Source: Rhodothermales bacterium | GTDB lineage: Bacteria; Bacteroidota; Rhodothermia; Rhodothermales; VXPQ01 | Direction: 5' to 3' | DNA: 64,000 nucleotides | Assembly: GCA_040904565.1 (NCBI GenBank) | Contig: JBBDTI010000054.1 | Span: 22,144 to 86,143 of the forward strand | Part shown: in pieces, positions 1 to 64,000 of the stretch | How positions within the stretch are numbered: the stretch's first letter is position 1 | Layout: each line of letters opens with the position of its first letter | Made by a program: the position numbers and the translations under genes | The notes under the pieces: generated by a model | What the model was told of the DNA's origin: nothing | Seen by the model: the letters and a program-made list of their open reading frames with translations, nothing else | The model's database searches: none

Positions 1-2
1 TC

Positions 3-608
3 GTGGGGTTCGCGGCGCAGCGAACGCTCGGGAATCTCCTGGCCGGGTTTCAGATCGCGATCACGCAGCCCATTCGGGTGGATGACGTGGTGGTCGTGGA
101 AGGGGAGTGGGGACGCATCGAGGAGATCACCCTCACGTACGTCGTCGTGCGCGTCTGGGACCAGCGTCGCCTGGTCCTGCCGATCAGCTATTTTCTTGAG
201 AGGCCGTTCCAGAACTGGACCCGCACGACGGCCGAGATTCTCGGGACGGTATTTCTGCATGTGGACTATACGGTGCCGTTCGATGCCGTGCGGGACGAGC
301 TGCACCGGCTCCTTCAGGAGTCGCCGCACTGGGATGGCAACGTATGGCGACTGCACGTCACGGATTCCACGGACCGGACCGTCGAGCTGCGTGCACTCAT
401 GAGCGCGGTCGATTCGGGCACGGCGTGGGAGCTGCGCTGCGAGATCCGTGAGAAACTCATCTCGTTCATTCAGCGTGAGTATCCCCAGGCTCTCCCCGTC
501 GTGCGTGCGTCGATGAAGGGGGAGCAGCCGGCGTCCGGCGGACGGCCACCCGCCGAGCCGTCACACGACGACCCGCCATCCGACAAGGAGAACGTCCGAC
601 ATGCTTGA
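3..608 (+). CDS. Mechanosensitive ion channel family protein (MscS-like), C-terminal part; N-terminus lies outside the window
   Basis: Frame is open to the left window edge. Conserved MscS pore-helix/beta-domain stretch GNLLAGFQIAITQPIRVDDVVVVEGEWGRIEEITLTYVVVRVWDQRRLVLPISYF. TGA at 606-608 overlaps the next ATG (601) by 8 nt. Confidence 0.8.
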   Translation: MGFAAQRTLGNLLAGFQIAITQPIRVDDVVVVEGEWGRIEEITLTYVVVRVWDQRRLVLPISYFLERPFQNWTRTTAEILGTVFLHVDYTVPFDAVRDELHRLLQESPHWDGNVWRLHVTDSTDRTVELRALMSAVDSGTAWELRCEIREKLISFIQREYPQALPVVRASMKGEQPASGGRPPAEPSHDDPPSDKENVRHA

Positions 609-1782
609 GTTTTTCGAACATCTTGACGCCGTCTGCCGGCGCGGCGAACCGGTCGTGCTGGCCACGGTCGTCGGCATCGAAGGTGGATCGAGCAGCCGAA
701 TCGGTTCGCGCATGTTCGTGACGATGGACGGGCGCCGCCTGGGTTCGCTCACGGTGGGCGGCTGCGTCGACGGCCGCGCGGCGGAGGAAGCGGTGGGGAT
801 CCTCGACGACGGCCGGCCGCGACAGATCCACGTGCGCCTCGGTGAGGACGAACCCACGTTCGGAATGAGCTGCGCCGGTGTGGTTCACGTATATATCGAG
901 CGGGTGGATGAGCAGGCCGCGGAGCTTCGCGCGTTCGCCCGGGTGCGTTCATTGATCCAGGGAGGCGCGCGTGCGGCGGCCGTGACGCCGCTCGATGGCC
1001 GTGCGGATCGGTTCGTTGTCTCGGGCTCGGAATCGGGCGTTCCCTGGCCCGACGTGGTTGAGACGGCGCAGGCCGCGCTGGTCAGCGAGCGGGCTGTGCT
1101 CTGCCCGGCAAGCGGCGATCGTCCGGAGATCTTCATCCAGCCGTTCATGCCGCCGCCCCGCCTGATCGTCGTGGGCACGGGTCCCGTAGCCGGGCCGCTC
1201 GTGCGGCTGGCCGACCGATCGGGATACCATACGACGCTCATCGACGGAAACGAAATCGACGGATTCGAGGAAGCGGGTGAGCGCATCGTAGGCATCCCCT
1301 CCGAGATCTGTCGTGAGCTGGACCTCGACGAACGGTGTGCCGTGGTCATCGCCGCGCACGATTACAAGTATGAGGTACCCGTGCTTCGGGAGGTGCTCGG
1401 ACGGGAGGTGGGGTACGTCGGATTCCTTGCGAGCCGCCGCCGCGGCGAGGCCGTGCTGCGTTTTCTGGAAACGACGGGCGTCGATGCCGATCTGTTGCAG
1501 ACCGTGCGCGTGCCGGTCGGACTAGACGTCGGTGCGGAAACGCCCGCCGAGATCGCCGTCAGCATCCTCGCCGAGATGCTTGCCGTTCGCTCCGGGCGGC
1601 CCGGTACGCCGTTGCGGACGAAGCAGGCATCAGGGCAGGCGTCAGGGCAGGCATCAGGGCAGGCGTCAGAGCAGGCATCAGAGCAGGCGTCAGGGCAGGC
1701 GTCAGGGCAGGCATCAGAGCAGGCGTCAGAGCAGGCAGCGAATCACGCGGCGAAGGAGTCCGCGGGGGCGCGTCGTGGGTGA
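601..1782 (+). CDS. XdhC/CoxI family accessory (molybdoenzyme maturation) protein with repetitive (QASG/QASE)n C-terminal tail
   Basis: ATG at 601. N-terminal XdhC-type region (RRGEPVVLATVVGIEGGSSSRIGSRMFV). Rossmann-like C-domain (PRLIVVGTGPVAGPLVRLA...VVIAAHDYKYE). Tail is encoded by the 12-nt tandem repeat. Confidence 0.8.
   Translation: MLEFFEHLDAVCRRGEPVVLATVVGIEGGSSSRIGSRMFVTMDGRRLGSLTVGGCVDGRAAEEAVGILDDGRPRQIHVRLGEDEPTFGMSCAGVVHVYIERVDEQAAELRAFARVRSLIQGGARAAAVTPLDGRADRFVVSGSESGVPWPDVVETAQAALVSERAVLCPASGDRPEIFIQPFMPPPRLIVVGTGPVAGPLVRLADRSGYHTTLIDGNEIDGFEEAGERIVGIPSEICRELDLDERCAVVIAAHDYKYEVPVLREVLGREVGYVGFLASRRRGEAVLRFLETTGVDADLLQTVRVPVGLDVGAETPAEIAVSILAEMLAVRSGRPGTPLRTKQASGQASGQASGQASEQASEQASGQASGQASEQASEQAANHAAKESAGARRG
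1624..1737 (+). repeat. In-frame 12-nt tandem repeat CAGGC(A/G)TCAG(G/A)G, 9 full copies plus a partial one
   Basis: Read directly and anchored to the XdhC stop at 1780-1782. Encodes QASG/QASE units. Confidence 0.95.
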
Positions 1783-1801
1783 CGCCGTGGGTGACAGTGA
1801 C

Positions 1802-2182
1802 ATGGAAGTCATCATGGATCACTATCGGCAACCCCGCAACCGGGGAAAGCTTACGGAGGCGGACGTCGACTGCGAGGATGTCAATCCGGCGTGCGGCGAT
1901 CGCGTTCGGATGCAGGCCATACTGAATGATGCCGATGAAATCGCGGCCGTTCGGTTCGTGGGCGACGGATGCGTCATCAGTATGGCGGCCGCAAGTCTGC
2001 TCACCACGCTCGTCGAAGGCCGGTCGCTGAAGGAGGTCGTGCAGTTTCCTGAAGCGTCCATGCTGGAGGCGCTGGAGGCGTCGGTCTCGCCGCGCCGCTA
2101 CGACTGCGCGCTGCTGGCGCATCGTACGCTCAAAGCCGGCCTCGTTCGCCTGGCGCACGACCGGCGCGTGAGCTCGTCGTGA
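1802..2182 (+). CDS. SufU/IscU-type Fe-S cluster assembly (sulfur-transfer) protein
   Basis: ATG at 1802 (alternative 1814) within ORF 1532..2182. The three conserved Cys motifs are present: NPACGD, GDGCVIS, RYDCALL. The upstream part of the ORF is the XdhC repeat read out of frame. Confidence 0.75.
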   Translation: MEVIMDHYRQPRNRGKLTEADVDCEDVNPACGDRVRMQAILNDADEIAAVRFVGDGCVISMAAASLLTTLVEGRSLKEVVQFPEASMLEALEASVSPRRYDCALLAHRTLKAGLVRLAHDRRVSSS

Positions 2183-2760
2183 ATGCCATGATGGACCAGG
2201 TCCACCTCATCGTCCTCGCCGCCGGCCGATCGTCGCGCATGGGGCATCGCGACAAGCTGATGCTGCCGATCGACGGGGCGCCGTTGCTGGTGCGGACCGT
2301 CGAGGCGGCCGCGGCGGCCGGTCCGGCCGAGGTGATCGTCGTGACCGGCCCATACAATTACGAGGACGTGCTGTCTCGTTATACCGTTCGTCTCGTGCAG
2401 AATTCCGACTACGAAGAGGGGATGGGGGCGTCCATACGAAGCGGCGTGCAGGCCGTCGATCCCGCTTCACCCTTCTACGCCATCCTGCCTGGTGACATGC
2501 CGTTCATCCGACCGCGGACCATCGCCTCCGCGGCCGAGCACCTCGACGACCGGTCCATCGTGGTGCCGCATTTCGAAGGGATGCCCGGCCACCCAGTCTT
2601 CTTCGCCGCACGATTCCGAGAGGAACTGCTCTCGCTGCGGGGCGACGTGGGCGCGCGCGGCATCCTGCGGGCGCACGCAGAGCGCGTCGTGCGCGTCGAC
2701 ACCGAGGATCCGGGAATAGTGCGAGACATCGATACGGAAGAAGCGTATCGCCGGGCGTGA
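2179..2760 (+). CDS. MobA-like NTP-transferase domain protein (molybdenum cofactor cytidylyl/guanylyl-transferase, MocA/MobA family)
   Basis: N-terminal LIVLAAGRSSRMG...DKLML nucleotide-binding motif and LPGDMPF motif. GTG at 2179 overlaps the upstream stop (GTGA); ATG alternatives at 2188 and 2191. Confidence 0.75.
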   Translation: MNAMMDQVHLIVLAAGRSSRMGHRDKLMLPIDGAPLLVRTVEAAAAAGPAEVIVVTGPYNYEDVLSRYTVRLVQNSDYEEGMGASIRSGVQAVDPASPFYAILPGDMPFIRPRTIASAAEHLDDRSIVVPHFEGMPGHPVFFAARFREELLSLRGDVGARGILRAHAERVVRVDTEDPGIVRDIDTEEAYRRA

Positions 2761-2854
2761 GGTCCATTCCATATTTGGTCGTTCGAATGCCTACCTTTGC
2801 TCGTGCCGACCGGCATCGAGAAGGTCTGCCTGCGGCTTCCAGTTTATTACAAAG

Positions 2855-2880
2855 GCTATCGACAAACGCTATCAACAAAC
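2855..2880 (+). repeat. Tandem 13-mer GCTATC(G/A)ACAAAC x2 ending 1 nt before the sulfatase ATG
   Basis: Read directly: gctatcgacaaac|gctatcaacaaac|a|ATG(2882). Confidence 0.9.
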
Positions 2881-2881
2881 A

Positions 2882-4387
2882 ATGACGGGCTCTTCTTACA
2901 TGCACGCCGCCTTTTCATCCCGGCATATATCTGCCTGGATCGTCCCGTTTTTGCTCCTGGCCGTACTGCTAACGGGTTGTTCGCCCGCCGATGAAGGCGC
3001 ACCGGCATCCGACCGGCCTAATATCGTCGTCATCCTGGCCGACGACATGGGGTATGGGGATGCCGGAGCCTACAATCCGGACTCCCGCATTCCTACCCCG
3101 AACATCGACCGTCTCGCCTCGGAGGGCATGCGGTTCACGGACGCCCATTCACCGTCGGCCGTGTGCACGCCGACGCGCTACGGATTGCTCACGGGCCGGT
3201 ATGCCTGGCGCACGCACCTGAAGGATGGCGTCCTGCTGGGCTACTCGCCCAACCTGATCGACACCACGCGCATGACGGTGCCGTCCATGCTGAAGCAGGT
3301 GGGCTACGTGACGGCCGGCGTCGGCAAGTGGCATCTGGGACTGGGGGATGAAGAGCGCACGGATTACAGCGAGCCGCTGCGTCCGGGGCCCGTATCGTTG
3401 GGATTCGACTATTACTTCGGGATACCGTCTTCGCTGGATTTCGAGCCCTACGTGTATTTCGAGAACGATCGGGTAGAGGCGCTTCCGACCGATTCTATCG
3501 AGGCATCGCGTGACTGCTGCACGGGCGATTTCTACCGGGGCGGGGCGATCGCCCCGGGCTTCGAGCACGAAGAAGTCCTGCCGCGCACCGTGGCCAACGC
3601 CCGGGCCTACATCGAGGACCGCCAGATGGGGCAGCCCTTCTTCCTCTACGTCCCCTTCTCCGCGCCCCATACGCCGTGGCTGCCAACGGAGCCGTTCCAG
3701 GGCATCAGTGAGGCGGGACCGTATGGCGACTTCATGGCTCAGGTGGATGCCGGGGTCGGTGAAATTCTCGATGCCATCGACGCGAACGGTCTTGCGGAGA
3801 ACACGCTCGTCGTTTTTGCGAGTGACAACGGGGCCTACTGGCGCCAGGAGGAGATCGACGCATACGGACATCTGGCAAACCTCGACTGGCGCGGCATGAA
3901 GGCGGACATCTACGAAGGCGGGCACAGGGTGCCTTTCATCGTCCGCTGGCCGGGAGAGGTCGAGGCCGGTGCGGTACGCGACGAGGTCGTGTCGCTGACG
4001 GATCTTATGGCGACGTTCGCGTCGGTGACGGACGTCGTGCTGCCCGACGACGCGGCCGAGGACAGCTACGACATCCTGCCGCTGCTGCGCGGCGAGCCGG
4101 TCGAAGGAGAGCTGCGGGAGGCGACCGTCCTCCATTCTTCACGAGGCATGTACGCGCTTCGACGGGGTCCCTGGAAGCTGATAGAGGGGCGCGGGTCGGG
4201 TGGATTCACCGAGCCCATCTTCGTGGATCCGGAGCCCGGCGAGCCGGAGGGCCAGCTGTACCATCTCGAGGAGGATCCGCTGGAGACGACCAATCTCTAC
4301 GCTGAGCGTCCGGAGATCGTCGAGCAGCTCTCGACCCTGCTGGATCGTTACAGGGATCAGGGATACAGCCGACCGATGTCACCGTAG
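2882..4387 (+). CDS. Arylsulfatase-family sulfatase, lipoprotein signal
   Basis: Sulfatase signature NIVVILADDMGYGD...SPSAVCTPTRYGLLTGRY (C-x-P-x-R formylglycine motif). Lipobox LLTGCS near the N-terminus. ATG at 2882 (alternative 2900). Confidence 0.9.
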   Translation: MTGSSYMHAAFSSRHISAWIVPFLLLAVLLTGCSPADEGAPASDRPNIVVILADDMGYGDAGAYNPDSRIPTPNIDRLASEGMRFTDAHSPSAVCTPTRYGLLTGRYAWRTHLKDGVLLGYSPNLIDTTRMTVPSMLKQVGYVTAGVGKWHLGLGDEERTDYSEPLRPGPVSLGFDYYFGIPSSLDFEPYVYFENDRVEALPTDSIEASRDCCTGDFYRGGAIAPGFEHEEVLPRTVANARAYIEDRQMGQPFFLYVPFSAPHTPWLPTEPFQGISEAGPYGDFMAQVDAGVGEILDAIDANGLAENTLVVFASDNGAYWRQEEIDAYGHLANLDWRGMKADIYEGGHRVPFIVRWPGEVEAGAVRDEVVSLTDLMATFASVTDVVLPDDAAEDSYDILPLLRGEPVEGELREATVLHSSRGMYALRRGPWKLIEGRGSGGFTEPIFVDPEPGEPEGQLYHLEEDPLETTNLYAERPEIVEQLSTLLDRYRDQGYSRPMSP

Positions 4388-4513
4388 CGATCCGTCTTCG
4401 ACCACGACCGAGCGCGTCGCGACGCTCAAGAGTCGTTGTAGAGGATCGGGAAGAGCCATTTCGGATGTGCTGACATATTCAACTCCGGCTCTCACGTTCG
4501 GCTTTCGGATCGT

Positions 4514-4578
4514 TGCATGCATTTTGCATGCTATATGCATGCACCTTGCCTGCACCCTGCACGGGCGAGCGCATGCGC
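4514..4578. repeat. 11-bp-phased array of TGCATGC-like motifs followed by the GCGCATGCGC palindrome
   Basis: TGCATGC at 4514, 4525 and 4536; TGCCTGC at 4547; TGCACGG at 4558; palindrome at 4569-4578. Coordinates cross-checked against the ORF 4200..4775 frame. Confidence 0.9.
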
Positions 4579-4704
4579 GCTATCGGCCGGCAGCCGACCA
4601 TCCGTTCAATACGGATAGGGCGTCGCGCTCCAATTTCTCCGCCGCAAGAGGCGGTTCTGCGATAGCTGTCAAGATAATGTCATGTCGGGCGTCATCTGCC
4701 GGGA

Positions 4705-5976
4705 TCAGTCGAGGAGGGACTGATAGACGAGCGCACGTATCCTGGCGTGCTCGTCGAGTCCGCCAGCCGGAATGACCTGCGTCATGTACGCGACGACGAG
4801 CTCTTCCGCGGGATCGACCCAGTAGGTGGAATGGTAGGCGCCGCCCCATCGATACAATCCGACCGACCCAGGGAGGCCGTCGTGGCCCAGCTCCTCGATC
4901 ACCTCGAACCCAAGTCCGAAGCCCGAGCCGTCCCAGGGAGATACGTCGTGTAGATGGTCGACCGTCATGAGCTCGACGGTCTTGGGCGACAGAATCCGCG
5001 CATCATCCAGCGCACCGCCGCGACGGAGAGCTTCTAGAAAGCGCGCGTAGTCGCCGGGCGTAGAGATGAGGCCTGCTCCACCGGAGAAGCTCGTTCGCGG
5101 TCCATCCACATACATCCCCTGCCCGACCATGTGACCCGGGTCGGGCGCGCGCTCGAGCGTTCCGTCCTCCTGCACCGAATAGACGACTGTCAGGCGGTCG
5201 GACGCATCCTCGGGCACGTAGAAATGTGTATCGTCCATGCCGAGCGGTTCGAAGATCTCGGATTCCAGAAATTCATCGAGCGGGTGTCCGGACACTTTTT
5301 CGACGACGGCCCCCAGTATGTCGGTGGAATAGCCGTAGACGAAAGACTCGCCGGGCTGGGCGTCCATGGGCAGCGAACCCATGCGGGCAACCGTCTCCGC
5401 TATGGGCTCGTCGCGATCCGCAAAATACCACCCCTGTATGCCCGCTTCCTCCCATCGGTCCGCGGCGGGCCCCCCGCCGTATCCGATGCCGGACGTATGC
5501 GTGAGGAGGTCACGCAGCGTGATCTCCCGTTCGGCCGGTACGATCTCGTAGGTGTCGCCGGCAACGGCAACCGTCGAATTCTCGAATCCCGGGAAATAGC
5601 GGCTCAGCTCGTCGTCGATGAGCAGGGCACCTCGCTCCTGGAGCATCATGACGGCTGCCGATACGATGGCCTTGGTCTGGGATGCGATGCGGAAAAGGTC
5701 GTCGGTGGAGAGTTCGTCTTCCGCCTCCAGATCGCGCATCCCGAACGCCTTCTCGTAGACGATTTTGCCCCGGCGGCCGATGACGAGTGCGGCGCCCGGC
5801 AGTCGACCGTCGTCGACGTATTCCTGCAGCACGTCGTCGATGCGCTCGAGCCGGTCGGATGAGACGCCCACACTCTCGGGGTAAGTTTCCGTGAACGGCT
5901 GGGCCTCCGCCGGCATGCAGGCAAGAAGGGTCAGCAGAATGACGGGTAATGCGATGGAACGTCGGTATTTCTTCAT
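4705..5976 (-). CDS. Serine hydrolase, beta-lactamase/transpeptidase-like (class C family), secreted
   Basis: ATG at 5976. Signal peptide MKKYRRSIALPVILLTLLACMPAEAQ. S-x-x-K active-site motif in FRIASQTKAIV. Confidence 0.85.
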   Translation of the reverse strand: MKKYRRSIALPVILLTLLACMPAEAQPFTETYPESVGVSSDRLERIDDVLQEYVDDGRLPGAALVIGRRGKIVYEKAFGMRDLEAEDELSTDDLFRIASQTKAIVSAAVMMLQERGALLIDDELSRYFPGFENSTVAVAGDTYEIVPAEREITLRDLLTHTSGIGYGGGPAADRWEEAGIQGWYFADRDEPIAETVARMGSLPMDAQPGESFVYGYSTDILGAVVEKVSGHPLDEFLESEIFEPLGMDDTHFYVPEDASDRLTVVYSVQEDGTLERAPDPGHMVGQGMYVDGPRTSFSGGAGLISTPGDYARFLEALRRGGALDDARILSPKTVELMTVDHLHDVSPWDGSGFGLGFEVIEELGHDGLPGSVGLYRWGGAYHSTYWVDPAEELVVAYMTQVIPAGGLDEHARIRALVYQSLLD

Positions 5977-6078
5977 GGCAGAATCGGCGGGTAGTTGAGC
6001 GTCGGTTCGGTCGAATATATCAAATCAATCGGGACCGGTGACGAGAAAGCAGGCAGAACGAGGTTCATCGACGGTTCA

Positions 6079-6107
6079 AGAAGTATCTGAATTTTTCGTA
6101 TACTTCT
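6079..6107. promoter_or_regulatory. Inverted repeat AGAAGTAT-N13-ATACTTCT containing the GTATACTT box upstream of Gfo paralog 1
   Basis: Read directly. The GTATACTT box (6098-6105) ends 78 nt before the ATG at 6183. The same octamer lies upstream of paralog 2. Confidence 0.4.
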
Positions 6108-6182
6108 CTGTGCCGTGGCCCGTGTCGCGGAACGCATGACCGTTTACCGACACCTCTTTCGACAACAGACTTCTACCCGCTC

Positions 6183-7709
6183 ATGGAATCCCCGAAGAAA
6201 GGCATCTCACGCAGGACATTCTTGGAGGGTGTGGCCGCGGCATCCGGACTGGCCGTCGTTCCACGCAGTGTGCTCGGTGGACCCGGATACGTCGCTCCGA
6301 GCGACCGGCTCAACATCGCGCAGATCGGCTGTGGTACGCAGGCGCTGCGCCAGTTCAATGCCGGCATCATGACCCGGGACGACATCCAGGTTACGAGTGT
6401 GACCGATCCCAACGCGGACAGTCAGGATTACGTCGACTGGTCGCATATGGGAACTACGAGGCGGATTCGTGCTCTTCTCGAGGACGATTCCTGGGCCGAG
6501 GGCGATACGGGTACCCGCGGGGGGCGCGAGTACGCGAAGCGCGTCATCGAAACGTATTACGGAAAGACGAATCGCTCCGGTACGTCGAACGGCGTCCGGG
6601 CCTACGCGGATTTCCGCGAGATGCTTGCCAGTGAGGATGAAGCCGATGCCGTCGTCATCATCGTGCCGGACCACCTGCACGCGCACATCTCTACGGCCGC
6701 GATGAAGGCGGGGAAGGGCGTCATCATGCACAAGCCGATCGGACTGAGTCCGCATGAAGTGCGCCGCGTCCTCGAAACGGAAGAAGAGACGGGAGCCGTG
6801 ACGCACCTTCTTGCCTACGGCAGTGCCATTCCCGAAGATCATGCGCGTCTGGAGTCGTGGCTGAAAGGCGGCATGATCGGTCCGGTTCGCGAGGTACATA
6901 ACTGGACGAACCGTCCGGTCTGGCCGCAGGGTTGGTCGGACTATCCGCATGAAGAGGCGAGCATTCCGAACGGACTCGACTGGGACCTGTGGCAAGGCCC
7001 GATTCCCAACCAGCCCTATCATCCGCTGCTGACGCACACGCTTTATCGCGGCTGGTACAACTACGGCGCCGGTTGCCTGGGTGATATGGGCAATTACAGC
7101 CTCTGGCAACCGCATCGCATTCTCGATCTCGATCCGCCGAACATGGTTGAGGCCTACACGAGCAAGAGCGTTATCCTGACCCCGGAGAATACGTGCCGGA
7201 GCTCGGATGCCTCGCCGGTGGCCTATCCGAACGCGAGCCAGATCCACTTCCGGTTCCCGGCGAAGGGGGATCGCCCGGAGGTGGACCTGTACTGGTACAG
7301 CGGTGCCATGAAGCCGCAGACGCCGCGGGAGCTCATCGACGACGGCGAAACGCTTCCCGGCGAAGGGATGCTTTTCGTGGGAGACTATGGGAAGATTCTC
7401 TGCCAGTTCCGGGGCCACAATCCGCGCCTGCTTCCAGAGAGCCGCATGCGTGCCATGGGGGTCGGCGAGCAGGAGGATTCGGACATCGACCAGGATGACG
7501 AGTGGACGGAAGCTGTACGGACCGGCATGGAGTCGCGTGGCAGCTTCAGCAACGCGGCAAGTCTCGCCGAGACCACGACGTTGGGGATCGTCGCACTCCG
7601 CCATCCGGGCCAGCGCCTGTATTGGGACAGCGACAACATGGGCTTCACGAACAATGACTCTGCTAACGAGCTCGTGCGCCGTGAGTATCGCAACGGGTGG
7701 GAGCTCTAG
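6183..7709 (+). CDS. Gfo/Idh/MocA family oxidoreductase, Tat-exported (paralog 1)
   Basis: ATG at 6183. Twin-arginine signal KGISRRTFLEGVAAASGLAVVP. Rossmann start NIAQIGCGTQA. Long C-terminal Gfo/Idh/MocA dimerisation region. Confidence 0.85.
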   Translation: MESPKKGISRRTFLEGVAAASGLAVVPRSVLGGPGYVAPSDRLNIAQIGCGTQALRQFNAGIMTRDDIQVTSVTDPNADSQDYVDWSHMGTTRRIRALLEDDSWAEGDTGTRGGREYAKRVIETYYGKTNRSGTSNGVRAYADFREMLASEDEADAVVIIVPDHLHAHISTAAMKAGKGVIMHKPIGLSPHEVRRVLETEEETGAVTHLLAYGSAIPEDHARLESWLKGGMIGPVREVHNWTNRPVWPQGWSDYPHEEASIPNGLDWDLWQGPIPNQPYHPLLTHTLYRGWYNYGAGCLGDMGNYSLWQPHRILDLDPPNMVEAYTSKSVILTPENTCRSSDASPVAYPNASQIHFRFPAKGDRPEVDLYWYSGAMKPQTPRELIDDGETLPGEGMLFVGDYGKILCQFRGHNPRLLPESRMRAMGVGEQEDSDIDQDDEWTEAVRTGMESRGSFSNAASLAETTTLGIVALRHPGQRLYWDSDNMGFTNNDSANELVRREYRNGWEL

Positions 7710-7796
7710 CGTCGTCCTCTGCCGGCTCCGCTGGAGTACCGGCTTTCCAGCGGGCTGGGCGGACGTCGCGGCGGTTCATGAAATCGCTATCATTTA

Positions 7797-7804
7797 GTAT
7801 ACTT
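7797..7804 (+). promoter_or_regulatory. GTATACTT box upstream of Gfo paralog 2
   Basis: catttaGTATACTTgat, ending 75 nt before the homology-supported ATG at 7879. Resembles a degenerate Bacteroidota -7 element (TAnnTTTG), but this is unproven. Confidence 0.35.
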
Positions 7805-7866
7805 GATCGTACCTCGGTGCCCGTCGAGCGAATCCGGGGAAAGCTATACGTACTGCATCAACTCAT

Positions 7867-9399
7867 ATGGAAACCCGGATGGAATCCTCGAAGAAAGGTA
7901 TGACGCGAAGGAAGTTTATGGAGGGCGTCGCGGCTGCATCGGCCATGACCATCGTCCCTCGAAGTGTTCTCGGCGGGCCCGGCTACGTGGCTCCGAGCGA
8001 CAAGATCAACATCGCGCAGATCGGCTGCGGAACGCAGGCTATCAACCAGTTTAATACGGGTATCCTGACCCGTGACGACATTCAGCTGACGAGCGTCACC
8101 GACCCCAACCGGGACAGCCAGGACTACGTCAGCTGGGGCCCCTTCAGCACGCAGCGGAGTGCCCGCCGCCTTCTTCAGGACGACAGCTGGGGGGAGGGCG
8201 ACACGGGCACGCGCGGTGGGCGCGAGTACGCCAAGCTGATTTCAGAAACGTATTACGGCAAGACGGCAGGGAGGGAATCGTACGACGGCATCCGCGCCTA
8301 TGCCGATTTTCGTGAGATGCTCGCCCAGGAGGACGAAGCCGACGCCGTAATGGTCATCGTGCCCGATCACCAGCACGCCGGGATTGCGATCGCCGCGATG
8401 GAGGCGGGCAAGCACGTTATCATGCACAAGCCGGTCGCCGTGACCCCCTACGAGGTGCGCCGCGTCATGGAGACAATCGATCGCACGGGTAAGATCACCC
8501 ATCTGCTTGCATACCATCCGAAAGAACAGTTCCGCCGTCTGGAATCCTGGCTCAGTGGCGGGATGATCGGTCGGATTCGTGAAGTTCACAACTGGACGAA
8601 CCGTCCGGTCTGGCCGCAGGGGTGGTCCGACTACCCCCAGGAACGCGTCTCGGTGCCCGATGGCATGAACTGGGACCTGTGGCAGGGCCCAGTACCCGAG
8701 CAGAATTACCACCCGCTTCTGACGCACACGCTGTACCGTGGCTGGTACAATTACGGGGTCGGATGCCTCGGCGACATGGGGAATTACAGCCTCTGGCAGC
8801 CGCATCGTTTCCTGGATCTCGATGCACCGAATATGGTCGAGGCCTACACGAATAAGAGCGTCATACTGACCGAGCAGAATACGTGCCGGAACACGAACGC
8901 CTCACCCGTCGCCTTTCCGAACGCGAGTCAGATCCACTTCCGTTTTCCTGCCAAAGGAGACCGGCCCGAGGTCGACATGTACTGGTACAGCGGTGCGATG
9001 AAGCCGCAGACGCCGAAGGAGATGATCGACGACGGGACCCAGCTGCCGAGCGAGGGTATGCTGTTCGTCGGTGACCACGGCAAGATGCTGTGCGACTTTT
9101 ATGGAGGCAACCCGCAGCTGCTCCCGCAGTCGCGCATGAAGGCACTCGGCGTGGGTGAGGAAGAAGATGTCGATTCCGACCAGAACGACGACTGGACGCA
9201 CGCCATTCTGACCGACGGTCATACGCCGGGAAGCTTCAAGGACGCGGAGAGCCTGGCCTACACGACCGCGTTGGGCGTCATCGCGCTGCGCACTCCGACC
9301 GAGCGGCTGCACTGGGATCACGCGAATCTGGGCTTCACGAACAGCTCGGAAGCGAACAATCTCGTACGCCGCGAGCGTCGCGAGGGATGGGAGATCTAA
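7867..9399 (+). CDS. Gfo/Idh/MocA family oxidoreductase, Tat-exported (paralog 2)
   Basis: Collinear with 6183..7709, roughly 70% identical by eye. Tat motif KGMTRRKFMEGVAAASAMTIVP. Alignment to paralog 1 favours the ATG at 7879 (MESSKKG) over 7867. Confidence 0.85.
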   Translation: METRMESSKKGMTRRKFMEGVAAASAMTIVPRSVLGGPGYVAPSDKINIAQIGCGTQAINQFNTGILTRDDIQLTSVTDPNRDSQDYVSWGPFSTQRSARRLLQDDSWGEGDTGTRGGREYAKLISETYYGKTAGRESYDGIRAYADFREMLAQEDEADAVMVIVPDHQHAGIAIAAMEAGKHVIMHKPVAVTPYEVRRVMETIDRTGKITHLLAYHPKEQFRRLESWLSGGMIGRIREVHNWTNRPVWPQGWSDYPQERVSVPDGMNWDLWQGPVPEQNYHPLLTHTLYRGWYNYGVGCLGDMGNYSLWQPHRFLDLDAPNMVEAYTNKSVILTEQNTCRNTNASPVAFPNASQIHFRFPAKGDRPEVDMYWYSGAMKPQTPKEMIDDGTQLPSEGMLFVGDHGKMLCDFYGGNPQLLPQSRMKALGVGEEEDVDSDQNDDWTHAILTDGHTPGSFKDAESLAYTTALGVIALRTPTERLHWDHANLGFTNSSEANNLVRRERREGWEI

Positions 9400-9516
9400 C
9401 GATCCACATCTCCGGTCCTATTGCAGGATGACGGATCGAAGGATGACCGTGTAGGAGCGAGTTCTTGATGCCCGTTCGTATCAGTACGTCCGGTTATGAT
9501 CCTTTTGTGCCCTGAA

Positions 9517-9544
9517 CGAATTACTCAGTAGACTGAGTAATTCG
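9517..9544. terminator. 13-bp-stem hairpin (CGAATTACTCAGT-AG-ACTGAGTAATTCG) between convergent genes; related to the 30782 palindrome
   Basis: Read directly and cross-checked via the ORF 9481..9681 translation. Lies between the + gene ending at 9399 and the - gene ending at 9685. Confidence 0.55.
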
Positions 9545-9684
9545 ATAAAGAGAGGTCTGAACGTCCGGTGAAGAATCCAACGGTCCTCTAATGCAGTTGA
9601 CGGGTTTGTAGCCGGACCGCGGCTCGGGCACGGCGTCGTGCGCCGGAAGTGAGAGAGGCTGCGACGCGCGCCGTTATCCAACGA

Positions 9685-10455
9685 CTACCCGAGATAGGGA
9701 CGAATCCAGTCCAGTCCGGCATCGGTGTCACCCCGCGGATTGTACTCGCAGCCCACCCACCCCTCGTAGCCGACGCGGTCGAGCGTCGCGAACACGTGGT
9801 CGTAGTCGATTTCACCCTCATCCGGTTCGTGGCGAAGCGGTACGGACGCGATCTGAACGTGTCCGAAGTCCATCTCTTCGGTGAGACGCGTGAGGTCGCC
9901 GTCCATGATCTGGGCATGGTAATAGTCCAGCTGCACCGACACGTTCGTGCGATCAATCCGACGGACGAGCTCGGCGGCTTCTCCTTGATGCGCGAAGAGA
10001 TAGCCTGGGACGTCGCGATCGTTCAAGGCCTCGATCAAGATGGTGAGTCCGTGTGCCGCCGCGGCGTCCGCGGCGAAACGGATGTTCTCGACGAACGTCT
10101 GCTTGCAGCGCGCTCTGTCGCTGTCCGGGACGATGCCGGCCATGGCGTGCAGGTTGGTGCAGCGGAGCGCGCGGGCATATTCGATGGCTTTTCCGACACT
10201 GTCTCGAAATGCCTCGCGCCGGTTGGGGAGAGCGGCCGTGCCGCGATCCCCGGCGTCCCAGTCGCCCGGCGGCAGGTTGAACAGTACCTGTTCGAGATCG
10301 AGGTCGTCAAGCAGCCCGCGCAGCTCCTTCGGGTCGTAGTCGTACGGAAAAAGGTATTCGACGGCCGTAAAGCCGGCGGCAGCGGCGCGCTCGAACCGCT
10401 GGAGGAACGGGACCTCCGTGAAGAGTGTGGAGAGGTTGGCGGCGAACCGTGGCAT
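9685..10455 (-). CDS. otnI: Hydroxypyruvate isomerase family TIM barrel; by context 2-oxo-tetronate isomerase
   Basis: ATG at 10455. N-terminus MPRFAANLSTLFTEVPFLQRFERAAAAGFTAVEYLFPYDY is typical of the Hyi/OtnI family. Last gene of the otnK/otnC operon. Confidence 0.7.
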   Translation of the reverse strand: MPRFAANLSTLFTEVPFLQRFERAAAAGFTAVEYLFPYDYDPKELRGLLDDLDLEQVLFNLPPGDWDAGDRGTAALPNRREAFRDSVGKAIEYARALRCTNLHAMAGIVPDSDRARCKQTFVENIRFAADAAAAHGLTILIEALNDRDVPGYLFAHQGEAAELVRRIDRTNVSVQLDYYHAQIMDGDLTRLTEEMDFGHVQIASVPLRHEPDEGEIDYDHVFATLDRVGYEGWVGCEYNPRGDTDAGLDWIRPYLG

Positions 10456-10458
10456 GAA

Positions 10459-11088
10459 CTATCCTCGCAGCTCCGTAATTTCGTCGTCTGTCAGGTAGCG
10501 AACGTCCTCGTCCCGAAGGAGGAACCAGAGGCGGGCCGTTTCTTCCAGCTCTTCCGCATTGTCGACCGCCTCTTCGAAGTTGGACCCCAGCACGACCGGA
10601 CCGTGAGAGGCGAGCAGGAAGGCTTCCGCGTCGCGCGTTCGGGCCAGCTCCGCAAGGTCGCGGCCGATGCGCGGGTCGCCCGGCCGGTAGTACGGCACCA
10701 CGGGCAGCTCTCCGATGCGCATGACGAAATAAGGCGTAAACGGGCGGATCGCATTGTCGTAGTCGAGGTCGCGACGGCAGGACAGGGCGGTCAGGTACGT
10801 CGAGTGAAGGTGCACGACGGCCCCGGCGCCCGGCCGTGCACCGTAGAGATCGAGGTGGAAGGCGAATTCCTTCGTGGGCTTCGCTCCGCTCAGCAAGGTG
10901 CCGTCCGACGCGATTTTGGAGAGCGATCCGGCGTCGAGCCGGCCCATGCAGGATCCGGTGGGTGTGACGAGGTACGTGTCGCCGGGCAGGCGGAGCGACA
11001 GGTTGCCGGCACCGCCGACGGCGTAGCCCCGGTCGAATAACGTGCGTCCGAGGCGGCACATCTGTTCGCGAAGCTCGGTTTCCGTCAT
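10459..11088 (-). CDS. otnC: Class II aldolase/adducin family protein; by context 3-oxo-tetronate 4-phosphate decarboxylase
   Basis: True start is the ATG at 11088 (MTETELREQM...), 209 aa. GGAGNLSLR and HLHS motifs of class II aldolases. ATGA overlap with otnK. The longer ORF 10459..12180 is an out-of-frame extension. Confidence 0.75.
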   Translation of the reverse strand: MTETELREQMCRLGRTLFDRGYAVGGAGNLSLRLPGDTYLVTPTGSCMGRLDAGSLSKIASDGTLLSGAKPTKEFAFHLDLYGARPGAGAVVHLHSTYLTALSCRRDLDYDNAIRPFTPYFVMRIGELPVVPYYRPGDPRIGRDLAELARTRDAEAFLLASHGPVVLGSNFEEAVDNAEELEETARLWFLLRDEDVRYLTDDEITELRG

Positions 11089-12350
11089 GGTACGTCTCTC
11101 TGGCAATCGAAAAAAAAGCGCTCCGAGCCGAAATTGCCGGATTTCAGCGCCATCGAATAGCTCCCGTCGATGGACCGCACCCACGGAACGCCGGGAGCGA
11201 TCTGGGGTCCGACGTGAAATCCGTCGACGCCGAGGGCGTCCACGACCGCGCCGGAGGTTTCCCCCCCGGCGACTATAAAACGCGTCGTCCCGGCGTCTGC
11301 CAACAACCGGGCGAGCGATGCAAAGGTTCGCTCGACAGCCTCGCCCGCGTCCGGACCCATCCGCCGCTGGATCTCCTGCAGCGTACCGGGATCGGTCGTG
11401 GCATATACGAGGGGAGCGTGGCGGGACGATTGGTGGTCCTGCACCCATCCGGCCAGCTCTCGCGCGTAGGCCGGCGCGTCCAGGCACCGGTCGACGTCCA
11501 TCGCCACGGCCGGTGCTGCTTCGGCATAGTGGCGGACCTGGGCGCGCGTCATGTCCGAGCATGAACCGGAAAGGATGACCGCTGGGCCGGCGTCCGGGCG
11601 GCCTGCCGCGGCGGCCTCGACGGGATCGATACGGTCGTCGACACACGCTCGCGCGAGTGCGGCGGCCAGCCCGGAGCCTCCCGTCGTCAGCGGCAGATCG
11701 CGGACGGCCCGGGCGAGTGTATCGAGATGTTCGGAGCGAAGCGCGTCGAGGACGACATAGCGGATGCCGGCCCCTGCGAGGGTGTCGATTTCTCGACGAA
11801 CGGCCGTCGCCCCGGCATCGACGACATCCGCCGGCACGACGCCGGCTCGTCCACGAGACTGTGCTTCCATGAGCCGGCCGAGGTGGCTGTCGGTCATGGG
11901 TGTAATGGGGTGGTGACGCATGCCCGTCTCTTCGAGGAGGACGCCGTTCACGAAGAGATACCCGTGATAGATCGTGCGGCCGTTCACCGGCAGGGCCGGA
12001 CAGACGACGGTTACGTCGGCCTCCAGCCGATCCATCAGCGCGTCGGCTACCGGACCGATATTGCCGTCGGTCGTGCTGTCGAACGTAGAACAATATTTCT
12101 GGTAGATGCGGTGCGCACCGTGCCGTTGCAGCCAGGCGAGGGCGGCGCAGCTGTGGCGGACGGCTTGCTCGGGTGGACAAGAACGCGACTTCAGGCTGAT
12201 GACGATGGCCTGTGACGCTCCCTCCGCCTCGAAGTGTCTGTCATCGGCAGGTACTCCCACGAGCTGGGTCGTACGTACACCGGCCGCAACGAGAAATCCT
12301 GCCACGTCCGTGGCCCCCGTAAAGTCGTCCGCGATGATGCCGAGCTGCAT
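11085..12350 (-). CDS. otnK: Four-carbon acid-sugar kinase (DUF1537 family); 3-oxo-tetronate kinase
   Basis: ATG at 12350. Hallmark N-terminus MQLGIIADDFTGATDVAGFL. About 420 aa, as in the family. Confidence 0.8.
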   Translation of the reverse strand: MQLGIIADDFTGATDVAGFLVAAGVRTTQLVGVPADDRHFEAEGASQAIVISLKSRSCPPEQAVRHSCAALAWLQRHGAHRIYQKYCSTFDSTTDGNIGPVADALMDRLEADVTVVCPALPVNGRTIYHGYLFVNGVLLEETGMRHHPITPMTDSHLGRLMEAQSRGRAGVVPADVVDAGATAVRREIDTLAGAGIRYVVLDALRSEHLDTLARAVRDLPLTTGGSGLAAALARACVDDRIDPVEAAAAGRPDAGPAVILSGSCSDMTRAQVRHYAEAAPAVAMDVDRCLDAPAYARELAGWVQDHQSSRHAPLVYATTDPGTLQEIQRRMGPDAGEAVERTFASLARLLADAGTTRFIVAGGETSGAVVDALGVDGFHVGPQIAPGVPWVRSIDGSYSMALKSGNFGSERFFFDCQRDVP

Positions 12351-12356
12351 GGCGAC

Positions 12357-13748
12357 CTAACCGAAGAGTCCGTAAAGGATGAGCAGCATCACGAGGGAGC
12401 TGAGCCAGCCCAGCGTCGTGGGTACGGACCAGGTCAGCATCTGCTGCTTCGCGTCCGTTACACCCAGCATCCGGTTGACGACCCAGAAATAGCTGTCGTT
12501 GAAGTAGCTGAAGACCATCGAGCCGATGGCGGCGGCCTGGGCGGCGAAGACCATGTTGACGTCGGGCATCGCCATGAGAATGGGTGCGGAGATGGACGCG
12601 CCCGTAATCATCGCCACCGTGCCGCTGCCCTGTACGAGGCGCATGATGCTCGCGATGGCAAACGGAATCAGTATGGCAGGAATGGCCAGTGTGGCGATGG
12701 ACTCGCCGATGACGTCGCCGGCCCCGCTGTCGCGCAGTACGGCACCGAGCGCGCCGCCCGCTCCGGTGACGAGCAGGATAATGCCGGCGCTTTCGACGCC
12801 TTTCTCCATGTCCCGGACGACCTGATCGCGCGAGCGCCCGGGAACGAGCGTATAGGCGGCGAGCACGACGCCGATGCCGACGGCGATCACCGGATTGCCG
12901 ACGTAGGCGAAGAACCGTATCCACGCGGCGCCTGCCAGGTCGGGGTTCATGTCCGCGAGGAACGAGGTGCCCGTGTTTAGAAAGATCAGGAAGATGGGCA
13001 CCACGATCGGGGCCATGGAGAGGGTCACCGACGGCAGGTCCCTGGACCGTTCCGCTACGTTCGACTTAAACGTTTCAAAGGCCTCCTCCGCACTCGGCAC
13101 GTCTTCTTCCAGCGTTGTTTCGATCCGCGGGCCCATGCGGCGGGCATACCACACGATGACTCCGATGCCTGGCAGCGTGCAGAGCGTGCCCCACATGATC
13201 ATCAGCCCGATGTCGACGTCGAAAATGCCGGCGATGCCGAGTGGACCGGGCGTGGGCGGTATGGCGTGATGCGTCAGCATGAGTCCACCCGCGAGACAGA
13301 TGCCGAGCGTAATGACCGACTTCCCCGTCGTCTTGCTCAGCGCTTTAACGAGCGGGACGAGAATGACGAATGCGGAGTCGCAAAAGATGGGCACCGAGAC
13401 GACGTATCCCGTCACGGTAAGTGCCCATTCCTCGCGTTTCTCCCCGAGCCATTCGATCAGGCTGTACGCCATACGTTCGGCTGCGCCGGAGACTTCCAGC
13501 AGGCGACCCATCATCACCCCGAACCCGATCACGAGACCGATCGTCGAGAGCGTATTGCCGAAGCCCCGCGTTATCGAAGCAACGACCTCGTCCGCCGGCA
13601 TCCCGCCTACGAGTCCGGCTACCGACGCCGCGGCTACGAGGGCGAGTACGGCGTGGATTTTCGTCCGCAGAACGAGCAGCAAGAGCAGCAGGACCGCCAG
13701 CAGGAGTCCGCCGATGAGCTGCAGTTCGGATGGGGCGGCAGGGTCCAT
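12357..13748 (-). CDS. GntP family (gluconate:H+ symporter-type) permease
   Basis: Start ATG at 13748 (MDPAAPSELQLIGGLLLAV...), 463 aa. GntP-like ITRGFGNTLSTIGLVIGFGVMMGRLLEVSGAAERMA. 1-nt TGATG overlap with the upstream gene. Confidence 0.85.
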   Translation of the reverse strand: MDPAAPSELQLIGGLLLAVLLLLLLVLRTKIHAVLALVAAASVAGLVGGMPADEVVASITRGFGNTLSTIGLVIGFGVMMGRLLEVSGAAERMAYSLIEWLGEKREEWALTVTGYVVSVPIFCDSAFVILVPLVKALSKTTGKSVITLGICLAGGLMLTHHAIPPTPGPLGIAGIFDVDIGLMIMWGTLCTLPGIGVIVWYARRMGPRIETTLEEDVPSAEEAFETFKSNVAERSRDLPSVTLSMAPIVVPIFLIFLNTGTSFLADMNPDLAGAAWIRFFAYVGNPVIAVGIGVVLAAYTLVPGRSRDQVVRDMEKGVESAGIILLVTGAGGALGAVLRDSGAGDVIGESIATLAIPAILIPFAIASIMRLVQGSGTVAMITGASISAPILMAMPDVNMVFAAQAAAIGSMVFSYFNDSYFWVVNRMLGVTDAKQQMLTWSVPTTLGWLSSLVMLLILYGLFG

Positions 13749-14710
13749 CACGCAGCCTCTCGTCCCAGTTCGTCTACGTACTGGCGCACGACATCGTCGA
13801 AGCCGGCATCGCGGCGGAAGCCGAGGGCGAGGGCCCGTTGGACGTCGAAGGCTCCGGGCCAGCTGCAGACGATGTTCTTGATGCGTTCGTCTTCCTGGTG
13901 TCGGACGAGCCGGCGGGCCTTTTCCCCGCCGATACGCTCGAGACTGTCCAGCATCTGCCTCGGCGTGACCGTCAGGCCGGGCAGGTTGAGCGAGCGGCGC
14001 AGTCCGATCGGCGTCGCGTCCATTCCTACGGCGTGCGCCAGATTTTCGATCGCGGTACCCGGCGAGCTGATCCACAGCCGGGTGTCGAGCGGAACGGGGC
14101 AGACGCTCTCTTCACCGTTCATGGGCTCTCGAATGATGCCGCTTACGAAGGACGAGGCCGCGGCATTGGGCGTACCGGCGCGGACGGTGATCGTCGGCAG
14201 GCGGCAGACGATGCCGTCGATGAAGCCCCGCCGGGTGTATTCGTTGAGTAGCAGCTCCGCGACGGCCTTTCCCGTTCCATAGGACGACTCCGGCGTGAGC
14301 ACCATGTCGGGCGGCACGATCTCCGGCAGGTCCCCGCCGAACACCGCCAGGGAGCTCGAAAAAATGAAGCGCGGGGTGCGGCGTTCGAGCGCACGACACA
14401 CCTCGAGCAAGTCCCGCGTCGCGTCGACGTTAATCTTCAACCCGAGATCGAACTCGTTCTCGGACTGTCCGCTCAAGACCGCAGCCAGATGAACGACGGC
14501 GTCGACGTCGTCGTCCACGATCCCCCGCACGTAAGGAGGATCTGCGATGGATCCGGTCCGCACGTCGATACGGTCGTCGTCGATCGCGCATCTGTTGAGG
14601 TCCGCGGCTATAATGGTATCGACGTTCGGCACCTGATCCGTACCGGACAACAGCATCTTGATGAGGCGGCTGCCGAGAAAGCCGGCGGCACCGGTTACCA
14701 GGATCTTCAT
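13748..14710 (-). CDS. denD: NAD-dependent epimerase/dehydratase family dehydrogenase; by context D-erythronate 2-dehydrogenase-like
   Basis: ATG at 14710 gives MKILVTGAAGFLGSRLI (GxxGxxG). First gene of the operon with gntP/otnK/otnC/otnI. The specific substrate is inferred from context only. Confidence 0.6.
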   Translation of the reverse strand: MKILVTGAAGFLGSRLIKMLLSGTDQVPNVDTIIAADLNRCAIDDDRIDVRTGSIADPPYVRGIVDDDVDAVVHLAAVLSGQSENEFDLGLKINVDATRDLLEVCRALERRTPRFIFSSSLAVFGGDLPEIVPPDMVLTPESSYGTGKAVAELLLNEYTRRGFIDGIVCRLPTITVRAGTPNAAASSFVSGIIREPMNGEESVCPVPLDTRLWISSPGTAIENLAHAVGMDATPIGLRRSLNLPGLTVTPRQMLDSLERIGGEKARRLVRHQEDERIKNIVCSWPGAFDVQRALALGFRRDAGFDDVVRQYVDELGREAA

Positions 14711-14861
14711 GGATATGCTGGTGGTGAACTGCTGCACTCCGTACGGTAGGTCGAGGCTGCAAGAAAGGGTGAAGGGAGGATCCGCGCAAGCGCAACGTGC
14801 CGACGTCGACGACATTCGACATCGATCATGATGCTATTTGAACTACCTGTTTGGAAGCTAG

Positions 14862-15839
14862 ATGAGATACGTAATAATCGGTACGGGAAATATTGCTCGA
14901 ACGTACGTCTCGGCGGTCGACAAGCTCGACGGCCAGGAGATCGTCGGCTTCGTCTCGCGGAGCCCGCGACGGCCGTCGTTCGTGGAAGGAAACGTGGACG
15001 TCGCCGAAACCCTGGACGAGATCTCGGCGCCGTTTGACGCCGTGATTCTGGCCACACCTCCCGGCCTCCATCACAAGGGTGCTGCCGCCGCCGCGGCGCA
15101 GGGTAAGCACGTTCTCTCGGAGAAGCCGCTGGACGTTACGCGAGCGAACATGGACGCGATGATCGACGCGTGCCGGCAGGCCGGCGTGAAGCTCGCCGTC
15201 GCGTATCAGCGTCGGATGAGTCCGGATAACCAGGCGCTTAAGAAGGTCCTCGACGACGAGGGACTCGGACGCCTGTACGCGGCCGATCTTAGCGTCAAGT
15301 TTTATCGCGACCAGTCCTATTACGACAGCGCGCCGTACCGTGGTACGCTGGTAGAGGATGGCGGAGGTCCGTTCGTGCAGCAGGCCTCGCACAACATAGA
15401 TCTGTACAGCTGGTTCTTCGGGACGCCGAAGCAGGTCGTGAGTATGATGGGCACGCTGGCGCACGACATCGAAGTCGAGGACCACGGCGCGGCGCTGCTC
15501 CGGCACGACGACGGGATGATCGGCACGATTGTCGCCTCGACGCTGGCCAAACCGGGCTTTGCGGCTCGACTGGAGGTGCACGGCGAACGCGGATCCGTCG
15601 TTGCCGAAAACGACCGCATCACGACCTGGGAGGTCGACGGGGTTGCGAATCCGTCTACAGAACCCGCCGGCGCGATCCACAGTGGGGCGTCCGTCTCCGT
15701 CGAAGACACGTTCGGACACGAAGCCATCCTGAACGATTTCGTGGAGGCGGTACGGGACGATCGCGATCCGATGGTAACCGGCGAGTCGGCCCGCGAGGCC
15801 TCTCGTCTCATCCTGTGTATCTATGAAGGCGCCGTCTGA
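14862..15839 (+). CDS. Gfo/Idh/MocA family oxidoreductase (cytoplasmic)
   Basis: ATG at 14862. MRYVIIGTGNIARTYV Rossmann start and EKPL motif (VLSEKPLDV). No signal peptide. Confidence 0.85.
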   Translation: MRYVIIGTGNIARTYVSAVDKLDGQEIVGFVSRSPRRPSFVEGNVDVAETLDEISAPFDAVILATPPGLHHKGAAAAAAQGKHVLSEKPLDVTRANMDAMIDACRQAGVKLAVAYQRRMSPDNQALKKVLDDEGLGRLYAADLSVKFYRDQSYYDSAPYRGTLVEDGGGPFVQQASHNIDLYSWFFGTPKQVVSMMGTLAHDIEVEDHGAALLRHDDGMIGTIVASTLAKPGFAARLEVHGERGSVVAENDRITTWEVDGVANPSTEPAGAIHSGASVSVEDTFGHEAILNDFVEAVRDDRDPMVTGESAREASRLILCIYEGAV

Positions 15840-15921
15840 CGGGGAGGTAGCCGTATAATGATGGAGTGTCGAGCGATGATCGCGTTCACATATCGGAGCA
15901 ACGAGCCATTTCAGGGCAAAC

Positions 15922-17037
15922 ATGATGACGAACATGCCATCGATTCGGTACATAACGACAATCCACAATATGGCCGTTATGGCTGCACGCGCGGGCCTTA
16001 TCCTGGGCGTTGCCCTCGTGGCGGCCGTGACGCCGGCGTGGGCGCAGGACGCCGTGCTATCGCGGGGATTCATTTTCGAGGACGTCCCGTTCGAGAGCGC
16101 GCACGCGTCGACGATCGTGGAGACGGCGCCGGGAGAGCTCCTTGCGGCGTGGTTCGGAGGGTCGGATGAAGGGGAGCCCGACGTCGAGATTTGGGTCGCG
16201 CGGAAGTCCGGCAGCGAGCCCTGGACGATGCCGCGGGCGGTCACGTCCTATCCGGAGATGCCTTGCTGGAATCCGGTGCTCTATCACGGCGGCGAGACCA
16301 CGACGCTGTACTTCAAAGTGGGACCGAGTCCACGCGAATGGGTTGGAGCGTACCGTACGTCGGAGGATGGCGGGCAGACGTGGAGCGACGTGACGTACCT
16401 GCCTGCCGGACTCACCGGACCCATTCGAGCGAAACCGATCCGGCTGGAGGATGGGACGCTGCTCGCCGGGACGTCGTTCGAGGCCGGATATACCGGCGGC
16501 ACGCCGTCCGACGCCCCCTATCGCACCTGGTCGGTCTGGGTGGAACGGAGTACGGACGGCGGCCGGACGTGGACGAAGCACGGGCCCATCGGCGTGCCGG
16601 GCGAACTCTATGGCGTCATTCAGCCTACGCTCTGGGAATCGTCACCGGGAGTCGTACGGATGCTCATGCGTGCGACGGGCCGCATCGGCTACGTCCCGGA
16701 GGCGGTTTCGACCGACGGTGGCCGGACGTGGAGCCAGGCGCGGCCGACCCGATTGCCCAATCCGAACGCCGGGATCGACGTGGTCAAACTTAGTGACGGT
16801 CGCCTCGTCCTCATCTACAATCACACGGAGCGCGGCCGCAGCCCCATTCACCTGGCCGTTTCATCCGACGACGGCGCCACCTGGAGCGAGCCGCTCGTCC
16901 TCGAGGAAGGGCAGGGCGAGTTCTCCTATCCGGCCGTCATTCAAGCAGAAGACGGACGGCTCCACGTCACCTATACGTGGCGACGGGAGCGCGTCCGTCA
17001 TCTTGTCGTCGATGCCGAAACGCTTCCGGGTGGGTGA
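15922..17037 (+). CDS. BNR/Asp-box repeat sialidase-like (exo-alpha-sialidase family) protein, secreted
   Basis: Four Asp-box repeats: SEDGGQTWS, STDGGRTWT, STDGGRTWS, SSDDGATWS. Signal-like MAVMAARAGLILGVALVAAVTPAWAQ, so the true start may be about 15970. Confidence 0.8.
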   Translation: MMTNMPSIRYITTIHNMAVMAARAGLILGVALVAAVTPAWAQDAVLSRGFIFEDVPFESAHASTIVETAPGELLAAWFGGSDEGEPDVEIWVARKSGSEPWTMPRAVTSYPEMPCWNPVLYHGGETTTLYFKVGPSPREWVGAYRTSEDGGQTWSDVTYLPAGLTGPIRAKPIRLEDGTLLAGTSFEAGYTGGTPSDAPYRTWSVWVERSTDGGRTWTKHGPIGVPGELYGVIQPTLWESSPGVVRMLMRATGRIGYVPEAVSTDGGRTWSQARPTRLPNPNAGIDVVKLSDGRLVLIYNHTERGRSPIHLAVSSDDGATWSEPLVLEEGQGEFSYPAVIQAEDGRLHVTYTWRRERVRHLVVDAETLPGG

Positions 17038-17069
17038 GACCCCCGGGCGGCCTCCGGCGTCGATTCAGG

Positions 17070-17909
17070 TCAACCGAGAATGTCGCTCAGGTACATAAAG
17101 CTGTTCGCGATAGCCGCGACCGGATCGCGTCCCGGCCGATCGTGCTCGACGATGCCGTAGCGCAGGCCGGATTGATCGGCGTGGTCGAAGATGGTCGGGA
17201 AGTCGATGCGGCCGCTGCCGACGTTGGCGAGTTCGCCGTCAGTGGTGAGATCCTTGACGTGCCAGAGGTGGAAGCGTCCCGGATTCCGATTGAAGTAGGC
17301 CAGGGGATCGTGCCCGGCGTTCACGATCCACGCCAGATCGAGCTCCATCGCGACGAGGTCGTCGTCCGTCTCGTCGAGCAGAACGTCGTACGGGATCTGT
17401 CCGTCGATCTCCTCGAATTCGAAGCTGTGATTGTGGTAGCCGAACTGTATGTCATACTCTCGCGCTTTTTCACCGAGCTCGTTGAAGGTCTGGGCAACGG
17501 ACTTGTACGCGTCGATGTCGGAGCGCATGCTTCCCGGAAGAGACGGTACGATGGCGTATTCCATTCCGAGCGTGGCGGCGCCTTCGAGCACCGCGTCCGC
17601 ATCCTCCTGAAAATCATTCAGCCCGAAGTGTCCGGAGCGGGCGTGCAGGCCGATGTCGTCGATGATCTGCTTCATCTCGAGCGGTGAATGGCCGTAATAG
17701 CCTGCAAATTCCAGATTGCGGTAGCCGATTCTGTAGATGTCCTCCAGCGTGCCGACGACATCGTCGCCGATGATGCTGCGCAGCGTGTAGAGCTGCACGC
17801 CGATGTTGGACAGGTCGGCGCGGGCGACGCCGGCGTAGCCGATGCGGCTCCATGCCATGCCGCCGGCCAGGACGGCACCGGTGCGCTGTAAGAATGAACG
17901 ACGATCCAT
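17070..17909 (-). CDS. Sugar phosphate isomerase/epimerase (xylose isomerase-like TIM barrel), Tat-exported
   Basis: ATG at 17909 gives MDRRSFLQRTGAVLAGGMAWS (twin-arginine). Family-typical HNHSFEFE and HLWHVKD motifs. Confidence 0.8.
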   Translation of the reverse strand: MDRRSFLQRTGAVLAGGMAWSRIGYAGVARADLSNIGVQLYTLRSIIGDDVVGTLEDIYRIGYRNLEFAGYYGHSPLEMKQIIDDIGLHARSGHFGLNDFQEDADAVLEGAATLGMEYAIVPSLPGSMRSDIDAYKSVAQTFNELGEKAREYDIQFGYHNHSFEFEEIDGQIPYDVLLDETDDDLVAMELDLAWIVNAGHDPLAYFNRNPGRFHLWHVKDLTTDGELANVGSGRIDFPTIFDHADQSGLRYGIVEHDRPGRDPVAAIANSFMYLSDILG

Positions 17910-17991
17910 AATGATACCTCGATGCGATGAGTAAGAAACCTGCGTATGGTTGATTCCGTGCGTCCGTGGGGCGCAGAGCCCCGGACTCATG

Positions 17992-18504
17992 TTATTCATC
18001 GGCGACCCAGCGGTAGCGGGTCACCTGGGCGTTTTCACCGGGATCCCGGAAGCCGTCGTATTCGGCGACGTAGATACTGCCGTCGGGCCCCAGCTCCATC
18101 GATATCGGCGTCGTCAGCGTAAGCTGGTCGAAAAGCCGAACGTCGGTCAGGCGCGTCGCCGAAATCTCGACGCGATAGGGCGGCGTCCTGACGTCGCTTT
18201 CCCGGTCGTTTACGAAGGTACCGTCGACCATGTCTCCGTATTTGATCCAGCGTCGGGACCAGTCGTAAACGAACACCTTTCCCTGGAGAAAATCCGGAAA
18301 GGCACCTTCACGTTCAAATCGATACGGCGGTCCGACCGTCGCCGAGCTGTGATCCAGCGCAGACCGGGCGAGCTCGTGATTGGCTTCGAGGTACTCCGCA
18401 ATCTCAGCCGTCGACCGAGCCCGAAGCGGCGACGCCGCCAGCGCGAGGGCGACGATAAAACAGAACAGGGTTGAATTCCGCAATGCGGGTTCGATATACT
18501 TCAT
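17992..18504 (-). CDS. Small secreted hypothetical protein resembling the last blades of an SGL/PQQ-type sugar-dehydrogenase beta-propeller
   Basis: Signal-like N-terminus MKYIEPALRNSTLFCFIVALALAASPLRA. Segment KVFVYDWSRRWIKY...PISMELGPDGSIYVAEY resembles propeller C-termini. Only 170 aa. Confidence 0.5.
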   Translation of the reverse strand: MKYIEPALRNSTLFCFIVALALAASPLRARSTAEIAEYLEANHELARSALDHSSATVGPPYRFEREGAFPDFLQGKVFVYDWSRRWIKYGDMVDGTFVNDRESDVRTPPYRVEISATRLTDVRLFDQLTLTTPISMELGPDGSIYVAEYDGFRDPGENAQVTRYRWVADE

Positions 18505-18839
18505 TTTCGTTAGAGACGTCCTGGTGTAACTGCGTCAAGGCGGCGTATGGACTCTACGCCGCACAGCCGTGCATTATAATCGCTACGTCGCGCGGAAGGT
18601 AGCGAAGTTGTCACGACTTGCACTATCCTGGGATGAAGTGAATGTGAGTCCATCGCGCGTACGTCCAAATGGATTCACGGATCCGATCGGGCGGCAGAAC
18701 GCAAGCTGCCTGTGGCCCGGATGCGGTTCATTCCGGCCTGCACCGAGAAGGCTGTCTTCGACCTGCCGGCGAAAAGTGGTATCATCGGACGAGCACGGAC
18801 CGCGAGAATCGTGTCACAGGAGGACGAGGTACGACGAGT

Positions 18840-20789
18840 ATGACGTGGTACTGCCGCACAGGCTGGATGATCGCGCTGGCGCTCCTGCTTCCGTTCGTCG
18901 CATTTGGACAGGCGGAGGTGCAGGCCTGGGGCAACGTCACCGGGATTCGCATTGAAGGGCAGCTGATGGAGTTCGAGACGAGCCTCCGGGTCGTCGGCCC
19001 AAGGTGGAATGACATCAGCCGTACGGCGAAAGAGCGGCAGCGGCCATCCTACGCGCGACGGAACGGACGACAGTTCGTTTCGACGAGCATCGACAGCATG
19101 TTTTTCTCGCAGGTGGTTGAGAACGTGGGTGTCGGCGAAGCCCATGTAGACGTGGAGTTCACGTCGCGGGCCGATTCCAGCCTGTCGGGGGTGTATTTCA
19201 GCATCGCACTCCCCGAAGATCGATATGGAAGCGGAACCGTGCATCTCATCGATCCGGCGGACGTCCGCCTCTCCGACGCGCAGGCAGGCGGGCCGAAAGA
19301 ATATATTCGGGTGAATGCACGCGGGCTCCGCGTGTCAGGCCGCGAACAACGGATCGAGGTGACGACGGATGAGCCGACGGAGATCGTCGTGCGTCGAGGT
19401 GAGGACGGAAACGTGCAGGTCTACCTGGCGATCGCGAGCGGTCCGGTATCGACGGGACAGGTCGAACGGAAATCGTTCTTGCTGCGCGCGAACGGCCACA
19501 TCGACCGGCGCCCGGTCCACGTGCGCATCGATCCCTCGCAGCCGGGACGACGGTTCGTCGGGCTGGGCGGCAACTTCCGGCTTCAGAATCCCCGGACGGA
19601 CCGGCAGGTGATCGAATACAGCCTGGAAAACCTCCGGGTCGCATGGGCGCGGGTGGACATGCCGTGGATGCTGTGGCACGCGGAAGAAGAGGTGGATCCC
19701 ATCGAGGCGGCGCGTGCCGGAGAGCTGCATCCCAGAGTGGCCACATCGATGGAGATGGCGCAGCGCGCCTACGAGATGGACATCCCCGTCATGCTCGCCG
19801 CATGGTTTGCACCGGAGTGGGCCATCGAGGGCGAACGCCGCAGAGGCAGGGGACCGGACGGCCGCTTCGGCAACGCCCTCCGCCGCGACAAGATCGACCG
19901 GATTTACGCGTCGATAGCCGACTACGTCCTTTATCTGAAGGAGGAATATGGCGTAGAGGTCGAGATGTTTTCCTTCAATGAGTCCGATCTCGGGATCGCC
20001 GTGAGGCAGACGCCGGAAGAGCACGCCCATCTACTCCGGCACCTGGGAGTACTTTTCGAGGAACGGGGGCTGAAGACGAAGCTCCTCTTGGGTGATACGG
20101 CCGACATCACGGGATACGATTTCGTCGACGTAGCCGTGGAGGACCCCGCCACGCACCCCTATATTGGTGCCGTCTCGTTCCACTCGTGGCGCGGATGGTC
20201 GAGGGAGAATCTGAGGGAATGGGACGAGGTGGCGGAACGGATGGATCTTCCTCTCGTGGTCGGGGGAGGAAGTGTCGATGCCGGAGCGTGGCGGTATCCG
20301 GACATCTTTCTCGAGGAGACGTACGCGCGAGAGGAGATCAATCTCTACATGCGAATTATGGCTTTGTGTCAGCCGCTCACGATTCTACAGTGGCAGTTGA
20401 CGGCGGACTATTCGCCGCTGGCGGGCGGGGGCATCTTCGGGAATGACGAAGATCCGCTGCACCCGACGCAGCGGTTCTGGAACCTGAAGCAGCTGGCCTC
20501 GACGCCGGAAGACGTCCGGTACCTGCCCGTCGAGGTCGATCGCTCGGATGTAACGGTGGCTGCCGTCGGTGACGTTGACCGCAGCGTCTATGCCGTGCAT
20601 CTCGTCAATAACGGTCCGACGCGCAAGGTTACGCTGTCCGGCCTTCCGGACGGCCTCGACGCACTTCGCTTCTTCGTTACGGATGAAGAGCGCGGTATGG
20701 AAGAGGCGGACGCCGTGCGGGTCGTCGGCGGGGAGGCGAGCTTCACTCTTCCCGAGACCAGCTTTACGTCGTTGATGAAATCAGAATAG
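18840..20789 (+). CDS. Secreted hypothetical protein, possible clan GH-A (GH30-like) TIM-barrel glycosidase-like protein with N-terminal extra domain
   Basis: ATG at 18840 gives the signal peptide MTWYCRTGWMIALALLLPFVAFGQA. Central (beta/alpha)8-like region with an FNESD (N-E) motif. C-terminal beta-sandwich-like tail. Function is uncertain. Confidence 0.6.
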   Translation: MTWYCRTGWMIALALLLPFVAFGQAEVQAWGNVTGIRIEGQLMEFETSLRVVGPRWNDISRTAKERQRPSYARRNGRQFVSTSIDSMFFSQVVENVGVGEAHVDVEFTSRADSSLSGVYFSIALPEDRYGSGTVHLIDPADVRLSDAQAGGPKEYIRVNARGLRVSGREQRIEVTTDEPTEIVVRRGEDGNVQVYLAIASGPVSTGQVERKSFLLRANGHIDRRPVHVRIDPSQPGRRFVGLGGNFRLQNPRTDRQVIEYSLENLRVAWARVDMPWMLWHAEEEVDPIEAARAGELHPRVATSMEMAQRAYEMDIPVMLAAWFAPEWAIEGERRRGRGPDGRFGNALRRDKIDRIYASIADYVLYLKEEYGVEVEMFSFNESDLGIAVRQTPEEHAHLLRHLGVLFEERGLKTKLLLGDTADITGYDFVDVAVEDPATHPYIGAVSFHSWRGWSRENLREWDEVAERMDLPLVVGGGSVDAGAWRYPDIFLEETYAREEINLYMRIMALCQPLTILQWQLTADYSPLAGGGIFGNDEDPLHPTQRFWNLKQLASTPEDVRYLPVEVDRSDVTVAAVGDVDRSVYAVHLVNNGPTRKVTLSGLPDGLDALRFFVTDEERGMEEADAVRVVGGEASFTLPETSFTSLMKSE

Positions 20790-20919
20790 GGGCTTTAAGC
20801 ACTTCCATCACATGCGTGCACGTTACATGCTTTCTGGCAACGTACATCTATTTTCGTCGCATCGTGCCATTCGGGGCGGTTTCTGCCAGTCTGCCGTCGC
20901 TTCGCGCAGCGCCGATGCA

Positions 20920-21666
20920 ATGCGGGCGATGTCGCCGGTCGTAGTGCTGCAGTGGATCGCGGTTCTTCTGATCCTGCTGCTACCGCAGTTGGTGATGATT
21001 CAGGAGGTGATGGCTCAGGAGGTTATAACTCGGGAGCCCGTAACAAACCAGCGGCTGTTTGACACGGAGCCGTTCCTTCCGGAGCACTACGATAACCGCG
21101 TCGCATCCTTCGAGGCGCAGCCCGTGGAAATGGGGCGCACGGTCTTCCTCGGCGACAGCATCACCGAAGGCGGCGACTGGGTTTCGCTGACCGGCGACGA
21201 GACCGTCGTGAATCGGGGGATTGGAGGGGACATCACCTTCGGCGTGCTGGAGCGGCTCGACGACGTCACGCGGCGTCGCCCGTCGAAGCTCTTCCTCCTC
21301 ATAGGGATCAACGACATCGGTAAGGATATCCCCGAAGAGGTCGTTGCCGACAACGTGCGACAGATCGTCGAGGAGGTACGGGCTGAGAGTCCGGCCACGA
21401 CGGTATACGTTCAGAGCGTGCTCCCGGTAAACCCGTCGGTAGACCTATTCCCGCAGCATTACGACAAGGAGAACCAGGTCGTCCGCCTCAACCGGCTGCT
21501 CCGTGGAACCGTGGCGCAGACCGATGCCCATTTCGTGAACATCTACCCGCTCTTCCTCGACCGGATGGGACGGCTGGACGAGCGCTTCACGAACGACGGC
21601 CTGCACCTCAACGCAGCCGGCTATGAGGTCTGGGTCCGCTTTCTCGAAGAGAACGGCTACCTCTAA
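20920..21666 (+). CDS. SGNH/GDSL hydrolase (esterase/acetylesterase-type), secreted
   Basis: Block I FLGDSITEGG, block III GINDIG, block V DGLHLNAAGY. Start ATG at 20920 or 20929 precedes a hydrophobic signal; the ORF is open from 20812. Confidence 0.85.
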   Translation: MRAMSPVVVLQWIAVLLILLLPQLVMIQEVMAQEVITREPVTNQRLFDTEPFLPEHYDNRVASFEAQPVEMGRTVFLGDSITEGGDWVSLTGDETVVNRGIGGDITFGVLERLDDVTRRRPSKLFLLIGINDIGKDIPEEVVADNVRQIVEEVRAESPATTVYVQSVLPVNPSVDLFPQHYDKENQVVRLNRLLRGTVAQTDAHFVNIYPLFLDRMGRLDERFTNDGLHLNAAGYEVWVRFLEENGYL

Positions 21667-21681
21667 TTCCGGCATGCGGCC

Positions 21682-21754
21682 GGGCTGTGTGACCGGGTGT
21701 GATCGGGCTGTCGGGCCGGGATGCGGGGCTGGGGTGCGGGGCCGGGATGTGGGG
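21682..21754 (+). repeat. G-tract cluster (10 runs of G3-4) with G-quadruplex potential in a convergent intergenic region
   Basis: GGG/GGGG runs at 21682, 21695, 21705, 21713, 21718, 21725, 21731, 21738, 21744 and 21751. Core GGGGCTGGGGTGCGGGGCCGGG. Confidence 0.8.
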
Positions 21755-21805
21755 CCGCGCAGTGTGAACGCCGCCACAGCCCCACGCGCACGTTTCTTCC
21801 TGGTG

Positions 21806-23182
21806 CTACGAGCCGACGTTCGGCAGGGCGGCGAGGCTCTCGTCTACGGCGTCCTGCGAATATTCGTAGTCGGGAAGCTCGCCCGCGCGGTAGGCCTCGT
21901 AAGCGGAGAGGTCGAAGTGGCCGTGCCCGGACAACGCAAAGACGATGGTTTCGGCGGAGCCTTCCTCCTTGCAGCGGAGCGCTTCTTCCATGGCACCCCA
22001 CACGGCGTGGCCAGCTTCGGGGGCTGGGAGGATGCCTTCGCTGTGAGCGAAGCTCGTGCAGGAGGCAAACATCGGGTTTTGCAGGACGCTCCGGGCCTCG
22101 ATGCGCCCGGCCTCGAGCAGCGCGCTCACCTGCGGACTCATGCCGTGATATCGGAGCCCTCCCGCGTGGATGGGCGCCGGGACAAAATCGTGTCCGAGCG
22201 TATGCATCTTCATCAGCGGCGTCATCCGACCCGTATCGCCGAAGTCGTAGGCGAAGCGTCCTTTCGTAAGGCTGGGTGAGGCGGCGGGTTCGACGGCGAT
22301 GATGCGCGTGGTGCGGCCGTTCGAGGCCGTTTCTCCCAGGAACGGAAAGGCGAATCCACCGAAGTTGCTGCCCCCGCCCGTGCAGCCGACGATCACGTCC
22401 GGCCATCCCGCACCGGCCAGTTCGAGCTGTGCCAGTACTTCCTGTCCGATGACGGTCTGGTGTAGGAGCACGTGGTTGAGCACGCTGCCGAGCGAGTATT
22501 TCGTGTCGTCGCGCGTCGCCGCCTCTTCCACGGCCTCACTGATCGCGATGCCGAGGCTGCCCGTGCTGTCGGGGTTTTTTGCCAGGATGTCGCGTCCCGC
22601 CTGGGTTTTATTACTGGGGCTGGGCGTAACCGAGGCGTCGAAGGTTTCCATGAGCACGCGCCGGTAAGGCTTCTGCTCGTAGCTCACCTTCACCATGTAG
22701 ACGTGGCATTCGATGCCGAACACCTTGCAGGCAAAACTGAGGGCGCTTCCCCATTGTCCGGCCCCCGTCTCGGTCGCGATGCGCCTGGTGCCCTCCTTCG
22801 CGTTGTAGTAAGCCTGAGCGACGGAGGTGTTGGGCTTGTGACTGCCCGAGGGGCTGACGCCTTCGTACTTGTAATAGATCTTGGCGGGCGTGCCGAGTGC
22901 TTCCTCCCACCGGCGGGCGCGCACGAGCGGCGTGGGCCGCCACAGCCGATAGATCTCCCGGATCTCTTCGGGAATCTCTATCCATCGCTCGGTGCTGACC
23001 TCCTGCTGAATGAGGGCCATGGGAAAGAGCGGCGCGAGATCGTCCGGTCCGACCGGCTCTCCCGTGCCGGGGTGAAGTACGGGTGACATTTCGGCATCCA
23101 GGCCGGCCATGTCGGCCGCGATATTGTACCAGTGCGTCGGTGCCTTGTCTTCCGGTAAAAAAATTCTCGTCGGGACGGGCAT
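21806..23182 (-). CDS. TrpB-like PLP-dependent enzyme (tryptophan synthase beta chain, TrpB2 type)
   Basis: ATG at 23182. PLP-lysine motif [31 protein letters not shown] phosphate loop. About 457 aa, typical of the long TrpB2 class. Confidence 0.85.
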
Positions 23183-23283
23183 GGGTTTATCTGGTGGGTG
23201 AACGGTGGTCCGAATTCAGCTGTCCGCGCTGGTAGTGGGGCTGGACGAAGATAGGGCCAATGCTCCTTTGGGTGCAAAGCCGC

Positions 23284-25503
23284 TTAGAACCGATGCGTGT
23301 ACGTCAGCTTCGTCGCCGCTTGCTGCCCGAGGGGTCGTATTTCCATCACGTCGTTGATCCAGTTGTGCGTGTAGACGACGTAGAGATCGCTTCCCGGCTG
23401 GATGGTCCAGCGGAACCGCCCGTACAGGCCGATCAGCTCGGAGAGGTTGTCATACTGGACGTTCGACGTCAGGGAGATGCGGGGCGTCAGGTCGAGACTT
23501 CCTGATGCACGGAGCAGCCGGGCGGAAAAGTTGCCCTCCGGCAAGCGCACGTCGTCGAATCTCCAGAAGGCCGACAGATTGAGCCCGGGGAACGGTCGGA
23601 CGGTGGCGACGGCCGAGTATCCCGTCTGCGTTCCCGTCCAGAAGCTGCCGTGGCTGACGGATCCCGAAAGCCTGACGCGGCGGTGAGCGGCGGTACTCGC
23701 CTCGGCCTCGCCCGTCCACGTCAGGTACCCGCCCGAAGGGACGATGATGCCGCCGTCTCGCCGAATGTCGAACGGTCCGAAGAGGCGTTCGAAATTGCGC
23801 GAGACGCTGACGCCGATTTCGTCGCCGGTCTCGAAGCGGATGCCGGGCGTAAAACGCGTTTCTACCGTAGCGGGCTCGAAGTCGAGGTTCGTCAGATACT
23901 CGAAACGCCATTCGAAGAGGAGCTCGCGCACGAGGTCGCTGTTTTCCATGAGGGGCAGGTATTCGAGGGTCGGCTGAAATCGGCGAAAGCCGCGCCGCTG
24001 TACGAAGCCCACGGCGGGGTCGAAGGCTTCGCCGAACTCACGGTACGACGTAGCGAAGGCCCAGGGGTCGTTGGGATAGTCGATTCGAATTCCACGCGAC
24101 GATCGATCCCACAGGTTCGTACGGGCATCCGGCGCCGGATCGTTGTGCCCCACGAAGAAGGCCTGGAACTGGAGGATCTTGTCGCCGCGAAACCGCGACG
24201 TCGCGAGCTCCAGATCGGCACCGAACGTGTGGTGGTCGCCGGGGGTGCCTGATCCATGTGCGGCTCTGCGCGTGTAGATGAGACCGGCCATGCTCTCAGT
24301 GAAGATATTGCGCACGAGCCGGGCCGCGGTGAAATCCTCCGTCGGGAAGTCGCCGGATTCCTGCGTGCGCACCTGTATGAGTCCGATGTCGTAGTCGCCC
24401 ACCTGGCCTGCCAGCCGCCCCCCGAAGAGAAGGGGGATGACCTGCCCTTGCTCGAGTCCGATGCGACGGCTGAAATACGGGTTGACGTTGCTCGACGGAG
24501 CGAACTCGAATACGCTGGATCCCTCCAGGAAGAAATCGCGTTGTTCGGGAAATTGCAGGGGAAAGCGCGTCAGATTGACCTGTCGCTCGTCGACCTCCGT
24601 CTCCGCGAAATCGGTGTTGATCGTGGCCGAGGCGCGGAGATTGGGCGTCATGCTGTAGGTCACGTCGAAGCCGGCGTCGGACCTCGTGCCGGTGTCCGTA
24701 TCCTCGTCCACCCACGTACGCGTTGCCGATCCGAGGGCATAGGGCGCGACTTCAAGACCGAGTCCTTGCGACATCCCCTCAAGTCCGACGAGGTCGCCGG
24801 CGTTCTGCGGACGCCAGAGTCCCTGGTTGCGACGGTGTCCCGTCCACAGCAGCTCTTCATTTTTCCGCCGGATCGTTCGTTGAAAGTTGATGCCCCAGGT
24901 GTCCTGGTCCGGGTTGAAATTGAGCGTACGAAAAGGGATGAGAATCTCGGCGCTCCATCCGTTGGGCCCGCGACGGACGCGCACGTCCCACAAGCCGTCC
25001 CACGACTTATTGATGGTGGTCCCCTGTCCCGTTCGCACGAGCCCGTCGCCTAGGAGTCCAGCCGGATTAATCTCGAAGAAGTATGCCGAACGCCCGTCGT
25101 TGAAGGTGTCGATGATCCACATGAAGCGATCGTCCGTCGCGAGACTCATGTCGCGTCGCTTCTGAAAGGCGAGAATACCGTCGGGCTCGCTGTCGTAGAG
25201 CATCGCGCCGATGTACAGGTAGTTCTGGTCGTACATGATGCGGACTTCCGTTCGCTCGGTGGGCTCGCCGCCCTCCCGGGGTTCCTGCATCAGGAAACGC
25301 GTGATGGGCTCGGCATCCTCCCAGAACGGTTCGTCGAGCCGTCCGTCAAAGTGGAGCGTGGCGCCGGAGGGCAGGGGCTCGGCACGAACGGACGGAGGAG
25401 CATCGTCGGCGGTGATTTGCCTTCCGTAGACGGACACGGTGCCGGTCGGTCCGATGAGCAGGCAGCTTGCGATCAGAACGAACAGTCTCTGCGTCGGGTG
25501 CAT
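23284..25503 (-). CDS. CBM9-like + DUF5916 domain protein (predicted outer-membrane beta-barrel), copy 1
   Basis: ATG at 25503 with a signal peptide. N-terminal FDGRLDEPFWEDAEPITRFLMQEPREGGEPTERTEVRIMYDQNYLYIGAMLYD (CBM9-like). Long alternating beta-strand region ending in ...KLTYTHRF (aromatic terminus). Confidence 0.75.
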   Translation of the reverse strand: MHPTQRLFVLIASCLLIGPTGTVSVYGRQITADDAPPSVRAEPLPSGATLHFDGRLDEPFWEDAEPITRFLMQEPREGGEPTERTEVRIMYDQNYLYIGAMLYDSEPDGILAFQKRRDMSLATDDRFMWIIDTFNDGRSAYFFEINPAGLLGDGLVRTGQGTTINKSWDGLWDVRVRRGPNGWSAEILIPFRTLNFNPDQDTWGINFQRTIRRKNEELLWTGHRRNQGLWRPQNAGDLVGLEGMSQGLGLEVAPYALGSATRTWVDEDTDTGTRSDAGFDVTYSMTPNLRASATINTDFAETEVDERQVNLTRFPLQFPEQRDFFLEGSSVFEFAPSSNVNPYFSRRIGLEQGQVIPLLFGGRLAGQVGDYDIGLIQVRTQESGDFPTEDFTAARLVRNIFTESMAGLIYTRRAAHGSGTPGDHHTFGADLELATSRFRGDKILQFQAFFVGHNDPAPDARTNLWDRSSRGIRIDYPNDPWAFATSYREFGEAFDPAVGFVQRRGFRRFQPTLEYLPLMENSDLVRELLFEWRFEYLTNLDFEPATVETRFTPGIRFETGDEIGVSVSRNFERLFGPFDIRRDGGIIVPSGGYLTWTGEAEASTAAHRRVRLSGSVSHGSFWTGTQTGYSAVATVRPFPGLNLSAFWRFDDVRLPEGNFSARLLRASGSLDLTPRISLTSNVQYDNLSELIGLYGRFRWTIQPGSDLYVVYTHNWINDVMEIRPLGQQAATKLTYTHRF

Positions 25504-25682
25504 CTATGCTTCTATACTGGCGGGTGATAAAGCGCGTACGGACGGAAAGGCCGCTGTCGCGACGCTTCCAGATTGTGTATAGTAGTATAAGGTCATTTGG
25601 TGGCCGCACGTCCACATGCCGGCAATGACCATAGACGGGCATTCACGGATGGCTGGGGTCTCCAATAGACAGGTAAAGGCAT

Positions 25683-26516
25683 ATGATCAAACGCATCGCA
25701 CGGTTCTGTCTCACCATCGTTTTCTTACCGGCGGTCGTCCTAGCGCAACCCGAGACGCCTGTAGAGCAGTGGTCGGGGAAGACGATCCTCTTTGTGGGCG
25801 CCCATCCGGATGACGATTCGCGATCTCACGGAACGCTGTCTATGCTCCAGGATCGCGGCAACGACGTTCACGTGTTGCTCATGACGCTCGGCAACGTCGG
25901 GACCAAGGATCCGGATCTGTCCATGATCGAGCTTGCCGAGATCCGTCGTGGAGAAGAGGTCGCCGCGCTGGCCGCACTGGGGATTCCGGAAGAAAATTAC
26001 ATCAACCTGGGTTACGATGACGGTCGGCTCGAATACGCCGATCGTGAGGAAGCCATCGAGCGCATCGTATATCAGATCCGTCGCCTGCAGCCGAACGTGA
26101 TGATGGCGTTCGATCCGGGGCAGCAGGAGCTTCGCTGGCACAAGTCAGATCACCGTTCGGCCTCGTATCTGGCCGCCGACGCGGCGAGGGCGGCCGAGTG
26201 GCCGCTGCTCTATACGGGTCACCTCGTCAATCACGGCCTCGAAGCGCACCAGATCGAAGAATACCTTTTCTACGACACCAACGACGGAAACACGGGGGTA
26301 GACATCACGGGCTACGTCGACCGGAAGGTAGCGGCCGGTACCGAATACGTGAGCCAATGGGGACCGGAAGGCCAGTATAAGTACTACCCCGAGCTGACCG
26401 ACGAGCAGCTGGAGAACGCTCGCGAGCGGATCCGCAATAGGGTGATCCATCGAGACGGACAACCGGTAGAGGTATTTCGACACCATGCCGGCGTGCCTGA
26501 TGCCATCGGCCGGTAA
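25683..26516 (+). CDS. PIG-L (LmbE-like) family deacetylase, secreted
   Basis: ATG at 25683. Signal MIKRIARFCLTIVFLPAVVLAQ. Family motif ILFVGAHPDDDS. Confidence 0.8.
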   Translation: MIKRIARFCLTIVFLPAVVLAQPETPVEQWSGKTILFVGAHPDDDSRSHGTLSMLQDRGNDVHVLLMTLGNVGTKDPDLSMIELAEIRRGEEVAALAALGIPEENYINLGYDDGRLEYADREEAIERIVYQIRRLQPNVMMAFDPGQQELRWHKSDHRSASYLAADAARAAEWPLLYTGHLVNHGLEAHQIEEYLFYDTNDGNTGVDITGYVDRKVAAGTEYVSQWGPEGQYKYYPELTDEQLENARERIRNRVIHRDGQPVEVFRHHAGVPDAIGR

Positions 26517-26527
26517 TCATACGAATG

Positions 26528-27418
26528 CTACTCCATGCCCGCAATCACGCCGCGCATGTAGGCGAACGACCGCTGCATGCCTGGGAGAGGGTCGTCGGGA
26601 TGTATCTCGTATTCGAGGTTGACGCTGCCGGCGTATTGCATATCGACCAGCTGGTGGAAAATGGCCGGCACGGGCAGCTTTCCTTCTCCGACGATGCACT
26701 GGCTGTCGCGATCGGTCAGATCCTGCAGGTCTTTCATGTGCATGTCGAGCACGCGGTCGCCGGCATCGGCGATCTCCTGTACGACGTCGTTGCCCGTTCG
26801 CGCCGTATGGCCGACGTCCACGCACAGTCCGATGCGCGGGTCCATATCGCCGATGAGCCGGAGCGCGTCGCTCGGGGCGGGATAGTGCGGGTCCTCCGGT
26901 CCGTGATTGTGGATGGCCACGCTGATGTCGTACTCCTTGACGAATTGCTCGATACGAGGCAAGGTGTCCGGATGCGGCGCGATGACGAGCATGGGAATGC
27001 CCGATGCACGGGCGTATTCGAAGAACATCCGGACGTGTTCGTCCGTGTCTTCGCTGATGGTGTTGTTGCCGCTGCTCTCGATGGTCAGGCCGGCGTCGTG
27101 AAACTCGGAGACGGCCGATCTGATCTCCGCGTCCGAGAGCTCGTACGGCAGGTGGAACGATTTCACGCTGACGGTCGTCGCGCCGAGGGCGTTCACCATC
27201 GCGATGGCCTCTTCACGGGAGAACTCCCGGAGCGAGTACGTCGCGACGCCGAGCCGCACGCGGTCGTCCAGGGACTCTAAGCCATGCTTGCTCGAGGGCG
27301 ACGTCGTGCGGTCGGTCCAGCCAGGCAGGGCCGACAGAGAGAGTCCGAGCGTTCCAGCGGCTGCGTGTTTGAGAAAACGGCGACGTGGTGCGGCGTGGCG
27401 TCCGGTTTCGGTCTTCAT
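26528..27418 (-). CDS. Sugar phosphate isomerase/epimerase (xylose isomerase-like TIM barrel), Tat-exported
   Basis: ATG at 27418. Twin-arginine signal HAAPRRRFLKHAAAGTLGLSLSAL. AIHNHGPE and DVGH motifs. Confidence 0.8.
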   Translation of the reverse strand: MKTETGRHAAPRRRFLKHAAAGTLGLSLSALPGWTDRTTSPSSKHGLESLDDRVRLGVATYSLREFSREEAIAMVNALGATTVSVKSFHLPYELSDAEIRSAVSEFHDAGLTIESSGNNTISEDTDEHVRMFFEYARASGIPMLVIAPHPDTLPRIEQFVKEYDISVAIHNHGPEDPHYPAPSDALRLIGDMDPRIGLCVDVGHTARTGNDVVQEIADAGDRVLDMHMKDLQDLTDRDSQCIVGEGKLPVPAIFHQLVDMQYAGSVNLEYEIHPDDPLPGMQRSFAYMRGVIAGME

Positions 27419-27586
27419 CGTATCGTGTCGTTCGTGAGGACGCAGATCATCATTCAGTATACCAAGTCATTCCGTGGAAGTATACGAAGGACTGGCGTTC
27501 GTCGCTGAAATGAACGGCTCCATCATTGGTGCGTATTTTAGGACTCCTTTACGTCCGTCAATGCTCAAAAACCCCGTCTTGAACGC

Positions 27587-30115
27587 ATGAGAAGGTTGTG
27601 GAGGGCGCTGCCCTTTGTCCTCATCCTCTTCGTTTTGGCACCGCCCCTCGTCCGCGCACAGTCCGATCAGGTCCCGTCTCGCGAGAGCCGGTCGTCGGTC
27701 ATGACGGCGGGAGTACTGGAGGGAGACGTACAGATCGACGGACGGCTCGACGAACCGAGCTGGTCGGCTGCGGAGCGCATGGACGAATTCGTTCAGTTTG
27801 AGCCGAGGGAAGGAGACCCGCCCACGCAGCCCTCGGAGGTGCGCGTGCTGTACGGTCCGAGCAGTCTCGTCGTCGGGGCGACGCTGTTCGATGAAGATTC
27901 CGAACGCATTCAGCGTACGCTGGGGCGGCGCGACGAGTATATGCAGGCCGACTGGTTCGCGGTGTCTATCGACGCCCATCTGGATCGCCGTACGGCATTC
28001 CTTTTTGCCGTCAATGCCGCCGGCGTCGAGTATGACGCGCAGCAAACGGAGGGAGCCCGTCCGGCTCCCGGACCGGGAGACGGCGGCGATACGTCGTGGG
28101 ATGCCATCTGGGATTCTGCGGTTCGCGTAACGGCCGATGGATGGGTCGTCGAGATGGAGATCCCGTACAGCATGCTCCGCTTCTCGAGGTCGGACGTGCA
28201 GACCTGGGGCATCCGTTTCTCACGCGAGATCCCGCGCCTCGGCGAGGTCTCCGAGTGGCCCCTCGTGCCGCGTACGGAACGGGCCAACCTGATCGCCCAA
28301 TACGGTACGCTGCAGGGCATCCGCGGCATCGAGCCGCGGCGCAACGTGCAGATTACGCCGTACACGCTTTCGCGGCTCGACCGGGTGGAGGATCCGACGG
28401 AGTCGGGCACGGCGCTGCACGAGACGGGGGTGGACGTGGGAGGGGACCTGCGCGTGGGGCTCGGGTCGAACGTGACGCTGAACGCGACGGTAAATCCGGA
28501 CTTCGGCCAGGTGGAGTCCGACCCCGCCGAGCTAAATCTCACGGCGTTCGAAACGTTTTTCGAGGAGCGACGGCCTTTTTTCGTCGAAGGGTCCCAGATC
28601 TATCAGTTTCCCCTCGTAAGTCGCGGCAATTTGCTATACACGCGGCGCATCGGGGCACAGAATCCGATTCTCGGCGCCGCCAAGGTTTCCGGCCGCACGG
28701 GCGACGGACTTTCGTTCGGCGTACTGGGCGCGGCGACAGGTCACGAACTGATCGGCGAATCGAACCGTCACTACGGCGCGGCGAGGCTCAGCCAGCAAAT
28801 CGGACGCTATTCTACCGCAGGGGGAATGGTTACCGGCTTCAACGGACTTGACGGGCGGGTGGTCGCGGGCGGGGCGGACTGGGATCTGCGCTTCGCGGAT
28901 AACACCTATGGGCTGCGGGGTTTCACGGCCTTTACGAGGGGAACGGATCTTGAAACGGGCTTCACGGGACAGGTCGCCGCCGGGCGGCGCCAGGGTACGT
29001 GGACGTACGAGTTCGGCGCCGATTTTATCGACGACCGGTTCGAGCCTAACGACCTCGGCAGGCAGCGCTACAATAACACCTGGGGCGTGGTCGGACGGTT
29101 CGGGCACGACCTGAATGCCGGGCGCGACTTCGGTCCGTTTCAGCGGGCCGAGGCACGTGCGTACACGTTCAACCAGTGGTCCTACGACGAGGGCGTCAAC
29201 CTGGGCGGCCGGTTCGCCGTCAATTCGGAGTGGACGCTGCGCAGCTTCGAGACCGTCTCGGTGGATGCCTCCCTCGACAATCATTTCGGCGGATACGACC
29301 AATTCGAAACGCGCGGCCTGGGATACAACGCGATCCCGATGGCCTTCGAACTCGGGGGAGCGTTTGCGACGGACTCGCGCCGCGAGTGGCGGCTCGAACC
29401 CGAGGCCGGCGTACAGTTCGAGGACGACGGCGGCATGACGTATGCCGGCGGCGTAGATGCCGAGTGGAACGTGCGGTCGCGGCTTGGGCTCGGCGCCGAG
29501 GTTAACGTCGAGTGGGGCGACGGGACGCGAGAGTGGGCCGCCAACGAGGAATTCCGGCGCCAGGATGGCGGCTGGGCCATCCGCGAGTCGGGTGGCGTCG
29601 ATCCGAGGTTCGTTCCGTTCGACGACGGCGGCCGGCTCGATGAGATTCTTGCAGGCGTGCTGACGACGGACGGCACCGACCGGTACCGCGTCCCTGTCTT
29701 CGGCGCTCGCGACACCCGTACGTTCGACCTCACGCTCCGCACGAACTACACGTTCACGCCGGACCTGGCCCTCCAGTTCTACAGCCAGTTTTTCGTCGCG
29801 CGGGCGCGGTATGACGATTTCCGTATTCTTACCGACCCGGATACCTATGCTCGGTTCGACGCCTTCCCCAAACGTTACGAGCTCGCGCGAAGCAGCTTTC
29901 AGTTCAATGCCGTGCTCCGATGGGAGTACCGGCCGGGATCGGAGCTGTTCGCCGTGTGGACGCAGAGCCGCCGTGCCGACGACGCCCTGAACCCGCTCGG
30001 CCCGTGGGATGCTTCGCCTTACGATCGCCCCTATTCCGAGCAGATCTCCGATACGTTCGGCATCTTTCCGGGTAACGTGTTCATGCTCAAGATCAATTAC
30101 GCGTTCCTGTATTGA
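27587..30115 (+). CDS. CBM9-like + DUF5916 domain protein (predicted outer-membrane beta-barrel), copy 2
   Basis: ATG at 27587 with a signal peptide. IDGRLDEPSWSAAERMDEFVQFEPREGDPPTQPSEVRVLYGPSSLVVGATLFD parallels copy 1. C-terminus ...LKINYAFLY. Confidence 0.75.
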   Translation: MRRLWRALPFVLILFVLAPPLVRAQSDQVPSRESRSSVMTAGVLEGDVQIDGRLDEPSWSAAERMDEFVQFEPREGDPPTQPSEVRVLYGPSSLVVGATLFDEDSERIQRTLGRRDEYMQADWFAVSIDAHLDRRTAFLFAVNAAGVEYDAQQTEGARPAPGPGDGGDTSWDAIWDSAVRVTADGWVVEMEIPYSMLRFSRSDVQTWGIRFSREIPRLGEVSEWPLVPRTERANLIAQYGTLQGIRGIEPRRNVQITPYTLSRLDRVEDPTESGTALHETGVDVGGDLRVGLGSNVTLNATVNPDFGQVESDPAELNLTAFETFFEERRPFFVEGSQIYQFPLVSRGNLLYTRRIGAQNPILGAAKVSGRTGDGLSFGVLGAATGHELIGESNRHYGAARLSQQIGRYSTAGGMVTGFNGLDGRVVAGGADWDLRFADNTYGLRGFTAFTRGTDLETGFTGQVAAGRRQGTWTYEFGADFIDDRFEPNDLGRQRYNNTWGVVGRFGHDLNAGRDFGPFQRAEARAYTFNQWSYDEGVNLGGRFAVNSEWTLRSFETVSVDASLDNHFGGYDQFETRGLGYNAIPMAFELGGAFATDSRREWRLEPEAGVQFEDDGGMTYAGGVDAEWNVRSRLGLGAEVNVEWGDGTREWAANEEFRRQDGGWAIRESGGVDPRFVPFDDGGRLDEILAGVLTTDGTDRYRVPVFGARDTRTFDLTLRTNYTFTPDLALQFYSQFFVARARYDDFRILTDPDTYARFDAFPKRYELARSSFQFNAVLRWEYRPGSELFAVWTQSRRADDALNPLGPWDASPYDRPYSEQISDTFGIFPGNVFMLKINYAFLY

Positions 30116-30151
30116 GGTGAACTACAAGGTTCCAATCTCATTCCAACGACC

Positions 30152-30682
30152 ATGCAGATAAGACAGCTACTCGCAGCCATGATGATTCCCGTATTCATGA
30201 TGACATCCAACGCAGCCGGACAGGACGTCGAGGCACGGCTCGCCGAGCTCGGGATCGAACTCACCGCGCCCACGGCGCCCGTCGCCAACTACGTAAACGC
30301 CGTCCGTACCGGCAATCTGCTGTTCCTTTCCGGCAAGGGACCTACCCATCCCGACGGCAGTCAGATTCAGGGCAAGCTCGGCAGCGACCTGACCGTCGAA
30401 GAAGGCTATGAGGCCGCGCGCCTTACCGGCATCAATCTACTGGCGGTGCTCAAAGACGAGCTCGGTGACCTGAATCGCGTCAACCGGATCGTCAAGGTGA
30501 TGGGTATGGTCAATTCGGCGCCCGATTTCACGCAGCAGCCGGCCGTCGTCAACGGCTGCTCCGATCTGATGGTGGAGGTCTTCGGCGAGAAGGGACGCCA
30601 CGCAAGGGCCGCCGTCGGGATGGGGGCGCTTCCGGGAAATATCGCCGTGGAGGTGGACCTGGTCGTGGAGGTGGCGGACTAG
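30152..30682 (+). CDS. RidA/YjgF family protein with N-terminal signal peptide
   Basis: ATG at 30152. Signal MQIRQLLAAMMIPVFMMTSNAAGQ. RidA core YVNAVRTGNLLFLSGKGP...ARAAVGMGALPGNIAVEVD. Confidence 0.8.
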   Translation: MQIRQLLAAMMIPVFMMTSNAAGQDVEARLAELGIELTAPTAPVANYVNAVRTGNLLFLSGKGPTHPDGSQIQGKLGSDLTVEEGYEAARLTGINLLAVLKDELGDLNRVNRIVKVMGMVNSAPDFTQQPAVVNGCSDLMVEVFGEKGRHARAAVGMGALPGNIAVEVDLVVEVAD

Positions 30683-30781
30683 AGGCATCGATGCCCCGGC
30701 CGGCCACGCGAACGGCGAACTGATACCAGGCTCCCCGGTGATTCTCCCGAATTAGCGCGTCCGGCAGATACTAGGTTGTGA

Positions 30782-30821
30782 CCTGAACGAATAACTCAGT
30801 CGACTGAGTTATTCGTTCAGG
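30782..30821. terminator. Perfect 40-nt palindrome CCTGAACGAATAACTCAGTC|GACTGAGTTATTCGTTCAGG between convergent genes
   Basis: Read directly; every one of the 20 positions pairs. Lies between the + gene ending at 30682 and the - gene ending at 30927. Shares its left arm with the 9511-9544 element. Confidence 0.6.
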
Positions 30822-30926
30822 AACTCGTACAGGAACGTGTAGAGTGCCGTCAAGCCGACGTTGGTGCCCCGGATCTGTTGACGTTCAGCCAAAGCCAGTA
30901 ATTCACGTCAGCTGCGGCCCGGACGA

Positions 30927-32144
30927 CTACGCCGACGTGGCCGCGGCGTCCACATCCTCCCGAAAAAAGAAACCGAAGAGCGCCGTCACGAACGCGGCAA
31001 AGCCGAGCGGCATCAGCCAGAAGAGCTGCCATTCCTGGAGCGCCTCGCCGGTTACGACGCGGTTGAAGACGCCCCCGGCGATGAGTGTACCCATGCCCTG
31101 TCCGATTCCGTACGTGACCAGCACGAACAGGCCCTGCGCCTGGGCGCGAATGGTTGGATCCGCCTTCTTGTCGATATAGATCTGTCCGGCGATGTAGACG
31201 AAGCCGTAGCAGATGCCGTGCAGCGCGATCCCGATGAGGATGAACAGGGTCGGTGCTCCCATCGCGCCGGTCAGGAACAGACCGTACCGCACGACCCAGG
31301 CCGTCATGCCGATGAGGAGGACGCGCTTGACGCCGAACTTCGTGAAGAACCACGGCATCAGGAGCAGGAAGACGATCTCGGACATCTGTCCGAACGTCAT
31401 CTTGAAGGCGGGATCCGCGATGTCCGCAGCGTTCAAGAACACGGGCACGTAGGCGTAGTATGTGGCCAGGGGAATGCTCGTCAGCACCAGGCTGACGATG
31501 AAGATCGCGAACGATTTCGACCCGAGCTGCTTCAGCGCATCGATGCCGATGATTTCCCGAAACGTCGTGCGCCGGCTTGCCGCGGGTGGCGGGACGTTGG
31601 GCAGCGTGAAGCAGTAGCCGGCCATGAGGATGCCGCCCACACCGGCGATCTGCATGGGGAGGGCGGTCTCGTCGGCGTGCAGGACGTAACTCACGAGCAC
31701 GCCCGCGCCGATCCACCCGATACTCCCGAACGCGCGGATCAGCGGAAACTGCTGTTCGCGATCCTCCAGGTTATGAAACGCCGTGGCCATGGCGAGTCCG
31801 ACCGTGGGCATGTAGCACACCATATGCAGCAGCAGCAGTACCAGGAAAAGCGGTGTGGAGACGAAGTCGCCCTCCGCGACGAACGGGGCGGAGAAGACGA
31901 ACGTACCGCTCAACAGGTGCATCACGCCCATCACCTTCTGGACCGGGAAATAGCGATCGGCGATCATGCCCAGAAAGAAGGGGGAGACGAGCGATCCGAT
32001 CGGGCTGGCCATATACGCCCAGTAAATGGCGTCGGTCATGCCCACGGCGGACATATAGTTGCCGGCCGTGGCATACCAGGCGCCCCAGACGAAGAACTGG
32101 AGGAACATCATGAGGCGCAGGCGCGCCGTCAGCCATCCGCTCAT
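30927..32144 (-). CDS. MFS transporter, nucleoside:H+ symporter (NupG/XapB-like) family
   Basis: ATG at 32144. N-terminus LRLMMFLQFFVWGAWYATAGNYM matches the NupG-family signature. 12 hydrophobic segments. Confidence 0.8.
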   Translation of the reverse strand: MSGWLTARLRLMMFLQFFVWGAWYATAGNYMSAVGMTDAIYWAYMASPIGSLVSPFFLGMIADRYFPVQKVMGVMHLLSGTFVFSAPFVAEGDFVSTPLFLVLLLLHMVCYMPTVGLAMATAFHNLEDREQQFPLIRAFGSIGWIGAGVLVSYVLHADETALPMQIAGVGGILMAGYCFTLPNVPPPAASRRTTFREIIGIDALKQLGSKSFAIFIVSLVLTSIPLATYYAYVPVFLNAADIADPAFKMTFGQMSEIVFLLLMPWFFTKFGVKRVLLIGMTAWVVRYGLFLTGAMGAPTLFILIGIALHGICYGFVYIAGQIYIDKKADPTIRAQAQGLFVLVTYGIGQGMGTLIAGGVFNRVVTGEALQEWQLFWLMPLGFAAFVTALFGFFFREDVDAAATSA

Positions 32145-32193
32145 ACTTCGCGTGCCCTGAACCGAACTGTAAAACGGGGGAGGTCGGTCGCGA

Positions 32194-33147
32194 TCATGCG
32201 TGCACGTCCGCCGTACGCTGCACCGTCTCTTTGATGTACGCGAGCGAAAGACGCGTCGCCTCTTCGATGCCGTCCATGCCTGCGAGCTGATGACTGCGAA
32301 GGCAGGGAAGGCAGTATTCGGCGACGAGATAGCCGTCGTAGCCGAACTCCCAGAGCGCTTCGATGAAGGCTTCGTAGTTCACGCGCACCGCGATGTTCGG
32401 GGCGACATCCTGCACGGGCTCCCCGTCCTCGTCCGCGCTGAAATTCCACGAGCCGAAATGGGTCAGGAGGATGTCGTCGCCGCACGCTTCGACGGCCTCT
32501 CGCATGTAGTCGTTGGACTGCCGCCCGTCGAACAGGGGGGCGTCGATGCAGAGGCGGACGTTGTCCCGGTCGATCTCGTTCATCATCGCCAGGGCGTCCT
32601 CGTAGCCTGGACGCAGGACGGGCGCATGGTTCTGCAGGGCGAGCGTGATGCCCAGATCCTCCGCCCACTCCGACACCTCGCGGATGCCCTCGATGGCCCG
32701 GTGCCAGCGCCGAAGATCCGGCCCGTACTGCTGTTTGTAGTAGTCGCCGCGTTCGTACGGCGCGTAGAAGGACGTGTCTTCCTCGTCGTTCACGATGCCC
32801 GGCCAGGCGGCAAAAATCTTTACGAGATCCACGTCGAGGTCGTGGGCGAGGTCGAGCACCTCGCCCATCATGGCCAGATTGTTTTCGCGGTCTTCCATCG
32901 TGCGCCCCGCGAAGTTGGACATGCTCTCGATGGCACACAGCTCGATGCCTTCGCCGTCGGCGGCGGCCCTGATGTTGTCCCGGTCCGATGCCGAAAGATC
33001 GATCGGCGAGGCGACGGGCCGCTTGGTTTCGATCGCGAGTCCGTCGAAGCCCAGCTCGCGGGCTTTTCGGATCTGTCGTTCGAGAGAGAGCGGCTCACCG
33101 TCGTACCAGAGTCCCGAGTACGATACCGAGAGGAGGCCGAATTTCAT
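32194..33147 (-). CDS. Sugar phosphate isomerase/epimerase (xylose isomerase-like TIM barrel), cytoplasmic
   Basis: ATG at 33147 (MKFGLLSVSYSGLW...). LALQNHAP motif. No signal peptide. The ORF is open to 33267, but that extension is unsupported. Confidence 0.75.
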   Translation of the reverse strand: MKFGLLSVSYSGLWYDGEPLSLERQIRKARELGFDGLAIETKRPVASPIDLSASDRDNIRAAADGEGIELCAIESMSNFAGRTMEDRENNLAMMGEVLDLAHDLDVDLVKIFAAWPGIVNDEEDTSFYAPYERGDYYKQQYGPDLRRWHRAIEGIREVSEWAEDLGITLALQNHAPVLRPGYEDALAMMNEIDRDNVRLCIDAPLFDGRQSNDYMREAVEACGDDILLTHFGSWNFSADEDGEPVQDVAPNIAVRVNYEAFIEALWEFGYDGYLVAEYCLPCLRSHQLAGMDGIEEATRLSLAYIKETVQRTADVHA

Positions 33148-33370
33148 GTCCTGTACCTGGAGTTCCAGAAGTCGGTTCAAACGAGGGTGGCCGCATGCCC
33201 CATCAGTATCCAGAATGCGGGCGTAAATCACAACCTGAGGGCGCGCCCCTCTGACGGCGGCCGGCAAGAAGGATGGGCGCGCGCGCCTGGTTCAGCGAAT
33301 GTCCGTCCGCTCGCCCATCTCGACGACGTGATATCGATTCTGCAGCGCCTGCGACAGCATCGTCTTCACC

Positions 33371-33985
33371 TCAAATGGGTATCCCTTCGCCCAGAAGCGG
33401 TTGGCCTCGTCGTACGCCATCGTGCCGCGATGTGCCGTCGAGCGTGATGAGATAGCCGCAGTCCAGGAGATTCGCTTCGATGTAAACGGCAGACAGTTGA
33501 TCGCCGTGGATGGCGCGTATCGCGTCGACCTGAACCCGACGCACGCTGAACGACGTACGCGGCTCGGCGATCACGAGGCGTTCCGTCGGGATGCCGAGCT
33601 CTTCGGCGATGTCAACCGTGCTGGCCGGGATGACGAAGATGCAGTCGGAATGCTCGAGCAGAATGCGCACCGTCCGCCTCCCGAAATGGTCGCCGTGTCC
33701 GTGTGTGATAAAGGCGACGTCCAGCTCGGGCGCCAGCTCCATCGCTGAAATCGGTGAAGGCTCCAGCCTACCCGGATATTCGAGAACGAGGTCGGTGCCT
33801 ACGAGCAGATCTCCCGACTTGATCAACCAGCCGTTGTGTCCGGTCCACCACACGGCGGCATCACCCTCGTGGGTGCGGATCTCGTCAATGAGGCGCGGCG
33901 CATCCTGGGCGCGGAGCGATGCCGGAATCAGGAGCGCGACGGCCAGCAGTCCGACCGTTGCGAGCCGCCGCGTCATTCGCTCCAC
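33371..33985 (-). CDS. MBL-fold metallo-hydrolase, secreted
   Basis: HxHxDH motif FITHGHGDHFG. Signal-like MTRRLATVGLLAVALLIPASLRAQ. GTG at 33985 or ATG at 33976; overlaps the upstream gene end. Confidence 0.8.
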   Translation of the reverse strand: MERMTRRLATVGLLAVALLIPASLRAQDAPRLIDEIRTHEGDAAVWWTGHNGWLIKSGDLLVGTDLVLEYPGRLEPSPISAMELAPELDVAFITHGHGDHFGRRTVRILLEHSDCIFVIPASTVDIAEELGIPTERLVIAEPRTSFSVRRVQVDAIRAIHGDQLSAVYIEANLLDCGYLITLDGTSRHDGVRRGQPLLGEGIPI

Positions 33986-34965
33986 GATTTCACCCCCAGC
34001 AGGCGCTCGCCCAGCTCGTTCAGCTGCGCGCGGTCGTACCGGTTTTTCTCAAGATTGCGGGGGTCGCCCGGGAAGGCGACGCCCTTCGGATGCTCGCGAT
34101 CGCGCCACAACCGGATGCGCTTCTGCCGCTGCTCTTCGTTGCCCTCGTCGGCCGGATACATGGACACGTACTGGGCGATGCGAGCGCGATCCTGGGAGCG
34201 ATTCGGTTTTACGCCGTGCGCAAGTAAGGAATTCCAGATGATGAGGTCACCCGCCTCGAGCGGGATGAACTCTACGTCGAAATCGGATACGTCCGGATAG
34301 TAGGGATCGCGATCTTCCGGCTGCTGCGCCAGCCAGTCGTCGAACGTTCGAAAGAGCTCCGGCACGCACTGGAATCCGCCGACCTCGGGATCCGTATCCA
34401 CCAGAGAAAGGACCCCCTGCACGTTGATCGGCAGCGGGTCTTTAGACGTATCCACGTCCCAGTGAATAAAGCCCTCAAACTGGCGCTCGCCGCGATTGGG
34501 CGTGTTGAGATTGGCCCGGTCGATGGTTACCCACAGGTCCTCGCGGTCCCAGATGTCGACGTAGGCGTCGTAGATACGCTTCGTCTGCCGGGTATCCCAC
34601 AGCAGCTGGTGGTTGTAGACCTCCACCATGCCGGCGTTATTTAGTTCTTCCATGCCGTGACGGCGCCGGTCTCCGATCCACGTCGACGGATCGTCCGGGT
34701 CCATCTCCTGGAACTCCCACAGGAAAGCGATGAGCCGGTCCCTGTGATCTTTCGGAATGGCATCTGGCACGACGACGTATCCCAACGTCTGCCAGTGCTC
34801 CCAATCGGCCTCGGAGAGCACGCGCAGCGGAAGCGACTTGTCGATCTCCCGAAGCGGCACGTCGAGCGTCAGTGATGCATTGCCTTCGTGACTTGGACCC
34901 TTCTCCACTTCCGCCATGGCTCGTTCCGAATGATTGTCCGACAGGTACTCATCAAACCTTTTCAC
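33973..34965 (-). CDS. Phytanoyl-CoA dioxygenase (PhyH) family Fe(II)/2-oxoglutarate dioxygenase
   Basis: HxD in FIHWDVD and distal His in SLLAHGVKPN. GTG at 34965 (an ATG lies 16 codons downstream). Confidence 0.7.
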   Translation of the reverse strand: MKRFDEYLSDNHSERAMAEVEKGPSHEGNASLTLDVPLREIDKSLPLRVLSEADWEHWQTLGYVVVPDAIPKDHRDRLIAFLWEFQEMDPDDPSTWIGDRRRHGMEELNNAGMVEVYNHQLLWDTRQTKRIYDAYVDIWDREDLWVTIDRANLNTPNRGERQFEGFIHWDVDTSKDPLPINVQGVLSLVDTDPEVGGFQCVPELFRTFDDWLAQQPEDRDPYYPDVSDFDVEFIPLEAGDLIIWNSLLAHGVKPNRSQDRARIAQYVSMYPADEGNEEQRQKRIRLWRDREHPKGVAFPGDPRNLEKNRYDRAQLNELGERLLGVKSWSE

Positions 34966-34976
34966 TGCGTAATATA

Positions 34977-34997
34977 GAACATCCGAGCGAGATGTTC
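34977..34997. promoter_or_regulatory. Inverted repeat GAACATC-N7-GATGTTC in the divergent PhyH/CE4 promoter region
   Basis: Read directly. 12 nt from the PhyH GTG (34965) and 77 nt from the CE4 ATG (35074). Confidence 0.3.
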
Positions 34998-35073
34998 GGC
35001 TCGCCCTCCCGCGAGTCCGTCGATCCGTATTTCGACTCGAACCTATACGCTGTTTTCATTTTTCAGGCATGAC

Positions 35074-35919
35074 ATGTTCTTAAAGCGCAGGAACCTCAAT
35101 CGGCGTGTTTTTTTAGGCGGCGTGTTAGGTTGCGTAACCGCCTGGCTCTTTTTCGCAGGCGACGTCCGCGCGCAGGCTGACGGCGCATTCGAATGGCCGG
35201 CGGACAACGTGATGGCTCTCAGCCTGAGTTTTGACGATGCGCGTACGAGCCAGGTGGATGTCGGGCTCGATCTGTTCGATCGGACGGGTGGTCTGGTCAC
35301 TTTCTTCGTGGTTCCGGGGGCCGTCGAGCAGCGCCTGGACGGCTGGCGGCGCATGCGAGCGGCGGGCCACGAGATCGGGAATCACACGCTCACTCATCCG
35401 TGTACGGGCAATTTTTCGTGGGCGCGCGACAAGGCGCTGGAATCGTACACGCGCCAGGCGATGCGTCATGAGCTCACGGCCGCTAACCGCCGTATAGAAG
35501 AATTGCTGGGCGTGACGCCGGCGGTGTTTGCCTATCCGTGCGGCCAAACGTTCGTCGGGCGCGGGGTCGAAACGCTGAGTTACGTGCCGCTCGTCGCAGA
35601 GCTATTCCTGGCCGGACGTGGGTGGTTGGACGAAGCGCCGAACGATCCTACCTTCGTCGATCTCGCCCAGGTGCTCGCCATCGAGATGGACGGGAAGACC
35701 TTCGAGGAGCTGCTGCCCGTTCTCGAACAGGCTGCGGCCGACGGGAAATGGGTGGTCCTGGCGGGCCATGAGATTGGAGACGGCGGAGCACAGACCACAC
35801 GTGTTGACACGCTCGAACGGCTCATCCGCTATGTGAATGAGCCGTCCAATCACGTCTGGCTGGCCCCCGTCGGTACCGTGAGCCGGTATGTCGTCGAACA
35901 GCGAAGCTCCGGCCGCTAG
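35074..35919 (+). CDS. Polysaccharide deacetylase (CE4/NodB homology) family protein, secreted
   Basis: ATG at 35074. NodB motifs LSFDDARTS and GNHTLTHP. N-terminal hydrophobic signal. Confidence 0.8.
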   Translation: MFLKRRNLNRRVFLGGVLGCVTAWLFFAGDVRAQADGAFEWPADNVMALSLSFDDARTSQVDVGLDLFDRTGGLVTFFVVPGAVEQRLDGWRRMRAAGHEIGNHTLTHPCTGNFSWARDKALESYTRQAMRHELTAANRRIEELLGVTPAVFAYPCGQTFVGRGVETLSYVPLVAELFLAGRGWLDEAPNDPTFVDLAQVLAIEMDGKTFEELLPVLEQAAADGKWVVLAGHEIGDGGAQTTRVDTLERLIRYVNEPSNHVWLAPVGTVSRYVVEQRSSGR

Positions 35920-35925
35920 GATGCG

Positions 35926-38499
35926 CTACTCACCGCCCTCTTCACCTTCTTCCGCCTCGACGGCCTGATTGATGCCCTCGAGAATGACGGCCTGCTTTTC
36001 GGCGTTCTCCACGCTGCCGAGGTAGGTGGACAGCGTGGCGAGCGCGTCTTCCGTTCCGATCGCAGCGATGCGGCTGACGGTGAAGGAGAGGATGCGTGGG
36101 AGCTGGGCGGCGAGAGCCACGTCCATCGCCCTGTTCAGGTCGGTCGGGACGACCGGTTCCATGGCATACCAGGTCATGAGGGGAAGATTGCGATCGCCCG
36201 CATCTTCCGCCCGCCGGGTAAGCCCCTCGAGCACGTCCCATCTATTTTCCGGTTCCGTTCGCTGCAGTGCGCTGGCGAGGTAGAGACGCACGAGCGACGA
36301 GGGATCGTCCACCGCCATCTGCTCGAAGCGGGCCAGGGCGGACTGCGGCACGTCCCGGTCTTCGGCGAGCAGCTGAATGGCCCAGCTGCGGAGATGCTCG
36401 CTCTCGTGATCGAGCAGTTCGACGAGATCCTGATCCTCGAGTCCGTCCGTCACGTGCAGCGTCCAGAGCGCGCGCAGCTTGCGCGTGACGTCCGGGTTGT
36501 CGTTCAGCATGGCCCACAGCGCATCGTGCACCCCGGCGTCCGCTCCGCGCTCCTGCAGGAGGAGCCGCGAGCGCCGTACGTACCATTCGTTCTGATGCAG
36601 CTGCAGCTCGGCGAGCTCCGCCGACGAGCGTTCCGCCAGATTCACGTCCACCCATTCGTCATTTTCATGCGTGATTTTAAAGATCCTCCCCGTCGAGTGG
36701 TCGTGGCTCTCCGGGTTGCCGTGGTGGCACTGGTTGACGTCGTACCAGTCGATCGTGTAGACCGAGCCATCCGGACCGTACTGCAGGTCGAGCATCTGCG
36801 AGTAGCTGTCGTTGGCCAGCAGGAAGTCGGGGCCGTGGCGGCCGACGTATCCCGATCCGTCGCGCTCCAGGATGTCCGTGTTGGCCCGGAAGCCGTGCAC
36901 GTTGTTCATGAAAAGCCGGCCGTGAAATTCGTCGGGCCAGGAGTCACCGAAATAGAACATCGCTCCGGCATGGGCGTGTCCGCCGCCGGCCGCGCCGGAG
37001 CGGCGATTGCCCGCGTGCGGTCCGCGGTTTCCCACCCAGTGGACGTGGTCGCCGGTGTGATCGAGGTCGTCGTATACGTAGGGATTAAAGTGTTCCCCGG
37101 CCTGACGCATGATACGCGCTCCCTGGATCGCATGATGTAGATGAGGGATGACGCAGGCGGTCATGAAGCCGTGCCCGTATTCGTTCCAGTCGATGCCCCA
37201 GGGGTTGCTCGTACCGTAGGTGAACACCTCGAACTCGTGGCTGGTGGGGTGGAAGCGCCAGGTTCCGGCATTGAGCTTTACGCGCTCCTCTTCCGGCGTG
37301 CCCGGGGCGCCCACATTGGAATGGGTAAAGACGCCGTGCGTGCCGTAGAGCCATCCGTCCGGTCCCCATGAGAAGGAATTCAACGTTTCGTGCGTGTCGT
37401 GATACCCCCATCCGTCGAGGAGGATTTCCGGCTCACCCGCCGGCCGGTCGCCCGATGCGTCGATCGGAATGTACATGAGGTAGGGGGCGGCACCGACCCA
37501 GACGCCTCCCAGGCCAACCTCGAGGCCGCTTATGAGGTTAAGCCCTTCCGTGAACACCTTTCGGCTGTCCAGCGAACCGTCGCCGTCGGTATCTTCGAAG
37601 ATGAGGATGCGGTCGCGGCCTTCGCCTTCTTCCGCGCGCACGGGGTAGGTATGGGCTTCGGCGATCCAGACGCGGCCTCGCTCATCCAGCGCCATCGCGA
37701 TGGGATTGATCACGTCCGGCTCGGCGGCCGCGAGCTGGGCGCTAAATCCGTCGGGAAGATCCATGGCCGCGGCGGCCTGTTCGCCGGTTAGTCCGGCGTG
37801 GACGACCTCATCCCACGCCGGGAGTGCAGAGACCTCCGAAGACTGAATTTCGTTCGGGAAGGACGGCCGTTCCGCGTGGAAGCGGAAGTGATCGAAGCTG
37901 ATGTGGGCGAATGGGTTTTCTCGGATGTACATGGCCGTGGAAGCACCCGCATCCGCGTCGACGAGGCGGATGAAGATCCGGTCGCCGACGTGATCGCTCA
38001 GATCGGCCACGACGGGGCGAAGTTCAAACGAGTTCGTGCCGCTCATCGAAAAAACGACTTCAGCGCCGTCCGTCAGAACGAGTTCCGCCCGGGTACTTTC
38101 GAATGCCCCGCCGGCGAGCAGGAAGCTCGCATACGGTTCCGTGACCTCGAACGCTACCGACGTAAGCTCGCCCTGTCCGCTCGGGCCGTGCGCGAGGACG
38201 GAACTCACCCAGTAGTCGCCCTCGTGACCGCTCCGTGCGTCCTCTTCGCGCTCCGCGACGATCTCGGCCTCACGCGAGGCGTACACGTCGCCCTGAACGG
38301 GCTGGCCTTCGAAGGCATCGCCGTCGGCCGTCCAGTCGGCCAGCGTGCCGGCCTCGAAATCGAGGTTGAGTGTGCGTCCGGCGTCATCCGTAGGGGCTAC
38401 ACCTGCATCCTGGGCCGCGGCGGGGGCGGCCGCGAGCAGGATGCAGGTCAGAACGAAAAGAAATACCTGCGGGAGAGACGTGTGCGTTGACATGATCAT
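35926..38499 (-). CDS. Large periplasmic 'membrane-bound dehydrogenase domain' (SGL-like beta-propeller) + HEAT-repeat protein, paralog B (no redox cofactor module seen)
   Basis: ATG at 38499 with a signal peptide. N-terminal LNLDFEAGTLADWTADGDAFEGQPV domain. Core RILIFEDTDGDGSLDSRKVF...GWGYHDTHETLNSF. C-terminal helical HEAT-like repeats. No CxxCH motif. Confidence 0.8.
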   Translation of the reverse strand: MIMSTHTSLPQVFLFVLTCILLAAAPAAAQDAGVAPTDDAGRTLNLDFEAGTLADWTADGDAFEGQPVQGDVYASREAEIVAEREEDARSGHEGDYWVSSVLAHGPSGQGELTSVAFEVTEPYASFLLAGGAFESTRAELVLTDGAEVVFSMSGTNSFELRPVVADLSDHVGDRIFIRLVDADAGASTAMYIRENPFAHISFDHFRFHAERPSFPNEIQSSEVSALPAWDEVVHAGLTGEQAAAAMDLPDGFSAQLAAAEPDVINPIAMALDERGRVWIAEAHTYPVRAEEGEGRDRILIFEDTDGDGSLDSRKVFTEGLNLISGLEVGLGGVWVGAAPYLMYIPIDASGDRPAGEPEILLDGWGYHDTHETLNSFSWGPDGWLYGTHGVFTHSNVGAPGTPEEERVKLNAGTWRFHPTSHEFEVFTYGTSNPWGIDWNEYGHGFMTACVIPHLHHAIQGARIMRQAGEHFNPYVYDDLDHTGDHVHWVGNRGPHAGNRRSGAAGGGHAHAGAMFYFGDSWPDEFHGRLFMNNVHGFRANTDILERDGSGYVGRHGPDFLLANDSYSQMLDLQYGPDGSVYTIDWYDVNQCHHGNPESHDHSTGRIFKITHENDEWVDVNLAERSSAELAELQLHQNEWYVRRSRLLLQERGADAGVHDALWAMLNDNPDVTRKLRALWTLHVTDGLEDQDLVELLDHESEHLRSWAIQLLAEDRDVPQSALARFEQMAVDDPSSLVRLYLASALQRTEPENRWDVLEGLTRRAEDAGDRNLPLMTWYAMEPVVPTDLNRAMDVALAAQLPRILSFTVSRIAAIGTEDALATLSTYLGSVENAEKQAVILEGINQAVEAEEGEEGGE

Positions 38500-38505
38500 T
38501 GCGAT

Positions 38506-39753
38506 TTAGTTTGCGTCTGAGAGCAATTGGGGTTGGGCATCCTCCCATTCCGAAGCGCTTACCATGCGCGTCTGGTGGTGGAAAACGAACGCCCCCTTCT
38601 TATTGACGACCAGGATGTCGGGCAGCCCGTCGTCATTGAAATGGCCGATCGTTACGTCGACGCCGACGCCGGAGTCGTCGTCGATCAGGTAGGGGATGAA
38701 GGACACGTCGCCGTCTTCAGAGCGGTCCAGCTTGAACCAGTAGAGGACGGCCGGCGCCTGTGATTCGGGGTCGCCGTGATCGCCGTGCGCGTACCAGCGC
38801 TTTCCGGTCACGATATCCAGGAGTCCGTCTCCGTCGATGTCGGCGACTTTCAGGGCGTGCGGCTGCGTGAATCGCACGCCATATGGACTGTCCTCGATCT
38901 CTTCACCCATGATGAGGTGTCGTTCGAACGTACCGTCCGGCAGCTGTTCGAACCAGGCCAGGCCGTATCCATGGGCCTCCAGGCTCGTGATGACGTCGTT
39001 CCGTCCATCTCCGTTCACGTCGTAGGCGTGCATGTGGGCACCGCCGGGTCCGAAGTCGACCTCGTGGTAGGTCCATAGGTCGTCCGAATCGAAGCCGGGA
39101 TTCTCCCACCAGCCTTCGGCCAGGATCAGATCCGGCAGTCCGTCCCCGTCGACGTCGCCCGTGCCGAGGCCGTGCGTATAGCGGCCCCACTCGTGCTGCT
39201 CCGTCACGGGATGGAACGTCCATTCGTCGGTTGGACGATCGGGGTCGAAGGTCGTGTACCCCATGTATCCGTCGGCCAGGTGGACGATCTCGGGCCGCCC
39301 GTCACCCGTGAAATCCTCGATATGCACCGATTCGTCATCGATCGTAGGATAGGCCAGATGCCGCTCCCAGTGCCCGCCGTCATCCTGCGGATTCTCGTAC
39401 CAGTACGCTGCCTCTCCGGGAAATCCGATCACGAGGATGTCGTTACGTCCGTCGCCGTTGAAATCGTAGACGTGCGCGAAAAACTTGTCGGAGTACTCCA
39501 GCACATCGAAGACGGTCGGTTCGATGAATTCGTGCCGCTCCTGGAAGTCGGGCCCCGCGTACCAGAACGGGCCGACCACCACATCCGGCGTGCCGTCGCC
39601 GTCGACGTCGCCGATGGCCCCGCCTTCCGCATAGAAGACGTCGGAGAGCTGGGTGCGCTCGAATTCGTGCACGGTCCGGTCTTCCGGACCGAACAGCAGA
39701 TACCCCGAGGCGACGAGGATGATGGCTGCGGCGGCTACGTAGATCTTTTTCAT
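38506..39753 (-). CDS. FG-GAP/VCBS repeat protein, secreted
   Basis: ATG at 39753. Repeated Ca-binding-like DxDGDG motifs: GDVDGDGTPDVVVG, FNGDGRNDILV, TGDGRPEIV, GDVDGDGLPDLIL, VNGDGRNDVI, DIDGDGLLDIV. Confidence 0.85.
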   Translation of the reverse strand: MKKIYVAAAAIILVASGYLLFGPEDRTVHEFERTQLSDVFYAEGGAIGDVDGDGTPDVVVGPFWYAGPDFQERHEFIEPTVFDVLEYSDKFFAHVYDFNGDGRNDILVIGFPGEAAYWYENPQDDGGHWERHLAYPTIDDESVHIEDFTGDGRPEIVHLADGYMGYTTFDPDRPTDEWTFHPVTEQHEWGRYTHGLGTGDVDGDGLPDLILAEGWWENPGFDSDDLWTYHEVDFGPGGAHMHAYDVNGDGRNDVITSLEAHGYGLAWFEQLPDGTFERHLIMGEEIEDSPYGVRFTQPHALKVADIDGDGLLDIVTGKRWYAHGDHGDPESQAPAVLYWFKLDRSEDGDVSFIPYLIDDDSGVGVDVTIGHFNDDGLPDILVVNKKGAFVFHHQTRMVSASEWEDAQPQLLSDAN

Positions 39754-39757
39754 GGCT

Positions 39758-42598
39758 TCAGTCTCGGTTGACGAGCTCGTTGATTCCGTTCAATATGGCA
39801 CGCCGCTGCTCCTGCGTATCGGCCTGCGACAGACGGCCCGACAGGGTCTGCAGGGCCTGCTGCGATCCGATTGCCGCGATGCGGCGGATCGTAAATTCAA
39901 GAATGTTCGGCAGCTCCGAGGCGAGGGCCACGTCGAGCGCCCGGCCCATATCGAGGGGCACGGTGGGCTCCGTGGCATACCAGACCATCAGAGGTTGGTT
40001 GTGGTCATCGGCGTCCTCGGAACGGAGGTGCAGTTCTTCAAGAACGGTCCACCGGCGATCCGGTTCGATGCGCTGCAGTGCGGCGGCGACGTGGAGCCGT
40101 ACCATGGCCGACTCGTCGTGGGCGGCCAGGCGAGTGAGAGCAGACATCGCGGCGTCCGAAATCTCACGGTCTTCAGCCAGCAGCTGAACGGCCCAGCTCC
40201 GGACGTATTCGTTTTCATGTGAGAGATACTCCACCAGCGCCGCGTCGGTGAGTCCGCCCGTGACGTGGAGAGCCCAGAGCCCGCGCAGCTGGTGTGCGGG
40301 CTCTGCTTCGTTGTCGATCAGGTCGTTCAGGGCGTCGTGGACGATTTCGTCGGCTCCCCGCTCTTGAAGAATACGCTGCGCGTGTCGGACGTACCACTCG
40401 TTATCGTGCGTCAGCAGGTCCACGAGCTCGGCGGAGGTCCGCTCCTGCACATTCACCCGCACGAACCGGTCGTTTTCGTGGCTGATCTTGAAGATGCGGC
40501 CCAGCGACTTTTCGTGGACGTCGGGATTCGGGCTGTGGCACTGGTTCTTGTCGTACCAGTCTATCGCGTGGACCGACCCGCCGGGTCCGTAGCGCAGGTT
40601 CAGCATCTGCGACCAGGCATCGTTAGCCATTAGAAAATCGTCTCCGTGGGTTGCGCGGTAGCCTGATCCGTCTCTCTCGAGAACGTCCGCGTTCACGCGG
40701 TACCCGTGGATGTTATTCATCAGGATCCGCGACCGGTACGTATCCGGCCAGCTTCCGCCCTGGTAGATCATGGCCCCTGCGTGCGCGTGCCCACCGCCTC
40801 CGCCGCGTCGGCTTCCGGCGGCCCAGCCCTTATCACCCACCCAGTGCACGTGGTCGGCGATCGTCTCGATGTCGTCGTACGTATATGGATTAAAGTGTTC
40901 GCCGGCCTGTCTGAAATAGCGGGCGCCCTGAACGACGTGGTATAGATGGGGGATGACGCAGGCCGTGATAAACGGCTGTCCGTACTCGTTCCAATCGAGG
41001 CCCCACGGGTTGCTCGTTCCGTGCGCGTAGACCTCGAATTCGTGACGCGTGGGATGATAGCGCCAGACCCCGGCGTTGAGGGGTGTGCGAAGCGAGTCGG
41101 GCGTTCCCGGTTCACCTACGTTCGAGTGCGTGAAGACGCCTTGCGTGCCGTAGAGCCATCCATCCGGACTCCAGCGAAACGAATTAAGGGTCTCGTGCGT
41201 GTCGTGATATCCCCATCCATCAAGCAGGATCTCCGGCTCGCCGGCGGGCCGATCGCCGGAGGCATCGATCGGGATATACATCAAGTAGGGTGCTGCGCCG
41301 ACCCACACGCCGTCGAACCCCACTTCGATGCCGCTGACGAGGTTGAGTCCCTCGACGAACACCTTCCGGCTATTTAGTGTGCCGTCGCCGTTCGTATCCT
41401 CGAAGATGAGGATGCGATCCTGCCCTTCACCGTCCGGCGCCCTGCGGGGATACGTACGTCCTTCCGCGACCCAGAGGCGGCCGCGGTCGTCGTACGTGAA
41501 GGCGATCGGGCGAACGACGTCGGGTTCTGAAGCGGCGACCTGTACGGAAAACCCCTCCGGAAGGTCCATGGCCTCGACGGCCTCCTCGGCGGAGAGTCCG
41601 GCGTGCTCGGGAAGCTGCAGGGCGGGAAGCGGCTCGGTCTCCTCGCGGGTCAGCTCGTTGGGAAAAGATGGCCTCGTTTCGTAGAAGCGGAACCGGTCGA
41701 AGCGGATATGAGCCCACTGGTGCGGATCGTGGAAGGGGTTGGACCGTTCCCCGGTCTCTTCGTCGACGATCTCGATGAAGATATCTTCTCCCATGTATTC
41801 GCTTACATCGACGACGACGGGGCGCAGGGACGCGCCGTCATGGCCCGATATGGAATAGAAGATCGTACCGTCGTCGGCGCGGCGAAGCTCTACGTGCGTG
41901 CCTTCGAACGCGCCTCCGGCGATGAGAAAGGCCGCGTACGGATGCGTGACTTCGAAGGGGGCGGACTGAAGGCGTCCGGTAGGCGCGCTCCCGGCCAGGG
42001 CGCCCGTATCGATCCAGTAGTCGCCGTCGTAATTGGAGGCCGGTTCGTGTTCATCGCTCGCCTCGATATCGACGGACGACACGGGCTGATCGTCGAAGGC
42101 CGTTCCGACCGCCGTCCAGTCCGCCAGCGTCCCGTCCTCAAAGTCGACGTTGATCGGAGGGGCCTGGCCCGGATCCTGCGCCACGTCGCCCGAGACGATC
42201 TCGAAGCGTCCTTCCATTCCGGCGGCCCGGTGGCCGGGAATCGTGCAGAAGTAAATGTCGTCGGCGACGGCCGTGAACGTGACGCTGGCGCGTTCGCCGA
42301 CCTCGAGGACCTCGTCCGTCTTGACCCCCAGTTCTTCCATCTTCAGGTCGTGAACCAGCGTCTCGCCGTTCACGATCGTGATCCGGACGACCTCGCCTTC
42401 TTCAGCGGTAAGGACCGGATTGCGTACGCCGTCGATCTCACCACCGATGCCCGTGTAGCCGAGCATGGTGGATTCCAGTACGTATTCCCGGTCGATCTCG
42501 GATGCGTCGTCGAGATCCTGCGCGCTCACGATGGAGGTCGTCGGCAGCCACGAGAGCAGCACGGAAAGGAGAAGGCGCTGAAGACAACGAGCGTACAT
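39758..42598 (-). CDS. Cupredoxin + 'membrane-bound dehydrogenase domain' + HEAT-repeat protein, paralog A
   Basis: ATG at 42598 gives the signal MYARCLQRLLLSVLLSWLPTTSIVSAQ. The core is collinear with 35926..38499, including an identical 44-aa stretch VWVGAAPYLMYIPIDASGDRPAGEPEILLDGWGYHDTHETLNSF encoded with synonymous differences. Extra N-terminal cupredoxin. The ORF upstream to 42856 is unsupported. Confidence 0.8.
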   Translation of the reverse strand: MYARCLQRLLLSVLLSWLPTTSIVSAQDLDDASEIDREYVLESTMLGYTGIGGEIDGVRNPVLTAEEGEVVRITIVNGETLVHDLKMEELGVKTDEVLEVGERASVTFTAVADDIYFCTIPGHRAAGMEGRFEIVSGDVAQDPGQAPPINVDFEDGTLADWTAVGTAFDDQPVSSVDIEASDEHEPASNYDGDYWIDTGALAGSAPTGRLQSAPFEVTHPYAAFLIAGGAFEGTHVELRRADDGTIFYSISGHDGASLRPVVVDVSEYMGEDIFIEIVDEETGERSNPFHDPHQWAHIRFDRFRFYETRPSFPNELTREETEPLPALQLPEHAGLSAEEAVEAMDLPEGFSVQVAASEPDVVRPIAFTYDDRGRLWVAEGRTYPRRAPDGEGQDRILIFEDTNGDGTLNSRKVFVEGLNLVSGIEVGFDGVWVGAAPYLMYIPIDASGDRPAGEPEILLDGWGYHDTHETLNSFRWSPDGWLYGTQGVFTHSNVGEPGTPDSLRTPLNAGVWRYHPTRHEFEVYAHGTSNPWGLDWNEYGQPFITACVIPHLYHVVQGARYFRQAGEHFNPYTYDDIETIADHVHWVGDKGWAAGSRRGGGGGHAHAGAMIYQGGSWPDTYRSRILMNNIHGYRVNADVLERDGSGYRATHGDDFLMANDAWSQMLNLRYGPGGSVHAIDWYDKNQCHSPNPDVHEKSLGRIFKISHENDRFVRVNVQERTSAELVDLLTHDNEWYVRHAQRILQERGADEIVHDALNDLIDNEAEPAHQLRGLWALHVTGGLTDAALVEYLSHENEYVRSWAVQLLAEDREISDAAMSALTRLAAHDESAMVRLHVAAALQRIEPDRRWTVLEELHLRSEDADDHNQPLMVWYATEPTVPLDMGRALDVALASELPNILEFTIRRIAAIGSQQALQTLSGRLSQADTQEQRRAILNGINELVNRD
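42191..42493 (-). other. Type-1 (blue) copper cupredoxin domain within 39758..42598
   Basis: Candidate ligand set His (LVHDL), then Cys-x4-His-x4-Met in YFCTIPGHRAAGM. The Cys codon at 42245-42247 was verified in the sequence. Confidence 0.65.
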
Positions 42599-42977
42599 CG
42601 GCGGGCAGTAGAGAAGGATATATAACTTGGAAAGCGAACAGGACCTGGAAGCCGGGTGGACGAGGAACACCGTCCCGCATCTAGGCCGCAGCAGCCGACC
42701 CACAATATACACGCGATGTGTCGACTTATGAAGGGTGGAGTCAAATGGAGCGCTCGTGCTCGAGCCAGGGCCTGTCTCGGCGCGGATGCGGAGCGGCTCT
42801 TGCCGTCCGGCTGGTGCCGCGCCGCATCCGTACCAACCGTTCTGCTGGTGCCGCATCGCATTGGCACGAACCGTTTGGTTATCTTATCGCGGCCGGCACG
42901 TCCAAAGAAAAGGCTGTGGACAGGGGCGGGGTAGTTCCGGCAAATGAAAGATTGCCCGAACAACTAGTCCGAGGTGC

Positions 42978-44513
42978 GTGATGTACAGCTTTCTCAGATC
43001 GGCCCTGCACGCAGCGCTCACCGCACTGTTACTCTTGACGGCCGGATGTGCCGGCGAGACGGACGACCCGGTCCGCATGCTGACCGGTGGCATCCGTCAC
43101 GAGTCGAATACGTTCATCCCCATTCATACGACGGAAGCGGACTTTACGATACGTCGCGGCGTCGATGCGCTCGAGGACCAGCCGTGGGCCGTCTACCTCC
43201 AGGAGGAGGACGTCGACGTCGTTCCCACCGTTCACGCGTACGCATCGCCGTTCGGCGTCGTGGCGGCGGAGACCTACGAGCGGTTCAAACAAGAAATTCT
43301 GGACGGTCTTCGCGAGGCCGGGACGGTGGACGCCGTGTACCTCGACATGCACGGCGCGCTCCACGTGGAGGGGTACGACGATGCACAGCTCGACCTGGTG
43401 CGGTCCGTTCGCGAGCTCGCCGGGCCGGCTGCGCTGATTGGCGCGAGCTTCGATCTACACGGTAACCTGTCCGCCTCGTTCGTCGACGAACTCGATATGA
43501 TGACCGCCTACCGCACGGCGCCGCACGTCGATGGGGACGAAACGCGTGTCCGCGCCGTAAGGCGGCTGCTCGAGGCGGTCCGCGAGGGTCTGCGTCCCGT
43601 CATCGCGCACGTCAACGTGCCGATTCTTATCCCCGGTGAGAAGGGTATCACGTCGGTCGAGCCGCTCAAGTCGCTCTACGAGCAGCTGCCCGAGATAGAA
43701 GGCAGGGAAGGACTTGTGGATGCCTCGATCTTCGTCGGCATGCCGTGGACCGACGTGCACCGTGCGGGGATGAGCGTCCAGGTCGTCGCGGAAGGCGAGC
43801 GGTACCGGGGCGCGGCCGAAGAAGAGGCGCGTCGTCTGGCCGAGGCCTTATGGGATCGCCGGCACGAGCTCAAATTTGACGTGCCGACGGCCGGCATCGA
43901 TGAAGCGATCCGGATTGCCCTGAATGCACCCGAATCCACCGTGTTCATTACGGACTCGGGCGATAACACTACGGCCGGTGCCGCCGGCGACAACCCGCTC
44001 GTGGTCGAGCGGCTCCTCGCCCACGGAGTCGACGATGCGGTCGTTGCCGGTGTCGTGGATCCGCAGGCCGTCCAACAGTGCGAAGAAGCCGGCGTAGGCG
44101 CGAGCGTGAACCTGGTCGTCGGAGGCCGTCTTGATACGGTATTCGGTGAGCCGTTGGAGGTCACCGGTACCGTGAGATACGTGACGCCGCCCGATGCGCG
44201 CAGCGGCGAGCCTGGACCGCTTGAAGTGCGCCCCGCCGTGGTCGACCTCGGCGGCGTACTGCTCGTGCTGCTGAATCGCCGGCGCTCGTTTACGAGTCCG
44301 GCGGACTTCGAGGCGGTGAACATCAATCCCCTCGATCACAAGATCGTCGTCGTCAAGCTGGGATATCTGTTTCAGGGGCTGCGCGACATCGCCCCCCGGA
44401 CGATCATGGCGTTGACGCCGGGTTTTGCCTACCAGGTGGTCGAGAACCTACCGTACGAGCAGGTACGTAGGCCGATCTATCCGCTCGATCCGGACATGAC
44501 GTGGGCCCCTTAG
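42978..44513 (+). CDS. M81 family metallopeptidase (MlrC-like), lipoprotein
   Basis: MlrC N-domain motif LTGGIRHESNTFIP. Lipobox LLLTAGCAG. GTG at 42978 is followed directly by ATG at 42981, the likely start. Confidence 0.75.
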   Translation: MMYSFLRSALHAALTALLLLTAGCAGETDDPVRMLTGGIRHESNTFIPIHTTEADFTIRRGVDALEDQPWAVYLQEEDVDVVPTVHAYASPFGVVAAETYERFKQEILDGLREAGTVDAVYLDMHGALHVEGYDDAQLDLVRSVRELAGPAALIGASFDLHGNLSASFVDELDMMTAYRTAPHVDGDETRVRAVRRLLEAVREGLRPVIAHVNVPILIPGEKGITSVEPLKSLYEQLPEIEGREGLVDASIFVGMPWTDVHRAGMSVQVVAEGERYRGAAEEEARRLAEALWDRRHELKFDVPTAGIDEAIRIALNAPESTVFITDSGDNTTAGAAGDNPLVVERLLAHGVDDAVVAGVVDPQAVQQCEEAGVGASVNLVVGGRLDTVFGEPLEVTGTVRYVTPPDARSGEPGPLEVRPAVVDLGGVLLVLLNRRRSFTSPADFEAVNINPLDHKIVVVKLGYLFQGLRDIAPRTIMALTPGFAYQVVENLPYEQVRRPIYPLDPDMTWAP

Positions 44514-44527
44514 CGGGGCACGCGCCG

Positions 44528-46063
44528 CTATGCGGCCCGGTCCCTCCGGGCCGAATAAACCGCCCACACCCACAATGCGATGCAAAGCACGCCCAGCGCG
44601 GCCGCGACGGGGCGTCCGAAGAAGGCGAGCGGGTCGCCGCCGGCGGAGGTCAGGATCTGAATGAACCGTTCTTCGAGCGGCGCGCCGAGAATGATGCCCA
44701 GGACGACGGGTCCGAGCGGAACGTCCATCCGCTCGAGCCCGAATCCGAGGAGCCCCATGCCCAGCATGACGGCGACGTCGAAATTGCTGCTGTTGATGGC
44801 GTAAGCTCCGACGATGCAGAGCAGGAGGATGATCGGCATGAGGAGTTTCTGCGGTACGCGCACGACGCGCGATCCCATCTTCACGGCGAGGAGTCCGACC
44901 GGCAGGAGCACCAGGTTCGCGACGATAAAGATCAGGTAGATGCTGTAGACGAGTCCGGCCTGCTCGAGGAAGATGTCCGGGCCCGGATTGACGTTCTTCA
45001 TCAGAAGGACGCCGATCACGATGGCCGTGATCGAGTCGCCCGGAATGCCGAAAACGAGCGCGGGTATCCAGGTACCGGCCAGGGCGGAGGAATTTGCCGC
45101 CGTGGCATCCGAGATACCGTCGATGGAACCCTTACCGTAGGCCTCCGGCGTGTCGCTGGCTCGCTTGGATGCGGCGAGGGAGACCCACGACGCGATGTCG
45201 GCCCCGGCACCGGGCAGCATGCCCACGAACGAGCCGATGACGCCGGATCGGAAGGTATGGCGAAGCCGTCTGCGAACGACCGAGAAGCCCGGCTTGATGA
45301 CGTCCACGATAGGGCCGATCAGATAGCGTCGTACGTGGGAGCGTCCCCGCCGTGCCGTCGACGGCGGCGTCATGCCGCCCAGGCCGGTGCCCCCGACGAG
45401 ATTGTTGAGCACCTCGGAGAGTCCGAACAGTCCGATCATGGCGGGAATGAAATTGATGCCCTGATACAGCTCGGGCCGGCCGAACGTGAACCGGGCCTCC
45501 GTGTGTACGGCGCTGAGGCCGACGGTCGACAACAAGAGACCGATCAGCATGGCCAGCGAAGCCTTGCTGAGCGCGCCTCGGGAGACGACCACGGCGGAGC
45601 TCAGACCGAGCACGTAGAGCCAGAAATATTCGGCGATGCTGAAAAAGGTCGCGACGCGGGCGAGTTGATGACCGAGCGTCATGAGCACGACGGCTCCGAA
45701 GAGTCCGCCTGCGACACTCGAAACGAGCATCGTCCCGAGCGCGAGGTCCGACCGCCCTTCCCTGGTAAGCGCGTAGGCGTCGTCGACGTACGCCGCCGAC
45801 GCCGGTGTACCGGGAATGCGCAGCAGCGTCGTGGGGAGGTCGCCGGCGAAGATGGCGCAGGCGACCATGGTAACGATGCCCGCGAGGGCGGGAATCGGAT
45901 CCAGCCAGTACGTCAGCGGGATGAACAGCGCGACCGACATCGTGGCCGTCAGTCCGGGCATGGAACCCATGAAGACGCCGTAGAGCGCCGAGAAGAAGAC
46001 GATCGCCAGGACCTCCGGACTGAGAACGACCTGCTGCAGGGCCTGAAGGAGGGCTTCACTCAT
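44528..46063 (-). CDS. tctA: Tripartite tricarboxylate transporter large permease
   Basis: ATG at 46063. About 511 aa polytopic membrane protein with a TctA-like FMGSMPGLTATMSVALFIPLTYWL. Confidence 0.85.
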   Translation of the reverse strand: MSEALLQALQQVVLSPEVLAIVFFSALYGVFMGSMPGLTATMSVALFIPLTYWLDPIPALAGIVTMVACAIFAGDLPTTLLRIPGTPASAAYVDDAYALTREGRSDLALGTMLVSSVAGGLFGAVVLMTLGHQLARVATFFSIAEYFWLYVLGLSSAVVVSRGALSKASLAMLIGLLLSTVGLSAVHTEARFTFGRPELYQGINFIPAMIGLFGLSEVLNNLVGGTGLGGMTPPSTARRGRSHVRRYLIGPIVDVIKPGFSVVRRRLRHTFRSGVIGSFVGMLPGAGADIASWVSLAASKRASDTPEAYGKGSIDGISDATAANSSALAGTWIPALVFGIPGDSITAIVIGVLLMKNVNPGPDIFLEQAGLVYSIYLIFIVANLVLLPVGLLAVKMGSRVVRVPQKLLMPIILLLCIVGAYAINSSNFDVAVMLGMGLLGFGLERMDVPLGPVVLGIILGAPLEERFIQILTSAGGDPLAFFGRPVAAALGVLCIALWVWAVYSARRDRAA

Positions 46064-46069
46064 GCTCGT

Positions 46070-47404
46070 TCACCATCCTAAAACCCCCCACGGAAGCGGC
46101 ACGCGCAGCAGTACGGCGAAGAGGTGGTACGTAACGACGGCCGACGCGACGGACGCCGCGAGGGCCACGGGAAGACGGACCCGCAGCAGGAGGAAGAAGC
46201 CGAGCAGGATACACGCAGCCGTGACGACGTACCCCAGCGATTCCACGACGAGCACGTACAGGAGGACGGCACCTATCGCTCCGGCGGCGAAGAGGATCCC
46301 ACGCCGGGTTACGTCATCCCGTTCTCGATCCTCCGACGTGTCGCGCCGGACGTGGGCCAGCACGGAGAGCACGAGCGAGACGCTCATCAGCACGCCGATC
46401 GCGGCGGGGAACAGCCAGGGCCCGTAGGTCTGCCGTCGCACGGACTCGAAGGCGGCGCTCTGAAAAATCTCCCCGAAGGCCCGGTTTTCTTCTTCCAGCG
46501 CCTCCGCGAACGCTTCGGGTCCGTCGGCCGCCGCACCGAAGCCCGCCCGCTCGGAGAACGCGAGATATTCGTCGCTCGTCACGACGTTGCGGACGGCCGA
46601 TTCGAGTACCTCGACGCGGTCTTCCGGCACGCCGAGAGGAAGGGCGAGCCCGCGCCACGTAAAGCTCGTCCAGTCGACGCCCGTCTCCTCCAGCGTCGGC
46701 ACGTCCGGTACGGATGGCAGCCGCTCTTCGGCCATGACGGTAAGGCAGCGAATTTCTCCGGCGTCGACGAGACTTTGCGCCTCCGGCACGCTGCAGCTGA
46801 CGACGTCGACGCCGCCCGCCATCATTTCCTGCAGCGATGGGGCGGATCCGTTCAGGGAGAGCCAGACGATGTCGCCAGCGCTCAGGTCGTTGCGAATCAG
46901 CCAGCCGGCGAGTGCCACGTGCCAGATCCCGCCGAAGGCCGTTCCGGATGCGCGCAACTCGCCCGGCCGATCGCGCACCTCCGCCTCCAGCTCGTCGATG
47001 GTTTCCCACGGCGAATCGGCCCGAACGAACAGGGCGGCATAGTCGCGATTGACCCGCATCAACGGCCGGAAGTCGCGGTGGGTAATGTTCGTGAGGCCGC
47101 GCCAGTGGAGCATGTTCAGCTCGGCCGTGATCATCGTCATCGTATATCCGTTCGGCTCGGCGAGCGCGCCGCGGGTATGGCCTGTAACGCCGGCGCCACC
47201 GCTGGCGTTGACCACGTTGACGGGCACGCCGAGCTCCTGCTCGAGCTGGGCGGCGATCTGCCGGGCGACCCGGTCGGTACCGCCGCCGACCGACCACGGC
47301 ACGATCATCGTGATAGGTCGGTTCGGAAAGGCGTCATCCGTCTGACATCCACCCGAGAAAAACCCCAGGAGGAGGACGAGCAGCAATGTGGAGAGCGAGC
47401 GCAT
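46070..47404 (-). CDS. TctC-type (Bug family) substrate-binding lipoprotein fused in frame to a TctB-like small membrane subunit
   Basis: ATG at 47404 (MRSLSTLLLVLLLGFFSGGCQ, lipobox). TctC core PNRPITMIVPWSVGGGTDRVARQIA. The C-terminal ~130 aa has four hydrophobic helices with a charged loop HVRRDTSEDRERDDVTRRG. No stop or in-frame start lies between the two parts. Confidence 0.75.
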   Translation of the reverse strand: MRSLSTLLLVLLLGFFSGGCQTDDAFPNRPITMIVPWSVGGGTDRVARQIAAQLEQELGVPVNVVNASGGAGVTGHTRGALAEPNGYTMTMITAELNMLHWRGLTNITHRDFRPLMRVNRDYAALFVRADSPWETIDELEAEVRDRPGELRASGTAFGGIWHVALAGWLIRNDLSAGDIVWLSLNGSAPSLQEMMAGGVDVVSCSVPEAQSLVDAGEIRCLTVMAEERLPSVPDVPTLEETGVDWTSFTWRGLALPLGVPEDRVEVLESAVRNVVTSDEYLAFSERAGFGAAADGPEAFAEALEEENRAFGEIFQSAAFESVRRQTYGPWLFPAAIGVLMSVSLVLSVLAHVRRDTSEDRERDDVTRRGILFAAGAIGAVLLYVLVVESLGYVVTAACILLGFFLLLRVRLPVALAASVASAVVTYHLFAVLLRVPLPWGVLGW

Positions 47405-47417
47405 GCGTGCGGGCAAT

Positions 47418-48695
47418 CTACCAGTTCTGGATGGAACCGTCGGGGCGCCGAAACTGGGGGATCGGATCGTCGTGGTCGGTGATTTCCGCAACGAGCTCGG
47501 CCTCTGCCGGGTCGAACGTGACGCCGAGTCCGGGCCGGTCGTTCGGGCGGATCTTGCCGTCGATAAACTCGAACGTTTCCGGCAGATGAGCCTCCGGGGA
47601 GGGACCGCTTCCCCGCATCTCGATGACGACGGGGTTGGGGGAGGAGCCGCAAGCGTGCACGAGCGCGGCCGTGGAGATTGTCCCGGTGAAATGCGGCACC
47701 AGGCCCACGTAATGGGTTTCACACAGTGCGGCGAGCTTCTTGAATTCCGTGATGCCGCCGGCATTTGGGAGCGTCACGCGTGAATAGTCGATCAGCCGGT
47801 CTTCGACGAGCTCGTTGACGGTCCACCGATCGCCGTAGTGCTCGCCGACGGCGATCGGAACGTTGACCTTCTGGCGGACGGTCTGGTATACCTCCTTGTT
47901 CTCCGAGCGAACCAGGTCTTCGACGAAAAACGGTTCGTAGGCTTCGATGAGGGCGCTCAGCCGTACGGCCTGGGTGAGATCGAGTCGCGTGTGGAAGTCG
48001 ATGCACCAGTGGCCCGCCGATCCGACCCCGCGGTGGACGGCTTCGCAGCGGGCGCGGTTGTGTTCGAAGATGTCGTTCGGATCGAACGTGTCGTCGCCGC
48101 GCGGATTGTCGGCCGAAATCCGATAGGCGTAAAAGCCGGCCTCTACGCAGGCACGGGCGGTAGACTCGAGGTCGCCCTGCCACGGGTAGCCGGTGGAGTA
48201 GCACTCGATATGGTCTCGCGTCAGCCCGCCCAGCATCTCGTATACGGGAACGTCGAGCGCGCGGCCCTTGATATCCCACAGCGCCATGTCGAGCGCACCG
48301 AGGCCGTGCAGCTTCTCGAGGCCTGGGGGATAAAACCAGCCGCGGTACATGAGCTGCCACAGATGTTCGATCTGGAATGGATCTTGGCCGACGATCTGGG
48401 CAGCCATCTGCTCGATCATGTCGGGCGTGCCGCCTTCGCCCACCCCCGTGATGCCGCCGTCCGTTTCGACGGTGACGACCCGGTTGCTCTGATTGAAGGT
48501 GCGATTGAGGTTGGATGGCTCGTAGACGCGAATCCGCGTGATGCGCAGGTCGGAGCGTCCGGGGATGGCACCGAGGCTTGCGGTGTGAGCGCCCGGCTTC
48601 GCATCAGCAGTTGCAGCGGCACGTTCCGGCAGGCCCGAAACAAGTCCGACACACGCCCCCAGCGCGGCCGTACCCAGGAAAGCTCGTCGATTCAT
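47418..48695 (-). CDS. Enolase-superfamily dehydratase (mandelate racemase/ManD-RspA-like subgroup) with twin-arginine signal
   Basis: ATG at 48695. MNRRAFLGTAALGACVGLVSGLPERAAATA. Metal-ligand context WCIDFH, FFVED, AVGEH. Catalytic His in LVPHF. Confidence 0.8.
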   Translation of the reverse strand: MNRRAFLGTAALGACVGLVSGLPERAAATADAKPGAHTASLGAIPGRSDLRITRIRVYEPSNLNRTFNQSNRVVTVETDGGITGVGEGGTPDMIEQMAAQIVGQDPFQIEHLWQLMYRGWFYPPGLEKLHGLGALDMALWDIKGRALDVPVYEMLGGLTRDHIECYSTGYPWQGDLESTARACVEAGFYAYRISADNPRGDDTFDPNDIFEHNRARCEAVHRGVGSAGHWCIDFHTRLDLTQAVRLSALIEAYEPFFVEDLVRSENKEVYQTVRQKVNVPIAVGEHYGDRWTVNELVEDRLIDYSRVTLPNAGGITEFKKLAALCETHYVGLVPHFTGTISTAALVHACGSSPNPVVIEMRGSGPSPEAHLPETFEFIDGKIRPNDRPGLGVTFDPAEAELVAEITDHDDPIPQFRRPDGSIQNW

Positions 48696-49200
48696 GTCCG
48701 CGTCCCCTATGTTGGCATCACGTTCGAGATGGATTCAGAAGATATTGAGGTCCGGTCCCCCTATCAACTCACGTGGCAATTGCCGTGTGGATGCAGGCGG
48801 CCCCGGCGGAACCCGCCACCAGGTGGCGACGGGAACGATCCACGTCTAGAGGGAATTGAGCCCGCGTCGAGCCGGGAACGAGCTCGCGTCGGACCGAAAA
48901 TCAACGTTCGACGAAGACGAAATCGGCCGGTGTCAAGAATGGACTGCGAAGTCTCCATGAACGTGTTATATTGGCACGCGTGGTAGCGTCCGCCTCACCC
49001 GACTTTGGGACGCCGCCGATGCCCCGGATCTCCCAGCGAGGGTGCTATAACGAGCGCTTTCTCGTGAGCCGGTGCGTTCCGGCATCAGGCCACCTCCGTG
49101 CGAACGCCGGTGGTCGATCCGGGCTGAAACCGTTTTTGCAAACGTCATTCTGGTACGTCATTTTCGGACAACCGTTACATAAGGAGGGTTGAGAGTATCT

Positions 49201-50310
49201 ATGTCGAACAAGACCCGCGTCGCCATCGTCGGACTCGGCTTCGGGGCCGAGTTTATTCCTATCTATCAGCGCCATCCCGACGCCGAGCTCTGGGCGATTT
49301 GCCAGCGATCTGAGGAAAGCCTGAACGAAATCGGAGATCAGTTCGGCGTCGATCGTCGATTTACGAGCTTCGAAGACCTGCTCAAGGAGCCGGACCTGGA
49401 CGCCGTGCACATCAACACCCCGATCGCCGCGCACGCTCCGATGTCTTTGGCCGGACTGAACGCAGGGAAGCACGTTGCGTGCACCGTGCCGATGGCTACG
49501 ACGGTCGAGGAGTGCCTCGAGATCGTGGAGTCGCGGAAGAAGAGTGGCAGGGTCTACATGATGATGGAGACGGCCATCTATGCGCGCGAATTTCTTTATG
49601 CAAAGGAGCTGTACGATTCCGGGAAGCTGGGGACGATCCAGTTTCTCCGGGGGTCGCATCAACAGAACATGGGGTTGCCTGGGTGGCCGAGCTACTGGTA
49701 CGGCTTTCCGCCGATGCATTATGCGACCCATGCCGTGAGCCCGCTGCTGCTCATGGCCGATGCCCGGGCGGATTCGGTCGTGTGCTTCGGCTCGGGGCGC
49801 ATCAAGGAGGAATACATCCAGCATTACAACTCGCCCTTTGCCGTCGAGTCCGCGCTCATCGACCTGGCCGACTCCAACCTGGCCTGCGAGGTGACCCGCT
49901 CGCTCTTCGACACGATTCGCCAGTACCGCGAGAGCTTCGACGTATACGGGACGAAACGCTCTTTCGAATGGGAGCAGGTCGTCGACGAGGGGCCCGTCAT
50001 CTATTCCGGGTACGAGGATGCCGAACGCGTCGAGGTGCCGGACTACGCGCATCTGCTGCCGGAGGAGATCGCCCCGTTTACAACGGGCGGCGTGTATGAC
50101 GAGGAGCACGAACATACGTCGTTCATCCAGGGCGGCGGCCACGGAGGCTCCCACCCACACATGGTGCATGAGTTCGTCCGCGCCATCCAGGAAGAGCGTG
50201 AAGCGATATCCGATGCCGCGGCGGCAGCTAACTGGACGATGGCCGGGATCTGTGCCCACACCTCGGCTATGAATGGAGGAGAGCGCGTCCAGGTACCCCA
50301 AACATCCTAG
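49201..50310 (+). CDS. Gfo/Idh/MocA family oxidoreductase (cytoplasmic)
   Basis: ATG at 49201 preceded by AAGGAGGG at 49181-49188. TRVAIVGLGFGAEFIPIY Rossmann start. Confidence 0.85.
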   Translation: MSNKTRVAIVGLGFGAEFIPIYQRHPDAELWAICQRSEESLNEIGDQFGVDRRFTSFEDLLKEPDLDAVHINTPIAAHAPMSLAGLNAGKHVACTVPMATTVEECLEIVESRKKSGRVYMMMETAIYAREFLYAKELYDSGKLGTIQFLRGSHQQNMGLPGWPSYWYGFPPMHYATHAVSPLLLMADARADSVVCFGSGRIKEEYIQHYNSPFAVESALIDLADSNLACEVTRSLFDTIRQYRESFDVYGTKRSFEWEQVVDEGPVIYSGYEDAERVEVPDYAHLLPEEIAPFTTGGVYDEEHEHTSFIQGGGHGGSHPHMVHEFVRAIQEEREAISDAAAAANWTMAGICAHTSAMNGGERVQVPQTS

Positions 50311-50357
50311 GGTCGGTTGAGAGCGCACGCCGCGCAAGGTGGCCTGTCGGCCGAAAT

Positions 50358-50415
50358 ACCGTCAACCGTCAACCGTCAACCGTCAACCGTCTAACCGTCA
50401 ACCGTCTAACCGTCA
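50358..50415 (+). repeat. Heptanucleotide tandem repeat ACCGTCA x8 (two copies are 8-mers, ACCGTCTA) ending 12 nt before the MFS ATG
   Basis: Read directly, anchored to the stop at 50308-50310 and the ATG at 50428. Confidence 0.95.
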
Positions 50416-50427
50416 TTCTTTGGAATC

Positions 50428-51822
50428 ATGATCAATCGTAAACGACTATTCGTCGGCAGCTGGATCGCGCTCGTCGTGACCTCTTTCGGGTTTATCATCC
50501 GCGCCCTGGTGCTGGCCGAATGGGGCCGTGAGTTCACGCTGAGTCAGGAGGACCTCGGCTGGATCGCCGGTGCCGGACTCTTTCCGTTCGCCATCACGAT
50601 CGTTCTTTTCAGCCTGGTGATCGATAAGATCGGCTACCACACGTCGATCCGGATCGCCTTCGTGGGGCACGTCGTTTCGGCGATCGTCACGATCTGTGCC
50701 GGACTCATTGGAGATCCGTTCTGGGTGCTTTTCATCGGTACGGTGATTCTGGCGCTGTCTAACGGTATCGTGGAGGCCGTCATCAATCCGGTTACCTCGA
50801 CGCTGTATCCGAAGTCGAAGACCCACCACCTCAATATCCTGCACGCGGGATGGCCCGGCGGACTCGTGCTGGCCGGCATCATCGTGATCTCGCTCGGTGA
50901 TGCGGACTGGCGCTGGAAGGTGGGCCTCGTGCTCCTGCCGACGTTCGTCTACGGCGCGATGCTGCTCAATCAGAAATTCCCGCTCAACGAGCGTGTCGCG
51001 GCCGGCGTACCGTATCGCGACATGATTCGAGAGATCAAGCGGCCGTTGTTCCTCCTCCTGCTGGCCATCATGGTCCCGCTTGCGGTGACCGAACTGGGTA
51101 CGGACAGCTGGATCACGGCCCTGATGGAAAACGTGCTGACTTCAGGCATACATCCTGGATGGGTGCTCGTCTATACGTCGGCGATCATGCTGGTGCTTCG
51201 CTTTTTCGCCGGACCGATCGTGCACCGGATCAACCCGCTCGGACTCCTTGCCTGCAGCGCATTCATCGCGTGCCTCGGCCTCATCTGGCTCTCCAACGCG
51301 GGAGCAGCACTCGGCGCCGTTTTCGCCGCGGCGACGTTCTACGCGCTCGGAAAGACGTTTTTCTGGCCGACGACGCTCGGGGTGGTGGCGGAGCAGTTCC
51401 CGAAGGGCGGCGCCCTGCTCCTCAACACCATGGGCGGCATGGGCATGCTCGCGGCCGGACTCCTCGGCGCGCCTATCCTGGGTTCCATTCAGGACAAGGT
51501 GATCGACCAGGAGCTGCAGCAGCGGGCGCCTGAGGTGCACCAGCAGGTCACCGACGCCGAACGTCTGGGACTCCTCGGTGCGTACAATCCGCTGGACAAC
51601 CAGGCCGTGCAGGAGCTGCCGATGGAGCAGGCAGAGGTCGTACGAGAGGTGCGGTCGGACTCGAGTCAGATCGCGCTCCGCTACGTCGCGTTCCTGCCGG
51701 CGTTAATGCTGCTGTGCTACATCGGACTGATCCTTTACTTCCGATCTCAGGGTGGATACAAGCCAGTCGAACTCGAAGGCGAACAGGCCACGGGGGGCGT
51801 GGAAGGCCCGGTAGAGGCCTGA
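50428..51822 (+). CDS. MFS transporter
   Basis: ATG at 50428. 12 or more hydrophobic segments. MFS-like loop LVIDKIGYH. Substrate unknown. Confidence 0.8.
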   Translation: MINRKRLFVGSWIALVVTSFGFIIRALVLAEWGREFTLSQEDLGWIAGAGLFPFAITIVLFSLVIDKIGYHTSIRIAFVGHVVSAIVTICAGLIGDPFWVLFIGTVILALSNGIVEAVINPVTSTLYPKSKTHHLNILHAGWPGGLVLAGIIVISLGDADWRWKVGLVLLPTFVYGAMLLNQKFPLNERVAAGVPYRDMIREIKRPLFLLLLAIMVPLAVTELGTDSWITALMENVLTSGIHPGWVLVYTSAIMLVLRFFAGPIVHRINPLGLLACSAFIACLGLIWLSNAGAALGAVFAAATFYALGKTFFWPTTLGVVAEQFPKGGALLLNTMGGMGMLAAGLLGAPILGSIQDKVIDQELQQRAPEVHQQVTDAERLGLLGAYNPLDNQAVQELPMEQAEVVREVRSDSSQIALRYVAFLPALMLLCYIGLILYFRSQGGYKPVELEGEQATGGVEGPVEA

Positions 51823-51898
51823 CTGTTCGTCCGCGCGTTCGTGCCTGTCAGCACACTGCGTTCACAGCAGGTGCGAGGCCGTTATCACCATGGTTCGA

Positions 51899-51933
51899 AG
51901 AAGGGGGGAGGCCGAAGGGCTTCCCCCCTTTCG
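51899..51933 (+). terminator. Strong 13-bp hairpin (AAGGGGGGAGGCC-GAAG-GGCTTCCCCCCTT) then T-run, downstream of the MFS gene
   Basis: Read directly. Begins 79 nt after the stop at 51820-51822. The U-tract is short (TTT). Confidence 0.5.
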
Positions 51934-52017
51934 GATCCGCGCGGCCGTTCCGCACGTGTGAGAAGCAGTAAGAGACTGTGCGAAGCCAGACACGCTGCCA
52001 GTAGGATAGTCCACCAC

Positions 52018-53217
52018 ATGCCCGTCTCCACATCCGATTCTTCGTATGCGCCGTTGCAAGCGGCCGCACGTATACGCTCCGTGCGTACGCCGATCATCCC
52101 GGTGGTCGCGGAGCTGATACGAGACCATCCGGGGACGATCTCGCTGGGTCAGGGTGTCGTTCACTACCCGCCCCCACCGGAAGCCGTGAGCCGTCTCATA
52201 GAGGCGGCCGGACGCGCCGAGGCACACGGTTACGATCACGTGGCCGGACGGACGGAGCTGCTCGATCGGCTGTCCGACAAGCTGGCGACGGAGAACGGGA
52301 TAGATGTCGCGGACGGAGTCTCCGTGGTGGTCACGGCAGGCGCGAACATGGCGTTCATGAATGCCGTGCTGGCCGTGGCGGACCCGGGCGATGAGGTCAT
52401 CCTCCAGACGCCGTTCTATTTCAACCATGAGATGGCCGTCCGCATCGCCGGCTGTCGCCCCGTCCCCGTGCCGACCGATGCCTCGTATCAGCTCCAGATC
52501 GACGCCATCGAACGGGTCGTCTCCGACCGCACGCGTGCTATCGTTACGATATCACCGAATAACCCGACCGGCGCCGTCTACGACCGCGCCTCGCTGACGG
52601 CCGTCAACAGGCTGTGCATCGACCGCGGCATCTACCATATCAGCGACGAAGCGTACGAGTACTTCACCTACGACGGCGTGGGGCATTTTTCGCCCGGATC
52701 CATTGCGGGCGCGGCACGTCACACGATCTCTCTCTTCTCCTTCAGCAAGGCCTATGGCATGCCGGGCCTGCGGATGGGGTACATGGCCTTCCCGGAGCAC
52801 CTGCTCGGTCCGATCAAGAAAATCCAGGACACGCTGCTTATCTGTCCGCCGCTGCCCAGCCAGTTCGCGGCGCTCGGCGCGCTGGAGGCCGGGAGATCGT
52901 ACTGCCGCTCCTTTATCGAAGGGCTCGGTGCAGTGCGCGAGCTCGTGCGGCGTCGTATCCGTGACCTCGGAGATCGTGTTCGGATGCCGGGCGTGGAGGG
53001 CGCCTTTTACGGATTCGTTCGCGTCGATACAGACCTCGACGATATGACGCTCGTGAGGCGGCTTATCGAGGATCACGGCGTGGCCGTTATTCCCGGCAAT
53101 ACGTTCGGTATGGACGAGGGGTGCTACGTTCGGATCGCCTTCGGCGCCCTGAACGAAGAAACGGTGGCGGCCGCGATGGACCGGTTCGTGAGCGGACTCA
53201 ACGAAATACTGGGCTGA
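52018..53217 (+). CDS. PLP-dependent aminotransferase, class I/II
   Basis: ATG at 52018 (the second MPVST). PLP-lysine motif SFSKAYGMPGLRMGY and SPNNPTG motif. The ORF is open from 51841, but that stretch covers the upstream terminator hairpin. Confidence 0.8.
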   Translation: MPVSTSDSSYAPLQAAARIRSVRTPIIPVVAELIRDHPGTISLGQGVVHYPPPPEAVSRLIEAAGRAEAHGYDHVAGRTELLDRLSDKLATENGIDVADGVSVVVTAGANMAFMNAVLAVADPGDEVILQTPFYFNHEMAVRIAGCRPVPVPTDASYQLQIDAIERVVSDRTRAIVTISPNNPTGAVYDRASLTAVNRLCIDRGIYHISDEAYEYFTYDGVGHFSPGSIAGAARHTISLFSFSKAYGMPGLRMGYMAFPEHLLGPIKKIQDTLLICPPLPSQFAALGALEAGRSYCRSFIEGLGAVRELVRRRIRDLGDRVRMPGVEGAFYGFVRVDTDLDDMTLVRRLIEDHGVAVIPGNTFGMDEGCYVRIAFGALNEETVAAAMDRFVSGLNEILG

Positions 53218-53220
53218 TTC

Positions 53221-54009
53221 ATGCAGGTCGTTCTCGTACAACTCGACGTGGCGTGGGAGCGCCCGGAAGCCAATTTCCGGGCCGTCGAACGGCTGCTCGG
53301 CCGGGTGACGGTCTCCCCCGGTTCTTTGATCGTCCTGCCGGAGATGTTTTCTGTCGGATTCACGATGAACGTAGCTGCCGCCGCGGAGGAGGAAGGCGGG
53401 CCGACGGAGCGCTTCCTGGAAGATATGGCCGCTCGCCATGAGGCCTACGTGGTGGGCGGCGTTTGCCGGATGGGAAGCGACGGCAGGGGCCGCAACGATG
53501 CGCTCGTCGTGGCGCCGGACGGCCGACGGGTGGACCGGTATACGAAGCTGCACCCGTTCTCGTACGCGGGTGAAACGGATCATTATGCGCCCGGTGACGA
53601 CATCATTGTGTTCGATTGGGATGGACTCAAGACGGCGCCCTTCATCTGCTATGACCTCCGTTTCCCCGAGGCGTACCGGCACGCCGCCATGCGGGGCGCC
53701 GGCCTGCTGGTTACGATCGCCAATTTCCCTTCGGCGCGCGTACGCCATTGGACCGATCTTTTGATCGCGCGCGCCATCGAGAATCAGGCCTATTGCGTCG
53801 GCGTGAACCGCTGCGGCTCCGACCCGAATGTGGCGTATCCGGGCAGGAGCGTCGCAGTGGACCCGCTTGGACATATCGTGGCCGAGGCGGCGGCCGAAGA
53901 AACCGTCGTCGTCGTCCATATCGATGGGAAAGAGCCGTCGCGGGTGCGAAGCGCGTTTCCCGCCTTGAGAGACGCCCGGGCGGACCTGCTCGGCGGATCG
54001 TCGCGGTAG
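53221..54009 (+). CDS. Carbon-nitrogen hydrolase family protein (nitrilase-related, omega-amidase-like)
   Basis: ATG at 53221, 3 nt after the aminotransferase stop. Glu-Lys-Cys triad context: VLPEMF, YTKLHPF, FICYDLRFPE. Confidence 0.8.
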   Translation: MQVVLVQLDVAWERPEANFRAVERLLGRVTVSPGSLIVLPEMFSVGFTMNVAAAAEEEGGPTERFLEDMAARHEAYVVGGVCRMGSDGRGRNDALVVAPDGRRVDRYTKLHPFSYAGETDHYAPGDDIIVFDWDGLKTAPFICYDLRFPEAYRHAAMRGAGLLVTIANFPSARVRHWTDLLIARAIENQAYCVGVNRCGSDPNVAYPGRSVAVDPLGHIVAEAAAEETVVVVHIDGKEPSRVRSAFPALRDARADLLGGSSR

Positions 54010-54046
54010 CAGTGATTGCTATCAGATACACATATCGGGTTAATCT

Positions 54047-55111
54047 ATGTTGAGCCGCGTTTTCGCTTTCGTACTCATGATGTCGGCGGCCGCACCGGGT
54101 GTCGCTCAGGACGTGGATCCAGTTCCCGTTACGCTGCCGGGAAGCGATTTCGTACCCAGCATCGCGCAGGATCAAGCCGGCGTAATGTGGATCGCGACGC
54201 AGGGCGGCCTGCTGCGCTACGACGGGGAGGACGCACGGTTGTACACGCACGACTCACTCGACGCCGCCTCCATCTCCCACAACTACATCGAGGAGGTGTA
54301 CGTCGACCGATCCGGCACATTGTGGGTGGGAACGTACGGCGGGGGACTGAATCGATACATCCCCGACACGGACTCGTTCGAACGATTCCGGCACGACCCG
54401 GATGATCCCCGGAGCCTCAATCACGATAACGTGGCCGCGATTCTGGAGGATCGAAACGGCGTGCTCTGGGTCGGCACGCGAGGTGGACTGAACCGGCTCG
54501 ACCGGAGCAGGGGCGGTTTCGAACGGTTCGAGCACGATCCGCAAGATCCCACGACCATCTCTAACAACTGGGCGCGAGCGCTGCATGAGGATAGCCGGGG
54601 GAGATTCTGGGTCGGGACGCATGGTGGACTCAACCTGTTCGACCGCAACGACGGTACGTTTACGCGCTTTACACATGATCCGGACGACCCGACGAGCCTC
54701 ATCGAAGGCCGGGTGTCGGCCATCCACGAGGATGACGACGGGCGTCTGTGGGTCGGCACAGGTCGTACGACGGGCGGGCTGAACGTGCTCGATGTGGAAG
54801 AGGGGACCGTCAGACGGTATCGCTTCGATGCGTCGGCGTCGGACTGGCCCGCCGATCCGCGTCCGTCCGGGCCCTGGACCGGCGGAGGCGTGACGGCCAT
54901 CGAGCAGGATGTCGACGGGACGCTGTGGTTTGCAAACTGGGAAGGATGGGTCACGGGATTCGATCCATCGACGAACCGGGCCGTAAATTACAACGTGCGC
55001 GAGCTTACAGAGGCCCCGGAGGCCCATCCGTTTACGATCTTCCAGTCGGACGACGGGACGCTCTGGTTCGGATCCGTATATGGGCCGCTGCTTCGGTCCG
55101 CTTCGCCATGA
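54047..55111 (+). CDS. Two-component-regulator propeller (Reg_prop) repeat protein, secreted, stand-alone
   Basis: Signal peptide. Repeats GVMWIATQGGLLRYD, GTLWVGTYGGGLNRY, GVLWVGTRGGLNRLD, GRFWVGTHGGLNLFD, GRLWVGTGRTTGGLNVLD, GTLWFANWEGW, GTLWFGSVYG. No Y_Y_Y, kinase or DNA-binding domain follows. Confidence 0.75.
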   Translation: MLSRVFAFVLMMSAAAPGVAQDVDPVPVTLPGSDFVPSIAQDQAGVMWIATQGGLLRYDGEDARLYTHDSLDAASISHNYIEEVYVDRSGTLWVGTYGGGLNRYIPDTDSFERFRHDPDDPRSLNHDNVAAILEDRNGVLWVGTRGGLNRLDRSRGGFERFEHDPQDPTTISNNWARALHEDSRGRFWVGTHGGLNLFDRNDGTFTRFTHDPDDPTSLIEGRVSAIHEDDDGRLWVGTGRTTGGLNVLDVEEGTVRRYRFDASASDWPADPRPSGPWTGGGVTAIEQDVDGTLWFANWEGWVTGFDPSTNRAVNYNVRELTEAPEAHPFTIFQSDDGTLWFGSVYGPLLRSASP

Positions 55112-55322
55112 ATCGGCAGTTTGGCAGCTTGTCGGCCCTTCGAAAGTCCGGCACGGGTGAGATTCCATCCATACTTCAACGGCACGACCTGTGAGAGCCC
55201 GTTGCCTGTGGGCGGTCTATTCCGTACCCTGAATGCTGACTGAACCGGGTATTTCGTCTATGCCGACGGGCGTCTTTATAGATTCCCATCACTCACCTCA
55301 TCGTACTTGAAATCTTACTGCT

Positions 55323-56075
55323 ATGAAATCAATCTATACTGCATGGCTACTTGCAGCCGCGCTGCTTCTTGGAACCGCCGTCGAGACCGCATCGGCGCAG
55401 GCCCCGGAGGGCTTCGAGTCCATTTTCAACGGGAGAAATTTCGACGGATGGCAGGTGCCTGAGGGCGACAACGGGCACTGGCGCGTCGTGAATGGCGCGA
55501 TCGACTATGACGCTGAGAGTGAGGCCGAAGGAGATAAGAGCCTCTACACGGAAGACGAGTACGGGGATTACGTGCTGCTGATCGACTGGCGGATTAAGAC
55601 CGTTGCGCCCTATACGAATCCGCGCGTCCCCATCATTCTGGGTGACGGGACGCACAAGAAGGATCAGGATGGAAACGATATGGTGATCTCCGTCCCGGAC
55701 TCCGACTCCGGCATCATTCCGCGTGGGCACGGAAAGGCCCAGCACAATATCTGGAACTGGCCGTACGGGTCGGGTGAGGTATATGGTTATCGGATGGATG
55801 ACAACCAGCCGCCGGCGGTGCGCAGCGCGGCCGTGCCGCTCACCAACGCCGACAACGACATCCGGGAATGGAATACGTCCGAGATCACCGTCCAGGGTCA
55901 ATTCATGACGATCAGGATCAACGGTGAGCTGGTGATCGATCGCATTCACCTCAACGAGATTCCGGAAAGCGGACCCATCGGTTTGCAGCATCACGGTTCG
56001 AAGCGGGACGGTGAATGGGTCAGTCCGCCCTCCCTCGTTCAGTTCCGCAACATCTACGTCAAGGATCTCGAATAG
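55323..56075 (+). CDS. DUF1080 (3-keto-disaccharide hydrolase-like) domain protein, secreted
   Basis: ATG at 55323 with a signal peptide. Family-typical FESIFNGRNFDGWQVPEGDNGHWRVVNGAIDYD, GPIGLQHHG, FRNIYVKDL. Confidence 0.85.
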   Translation: MKSIYTAWLLAAALLLGTAVETASAQAPEGFESIFNGRNFDGWQVPEGDNGHWRVVNGAIDYDAESEAEGDKSLYTEDEYGDYVLLIDWRIKTVAPYTNPRVPIILGDGTHKKDQDGNDMVISVPDSDSGIIPRGHGKAQHNIWNWPYGSGEVYGYRMDDNQPPAVRSAAVPLTNADNDIREWNTSEITVQGQFMTIRINGELVIDRIHLNEIPESGPIGLQHHGSKRDGEWVSPPSLVQFRNIYVKDLE

Positions 56076-56176
56076 CGCGGTGCGCAGGCGGGCGGTTCCG
56101 GCAGACCACCGGCACTGCCCGCAACGCGCATGCGCCTAGACGTTCCGGACTAATCGTGACCGGTTCACGTCCGTCT

Positions 56177-56746
56177 ATGATATCGTCATCGCCGTTCCAG
56201 GCGCTTATTTTCGATTGTGACGGGACGCTGGCCGACACGGCTCCGCTTCACTACGATGCTCTCCTCGCGGCCTTCGCCGACGCCGGCGTCGAGTTTCCTC
56301 GATCGTGGTACCTCGAGCGCGTCGGGCTTTCCCGTCCCGCCTTCTTTAAGGAAGTCAGGGAGGTATTCGACGCCGAGATCGACGAGGAAGCGATCATGTC
56401 GAGGCACGAGCGGCATTTTCTCGGCACGGTGGCGGGCGTGGAGCCGATCGACCACATCGTTTCCGTGGCGCGTACGTTTTCCGCATCCGTGCCGATGGCC
56501 GTCGCGTCCGGCGGGCAGCGACGGCACGTCCTCGCGACGCTTGAAGCACTCGATTTGACGCACCTCTTCAGCACGATCGTGACGCTCGAGGACGTCGTGC
56601 GCGGGAAGCCTGCACCGGATCTGTTTCTTGAGGCGGCGCGCCGGCTCGACGTCGAGCCGGACGGATGCGTCGTCTATGAGGACAGTGAAGAAGGATTGTT
56701 GGCCGCCACCAGGGCAGGCATGCGCGCCGTGGACGTCCGCAGCTGA
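56177..56746 (+). CDS. HAD-superfamily hydrolase (beta-phosphoglucomutase-like subfamily IA)
   Basis: ATG at 56177. Motif I LIFDCDGTLADT, motif IV-like VYEDSEEGL. Confidence 0.8.
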   Translation: MISSSPFQALIFDCDGTLADTAPLHYDALLAAFADAGVEFPRSWYLERVGLSRPAFFKEVREVFDAEIDEEAIMSRHERHFLGTVAGVEPIDHIVSVARTFSASVPMAVASGGQRRHVLATLEALDLTHLFSTIVTLEDVVRGKPAPDLFLEAARRLDVEPDGCVVYEDSEEGLLAATRAGMRAVDVRS

Positions 56747-56927
56747 CGCCCCTCGCGCATTCCACGTGCCCCCTTCCGCAGCCGTCGACGCAAGGAACCT
56801 GCACCTTTTTGGATATTAACAGTATGTTATCATTGCCGTATCAGCGGCTGTGTCAGATAGGAAACGCCGGACGGTTCTTTTCGAGAGGAGGGACCGCTCG
56901 TCGATTTCATCGTGCAGGTTTATCGGC

Positions 56928-56950
56928 AGGCCCGGTTTAACCGGCCTTTT
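56928..56950 (+). terminator. GC-rich hairpin followed by TTTT (intrinsic terminator or leader attenuator)
   Basis: AGGCC(C)GGT-TTA-ACCGGCCT then TTTT, read directly. 180 nt after the HAD stop and 92 nt before the 57042 start. Confidence 0.45.
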
Positions 56951-57041
56951 CCCCTAGTCGTGTACACGTCGTCGTATACAATCGTCGGGCCGTTGGGCGA
57001 TCTTCGAAACGCTATCTCTAGCTTCTGCCTCTCCGTCGTAC

Positions 57042-58088
57042 ATGATCCGATTTGTGTTGAGCGTCGGGCTCGTCGCCGCGATCTGTGCGGGCATCCTTTT
57101 TCTGCCCGTGGATGTGCCGTATACGGTTTCGGGTAATGGCATCGTTATGCCGGCACAAGAATGGCTGATCGTGCGAGACGCGGGCGGGTCGATCGGAACG
57201 ATGCTTCGAGACCACCTCGATGGAACCGTGCGCAGCGCCGATCTGCATCGTTTCGAAAGAGGGGATGTGGTACGGTATCGTCTCCATCCATCCATCGGAG
57301 CGCGAACGCCGATCTCGGAAGGTGATACGATCCTGACCATTCGGTCAAACGAGACGGAGCGCCGGATAGCGGCCCTGAGCGGTGATGTCGCGTCCGCCGA
57401 GTCGACCGTCTCCCTGCAGACCTCCGGGGAAAAGGAGCCCGTTGTCGTGCGTGCCGAACGTAATCTGGCTCGTGTGATGGAGGAACTGGCGCAGGCACGC
57501 CGAGAGGTAAACCGTCTTGCGCCCCTTGCCGAACGGCGTGTCGTTGCGCAGCAGGAGCTGGATCTTGCCCAGAGCCGTGTGCAGGTGCTCGAGGCCGAGG
57601 TCGAGATGGCCAGAGCGGAGCTGGAGATGGTACGGACGGGCGCCAGAGACGAACAGGTGGACGTGGCGCGAAGCATCGCCGCCGCGCGCCGGCAGGAACT
57701 GGAAGCCCTCTCCGAACGCCGTGATATGCTGACGGTCCGCACACCGATCGGGGGCGTGGTCGTGCGTTCGTACGGTGCCGACACGCTGCTGACCGTACGC
57801 GACACGTCGTCCGCCGTCGCCGTCGTGCCGATTCCGGTGACGGACGCACGGTACGTACGGGTGGGGCAGCCGGTCACGCTGGATATGCAGGACATGTCCG
57901 TTCGACTCGAGGGGCGTCTCGTGCGCATCGACGAGACGGTTCGTCGCCTCCAGGGATCACAGGTTGTGATGGCCGTCGTGCGGGTAGACAGTCCAGTACG
58001 AGACACCATCGTCGGTGGTATCGTTCGCTGCACCATCTCGGCAGATTCCGTACGTCTGCTGGAGTACGCTCGCAGGAAAGTACAGTAG
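57042..58088 (+). CDS. HlyD/membrane-fusion-protein-like periplasmic adaptor (orphan; no pump gene adjacent)
   Basis: ATG at 57042. N-terminal TM MIRFVLSVGLVAAICAGILFL. About 100-aa Ala/Arg/Glu/Leu coiled coil (ARREVNRLAPLAERRVVAQQELDLAQSRVQVLEAEVEMARAELEMVR). LTVRTPIGGVVV beta-barrel motif. Confidence 0.7.
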   Translation: MIRFVLSVGLVAAICAGILFLPVDVPYTVSGNGIVMPAQEWLIVRDAGGSIGTMLRDHLDGTVRSADLHRFERGDVVRYRLHPSIGARTPISEGDTILTIRSNETERRIAALSGDVASAESTVSLQTSGEKEPVVVRAERNLARVMEELAQARREVNRLAPLAERRVVAQQELDLAQSRVQVLEAEVEMARAELEMVRTGARDEQVDVARSIAAARRQELEALSERRDMLTVRTPIGGVVVRSYGADTLLTVRDTSSAVAVVPIPVTDARYVRVGQPVTLDMQDMSVRLEGRLVRIDETVRRLQGSQVVMAVVRVDSPVRDTIVGGIVRCTISADSVRLLEYARRKVQ

Positions 58089-58097
58089 TATCCTAGT

Positions 58098-58886
58098 ATG
58101 CGCGACGAATTCAAATATGTGCTGCCCGTGGACGCGCTGCCCGACGTACGTCGGGCCATCGAGCCCTTTGTACGTCTGGACGAGCACGGCGTGGGCTTCG
58201 AGGAGGTGGGGTACGCCGTGCGCAGCATTTATCTCGACTCCGCCAGGCTGCGATTCTACCACGAGAAGAGGGGGCATCTTCAGCACCGCAAGAAGATTCG
58301 AATCCGGGGATACAACGAGCCCGGGGTGGATCCTTCCGTCTTTCTGGAAATCAAGCGAAAATCGAATGCCGCCATCGCGAAAGAGCGGACGATGATGCCG
58401 TACGACGACCTGCTCGGGCTCATACAGACGGGACGGGTTGCGGCGCACATGGCTTCGTTATCGGTGGAAGACAGTGCCGTGGTTCGACGCGCCTTCTACC
58501 ACATGTTCAAACACGACCTCCGGCCGACCTGTCTGGTCGTTTACGAGCGGGAGGCGTTCGAAGGGCGGTTCGACCGTACGTTTCGCATCACGCTGGACAG
58601 AAATCTGCGCGGCGTGATGTACCCGGATTGGCACGGGCTGTACGAGGAGGACGGCCTCGTCGATGCCTTGCCCGGATATTTTGTCATGGAGGTCAAGTTC
58701 GATATCCGCATGCCTGCCTGGATGCGTCAGGTCATCTCCGAGTTTGGGATCATGCAGCGGGCGCTGTCCAAATACTGTGTCTGCATCGACGCGTTCGAGC
58801 GACGAATCGATACGAAATCGGCCGTCCTGGCGTGTGCGCCGCCGATACGGACTGCCACTCAGGTATCCGTCCACGTCACGGGTTGA
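58098..58886 (+). CDS. VTC domain protein (polyphosphate polymerase-type triphosphate-tunnel fold)
   Basis: ATG at 58098, 9 nt after the upstream stop. MRDEFKYVLP start strand, VRSIYLDS, KIRIRGY, FLEIKRK and FVMEVKF strands are typical of bacterial VTC/CYTH-like proteins. Confidence 0.7.
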   Translation: MRDEFKYVLPVDALPDVRRAIEPFVRLDEHGVGFEEVGYAVRSIYLDSARLRFYHEKRGHLQHRKKIRIRGYNEPGVDPSVFLEIKRKSNAAIAKERTMMPYDDLLGLIQTGRVAAHMASLSVEDSAVVRRAFYHMFKHDLRPTCLVVYEREAFEGRFDRTFRITLDRNLRGVMYPDWHGLYEEDGLVDALPGYFVMEVKFDIRMPAWMRQVISEFGIMQRALSKYCVCIDAFERRIDTKSAVLACAPPIRTATQVSVHVTG

Positions 58887-58896
58887 TAACGGAAGC

Positions 58897-59574
58897 ATGC
58901 TTCAAGACTTTCAGAATATATCGCTTCAGGCCGTGGATCTCGGCTTCATCCTGAGTGCCCTCGGGGTGTCGTTCGTATGTGGACTCGCGATCGCCGTGCT
59001 GTACCAGGTCACGTACAAAGGTTCGAGCTATTCACCGACCTTCGTGCGAGCGCTCATCTTCATGGCCATGATTACGGCCATCGTCATGCTGGCCATCGGC
59101 AACAACTTGGCCAGGGCGTTCGGACTCGTCGGTGCCATGTCGATTATCCGTTTCCGAACCGCCGTCAAGGACCCGCAGGATATCGTGTTCGTGTTTTTCG
59201 CCCTGGCGACGGGCCTGGCTGCAGGCGTGGGCATGTTCATGGTCGCCATCGTCGGTACGACGGTAATCGGAACCGTCGTGGCCCTGGCGTCCGGGACCGA
59301 TTTCGGCGTGAAGAACCGCCAGTCCTTTCTCATGCAGCTGACGTACGATGCGCCGAAGCACAACGGGGAGGCATCGTACCTGCCAATCCTCGAGAGGTAT
59401 TGCAAAAAGCACGACCTCGTGAACGCCAAGAGCGCTCAGGGTGGGGACGTGCTCGACCTTACATTTTTCGTGAAGCTGCGCCGCGACGATCAGCTTGAGG
59501 CGTTCACGCGCGATCTAGGGGGCGCGGAGCACGTCCGTCACGTCAATGTCTTCTATGACGAACAGGAGGCGTAA
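58897..59574 (+). CDS. DUF4956 family integral membrane protein
   Basis: ATG at 58897, 10 nt after the VTC stop. Hydrophobic N-half with GAMSIIRFRTAVKDPQDIVFVFFALATGLAAGVG. Soluble C-terminal ~70 aa. Confidence 0.7.
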   Translation: MLQDFQNISLQAVDLGFILSALGVSFVCGLAIAVLYQVTYKGSSYSPTFVRALIFMAMITAIVMLAIGNNLARAFGLVGAMSIIRFRTAVKDPQDIVFVFFALATGLAAGVGMFMVAIVGTTVIGTVVALASGTDFGVKNRQSFLMQLTYDAPKHNGEASYLPILERYCKKHDLVNAKSAQGGDVLDLTFFVKLRRDDQLEAFTRDLGGAEHVRHVNVFYDEQEA

Positions 59575-59578
59575 CACC

Positions 59579-62500
59579 CTATCGTACGAAGGTCACCGTG
59601 CGCGTCACGCTGAACGATCGACCCGTCGCCCGCAGCAGGTAGATGCCGCTCGCGAGGCCCGCACCGTCGACCGTGATGGTGTGGAGGGCCCCTTCCGAAA
59701 CAGAGCCGTCGTAGAGTACGCGCAGCCGGCGGCCCAGCATGTCGTACAGTTCTACGCGCACGGGCTGCGTCTCACTCACCGTCAGCACGCTTTCGGCGCG
59801 GGTCTGGGCCGGGTTCGGATATACGGATGTAAGTGCGTTGTCCCCACTCGGTACGGGCTCGGGCTCCGGTTCCGCGGGAGCCGCGTAGAGCACGAACGGC
59901 CGCGGCATGGCGCGCCACGCCGCCGGGTCGTCGCTGTAGGATGAGACCTCGAGGCGAAAGAGCGAGGATCCGCCGCCGTCGGCCGGCTCCGGCCAGGGCG
60001 AGGCATCGCCGAACGTGACGCGTTCTTCAAGCGTTTCCGGAATGAAGTCGGGATCGTCCGCGGGGGGCTCGTCCGGCCGGTTTAACTCCAGCATTTCTCC
60101 GTCATTGGCCAGACGGCCCTCCCATCCACCCACCAGGAGCGCGTCCCGGGTCCATCCATAAGCCGCCCGGAACGTCTCCGCTTTCTCCGGGGCGTTCTGA
60201 GGGTCGAAGGCGACGACGAAGAGGCTGTCGCCGGCACCCAGGATCAGTCCGTCAGGGAACGTGAAGTCGACGGCTTCTCGGACGGTCCACGCCGTCAAGT
60301 CTTCGGGCTCCGCGCCGGCGTTGTAGATCCCCACGTATTCCAGGTTTTCGTTATTACCGGGCGGATGGTACATGATTTCGCGCACGACGACGGAACCGAC
60401 GCGCGGCGCGGCATTGGCTCGCCCCAGCGTGATTTCCGACAGCGGAGCCAGACGGCCGCTCCCGTCCAAACGTCTTCCCAGGGATTCTCCGTTGCGGGCC
60501 GGTCCGAAAACGACGTGATCCGCGAAACGCACGGGGCGGCCGTCGGCATCGGTTTCCACCAGCCAGACTTCTTCACCGCGTGCGCCGTCGAGGGCGAAGT
60601 CGTTCTCCGAGCCGGACGCATTGAAGTCGGACTCATTGAAGACGATGAAGTCGCCCGGCTCGATCGTCGTGCCGTCCGGTATGTGGTACTTGTCGAACGG
60701 CAGGCCGTCGCTGAGGAACCAGCCGCTTATATCGACGGGTTCCGTCGAAGTGTTGTAGAGCTCCACGGCATCCGTCTCGGGAGGGTCCGTGTGCGACAGG
60801 ATCTCGTTTACTACGACATCTACCGCGACATCCTTCCCGGTGAATGGCCCGGCGATTCCGGGCGAACCATGGTATTCGGCGCTCGCCAGCCACATCTCCG
60901 CCCGATCCGCTTCCCGAGCATGCAGGACCGGTTCTTCCGTAAGAACGAGCGAGCTGCCGGCGCCGTCCGCGCGCGACGGCCACGCTCCTCCGTCGCCATA
61001 GTCGACCGTAAAGACGATCTCACCGCTGCGGTCTGCCAGCGTAACCCGCTCCCCGCCGTTGCTCAGACGTCCGTCCTCGAAGACGCCCCCGATCTGGATG
61101 TCTGTACCGAACCGGGCTCGAAAGGCGGTGGAGTCAGACACGAGAACGGTGCGGGCGTCCGAGGCCAGGGACGTCGACCCGAACGAGAAATCGATACCGT
61201 TCGTGAAGGAGAGTCCGGCCAAAGCCACGGCACGGTCGGAACGGTTATGCAGCTCGATGAACTCGAAATCATCGCCGTCCACCATGCCCGCGGCCTGTTC
61301 GCCGGGTGTTGGATCGGGCGGATGGTAGTAGATCTCCGAGATTACCAGGGCGCCGGGCGTGGGAGCGGCGGTGTCGACGAAATATTCGGCGTCGCTGCGG
61401 GCGGACCATTCCCCCTCGTCGGACAGAAAGCGTGCGCTGACGGTCTGCCGTCCGGCGAGCGGCAGTGCTTCACCGTCGTATTCGACGGCTGCACCTGAGA
61501 CCGCACCGCCCAGCAGGCGTGGGTCGCTGCCGTCCAGCGTATAGTAGACGGATCCACCTGACGGTGCGTCGAGCGTAACCTGGTCGCTGCCGGAAATCTC
61601 GCCGCCGTCGTGGCTGAACGCGGGTGCGTCGACGGACGGATACAGGGGGGCGGGCGTGGTGCCCGCGCCCGACTCACCGCGCACGAATCGTTGGGCCGTC
61701 TGGAGCTGTTCGAGCAATACGTCACGTCGGGCGGGGAGAATGCCGTTTCGAAGCCGGGCCACCTCCGTTTTCCAGTCCGCCAGCCCTCTCGGCGGTTCAC
61801 GTTTCGCGTCGCCCCAGCGCGCCGATTCACTGATCAGCACGTCTTCGATCTCCGCCTTTCGCGTATCCATGCGGGCGACGCTCGGTGACGTCGTCATAGC
61901 ACCGCCGTCGAACAGATGCCGATGCGCGAAGTCGGCGAAGCGGAACCGGTATTCCGGCGAGCCCATTAATTGCTGGTGGATCCACTGCGGGTTGCTGAAC
62001 CGAAACTGATCTCCGGCGGGGAACGGTCCGGTCCGGTCGATCGACGGATCCAACAACGCGTGCTCGCTGTCGTGCGCGAACCACTTGAAACCATGATCGC
62101 CGGTCCGATCGCGGTATCCGAAGAAATTGTTCGTACCCATGAACGGCGTGATCGGAGCGTCCGGATTGCCCGTCCAGAAAATGACGAGCATGTACTGGAT
62201 CAGATTATCGGCGTCCAGCAAGACGGGATAGGAAGGATTGCCCGTTCCGTCGGGGTCGAGACCCTGGAGCCGCATATACCATGCATCGCGCTCTTCTTCG
62301 GACTCCGCGGCCGCGAGCGTGTTGACGCCGTTGTACAGATCACGCCAGGCGTCAACCTTGCCGGACGTCATTTCCATCTCGTACCCGTTGTCGAGTCCGG
62401 CCGACTTGACGACGTCGAAATCGTCGGCATTCCCCCCTATGTACGTGGCGCCATGATGGTGGTCGGCACGTTCCTGCGTCTGAAAGAGCCCCCAGTACTG

Positions 62501-64000
62501 CCCGTTGATGTAGAGATGGTAGTACCGGCTGCGCGTATACGGAACGTCGATGTCTCGCTGCAGGTCTCGCGCAAATACGTCGCGCAGCATCGTGTTGCGC
62601 GCGTCGCCGGTAAACGCCCATGAGTAGTTCTGGCTGGTACGAAGATCGAATTTGTCGAACTCGTTCGCCCCTTCGTCGCCGAAGAGGGGATACGAGAGGA
62701 GCGGCTCCCCATACTCGCCCCGAAAGAAGATTCGAAACGCATGTTTCGGATTGGGATCGTTGCGGCTCCAGCCGCCGCGAATTCTAATTCCGGCATTGGC
62801 CTGAAATCCGCTTCGGGGTCCGTGGTAGCTTTCGCCTCCCGTCGAGGCAGGAAAATCGCCCGGGTAAAACAGCTCGACCGAACCGGGCCGTTCCCAGTCG
62901 CGGCCGTAGCTGAGCGCGTTCGAATAGATGCCCCGCGTCGGTGAGAAGAGGGAATCGACGTCCATCACGAGAGAGAAAGAGGGGATGCGGCCGAGCGCTT
63001 CAATAATATCGGCCTCGTTCCCGTCTACGACGTTCGGGTCCATGCCGTAATCGACGTGATTGCTGCCCCAGAAACCGGGCCATCCCTCTGGCGGCTGCCC
63101 CTCGGGCGACTGCGTCAGGACGTCGGCCGGAAAAAGATAGGTCTGGGTCACGACGCCGGATCGCTGCGCGCCTTCCTTGAAAGCGGCGGCGCGCACGACC
63201 GTCGTCTTTTCAATCCGAATGGGGTTCGTATAGGCTCGTCCGGTAGAATCCGTCGGCTCGCTCCCGTCCAGCGTGTAGCGAATGGTACTGCCGGACGTCT
63301 CGGGGAAAAGGAAGAGCGAGAAGGGCTCCTCGTAGAGGCCGTGGACGGCACTGTACGTAGGCTCATCCACAATCCCGCCGGCACCGGGAGCGTTGGGCTG
63401 CCCCGGCGTGGGCGTGGTGAAATACGTGACACCGTCGCCCGCGTGCCCGTACGAGACGTCACCACGCTGCTCCGGATACGGCGCGAACTCGCTGACCACC
63501 ACGCCGTCCGGGTCGACGAGCCCGAGGTACTCTCCGTCCTGGCTCAGGCTGAAATTTGTGTGGTACTCGCTATTTTCCAGAAATGACAGCTCCGGCGCGA
63601 GGCCGCGTCCGTCTGCCGCCGGAGCGTCTGTTTCGAACGTCAGAAAAGGGATGAGCGTCAGGTCGGACGATCCCTGATTCGCGTTGTGTACCTCGATTGC
63701 CAGAACGTTCGGCCCGGTCTGGAAGACGGACCCGGGGATGGAAATGTCGAACCGTTCCGGCGTTCCTCCCTGGTAGAGCACGGCTTCATGCAGGCCGTCC
63801 GCCGGCGTCTGATGGGTCGGATCGGTCGCTGACATGTTGCCTCGGGCGACTTCCAGTCCGTTGACATATGCGATGAACCCATCGTCATAATCGACGTGCA
63901 ACAGGGCCTGTCGTATCGCGCTCGGGTCGTCTACCGTAAACGTCGTGCGCGCATAGAGCGCCATAATGCCGTCCTGCACGGACGTCTGGATGTCGGCTCC
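59579..64000 (-). CDS. Giant secreted CotH kinase-family protein with lamin-tail (LTD) domains, chitobiase-C-like domains and T9SS C-terminal sorting domain; N-terminus outside the window
   Basis: The frame stays open upstream of the GTG at 63979 to the window edge, and no signal peptide is seen. CotH core RIRGGWSRNDPNPKHAFRIFF...YYHLYINGQYWGLFQTQER. At least three LTDs (VISEIYYHP..FEFIELHN; VVNEILSHTD..AVELYN; VVREIMYHPP..EYVGIYN). YTLDGS[ED]P motif twice. Confidence 0.85.
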   Translation of the reverse strand, partial: GADIQTSVQDGIMALYARTTFTVDDPSAIRQALLHVDYDDGFIAYVNGLEVARGNMSATDPTHQTPADGLHEAVLYQGGTPERFDISIPGSVFQTGPNVLAIEVHNANQGSSDLTLIPFLTFETDAPAADGRGLAPELSFLENSEYHTNFSLSQDGEYLGLVDPDGVVVSEFAPYPEQRGDVSYGHAGDGVTYFTTPTPGQPNAPGAGGIVDEPTYSAVHGLYEEPFSLFLFPETSGSTIRYTLDGSEPTDSTGRAYTNPIRIEKTTVVRAAAFKEGAQRSGVVTQTYLFPADVLTQSPEGQPPEGWPGFWGSNHVDYGMDPNVVDGNEADIIEALGRIPSFSLVMDVDSLFSPTRGIYSNALSYGRDWERPGSVELFYPGDFPASTGGESYHGPRSGFQANAGIRIRGGWSRNDPNPKHAFRIFFRGEYGEPLLSYPLFGDEGANEFDKFDLRTSQNYSWAFTGDARNTMLRDVFARDLQRDIDVPYTRSRYYHLYINGQYWGLFQTQERADHHHGATYIGGNADDFDVVKSAGLDNGYEMEMTSGKVDAWRDLYNGVNTLAAAESEEERDAWYMRLQGLDPDGTGNPSYPVLLDADNLIQYMLVIFWTGNPDAPITPFMGTNNFFGYRDRTGDHGFKWFAHDSEHALLDPSIDRTGPFPAGDQFRFSNPQWIHQQLMGSPEYRFRFADFAHRHLFDGGAMTTSPSVARMDTRKAEIEDVLISESARWGDAKREPPRGLADWKTEVARLRNGILPARRDVLLEQLQTAQRFVRGESGAGTTPAPLYPSVDAPAFSHDGGEISGSDQVTLDAPSGGSVYYTLDGSDPRLLGGAVSGAAVEYDGEALPLAGRQTVSARFLSDEGEWSARSDAEYFVDTAAPTPGALVISEIYYHPPDPTPGEQAAGMVDGDDFEFIELHNRSDRAVALAGLSFTNGIDFSFGSTSLASDARTVLVSDSTAFRARFGTDIQIGGVFEDGRLSNGGERVTLADRSGEIVFTVDYGDGGAWPSRADGAGSSLVLTEEPVLHAREADRAEMWLASAEYHGSPGIAGPFTGKDVAVDVVVNEILSHTDPPETDAVELYNTSTEPVDISGWFLSDGLPFDKYHIPDGTTIEPGDFIVFNESDFNASGSENDFALDGARGEEVWLVETDADGRPVRFADHVVFGPARNGESLGRRLDGSGRLAPLSEITLGRANAAPRVGSVVVREIMYHPPGNNENLEYVGIYNAGAEPEDLTAWTVREAVDFTFPDGLILGAGDSLFVVAFDPQNAPEKAETFRAAYGWTRDALLVGGWEGRLANDGEMLELNRPDEPPADDPDFIPETLEERVTFGDASPWPEPADGGGSSLFRLEVSSYSDDPAAWRAMPRPFVLYAAPAEPEPEPVPSGDNALTSVYPNPAQTRAESVLTVSETQPVRVELYDMLGRRLRVLYDGSVSEGALHTITVDGAGLASGIYLLRATGRSFSVTRTVTFVR
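59582..59827 (-). other. Por/T9SS type-A C-terminal sorting domain
   Basis: LTSVYPNPAQTRAESVLTVSETQPVRVELYDMLGRRLRVLYDGSVSEGALHTITVDGAGLASGIYLLRATGRSFSVTRTVTFVR matches the YPNP...V.L.vyD.lGr.v...G.h....d...l.sGiY consensus. Confidence 0.8.
61700..62992 (-). other. Approximate extent of the CotH kinase-like domain inside 59579..64000
   Basis: Mapped by residue counting from IPSFSLVMDVD... to ...RRDVLLEQL. Boundaries are approximate (about +/-50 nt). Confidence 0.5.

Follow-up and report, generated by a model that had tools for sequence, protein, structure and literature searches.

Two DUF5916 outer-membrane barrel candidates and three exported enzymes form a local gene arrangement of one narrow bacterial lineage, not a conserved glycan-uptake machine

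Among large outer-membrane barrels, LptD (PDB 4q35, 5iv9) combines an N-terminal beta-sandwich, the OstA jellyroll, with a barrel of about 26 strands, and TonB-dependent transporters, including SusC, place a large barrel after an N-terminal globular domain of roughly 150-200 aa. CBM9 modules, such as T. maritima Xyn10A CBM9-2 (1i82) and a Caldicellulosiruptor CBM9 (7nwn), are joined to glycoside hydrolases. In PULs of the cultured Rhodothermales Rhodothermus marinus and Rhodocaloribacter litoris, SusC-SusD are directly followed by an exported PIG-L deacetylase and, after it, by a PcRGLX-like enzyme and a transporter. The known substrates of RidA imine deaminases arise in the cytoplasm. A periplasmic 3-keto-glycoside pathway consists of Gfo/Idh/MocA oxidoreductases, 'sugar phosphate isomerase' lyases and DUF1080 proteins, and the lyase studied there carried the annotation 'sugar phosphate isomerase/epimerase' (bioRxiv 10.1101/2024.03.25.586180). 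The locus analyzed here, part of a 64-kb stretch of DNA (the window), touches on all of these. It encodes two proteins of the DUF5916 family, of which no mention was found in the literature searched, together with PIG-L, TIM-barrel and Rid proteins (Table 1). A sequence-only reading had suggested that these five genes may be a functional module, independent of SusC/D, in the uptake and processing of a glycan.

Table 1. Features of the DUF5916 locus and its flank, in window coordinates
Feature	Position	Strand	Remarks
DUF5916_A	23284-25503	-	739 aa; DUF5916 60.2 bits (Pfam cut-off 22.6)
Spacer DUF5916_A/PIG-L, divergent	25504-25682		
PIG-L/LmbE-family deacetylase, exported	25683-26516	+	277 aa; PIG-L 90.3 bits
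Tat-exported xylose-isomerase-like TIM barrel	26528-27418	-	296 aa; AP_endonuc_2 62.6 bits
AGTATAC pair	27456-27485	- (reading strand of TATACT)	within the 27419-27586 spacer
DUF5916_B	27587-30115	+	842 aa; DUF5916 197 bits (Pfam)
Rid/YjgF-family protein, exported	30152-30682	+	176 aa; YjgF_endoribonc 86.6 bits
Nucleoside:H+ symporter-family MFS permease	30927-32144	-	outside the claimed module
Second AP_endonuc_2 TIM barrel	32194-33267	-	upstream of the symporter

All five open reading frames between 23284 and 30682 lie where that reading had placed them, on the strands it had assigned, and its attribution of export signals to every product also holds: each N-terminus, read heuristically, presents a basic and then a hydrophobic stretch, and that of the TIM barrel passes the TIGR01409 Tat model (18.7 bits, against 16.7; motif RRRFLK). 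The close packing of the genes and the export of all their products count against reading them as unconnected neighbors. Only 11 nt separate the TIM gene from the PIG-L gene, with which it is convergent, and 36 nt separate DUF5916_B from the Rid gene; the latter two are probably co-transcribed, the intervening DNA showing no terminator-like site. In the flank, a longer plus-strand ORF (32200-33447) was rejected as an antisense artefact opposite the second AP_endonuc_2 gene.

The PIG-L protein belongs to PF02585 (cut-off 28.2 bits), retains both metal/catalytic motifs (AHPDDD and HKSDH), and has a Sec signal ending in ...VLA ahead of QPE; it scores only 34-65 bits against the BshB1, BshB2, MshB and Mca equivalogs, for which NCBIfam cut-offs are 182-277. 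Its orthologues conserve the same signal and mature N-terminus (QPE.PVE.W.GKTIL), and include the proteins that follow SusC-SusD in R. litoris (74% full-length identity) and R. marinus (59%), which speaks against the proposed independence from SusC/D, although the window holds none of the partners found in those loci. Four AP_endonuc_2 genes occur in the window, that of the TIM barrel among them. Like the lyase of the 3-keto-glycoside pathway, the TIM barrel is exported and of a family usually annotated 'sugar phosphate isomerase/epimerase', and two GFO_IDH_MocA genes and one 3keto-disac_hyd (DUF1080) gene are also present; however, these are scattered over 50 kb and unclustered with the TIM gene, and the likeness is one of family annotation. 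Besides these, the background of such genes in the window includes two DUF7133 genes, along with genes for a sulfatase, a polysaccharide deacetylase and a GDSL esterase. The Rid protein matches PF14588 (cut-off 35 bits) and PF01042 above their thresholds but scores 39 bits against the archetypal RidA model TIGR00004 (cut-off 106), and is a member of the broader PF14588 family. An Arg in its ...GRHARAAVG... segment occupies what we take to be the position of the RidA catalytic Arg; in contrast to RidA, with its substrates of cytoplasmic origin, it bears a signal peptide.

Conservation of the arrangement was assessed at 165 loci fetched with DUF5916_B, all of which were searched by tblastn with the PIG-L, TIM and Rid proteins of the window; neighboring ORFs were defined crudely, by taking the longest ORF, and of the first 85 loci 72 had their immediate neighbors assigned to Pfam families. 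Homologues of PIG-L, TIM or Rid flank DUF5916 at just three loci (L082, L083 and L093), all with 67-68% identity in B, and are absent beside B at 64% (L081), 59% (L084) and 52% (L085) identity and at the remaining loci fetched with B. In this census, upstream neighbors matched 70 Pfam families and downstream neighbors 81, none recurring at more than three of the 72 loci. L083 preserves PIG-L(+), TIM(-), B(+) and Rid(+) in the order and orientation of the window; L082 keeps TIM, B and Rid, and in L093 TIM adjoins B, Rid being next to B in L082 and L083 only. A 4,780-bp contig seemingly holding both P0001 and P0243 probably keeps the block as well. TamB, rather than DUF5916_A, lies upstream of the block in L082 and L083 (L093 ends short of its upstream gene), so that A belongs to the block in no relative where this is visible, and the neighbors of A-type orthologues (61-74% identity) are unrelated. 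Among these loci, the association of DUF5916 with PIG-L, TIM or Rid comes down to three of 165, and the five genes do not stay together across divergent relatives. Since the sequence-only reading had named loss of the neighbors in relatives as the outcome that refutes its module, and neighbors are unconserved below 67-68% identity in B, the module is not supported. Retention of the block in a few close relatives may nevertheless reflect a functional link specific to this clade.

Such a link could take the form of amino-sugar scavenging confined to a narrow clade, in which B (and perhaps A) admits a glycan, PIG-L removes its N-acetyl groups, the Tat-exported TIM barrel processes the product and Rid quenches imines. 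The order and orientation kept in L083, the partial blocks of L082 and L093, the export signals of all five products, the short B-Rid gap free of terminator-like sites and the intact catalytic motifs of PIG-L are consistent with this proposal. We regard it as quite unlikely, however, in that synteny at 67-87% protein identity is expected by common descent alone, and genes unrelated to the scheme (the nucleoside symporter, syntenic and 78-87% identical in close relatives, the second AP_endonuc_2 TIM barrel and TamB) are conserved there just as well as the block. In addition, the block has dissolved at 64% identity, A is missing from it in relatives and deeper PIG-L orthologues reside in SusC/D loci; the mixture of divergent and convergent orientations calls for at least three promoters, and TIM paralogues are so common in the window that adjacency to one comes cheaply.

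Both A and B are members of PF19313 by the Pfam gathering threshold, and each has thousands of full-length homologues carrying this domain, in a family of 27,499 clusters. Their N-terminal 418 or so residues share 33% identity (E = 1e-53), and profile-profile comparison aligns the two over 464 columns with a probability of 100%; A falls in an orthologue group of its own, the A-type, whose members are about 735 aa long. The N-terminal module that they had been said to share is real (DGRLDEP.W ... EPREG ... EVR[IV][ML]Y), although the spacings in the literal pattern first given for it are wrong by a few residues, so that this pattern matches neither A nor B. The aromatic, barrel-like C-termini are also borne out (...TYTHRF in A, ...INYAFLY in B), and are conserved within each set: 59 of 64 A-type sequences end in F, and B-type sequences have F at -3 (58/62) and Y at -5 (60/62).

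A second DUF5916 copy occurs within 10 kb at 14 of the 165 loci by raw count, directly adjacent in nine, and the four A-profile ORFs at loci fetched with B each lie beside a B-type gene, which argues that the paralogues may not be fully autonomous. In the strongest form of this argument, A-type and B-type barrels would work as a pair, for instance as gates in series or joined in a hetero-oligomer, and the intervening enzymes would be incidental. Intimate pairs do occur: the A-type ORF of L108 runs 4 nt into the B-type ORF behind it, L035 leaves a gap of 21 nt, and the A-like/B pair of L084 is convergent. On the other hand, about 90% of loci have a single copy, the majority of pairs are tandem B+B duplicates, no B lies within 10 kb of A-type orthologues (61-74% identity), and sample 3300037760 carries its A and B orthologues on separate contigs; a pair as the functional unit strikes us as decidedly unlikely.

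AlphaFold2 models of A (pLDDT 86.2, pTM 0.84) and B (pLDDT 80.6, pTM 0.77) are confident and all-beta, with some 24-28 long strands (24-26 or so in A), and do not show the soluble fold that would have counted against the sequence-only reading; a large beta-barrel is predicted in each, with an N-terminal CBM9-like sandwich at about residues 38-240 in A and 38-246 in B. In Foldseek searches the N-terminal 200 aa or so superpose on CBM9 modules, those of A on 7nwn, 7nwo and 4jpq (TMt 0.74-0.77) and those of B on 1i82 (TMt 0.72), at 14-19% identity. Large outer-membrane barrels are matched by both proteins at E = 1e-9 to 1e-5: LptD chains are best for A (E = 2e-9 to 1e-7, TM about 0.3), while B finds MtrB, TonB-dependent receptors, SprA, SlpA and AlgE. 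These two sets of matches support the description of A and B as barrels of the outer membrane whose head resembles a sugar-binding domain, as does the combination of heuristic signal peptides (ending in ...VRA before QS in the prediction for B), modeled all-beta folds and C-terminal aromatic beta-signals. The CBM9 assignment stands at the level of fold and fails at that of sequence, CBM9_1 (PF06452, cut-off 23.4 bits) reaching 16.3 bits in A and giving no Pfam match in B; the domain differs from described CBM9 modules also in being fused to a membrane barrel and not to a glycoside hydrolase. A profile search of the PDB with DUF5916 returned no matches at E <= 10. Behind the sandwich, B has three strands and then the conserved signature segment (residues 303-357), after which comes a long barrel ending in ...NYAFLY. 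In the conservation map, invariant columns number 11 in the N-terminal domain (with W59, W175 and W186 in the sandwich), nine in the signature segment and one in the other 485 aa. The signature segment, with conserved charged residues D305, D312, E327, R329, E334, R353 and R354, is the most conserved 55-residue stretch of DUF5916 and the worst-modeled part of the AlphaFold2 predictions.

TonB-dependent transporters and SusC resemble this architecture in their large barrel behind a globular domain, give many Foldseek matches (E = 1e-6 to 1e-5) and would fit a plausible glycan context. In contrast to these, however, DUF5916 has its conserved segment after strand 3 instead of in an N-terminal plug, shows no match to Plug (PF07715) or TonB_dep_Rec (PF00593) at E <= 0.01 in Pfam and NCBIfam, and is nowhere in the 72-locus census accompanied by a recurrent SusD. 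Neither TonB_dep_Rec nor SusD_RagB, the marks of a PUL, was matched among the scanned ORFs of the window, that is, the 45 called ORFs minus 3-608 and 56015-56746 (201 and 243 aa, too short for SusC or SusD).

The likeness to LptD raises the further possibility that DUF5916 proteins act outward, as LptD- or AlgE-like exporters or anchors of a surface glycolipid or polysaccharide whose cargo the CBM9-like domain holds in the periplasm. LptD, the best Foldseek match of A, has the same layout of N-terminal beta-sandwich and barrel of about 26 strands, AlgE and SlpA are among the matches of B, and the absence of catabolic partners would fit a housekeeping envelope role equally. Yet TM-scores of only about 0.3 suggest a similarity generic to large barrels; A and B give no Pfam signal for LptD/OstA, and the N-terminal domain is CBM9/DOMON-like. 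Neither an LptE-like partner nor polysaccharide-synthesis genes recur beside DUF5916 at the 72 loci, and the presence of several paralogues per genome is easier to square with substrate-specific channels than with one essential exporter. An outward role is accordingly very unlikely in our judgment.

The spacer 27419-27586 does contain AGTATAC twice, 23 nt apart, as had been noticed (27456-27462 and 27479-27485). The heptamer occurs five times in the window against 1.3 expected, a count reached in none of 100 shuffles. On the minus strand the pair reads GTATACT, which places TATACT 38 and 61 nt ahead of the start codon of the TIM gene. Eight of the 11 TATACT copies in the window lie in intergenic DNA (8.3% of the window), and seven of these eight are oriented toward a start codon 38-174 nt away. 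Two TATACT copies also occur in the spacer 25504-25682: one on the plus strand at 25513, which precedes PIG-L by 170 nt, and one on the minus strand (AGTATA at 25584), lying 81 nt ahead of DUF5916_A. The pair is best read as putative -10-like promoter hexamers for the TIM gene.

In our reading, the layout of the region arose by accident within one narrow bacterial lineage and does not represent a conserved glycan-uptake machine. The account that we consider probable is that at least four transcription units have been juxtaposed in this lineage: A (possibly with a downstream PLP enzyme), PIG-L, TIM with its -10-like pair, and B with Rid. The host genome would be Rhodothermales/Balneolales-like and unusually rich in exported sugar-scavenging enzymes. 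A and B would represent two old paralogous DUF5916 subgroups, each protein being directed by its signal peptide (heuristically assigned) into the outer membrane as a predicted barrel of some 24-26 strands bearing an N-terminal CBM9-like beta-sandwich. What is conserved for function would be the sandwich and the charged stretch of 55 residues that follows strand 3, rather than the wall of the barrel. Fold and conservation suggest that each may act alone, as a TonB-independent, ligand-specific gate or channel in which the lectin-like domain and the conserved segment may form a binding or constriction site. The PIG-L protein would be an orthologue of a periplasmic deacetylase normally working downstream of SusC/SusD, and the Tat-exported TIM barrel one of many paralogues in a family that includes 3-keto-glycoside lyases. 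A more sweeping proposition, which we think unlikely, is that the FCB group, Gemmatimonadota, Acidobacteriota and Poribacteria possess in DUF5916 a major, so far unrecognized kind of outer-membrane machine: a lectin-gated, TonB-independent barrel, sometimes working in A/B pairs, with the CBM9-like sandwich and the universally conserved charged segment as its active site, one member of which would have been recruited beside exported PIG-L, TIM and Rid proteins for amino-sugar scavenging in the clade of the window.

All five genes of the arrangement proposed at 23284-30682 are present in the described layout, as judged from the ORF list and profile scans, and each product begins with a basic and then a hydrophobic stretch, an export call that is heuristic rather than the output of a trained predictor. 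The TIM barrel also scored 18.7 bits against TIGR01409 (cut-off 16.7) in a profile scan. The two DUF5916 proteins share 33% identity across ~418 residues (E = 1e-53) and are aligned by hhalign over 464 columns at a probability of 100%; on these alignments they can be regarded as distant but clear paralogues. The N-terminal module that the sequence-only reading recognized in both is real, but the literal spacings of its pattern are wrong and neither protein matches it. An exact-match query of the assembly index with DUF5916_B returned no record, and its closest homologue on record is 71% identical. Both proteins are new members of an already catalogued family.

Coordinates of the five genes and associated features (window positions, except for loci fetched from other genomes and metagenomes, designated L)
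Feature	Position	Strand	Length	Basis or remark
DUF5916_A	23284-25503	-	739 aa	ORF list and profile scans
PIG-L	25683-26516	+	277 aa	ORF list and profile scans
Xylose-isomerase-like TIM barrel (TIM)	26528-27418	-	296 aa	twin-arginine signal RRRFLK
DUF5916_B	27587-30115	+	842 aa	ORF list and profile scans
YjgF/Rid-family protein (Rid)	30152-30682	+	176 aa	ORF list and profile scans
Conserved segment, DUF5916_A	residues 296-350			gene at 23284-25503
Conserved segment, DUF5916_B	residues 303-357			gene at 27587-30115
TATACT copies facing start codons	6099, 7798, 18495, 25513, 25584, 27456, 27479
SusC-SusD-PIG-L locus L091	3038-15007			R. marinus CP001807.1
SusC-SusD-PIG-L locus L090	3343-13347			R. 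litoris CP076718.1
Adjacent DUF5916 paralogues, L035	7037-12742
Adjacent DUF5916 paralogues, L108	2496-7246
Adjacent DUF5916 paralogues, L084	3676-8828
Adjacent DUF5916 paralogues, L010, L068, L123, L125, L134

Conservation of this arrangement as a module was sought in 80 loci from GTDB species genomes, 80 loci from JGI metagenomes and five further loci reached through close DUF5916_B homologues; it is not kept beyond a very narrow clade. Co-occurrence of DUF5916 with PIG-L, TIM and Rid had been offered as the check on the proposal, and adjacency to a DUF5916_B homologue was detected by tblastn solely in L082, L083 and L093 (B 67-68% identical). Other B homologues are flanked by a GFO_IDH_MocA gene and a hypothetical gene (L081, 64% identical), an M14 peptidase and a second DUF5916 (L084, 59%), or DUF7133 and DoxX (L085, 52%). 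A Pfam census of immediate-neighbor ORFs at 72 loci yielded 70 families upstream and 81 downstream, with no recurrent partner family next to DUF5916 above 3 of the 72. In L082 (18-4076) and L083 (1-1920) TamB, not DUF5916_A, lies upstream of the PIG-L/TIM/DUF5916_B block, occupying the position that DUF5916_A holds in the window. Orthologues of DUF5916_A are found beside YCII/glyoxalase and ThuA-GSDH genes (74% identity), an FG-GAP type IX secretion substrate (63%), or amidase and SGL genes (61%), and one metagenome carries its A orthologue and its B orthologue on separate contigs. Close relatives keep unrelated downstream genes equally well (a nucleoside symporter, 78-87% identical, and a second TIM barrel), as simple descent predicts.

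PIG-L retains its AHPDDD and HKSDH motifs and falls within a tight group of exported orthologues sharing the mature N-terminus QPE.PVE.W.GKTIL. In Rhodocaloribacter litoris (74% identity) and Rhodothermus marinus (59%) the orthologue directly follows SusC-SusD, which contradicts the description of the module as SusC/D-independent, and is itself followed by a PcRGLX-like enzyme and a CitMHS-type transporter; the R. marinus locus also holds a Glucosamine_iso gene, an MFS permease and an ECF sigma/FecR pair. This setting is compatible with a role in amino-sugar glycan use; no publication describing the Rhodothermus locus came to light. A 99%-identical PIG-L (P0241) on a 2-kb Logan contig indicates that this organism, or one nearly identical to it, is represented in a public sequencing run.

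The Rid protein matches PF14588, and falls short of the cut-off of the archetypal RidA model (39 bits versus 106). It is likely co-transcribed with DUF5916_B, since the 36-nt gap between them lacks a terminator-like site in a sigma-70 promoter/terminator scan, the site number of which was no higher than in shuffled sequence; the pairing is limited to L082 and L083. Classical sources of RidA substrates include PALP-family dehydratases. A PALP (PLP-dependent) enzyme gene without a signal peptide lies at 21806-23182, sharing the strand of DUF5916_A and starting 101 nt downstream of it; its product appears to be cytoplasmic, whereas the Rid protein appears to be exported.

The TIM barrel belongs to a crowded background. 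Four AP_endonuc_2 genes occur in 64 kb (9685, 17070, 26528 and 32194), together with two GFO_IDH_MocA genes, two DUF7133 genes, one 3keto-disac_hyd (DUF1080) gene, a sulfatase, a polysaccharide deacetylase and a GDSL esterase. Proteins of the DUF1080 and Gfo/Idh/MocA oxidoreductase types act together with 3-keto-glycoside lyases (10.1101/2024.03.25.586180). Paralogues are so dense here that chance would be expected to place an exported sugar enzyme beside any outer-membrane gene. The AP_endonuc_2 gene at 32194-33267(-) lies upstream of a nucleoside:H+ symporter gene, a pair also present in L081 and L082; the longest ORF there (415 aa, 32200-33447(+)), which has no Pfam match, was dismissed as its antisense artefact.

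At 35926-42856 of the window, an FG-GAP repeat gene (38506-39753) lies between two DUF7133/HEAT-repeat paralogues (857 and 1,032 aa, 60% identical), the larger of which has an additional weak plastocyanin-like copper-binding match. Tandem GFO_IDH_MocA oxidoreductase genes at 6183-9399 encode products of 508 and 510 aa in which the Pfam domain starts at about residue 135, so that either the N-termini carry long extensions or the start codons are mis-set. The protein of more than 1,470 aa at 59579-64000, cut by the window end, combines CotH, three lamin-tail, chitobiase C-terminal and Por_Secre_tail domains; its identity as a type IX secretion substrate assigns the organism to the FCB group.

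The repeat AGTATAC does occur twice in the divergent region 27419-27586, at 27456 and 27479, with five copies in the window versus 1.3 expected. Its interpretation as an operator common to the divergent genes is not favored: both copies read GTATACT on the minus strand and precede the start codon of TIM by 38 and 61 nt, and the core TATACT is intergenic-enriched and correctly oriented before several unrelated genes. Eight of its 11 window copies are intergenic, although intergenic DNA makes up 8.3% of the sequence, and seven of these eight face a start codon at a distance of 38-174 nt. Genes so faced include PIG-L, DUF5916_A, ORF 18669 and both tandem GFO_IDH_MocA genes, these two each having a copy 69-84 nt upstream. 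The simplest reading is that TATACT is a candidate -10-like promoter hexamer of this organism.

Some association among DUF5916 genes themselves is evident. Of 165 loci, 14 have a second copy within 10 kb, directly adjacent in nine of those, and all four A-profile ORFs in the loci fetched with DUF5916_B adjoin a B-type gene. In two loci an A-type gene is followed by a B-type gene, with a 4-nt overlap (L108) or a 21-nt gap (L035). Adjacent paralogues, A-type/B-type pairs included, were seen in Gemmatimonadota and soil metagenomes; most pairs are B+B tandems, and ~90% of loci have a single copy. Clustering of the paralogues seems to exceed what would be expected, and lends partial support to the sequence-only reading.

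The structural intuition behind that reading, an outer-membrane barrel joined to a CBM9-like domain, is supported by AlphaFold2 models, Foldseek matches and conserved aromatic C-termini. Alignments of 64 (A) and 62 (B) sequences were assembled, and the confident models reached pLDDT 86.2 and pTM 0.84 for A, and 80.6 and 0.77 for B. In both, a signal helix leads into a beta-sandwich (~38-245); three long strands come next, and after an excursion of ~55 residues there are ~20 further long strands up to the C-terminus, where the aromatic pattern is kept in both A-type and B-type subgroups. In Foldseek searches of the PDB the sandwich matched true CBM9 modules (1i82, TMt 0.72; 7nwn and 7nwo, 0.74-0.77); by sequence this domain fell below the CBM9_1 cut-off in the profile scan. 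The remainder of A matched LptD (E = 2e-9) and that of B matched MtrB, TonB-dependent receptors, SprA, SlpA and AlgE, at barrel TM-scores of 0.2-0.35, so that no close solved relative exists; a profile of the B alignment found no PDB sequence at E <= 10. Two other readings were rejected. A heme-binding DOMON identity for the N-terminal domain is at odds with the lack of an invariant His, Met or Cys common to A and B types, and the stretch SSVMTAGV, considered as a TonB box, is the first sandwich strand, with no Plug match. As modelled, DUF5916 is an LptD-sized outer-membrane barrel bearing a lectin-like domain, and these proteins may represent TonB-independent, ligand-specific gates.

The family is very large. 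Full-length homologues number in the thousands for each copy (7,775 and 7,876 scored matches), in two length classes (A-type ~735 aa, B-type ~855 aa), and HMMER over 1.84 billion cluster representatives returned 27,499 at E <= 1e-3, these being clusters at 50% identity, and 5,485 at E <= 1e-30. Judged by record titles, members occur in Balneolaceae, Rhodothermales, other Bacteroidota, Gemmatimonadota, Poribacteria, Latescibacterota, Zixibacteria, Ignavibacteriota, Calditrichaceae and Acidobacteriota. The searched literature yielded no paper for DUF5916, PF19313 or "carbohydrate binding family 9" with or without "outer membrane", and a DOMON/CBM9/outer-membrane search gave nothing relevant. Among 48 members at ~30% identity, 23 columns are invariant: 11 in the sandwich, two in barrel strands 1-3, one in the last 485 residues, and nine (D305, D312, L318, E327, R329, E334, R353, R354 and G356) in the 55-residue segment after strand 3. 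This charged stretch, the most conserved of the family (TxNPDFGQVExDPAxLNLTAFETFFxERRPFFxEG...YTRRIG), is also the worst AlphaFold2 region in both proteins (pLDDT 30-46). We would guess at an in-folded constriction loop, or a latch dependent on a ligand or partner.

The locus is probably best viewed as a set of independent transcription units brought side by side in this lineage, within a genome that abounds in exported sugar-scavenging enzymes; two of its genes belong to a huge, uncharacterised family of predicted outer-membrane barrels. Because it is local to a single narrow lineage, the five-gene arrangement carries little weight, and the window cautions against deducing function from adjacency where genomes teem with paralogous exported sugar enzymes. 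Such interest as there is, which is modest, rests on DUF5916 itself rather than on the locus. Should these proteins prove to be glycan channels, they would constitute an outer-membrane route in environmental Bacteroidota-like phyla that PUL-centered annotation has missed.

Follow-up and report, generated by a model that had tools for sequence, protein, structure and literature searches.

A copper-linked and possibly split variant of the DUF7133/TIGR02604 protein family in a Rhodothermales bacterium

PVC bacteria usually make DUF7133/TIGR02604-HEAT enzymes as a single polypeptide that ends in a cytochrome c. The family is common: 20 copies have been reported in one planctomycete genome (PMC7397252), and over 6,000 close relatives turned up in our own searches. 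Naumoff, Dedysh and colleagues list TIGR02604 proteins as putative beta-propeller glycoside hydrolases (PMC7397252, PMC5352709). The sole published biochemistry for the family is of lactose hydrolysis, not oxidation: purified Lac161_ORF7 (AGW45552), a TIGR02604-HEAT-cytochrome c protein, released glucose from lactose with a Km of 1.8 mM (PMC5342196). A preliminary description of the locus presented here, which held that the family has no experimentally defined substrate, was therefore not quite right on this point. We regard this single published activity as doubtful. The assay, run on one His-tagged protein, was a colour test coupled to glucose oxidase and peroxidase, the same study ascribed beta-galactosidase activity to a 7TMR-GGDEF protein too, and the Lac161 cosmid complemented S. 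meliloti, not E. coli (PMC5342196). In our view, an oxidative route in the periplasm that depends on cytochrome c, such as the LacABC/DUF1080 pathway (PMC9007349), would account for the data as well.

Other described systems resemble parts of this locus. In the three-domain copper nitrite reductase of Hyphomicrobium denitrificans (2dv6, 6tfd), the electron carrier is built in, as a tethered type-1 (T1) copper domain attached to the larger catalytic protein. The PQQ-dependent soluble glucose/aldose sugar dehydrogenases, such as sGDH (1c9u) and E. coli YliI, are periplasmic propellers that hand electrons to a small redox protein. The periplasmic 3-ketoglycoside pathway combines LacABC or ThuAB dehydrogenases and the DUF1080 3-keto-disaccharide hydrolase with GFO/IDH/MocA proteins and TIM barrels; its DUF1080 proteins act on 3-keto-disaccharides (PMC8121099, PMC9007349).

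We analysed a 64,000-nucleotide stretch of a Rhodothermales bacterium (contig JBBDTI010000054.1, positions 22,144 to 86,143), referred to as the window. Three genes lie on its minus strand in the order A, B, C, with gaps of 4 nt between A and B and 6 nt between B and C, and encode proteins of 946, 415 and 857 aa. The ORF analysis agrees with the preliminary description on strand, spacing and protein sizes, and Pfam and NCBIfam profiles bear out its account of A as a protein with signal, cupredoxin and HEAT repeats, of B as an FG-GAP protein and of C as lacking the cupredoxin. The features of the locus and its surroundings are:

39758..42598, minus strand: gene A, 946 aa, with signal peptide, cupredoxin, beta-sandwich, DUF7133 propeller and HEAT repeats (ORF, start codon, Pfam/NCBIfam)
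42179..42493, minus strand: predicted type-1 copper cupredoxin of A, residues ~36-140 (Copper-bind profile; ligands H83, C118, H123, M128)
41609..42154, minus strand: all-beta domain of A, residues ~149-330, with the motif 'DFE.GTLADW' (all-beta in the predicted model)
40475..41593, minus strand: DUF7133/TIGR02604 propeller of A, residues 336-708 (Pfam 220 bits, TIGR02604 349.7 bits)
39761..40456, minus strand: HEAT-repeat domain of A, residues ~715-946 (HEAT_2 40.7 bits; helical repeats in the model)
38506..39753, minus strand: gene B, 415 aa, with N-terminal hydrophobic helix and seven-bladed FG-GAP propeller
35926..38499, minus strand: gene C, 857 aa, with signal peptide, beta-sandwich, DUF7133 propeller and HEAT repeats, without a redox domain
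38370-37795, 37782-36664 and 36642-35929, minus strand: beta-sandwich, DUF7133 propeller and HEAT domain of C
35074-35919, plus strand: deacetylase gene, convergent, between C and the PhyH gene
33973..34965, minus strand: PhyH-family dioxygenase gene (Pfam)
49189-50310, plus strand: GFO_IDH_MocA gene (Pfam)
50428-51822, plus strand: MFS gene (Pfam)
55323-56075, plus strand: 3-keto-disaccharide hydrolase gene (Pfam)

The maximal ORF of A spans 39758..42856 (1032 aa); the ATG at 42598 gives the 946-aa protein, which has a signal-like N-terminus and agrees in length with homologs of ~946 aa. A promoter and terminator scan of the locus found nothing exceeding the shuffled expectation.

A and C far exceed the TIGR02604 cut-off (349.7 and 359 bits against 122.2), in line with the dehydrogenase-domain assignment made earlier, and both match PF23500 DUF7133 (220 and 221.2 bits, cut-off 27). 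Their propeller had been called 'SGL-like'; Pfam SGL is unmatched even at E<=10, and the family is DUF7133. HEAT_2 (cut-off 27.7 bits) recognizes A with 40.7 bits, and C, with a sub-cut-off 20.5 bits, nevertheless aligns with A over the whole domain. In the AlphaFold2 model of A (pLDDT 88.4, pTM 0.82), the beta-sandwich is all-beta; it has no Pfam or PDB match even at E<=10 and does not appear among the top 50 whole-model Foldseek matches, and it is also conserved in the cytochrome c-type relatives of PVC bacteria. In an alignment of 131 propellers, 26 positions with polar or aromatic residues reach >=95% conservation, and A and C keep all of them. Loss of key residues in the paralogs had been raised as a concern; both retain every polar residue conserved across the family. 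In this alignment, conservation reaches 90-99% for about eight His and two Cys, and A and C both keep C547/C687 and His 515, 551, 583, 585, 604 and 606. The low-pLDDT segments of the A model, 582-604 and 684-688, are the His/Cys-rich ones.

The PVC proteins that join TIGR02604/DUF7133, HEAT repeats and cytochrome c (NCBI 'PVC-type heme-binding CxxCH protein', including Lac161_ORF7) have the same beta-sandwich/propeller/HEAT core as A and C, and share with them the conserved residues and an association with FG-GAP propellers. They differ in that A has an N-terminal type-1 copper cupredoxin in place of the CxxCH/cytochrome c, C is without any redox domain, the FG-GAP module is a separate gene, and two paralogs occupy one operon. 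The CxxCH motif is missing from A, B and C alike, as had been observed for the two paralogs, and so is CxxC; the profile search for haem domains that had been proposed gave no cytochrome c or TIGR02603 match in any of the three. Applied to A and C, the NCBI family name is a misnomer. In relatives, the DUF7133-HEAT core carries other fused domains, namely cytochrome c, an electron carrier, and ThuA.

The cupredoxin of A is recognized by Copper-bind (PF00127) at residues 89-132, with 23.5 bits against a cut-off of 21.2. H83, C118, H123 and M128 occur without exception in the 109 A-type homologs, and these copper ligands are also intact in the shortened 'mini-A' proteins described below. Judged from these residues, A bears a canonical type-1 copper site. 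The closest solved relative is the tethered N-terminal cupredoxin of the Hyphomicrobium nitrite reductase, 6tfd/2dv6 (sequence E 2e-17, profile E 9e-24, Foldseek E 2e-9). The two proteins are alike in the tethering of a T1 domain but differ in its catalytic partner, which is a beta-propeller in A and a two-cupredoxin T1/T2 copper core in the nitrite reductase, and nothing ties the A-B-C locus to nitrite. Searching a 50% representative library with the cupredoxin only returned 379 clusters at E<=1e-10, whose representatives, mostly fragments, included one mini-A (P0244) and said little about other architectures.

The best PDB match to the propeller of A is sGDH (1c9u_B), and it is weak (Foldseek E 5e-7, TMt 0.49, rmsd 9.4); the luciferin-regenerating enzyme gives a TMt of 0.63. 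We considered membership of the PQQ-family propellers and dropped it, because none of the searches was significant: hhalign of the propeller profile against E. coli YliI, global and local, gave a probability of ~1%, Pfam GSDH (PF07995) was unmatched at E<=10, and PDB sequence and profile searches were without match. A resemblance by eye between SNPWG here and RNPQG is likewise not significant. The model of A suggests that its propeller resembles sGDH in fold alone and in a generic way; with sGDH and YliI the system would share a periplasmic location and the logic of electron transfer to a small redox protein. At the sequence level the DUF7133 propeller shows no relation to either. To our knowledge, its conserved His/Cys-rich loops have no counterpart in sGDH. 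The His/Cys set falls in those loops that alone, within the propeller, were modelled with low confidence, which suggests a cofactor that is a metal or derived from the protein itself and not a classical PQQ site.

B matches FG-GAP_3 (PF13517, 108.5 bits) and FG-GAP (PF01839, 82.7 bits) and is 100% identical to a protein of an NCBI Rhodothermales MAG. Its AlphaFold2 model (pLDDT 95.1) is all-beta apart from a helix at residues 3-20. Five strict D.[DN].[DN]G..[DE] loops give B the Ca-loop-like DxDxDG motifs of FG-GAP propellers, and its fold is like those of CRTAC1, the fungal aldos-2-ulose dehydratase (4a7k/4a7y), the integrin alpha (alpha-V) head and the PVL GlcNAc lectins (Foldseek E 1e-10 to 1e-7, TMq 0.45-0.59). 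Identity to these proteins is 12-19%, and B has its own invariant residues, which among its homologs are E43, E141, H194, H261, H299, K318, R319 and several Trp.

The preliminary description suggested that FG-GAP and dehydrogenase-domain proteins may work together, and their genomic association identifies B as a genuine partner. A survey of B homologs in 80 species genomes yielded 67 informative loci; 18 of them have the homolog fused to a DUF7133 protein and 19 have it immediately beside one. Of 80 metagenomic DUF7133 loci, 25 contain an FG-GAP fusion. Such fusions occur in many PVC genomes, and one, confirmed by Pfam, is in the isolate Chthoniobacter flavus Ellin428. The pairing is not obligatory, since 28 B homologs flanked by at least 3 kb on each side are without a DUF7133 neighbour. 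Clustering of the flanking ORFs of 24 solitary-B loci found no recurrent neighbour.

Over 804 aa, A and C share 61% identity. Their longest identical run, 45 aa, is coded with 26 differences in 135 nt, and 251 of their 503 identical residues use different codons. The NG86 estimates are dN 0.33 and dS 1.37. The synonymous divergence indicates an old duplication, as had been proposed; recent gene conversion is rejected by the dS and by a nucleotide identity that stays between 0.53 and 0.77 along the whole gene.

The trio is not the conserved unit that had been expected: complete A-B-C sets were seen only in the window and on one other contig (L001, the same as L009). What recurs is B directly upstream of C, in all 12 C-type loci examined (the window, L001, L002, L005, L010, L087-L090 and L171-L173). 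A cupredoxin gene precedes B in nine of the ten informative C loci. In six loci, this gene encodes a mini-A, in which the cupredoxin is joined to the final ~160 residues of the HEAT domain (aligning to A residues ~785-944) and the propeller is gone. Mini-A proteins are nearest to the A proteins of the trio type, and the mini-A stop overlaps the B start by 4 nt. We rejected the notion that mini-A is a decaying pseudogene, given its at least 23 clusters at 90% identity, its pairwise dN/dS of 0.37-0.43, which indicates purifying selection, its intact ligands and its fixed position.

The presence of mini-A before B and C suggests that A lends its copper domain to C. This favours the earlier proposal that the cupredoxin-bearing paralog serves the cupredoxin-less one; the locus of the closest relative of C (L005, 79% identity) speaks against it. 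L005 is otherwise syntenic and has B followed by C, with no cupredoxin gene within 22 kb, so C either works without a locally encoded partner or has a partner encoded elsewhere. A-type proteins are also found with B alone or solitary, and are without a neighbouring B in five of nine informative metagenomic loci and in L003 and L004.

C is followed directly by the PhyH-family gene in seven relatives (L002, L010, L087, L088, L171, L172, L173), and two small ORFs sit between them in L005. The set of GFO_IDH_MocA, MFS and 3-keto-disaccharide hydrolase genes adjoins mini-A, B and C in L002, L088, L171, L172 and L173 and is displaced in the window. The surrounding genes as a whole encode GFO/IDH/MocA oxidoreductases, xylose-isomerase-like TIM barrels (AP_endonuc_2), 3-keto-disaccharide hydrolase, deacetylases and MFS transporters, and ThuA-DUF7133 and DUF7133-cytochrome c-DUF1080-FG-GAP fusions exist. 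This neighbourhood points to 3-keto-sugar metabolism. The locus has GFO_IDH_MocA, AP_endonuc_2, 3keto-disac_hyd and MFS genes in common with the 3-ketoglycoside pathway, a likeness of gene context only, and we know of no experiment that has placed DUF7133 proteins in that pathway.

Our preferred explanation, held tentatively and at a little under even chances, is that A, B and C form a periplasmic redox enzyme system, a blue-copper, multi-subunit version of the DUF7133/TIGR02604-HEAT enzymes. B would be an integral subunit of each DUF7133 enzyme, tethered or exported via its N-terminal hydrophobic helix and acting as substrate binder or second catalytic module. C, having no electron-transfer domain of its own, would depend on A for a cupredoxin acting in trans, and A would dock via its C-terminal HEAT repeats. 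Through the copper domain, the active sites of the propellers would be linked to the respiratory chain or to another periplasmic redox partner, and the substrate, to judge from the surrounding genes, is probably a carbohydrate or keto-sugar derivative. We count against this explanation the cupredoxin-less L005 locus, the frequent absence of B beside A-type genes, the 28 B homologs without a DUF7133 neighbour, the report of lactose hydrolysis (PMC5342196) and the lack of sequence relation between the propeller and PQQ dehydrogenases.

Several of these points would be expected if A, B and C were independent periplasmic enzymes that are merely co-transcribed and form no A-C complex. A would then be self-sufficient, C would work with a soluble redox partner or none, and B would be a lectin or an enzyme at another step of the pathway. 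A is indeed found alone or with B only, L005 dispenses with the cupredoxin gene, DUF7133 neighbours are missing at the 28 loci just mentioned, and B is folded like stand-alone lectins and the propeller of aldos-2-ulose dehydratase. We nevertheless think this unlikely. Single-polypeptide FG-GAP-DUF7133 fusions are frequent, and mini-A, always located before B and C, has lost its propeller yet remains under purifying selection, which makes little sense unless its cupredoxin acts for some other protein. A different possibility concerns the direction of electron flow: the cupredoxin could be an inlet, with the His/Cys-rich centre of the propeller a reductive or oxygen-activating metal site fed by the T1 copper (by cytochrome c in PVC bacteria), following the logic of copper nitrite reductase or nitrous-oxide reductase. 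This accords with the cupredoxin being closest to tethered nitrite reductase domains, in which copper feeds a catalytic core, with the His/Cys conservation across the 131 propellers, with the low confidence of the loops that hold these residues, expected of a site that requires its ligand, and with the absence of a PQQ-family signal. However, the PDB fold that best matches the propeller belongs to a dehydrogenase that oxidises its substrate, and the gene context is one of sugar catabolism, not nitrogen-oxide metabolism, so that we consider an inlet improbable.

It is less probable still that the DUF7133 propellers are non-redox, beta-galactosidase-like glycoside hydrolases, with A and C as isozymes differing in specificity. 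The conversion of lactose to glucose by Lac161_ORF7 (PMC5342196) and the listing of TIGR02604 among putative glycoside hydrolases (PMC7397252, PMC5352709) argue for hydrolysis, but it would leave the regular fusion to cytochrome c, cupredoxin or ThuA domains unexplained. The Lac161_ORF7 evidence, which concerns a distant cytochrome c-type member of the family, is, moreover, the coupled test on one tagged protein by which 7TMR-GGDEF was assigned likewise, together with complementation in S. meliloti and not E. coli. A bolder form of the periplasmic redox system that we prefer is itself rather unlikely as a whole: the DUF7133 propellers would be a new class of periplasmic redox catalyst, with a His/Cys-based metal or protein-derived cofactor and not PQQ, in obligate assemblies with FG-GAP proteins. 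They would form heteromers with a paralog or a cupredoxin-HEAT protein that provides the electron-transfer domain in trans, and would serve oxidative (3-keto-type) glycan breakdown widespread in PVC and FCB bacteria.

In summary, we read A-B-C as a split, copper-linked variant of the already known and common DUF7133/TIGR02604 family. The Rhodothermales loci would then be a naturally dismantled version of its enzymes, with a separate FG-GAP subunit and one catalytic paralog without a redox domain, and the mini-A variants isolate the electron-transfer module. With a copper domain in place of a c-type haem, expression should be easier. Together with the fusion evidence, these loci provide concrete, testable subunit assignments for a large family that probably belongs to non-hydrolytic carbohydrate catabolism.

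The minus-strand genes A, B and C of the window (GC about 63%) have ORFs that together span 35926-42856, with intergenic gaps of 4 nt between A and B and 6 nt between B and C:

Start at ATG 42598, minus strand: A, 946 aa, N-terminus resembling a signal peptide
38506-39753, minus strand: B, 415 aa
35926-38499, minus strand: C, 857 aa

The ATG at 42598 is favoured as the start of A because A homologs are about 946 aa long. Profile searches identify in A a copper domain of the plastocyanin/azurin type, DUF7133 (PF23500) and HEAT_2, and leave about 180 aa between the first two unassigned; they assign the same domains except the copper domain to C, and FG-GAP repeats to B. A scores 349.7 bits against TIGR02604, for which the cut-off is 122.2. 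No CxxCH motif is present in A, B or C, and no cytochrome c Pfam domain was found in the cupredoxin-type homologs. The name that NCBI gives to close homologs of A, 'PVC-type heme-binding CxxCH protein', is misleading for A, C and the cupredoxin-type homologs, since A and C lie far above the TIGR02604 cut-off yet lack CxxCH.

A and C are old paralogs. They are 61% identical across 804 aa, and their longest identical run, of 45 aa, is encoded with 26 nucleotide differences. Together with a dN of 0.33 and a dS of 1.37, these differences indicate an old duplication on which purifying selection acts, as the preliminary description had proposed. In an alignment of 131 diverse DUF7133 propellers, reaching down to 25% identity with A, 26 polar or aromatic positions are at least 95% conserved, including H468 (98%) and H688 (99%). 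C547 and C687 are about 95% conserved, and H515, H551, H583, H585, H604 and H606 89-93%. Both paralogs retain all of these positions; neither is a degenerate copy, and both sets of putative active-site residues are intact.

The AlphaFold2 model of A (pLDDT 88.4, pTM 0.82) resolves into cupredoxin, all-beta, propeller and helical-repeat domains. Foldseek gave as the best PDB match of the cupredoxin the N-terminal domain of the same kind that is tethered in the three-domain nitrite reductase of Hyphomicrobium, which sequence searches also returned (E 2e-17 and E 9e-24). The copper site of A is intact, and the T1 copper ligands H83, C118, H123 and M128 are invariant in 109/109 A-type homologs. 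Pfam and PDB searches returned no relative of the all-beta domain, a beta-sandwich. The propeller shows a weak, generic fold resemblance to PQQ sugar dehydrogenases and no link to them in sequence: Foldseek matched it to 1c9u, a soluble glucose dehydrogenase that uses PQQ (E 5e-7, TMt 0.49), whereas DUF7133 was its sole Pfam match even at E<=10, and hhalign against E. coli YliI gave a probability of about 1%. Its Foldseek match to luciferin-regenerating enzyme had a TMt of 0.63. The only low-confidence internal segments of the model, 582-604 (HVHWVG...GGGGHAHAG) and 684-688 (NQCHS), coincide with the conserved His/Cys-rich loops. A metal bound by His/Cys, or a cofactor derived from the protein itself, would be a likelier candidate than PQQ.

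The model of B (pLDDT 95.1) consists of an N-terminal helix at residues 3-20 and an FG-GAP propeller, with CRTAC1, fungal aldos-2-ulose dehydratase, ITFG2, integrin alpha-V and GlcNAc-binding PVL lectins as the best PDB folds. In most blades a His immediately precedes the Ca-loop motif (THGLG, AHGYG, PHA, AHG), at the site of the 'FG' Phe of integrin-type repeats. H194, H261 and H299 are invariant among 119 homologs. The His residues could form a ring close to the central axis.

Signs of a physical linkage between FG-GAP and DUF7133 extend well beyond this locus. C has more than 6,372 relatives at E<=1e-10 and B more than 6,734, and at least 596 species genomes contain a B-like gene. We sorted 80 species loci containing a B homolog into five classes: FG-GAP and DUF7133 within one ORF (18/80), a DUF7133 gene directly adjacent (19/80), one nearby but more than 1 kb away (2/80), no DUF7133 gene with at least 3 kb of flank on each side (28/80), and flanks too short to be informative (13/80). 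Among the fused loci is one from the isolate Chthoniobacter flavus Ellin428, for which Pfam confirms FG-GAP, DUF7133, HEAT and Cytochrom_C. Within the adjacent class, the DUF7133 gene was an upstream A-type gene in seven loci, part of a trio in one, an upstream contig-truncated gene with only propeller and HEAT visible in one, a downstream gene without a redox domain in six, a downstream cytochrome c type in three and a convergent A in one. Reciprocally, an FG-GAP module is fused to DUF7133 in 25 of the 80 metagenomic DUF7133 loci sampled, mostly N-terminal but C-terminal in L107 (1898-7144) and L114 (4915-11124); L107 has the order DUF7133, HEAT, cytochrome c, 3-keto-disaccharide hydrolase (DUF1080), FG-GAP. 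These counts make the link an association of the classical Rosetta-stone type, well in excess of chance, and support the proposed partnership of the FG-GAP protein with DUF7133 proteins.

The L107 and L114 proteins are giant single polypeptides. A different type of tandem paralog pair occurs in the marine metagenome loci L108, L116 (4711-10148), L118 and L119, where a protein that fuses FG-GAP, beta-sandwich, DUF7133 and HEAT comes immediately before a shorter one with DUF7133 and HEAT; both members lack cytochrome c and cupredoxin.

The complete A-B-C trio, which the preliminary description had treated as a conserved unit, is rare, being found in just two places, the window and a second Rhodothermales contig (L001 = L009). 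What is conserved as a unit is A->B on the one hand and B->C on the other. A->B pairs were seen in Rhodothermales, Balneolaceae and Bacteroidota (L006-8, L011, L012, L017, L054, L091, L097 and L124), and A stands alone in L003, L004, L093, L095, L096, L098 and L100. The B->C order is strict: B lies directly upstream of C in 12/12 C-type loci examined (the window, L001, L002, L005, L010, L087-L090 and L171-L173). A cupredoxin-HEAT gene upstream of B->C is near-constant, with a cupredoxin-bearing gene immediately before B in nine of the ten informative loci. The window and L001 have a complete A in this position; in L089 the HEAT tail of the gene alone is visible at the contig edge. The exception, L005, is at the same time the window's closest relative (C identity 79%, synteny otherwise kept); its gene order is TctA->B->C, and its 22 kb contain no cupredoxin gene. 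At L089:3-1676 the A/mini-A HEAT tail and the FG-GAP protein share one uninterrupted reading frame, which is either a further fusion variant or the result of a lost stop codon. In the remaining six loci the cupredoxin gene encodes a protein of 346-370 aa, mini-A:

L002:7559-8665, mini-A
L010:8677-9975, mini-A
L088:5123-6172, mini-A
L171:7001-8050, mini-A
L172:7001-8059, mini-A
L173:7001-8104, mini-A

Mini-A, annotated in the sources as hypothetical or left nameless, begins with a signal peptide and a T1 copper cupredoxin whose ligands are intact; after a Pro-rich linker it retains no more of HEAT than the C-terminal ~160 residues. At 90% identity its sequences fall into at least 23 clusters, its dN/dS is 0.37-0.43, and its nearest kin are trio-type A proteins. 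The end of its reading frame and the beginning of B share 4 nt, and downstream in all six loci come FG-GAP, C-type DUF7133 and PhyH genes.

The opposite-strand neighbours of mini-A->B->C->PhyH are GFO_IDH_MocA, an MFS transporter and a 3-keto-disaccharide hydrolase, with a CotH/LTD giant protein beyond them, a set displaced in the window by MlrC, TctABC and an enolase-family gene:

49189-50310, GFO_IDH_MocA
50428-51822, MFS transporter
55323-56075, 3-keto-disaccharide hydrolase (3keto-disac_hyd)
59579-63979, minus strand, CotH/lamin-tail-domain (LTD)/chitobiase-C protein with Por secretion tail

The last protein is 1466 aa or longer, as its ORF reaches the window edge, and the same gene borders the mini-A clusters in L002, L171, L172 and L173. 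Also present in the window are more GFO/IDH/MocA genes, three TIM barrels resembling xylose isomerase, deacetylases of the PIG-L and polysaccharide types and a BNR sialidase-like gene, and L001 has a ThuA-DUF7133-HEAT fusion beside a GFO gene. A 39-aa ORF lies just 3' of the C-type gene at L001:12697-12816, L089:4632-4751 and L090:4175-4294, all with a convergent polysaccharide deacetylase. Such an ORF would not fit in the window, where the C stop codon (35926-35928) is 6 nt from the deacetylase end at 35919. Elsewhere in the window, the periplasmic receptor TctC and the small membrane subunit TctB of a tripartite tricarboxylate transporter share a single ORF (46070-47764, minus strand) adjoining TctA (44528-46063), a fusion also seen in L005. 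Two large DUF5916 proteins are encoded less than 5 kb apart (23284-25503, minus; 27587-30115, plus), one gene adjoining YjgF, as in L005. The ORFs at 18669-20789 (plus, 706 aa) and 56954-58228 (minus, 424 aa) have coding-like GC3 and no Pfam match at E<=1e-4.

DUF1080 proteins hydrolyse 3-keto-disaccharides alongside cytochrome c-dependent periplasmic dehydrogenases (PMC8121099, PMC9007349). A hydrolytic role has been reported for one member of the TIGR02604 family itself: Lac161_ORF7 (TIGR02604, HEAT and cytochrome c), from a Chthoniobacter-like cosmid, was described as a new beta-galactosidase with a Km of 1.8 mM (PMC5342196), and TIGR02604 was later listed by others among putative beta-propeller glycoside hydrolases (PMC7397252, PMC5352709). 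This evidence is weak, because the assay was a colour test coupled to glucose-oxidase/peroxidase, because the cosmid complemented S. meliloti and not E. coli (PMC5342196), a host pattern that would also be consistent with an oxidative route dependent on cytochrome c, and because hydrolysis leaves the redox-domain fusions unexplained.

We favour a putative redox enzyme of the periplasm whose substrate would derive from a carbohydrate. B would be an integral subunit of DUF7133 enzymes, and C may borrow the cupredoxin of A or mini-A, which would dock through its C-terminal HEAT repeats. The preliminary description, a periplasmic oxidation trio with the cupredoxin paralog as electron outlet and the FG-GAP protein as scaffold or substrate binder, was thus borne out in part: it was right on the partnership and probably right that the cupredoxin paralog has a part to play, but not on the trio as a conserved unit, and the outlet and scaffold roles are tentative proposals. 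The locus is a copper-linked, subunit-split, paired-paralog variant of a known, uncharacterised family; by itself it is not exotic. The comparative evidence takes a large domain of unknown function to specific, testable subunit and electron-transfer hypotheses.

Follow-up and report, generated by a model that had tools for sequence, protein, structure and literature searches.

What would a HlyD-like adaptor do beside a VTC polyphosphate-polymerase-type protein and a DUF4956 membrane protein, with no pump at hand, and does the giant secreted CotH kinase-like protein encoded tail to tail with them belong to the same system? This is the question raised by the end of the stretch of Rhodothermales DNA analysed here (the window, 64,000 nt in full). 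An earlier note on this DNA had proposed the four genes as a candidate for an undescribed, split VTC-like machine that would make polyphosphate, or another NTP-derived product, and export it to the cell surface. ORF calls together with Pfam and NCBIfam profiles returned the genes, the 9-nt and 10-nt spacers between the three + strand genes, the 4 nt between the convergent stops and all of the domains as that note had given them.

56747..57041, + strand: intergenic region before the operon, 295 nt from the end of a HAD hydrolase gene (56746) to the first codon of the adaptor
57042..58088, + strand: adaptor gene (gene 1), 348 aa, with a match to HlyD_3
58098..58886, + strand: VTC gene (gene 2), 262 aa, with a match to PF09359
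58897..59574, + strand: DUF4956 gene (gene 3), 225 aa, starting MLQDFQ, with a match to PF16316
59579..64000, - strand: giant CotH/lamin-tail T9SS cargo gene (gene 4), 5' end past the window edge

The 295-nt gap is presumed to be the promoter region; a sigma-70 promoter scan of it gave nothing on the + strand, Bacteroidota-type promoters lying outside the scope of the tool. No ABC, RND or outer-membrane-factor gene is found in the 23 kb upstream of the operon, and the sole MFS gene of that region (50428-51822) is 5 kb off, behind five unrelated genes, so that the absence of an adjacent pump or outer-membrane factor holds for this locus.

The adaptor, VTC and DUF4956 genes form a single conserved operon, passed on as a unit throughout the FCB group of diderm bacteria. 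In 80 species-level GTDB loci, all of which contain VTC as the protein from which the search was made, the adaptor gene is immediately 5' of VTC on the same strand in 73 and DUF4956 is immediately 3' in 79, with median gaps of 3 nt and 11 nt. When the search was started from the adaptor instead, VTC and then DUF4956 came next in 22 of 22 informative metagenome loci, so linkage, which the earlier note had made a test of its system, is very strong in both directions. In a close relative (L003) the adaptor and DUF4956 genes are still adjacent though VTC is missing. No conventional pump (ABC, RND, MFS or AaeB-type) recurs near the operon in about 105 related loci; the adaptor clade always accompanies VTC-DUF4956 and is never paired with a pump; such a pairing would have spoken against the note's proposal. 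Neither is an outer-membrane factor linked in any of these loci, a result that applies to neighbourhoods only, such factors often being unlinked.

Recurrence in 73 of the 80 independent species-level loci places the arrangement far beyond chance. A neighbourhood due to chance or an error of annotation, for instance a HlyD-like ORF that is not real under a long antisense ORF, is hardly credible. A 424-aa antisense ORF (56954-58228) does overlap the adaptor gene and was favoured there by a crude GC3 filter; against this, antisense ORFs are a usual by-product of a GC content of 63% and cluster only as shadows of real genes, while the adaptor is conserved down to approximately 22% identity, is matched by 505 representative clusters at E ≤ 1e-30 and has a confident fold in AF2. 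The conservation data refute the chance or artefact reading of this ORF.

The product of gene 1 is confidently modelled as a membrane-anchored periplasmic adaptor (MFP) with an EmrA/HlyD/MacA-type fold. It matches HlyD_3 of Pfam (E 8e-7), and its AF2 model (mean pLDDT 85) consists of an N-terminal TM helix (2-20), a beta/lipoyl region (24-102), an alpha-hairpin within 103-229 with arms of approximately 62 residues each (103-164 and 170-229) and a lipoyl and beta-barrel region (231-338), with no membrane-proximal domain. Its profile matches ZneB, MacA, EmrA and AcrA in the PDB, and the top 50 Foldseek matches are all adaptors, the best being MacA (5e-14) followed by EmrA of EmrAB-TolC (2e-13). 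The HlyD-type architecture read from the DNA, with its anchor, lipoyl domain, hairpin and beta-barrel, was thus recovered by model, Foldseek and PDB profile alike. The NCBIfam matches to DevB, EmrA and MacA are weak (the best, to DevB, has 39 bits against 129), and none of the named subfamilies (DevB, EmrA/EmrK, MacA, CzcB, RND_mfp) is matched above its NCBIfam curated cutoff; judged by sequence, the 505 clusters (50% identity) are a clade separate from them. RxxxLxxxxxxS is the TolC-binding motif of adaptors (PMC3391258), and the hairpin of gene 1, whose tip is modelled at 165-169, carries R158-x3-L162-x6-A169. In the clade the three columns hold R in 72/74, L in 66/74 and S or T in 53/74 sequences; the window adaptor has alanine (A169) at the serine position, and the equivalent mutation in MacA, S143A, keeps some activity (PMC3391258).

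Gene 2 matches PF09359 with an E-value of 4e-40 (138 bits against a cutoff of 23) over residues 2-232 of 262 and model positions 2-233 of 235, and its only relatives in the PDB are yeast Vtc4, Vtc2 and Vtc3 (E 3e-15). HMMER alignment to 3G3Q and 8I6V was used to map the residues that we take to make up the catalytic tunnel of Vtc4, which reportedly come from Hothorn et al. in 2009. K200 corresponds to K6, R264 to R68, R266 to R70, K281 to K86, K294 to K95, Y359 to Y149, R361 to R151, R373 to R163, E426 to E198 and S457/K458 to S224/K225. Every tunnel residue, a point that the earlier note had set as a check, is therefore kept, and an alignment of 20 diverse homologues from bacteria (A1) shows no variation at any of them. 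Judged by sequence, gene 2 encodes a soluble protein of the Vtc4 triphosphate-tunnel type, a putative polyphosphate polymerase.

Gene 3 matches PF16316 (E 2e-15, 57 bits against a cutoff of 30.6), so that both family calls, VTC and DUF4956, are above the Pfam gathering scores. Five predicted helices (15-133) are followed by a C-terminal ferredoxin/ACT-like domain (144-220), and a core, G68-NNLARAFGLVGAMSIIRFRTAVKD-95, with the basic residues R73, R85, R87 and K91, is nearly invariant (alignments A3 and A4). The AF2 model is of moderate confidence (mean pLDDT 69) and gives weak Foldseek matches, for the C-terminal domain only, to the ACT-like folds of NikR and PGDH; no solved structure was found in the PDB by sequence, and the TM domain matches no solved transporter in Foldseek. 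The MgtC/SapB (YhiD) model is matched weakly (E 0.003, 17 bits against a cutoff of 214), with no match to PF02308 or NF007431 above cutoff, and some homologues also have a precomputed PF02308 match. MgtC-family proteins are known as regulators and not as channels. Like gene 3, MgtC/SapB/YhiD proteins begin with approximately five helices and end in an ACT-like domain on the cytoplasmic side, whereas the near-invariant GNNLARAFGLVGAMSIIRFRTAVKD core is DUF4956's own and we know of no MgtC protein that is paired with VTC or with an adaptor. Since it is the general architecture that is common to both families, a distant superfamily kinship is at most suggested.

The operon might be an efflux or secretion pump for a cargo other than polyphosphate, DUF4956 being a novel transporter in the inner membrane for some ion or small molecule, the VTC-fold protein its cytoplasmic energiser or regulator that hydrolyses NTP or triphosphate, and the adaptor doing its usual job. 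According to two papers (PMC8233210, PMC4641920), most triphosphate-tunnel enzymes are hydrolases or cyclases and not polymerases. Adaptors normally partner energised transporters, and the ACT-like fold at the C-terminus of DUF4956, as seen with AF2 and Foldseek, is a ligand-binding one. However, gene 2 matches the VTC family specifically, both in Pfam and in the PDB, and keeps the complete polymerase residue set of Vtc4, including the equivalents of K200, R264, R266, E426 and K458, and to our knowledge there is no precedent for a tunnel enzyme powering a transporter. We consider such a pump unlikely.

The ORF of gene 4 has no stop before the window edge and so exceeds 1,470 codons, with the N-terminus and any signal peptide lying beyond the window; homologues at five other loci (L004, L006, L012, L025 and L049) have signal peptides at their start. 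An N-terminal region is followed by CHB_HEX_C/Fn3_assoc, the CotH kinase (approximately 398-745) and a further CHB_HEX_C; three lamin-tail domains come next, and after them the C-terminal sorting domain, of T9SS type A (1386-1461). The CotH, lamin-tail, chitobiase-C and T9SS calls of the earlier note were all supported by Pfam and NCBIfam: PF08757 with E 4e-20 (73 bits against a cutoff of 23.8), three LTD (3e-42) and two CHB_HEX_C_1 (5e-25) domains, TIGR04183 with 35.1 bits against a cutoff of 23, and PF18962 (Por_Secre_tail) with 27.0 bits, exactly at cutoff. The CotH profile matches B. cereus CotH (5JD9) with E 1e-31, and D607 and D637 align with D224 and D247 of that protein, which are D228 and D251 of B. 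subtilis, the catalytic aspartates (PMC7821199).

Proteins with CotH, lamin-tail and T9SS domains directly flank the operon in 25/80 GTDB loci, CotH being beside it in 17 of the 42 loci whose flanks extend 5 kb or more each way (approximately 40%), and CotH-domain proteins abut the block in 11/25 metagenome loci. Many phyla are represented, both flanks and both orientations occur, and CotH also adjoins VTC-DUF4956 in Anaerolineae, Lachnospiraceae and Planococcus. CotH is thus a frequent but not obligatory accessory. Gene 4 could be an unrelated T9SS cargo that is beside the operon by accident in this genome, CotH being missing from 55/80 neighbourhoods and gene 4 being convergent with the operon and therefore not co-transcribed with it. 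The recurrence in both samples and over many phyla, together with the same adjacency in the three groups just named and in the published streptococcal, clostridial and bifidobacterial operons, makes an accident of this kind highly improbable.

What the system does is a matter on which we infer more than we observe. Our preferred reading, to which we give slightly less than an even chance, is ATP-driven synthesis of polyphosphate and its export across both membranes, yielding a product that the secreted CotH protein uses or binds. In the cytoplasm, at the inner side of the membrane, the Vtc4-like tunnel enzyme would polymerise the gamma-phosphate of ATP, and the growing polyanion would be handed to an oligomer of DUF4956, whose invariant, R/K-rich, cytoplasm-facing segment may take the role of the Vtc1/Vtc4 channel mouth. 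Outward movement of the chain would be assisted by the membrane potential, which is negative inside. The EmrA/HlyD-type adaptor, anchored beside DUF4956, would form a periplasmic tube, and the RLS-motif tips of its hairpins may dock an unlinked TolC-like outer-membrane channel, such that the product would exit without being released into the periplasm. On the exterior, the CotH kinase that T9SS delivers, with its lamin-tail and carbohydrate-binding modules, might bind the polyphosphate or use it, for example as phosphoryl donor where ATP is scarce.

This reading draws on the linkage in both search directions, the invariant tunnel residues, the coupling of synthesis and translocation in yeast VTC, the lack of the adaptor at the Anaerolineae and two Firmicutes loci, and CotH as a recurrent neighbour with intact catalytic aspartates. 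Export is favoured by the best structural matches of the adaptor, MacA and EmrA, which work with transporters, and by the conserved RLS motif at the modelled hairpin tip. Counting against it are the lack of a linked outer-membrane factor at any locus and the resemblance of DUF4956, sub-threshold and the only one detectable, to MgtC-family proteins; the interior of TolC-type channels is electronegative and so poor for a polyanion unless counter-cations travel along. The absence of CotH from approximately 60% of neighbourhoods counts against its proposed role, as does one Ignavibacteriales locus (L056), with no adaptor within 10 kb, against that of the adaptor. The interpretation of the earlier note is, as a whole, partly supported.

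Rather less probable is that polyphosphate is made and its delivery stops at the cytoplasmic membrane or periplasm, DUF4956 anchoring or regulating the polymerase and the adaptor being a scaffold or sheath and no conduit. The missing outer-membrane factor in the approximately 105 loci would fit this, as would the likeness of DUF4956 to regulators rather than transporters. The authors of a 2024 preprint on the pel-associated trio of S. intermedius (SIR_1592-1594) suggested that polyphosphate stays cytoplasmic, because the other VTC subunits are missing (10.1101/2024.04.20.589940). On the other hand, the RLS motif for docking to outer-membrane factors is kept at the hairpin tip, the hairpin arms match the length of those in TolC-reaching adaptors, and T9SS or Sec carries the recurrent partners to the cell surface, which fits an extracellular product.

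The adaptor was not found at the VTC-DUF4956 loci of single-membrane Anaerolineae or at the two Firmicutes loci examined, and monoderm lineages would appear to run the same VTC-DUF4956(-CotH) core without it. Just two or three independent events in evolution underlie this contrast between diderms and monoderms, the Anaerolineae sequences forming one clade nested within the adaptor-bearing FCB radiation in the tree, and adaptors are known in some Gram-positives too, such as Spr0693, a Foldseek match.

Compared with tripartite systems, gene 1 has the same N-terminal TM anchor, lipoyl domain, beta-barrel and long hairpin, lacks a membrane-proximal domain as EmrA does, and belongs to a clade in which the RLS tip motif is also conserved. 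In contrast to those systems the operon has no ABC, RND, MFS or AaeB-type inner-membrane transporter, its loci show no linked outer-membrane factor, and the adaptor has as its constant neighbours a tunnel polymerase and a DUF4956 protein of 225 aa. With the eukaryotic VTC complex (Vtc4/Vtc3/Vtc1; PDB 7YTJ, 8I6V) gene 2 shares the catalytic family PF09359 and its tunnel residues, and an obligatory pairing with a small polytopic membrane protein. Yeast VTC couples polyphosphate synthesis to translocation (PMC9911596), and by analogy the pairing suggests the same coupling here. Unlike in eukaryotic VTC, the catalytic and membrane parts are on separate polypeptides, DUF4956 stands in place of the DUF202-type three-helix domain (no operon protein matches SPX or DUF202 in Pfam), a periplasmic adaptor is added, and the product would go to the cell exterior and not to a vacuole. 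The Bacillus spore-coat kinase CotH (5JD9; PMC7821199) is of the same kinase-like fold family as gene 4, which keeps both catalytic aspartates; it acts within the mother cell with ATP at hand, whereas gene 4 encodes a giant multidomain T9SS cargo for the surface or medium.

The closest known arrangement is in Gram-positive pel operons, where a CotH-VTC-DUF4956 trio has been reported as a conserved accessory block (10.1101/768473 = PMC7112168; 10.1101/2024.04.20.589940), so that the trio is not undescribed as the note had it, while for the adaptor-bearing form no description was found in the literature. According to the 2024 preprint the trio was not found outside pel operons (10.1101/2024.04.20.589940); the FCB and Anaerolineae loci reveal a wide distribution beyond such operons, and the block is also present on Pseudobutyrivibrio and Planococcus plasmids. 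The pel block has the same three families adjacent as in the window, with a CotH predicted to be secreted, as here. In contrast to it, the window operon has no pel genes within 23 kb upstream (the stretch at 34-57 kb has only genes unrelated to pel), is headed by a dedicated adaptor gene, and faces a convergent gene for a CotH protein with lamin-tail and T9SS sorting domains.

The gene layout described in the earlier note, together with every domain it named, was borne out by profile searches. Three forward-strand genes are packed into 57042-59574 with spacers of 9 and 10 nt, and the end of a convergent gene, which is open at the window edge and hence longer than 1,470 codons, lies 4 nt past the last stop of the operon:

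57042-58088, + strand, gene 1, the adaptor (348 residues): HlyD_3
58098-58886, + strand, gene 2 (262 residues): VTC, E 4e-40, full length
58897-59574, + strand, gene 3 (225 residues): DUF4956
59579-64000, - strand, gene 4, 5' end past the window edge: CotH, three lamin-tail domains (LTD), two CHB_HEX_C/Fn3_assoc domains and a type A T9SS sorting domain

The GC content of the window is about 63%, and a VTC protein of identical sequence is present in the Rhodothermales metagenome-assembled genome GCA_040875675.1. The five genes 5' of the operon are unrelated, encoding an aminotransferase, a C-N hydrolase, a Reg_prop propeller, a 3-keto-disaccharide hydrolase and a HAD hydrolase. No pump, outer-membrane factor (OMF) or pel gene was found from 34 to 52 kb of the window, bar one MFS gene (50428-51822), which was rejected as a partner as it is 5 kb off, behind the five unrelated genes, and is not conserved at other loci. 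PADLOC gave no match and hence no sign of a defence system, and scanning for promoters and terminators yielded nothing informative. Two antisense ORFs overlie the adaptor gene (56954-58228 and 57345-57956, both on the - strand), one of them favoured by a simple GC3 filter; these were discarded as typical high-GC shadow ORFs, like shadows having clustered across loci. Elsewhere in the window, two large DUF7133 paralogues of 857 and 1032 residues sit either side of an FG-GAP repeat protein (35926-42856, - strand), the larger also containing HEAT repeats and a weak cupredoxin match. A single ORF at 46070-47764 (- strand), adjoined by TctA at 44528-46063, combines a TctC domain (periplasmic receptor) with a TctB domain (small membrane subunit) and may thus be a fusion of these two components of a tripartite tricarboxylate transporter; its true start is probably later, given its overlap with an enolase-superfamily gene.

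To assess conservation, an alignment of 20 diverse VTC homologues was used to scan one genome per GTDB species. Of the 513 VTC relatives recovered, the 80 best loci were taken with flanks of 10 kb (L-numbers below denote fetched loci, with coordinates local to each), spanning Rhodothermales, Bacteroidales, other Bacteroidota, Ignavibacteriales/Melioribacteraceae, Calditrichia, KSB1, Latescibacterota, Krumholzibacteriota, Chlorobiota, Zhuqueibacter and Anaerolineae. Six-frame ORFs were searched with the window proteins and clustered all against all. Three families are near-universal among these best 80 of 513 loci, namely VTC (80/80), DUF4956 (79/80) and the adaptor (73/80). The adaptor gene lies directly 5' of VTC on the same strand, the sole exception being L015, where it is close by on the opposite strand, and the median gaps are 3 nt between adaptor and VTC and 11 nt between VTC and DUF4956. 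In the reverse test, an alignment of the adaptor retrieved 25 metagenome loci (27-53% identity), and VTC then DUF4956 followed in all 22 that have downstream DNA. The adaptor clade comprises 505 clusters at E<=1e-30 in a representative library of 1.84 billion proteins, and the best 150 matches are almost all of about 350 residues and aligned over nearly their full length. Linkage of the three genes is strong in both search directions, and the conservation data refute a chance arrangement or artefact, which is improbable to the point of being negligible. No ABC, RND, MFS or OMF family is recurrent in the neighbourhoods of the 80 GTDB and 25 metagenome loci, so that no conventional pump emerges as the adaptor's usual companion. 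The adaptor had been described as an orphan; it is not, its constant partners being VTC and DUF4956.

At L003 (8259-9989), a close relative with an adaptor 52% identical, adaptor and DUF4956 genes are 12 nt apart and the VTC gene is wholly missing, the convergent CotH/LTD gene being retained. Because the genes for these two membrane proteins remain adjacent without VTC, this locus suggests that they form the tightest pair. Other neighbours were dismissed as lineage-specific synteny rather than parts of the system: dnaA, LMW phosphatase, PALP, NTP-transferase, PD-(D/E)XK, PLD, two-component systems, a Tricorn-like protease and cytochromes. An SdiA-regulated/phytase-like beta-propeller gene (PF06977/PF13449) is found directly 3' of DUF4956 at around ten loci from several lineages (for example L049:11381-12178 and L015:2321-3493), and may be a further phosphate-related accessory component. 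At two related loci (L027:11553-13763 and L044:3852-6062) an OmpR-type response regulator and a HAMP histidine kinase, possibly a dedicated regulator, are immediately 3' of DUF4956. One adaptor homologue, P0340, has 475 residues with a 175-residue N-terminal extension ahead of the conserved region, which may be a fusion or a miscalled start.

When searched against the PDB, the VTC family profile matches only yeast Vtc4, Vtc2 and Vtc3. In the HMMER alignment the catalytic tunnel residues of Vtc4 (Hothorn et al, 2009) map onto the window protein as K6 (K200 in Vtc4), R68 (R264), R70 (R266), K86 (K281), K95 (K294), Y149 (Y359), R151 (R361), R163 (R373), E198 (E426) and S224/K225 (S457/K458). Conservation of these residues had been proposed as a check, and all are present and invariant in the alignment of 20 homologues, so the window protein, a putative polyphosphate polymerase, has what Vtc4 needs for phosphate polymerisation. 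An alternative is that something else is exported and that the VTC-fold protein is a hydrolase or a regulator; set beside the invariant tunnel residues this seems quite unlikely.

The AlphaFold2 model of the adaptor is confident (mean pLDDT 85), with a TM helix at residues 2-20, then a beta region, a hairpin whose arms each span about 62 residues (103-164 and 170-229), a lipoyl domain and a barrel; a membrane-proximal domain is absent from the model. The top 50 Foldseek matches are without exception adaptors of tripartite systems, led by MacA and then EmrA from the EmrAB-TolC structure; by sequence the protein falls far under the cutoff of every curated adaptor subfamily. At the modelled hairpin tip is a motif, R158-x3-L162-x6-S169 in the numbering of the clade, with R in 72/74, L in 66/74 and S/T in 53/74 sequences. 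This corresponds to the RxxxLxxxxxxS ('RLS') motif, used by MacA, AcrA, MexA and HlyD to bind the tip of TolC (PMC3391258). The window adaptor has alanine at the serine position, and the equivalent S143A mutant of MacA retains some activity (PMC3391258). The modelled adaptor fold is genuine, with a predicted OMF-docking motif.

DUF4956 is predicted to form five helices followed by a C-terminal ferredoxin/ACT-like domain (pLDDT 69). It is weakly related to MgtC/YhiD, and by sequence no match was found among solved structures. Across phyla there is almost no variation in its core, GNNLARAFGLVGAMSIIRFRTAVKD, where R73, R85, R87, K91, D92 and D95 are conserved, and by the positive-inside rule the RFRTAVKD segment would face the cytoplasm.

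Proteins combining CotH, LTD, CHB_HEX_C and a T9SS tail directly flank the operon at many loci, and CotH homologues at five related loci begin with a signal peptide. A profile of the CotH domains from related loci matched B. cereus CotH in the PDB (5JD9, E 1e-31), a match that required the profile, phmmer with the CotH region alone giving nothing. Mutation of D228 and D251 inactivates B. subtilis CotH (PMC7821199), and both equivalent aspartates are conserved here. With a CotH-domain HMM, CotH was found within 10 kb at 25/80 loci, at 17/42 of those flanked by 5 kb or more on each side and at 11/25 metagenome loci; in Anaerolineae, CotH and LTD occur nearby without a T9SS tail. That CotH is simply an unrelated neighbour would accord with this partial linkage, though given the direct flanking at many loci we consider it very unlikely. 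At L004 (1-6526 and 9299-10666) the operon is found amid several CotH and LTD/T9SS paralogues, with a divergent CotH+LTD gene, an LTD+CTD gene and a further CotH gene upstream and a large convergent gene downstream, which suggests that the secreted partners have expanded there.

A more sensitive adaptor HMM found no adaptor at six Anaerolineae loci (five of them informative, L016 having only some 200 nt of upstream DNA), at one Ignavibacteriales locus, L056, or at two Firmicutes loci, Pseudobutyrivibrio pNP95 and a Planococcus plasmid. Both Chloroflexota and Firmicutes have a single membrane. In a rough neighbour-joining tree, built from VTC-DUF4956 concatenations without support values, Anaerolineae form one clade inside the adaptor-bearing FCB sequences and Firmicutes lie outside them. 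The pattern is as expected if the adaptor is required only in cells with a periplasm and an outer membrane, although only two or three independent evolutionary contrasts underlie it. As a separate observation, two T9SS cargo genes lie 5' of VTC at L056 (4199-9810), their translations reading as a triple LamG-like protein with a metallophosphoesterase region and a GH16/malectin-like protein.

Taken together, our preferred though tentative reading, to which we give somewhat less than an even chance, is that polyphosphate made by VTC is exported via DUF4956, the adaptor and a TolC-like channel, and is bound or used by CotH/LTD proteins. The Vtc4-like enzyme would convert ATP to polyphosphate at the membrane, and a DUF4956 oligomer would carry the chain across, assisted in its outward movement by the inside-negative potential. 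The adaptor would form a bridge to an unlinked TolC-like channel, and CotH/LTD proteins, at the surface or secreted, would bind or use the polymer. Against export, no OMF was found at the examined loci, TolC-type channels have an electronegative interior, to our knowledge MgtC-family proteins have no channel function, the DUF4956 model is of moderate quality and the CotH linkage is partial. Delivery could instead end at the membrane or within the periplasm, the adaptor acting as a scaffold; the missing OMF would suit this, the predicted docking motif less so, and we regard it as unlikely. Of the earlier interpretation, the system-level linkage and the enzyme features have held up, and the function is one that we infer.

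In its fullest form, which is on the doubtful side, the export reading describes a new class of double-membrane exporter, in which a Vtc4-like/DUF4956 translocase extrudes nascent polyphosphate via the adaptor and a TolC-like channel, the polymer acting outside the cell as a scaffold or phosphoryl donor for secreted CotH. If true, the engine would be a polymerase-coupled translocase rather than an ABC, RND, MFS or AaeB-type pump, and tripartite adaptors would gain a fifth type of inner-membrane partner. Such an exporter would also explain both the placement of bacterial extracellular polyphosphate and kinase action without ATP, and would suggest a phosphoryl donor for secreted CotH kinases. 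For bacterial polyphosphate the textbook chemistry is that of PPK1/PPK2, a picture that a widespread second route via a eukaryotic-type Vtc4 enzyme would alter. There are reports of polyphosphate on the surface of bacterial cells or outside them, and we know of no route for its export; a polymerase constantly tied to a membrane protein and a periplasmic adaptor is a concrete candidate. The clean operon and invariant residues (K6, R68 and R70; RLS; the DUF4956 RFR motif) offer ready-made mutants, making polyphosphate export in bacteria and the phosphoryl donor of secreted CotH kinases directly testable.

The CotH/VTC/DUF4956 trio is already known as a gene block. A cotH gene, a polyphosphate-polymerase gene and DUF4956 make up a conserved accessory block that adjoins Gram-positive pel operons (Whitfield et al, 10.1101/768473, PMC7112168), and in S. 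intermedius SIR_1594 is a secreted CotH, SIR_1593 is VTC-like and SIR_1592 is MgtC-like with 4 TM helices and an ACT domain; the same 2024 preprint stated that the trio was not findable outside pel operons (10.1101/2024.04.20.589940). The system had been put forward as undescribed, which does not hold for the trio beside pel operons; for the adaptor-bearing form it appears to stand, as in the literature we found no paper joining a VTC/polyphosphate polymerase protein to a HlyD-type adaptor, nor a description of the adaptor-bearing FCB form, its wide spread outside pel loci or the monoderm/diderm pattern. Secreted CotH kinases have been linked to biofilm (pel) loci in streptococci (10.1101/2024.04.20.589940) and to the necrotic-enteritis locus NELoc-2 in C. 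perfringens, which has two VTC-type genes, CotH and HEAT. On the Firmicutes plasmids (L086:152-16660 and L087:4470-12075) CotH-VTC-DUF4956 is found amid glycosyltransferases, acyltransferases, pyruvyl transferases and a HEAT-repeat protein, which suggests a tie to the making of surface glycopolymers and not just to pel. Both plasmid loci, that of Planococcus included, resemble NELoc-2. Synthesis and translocation are coupled in yeast Vtc (PMC9911596), and a DUF4956 oligomer may be likened to the yeast Vtc transmembrane ring, which takes the chain across.
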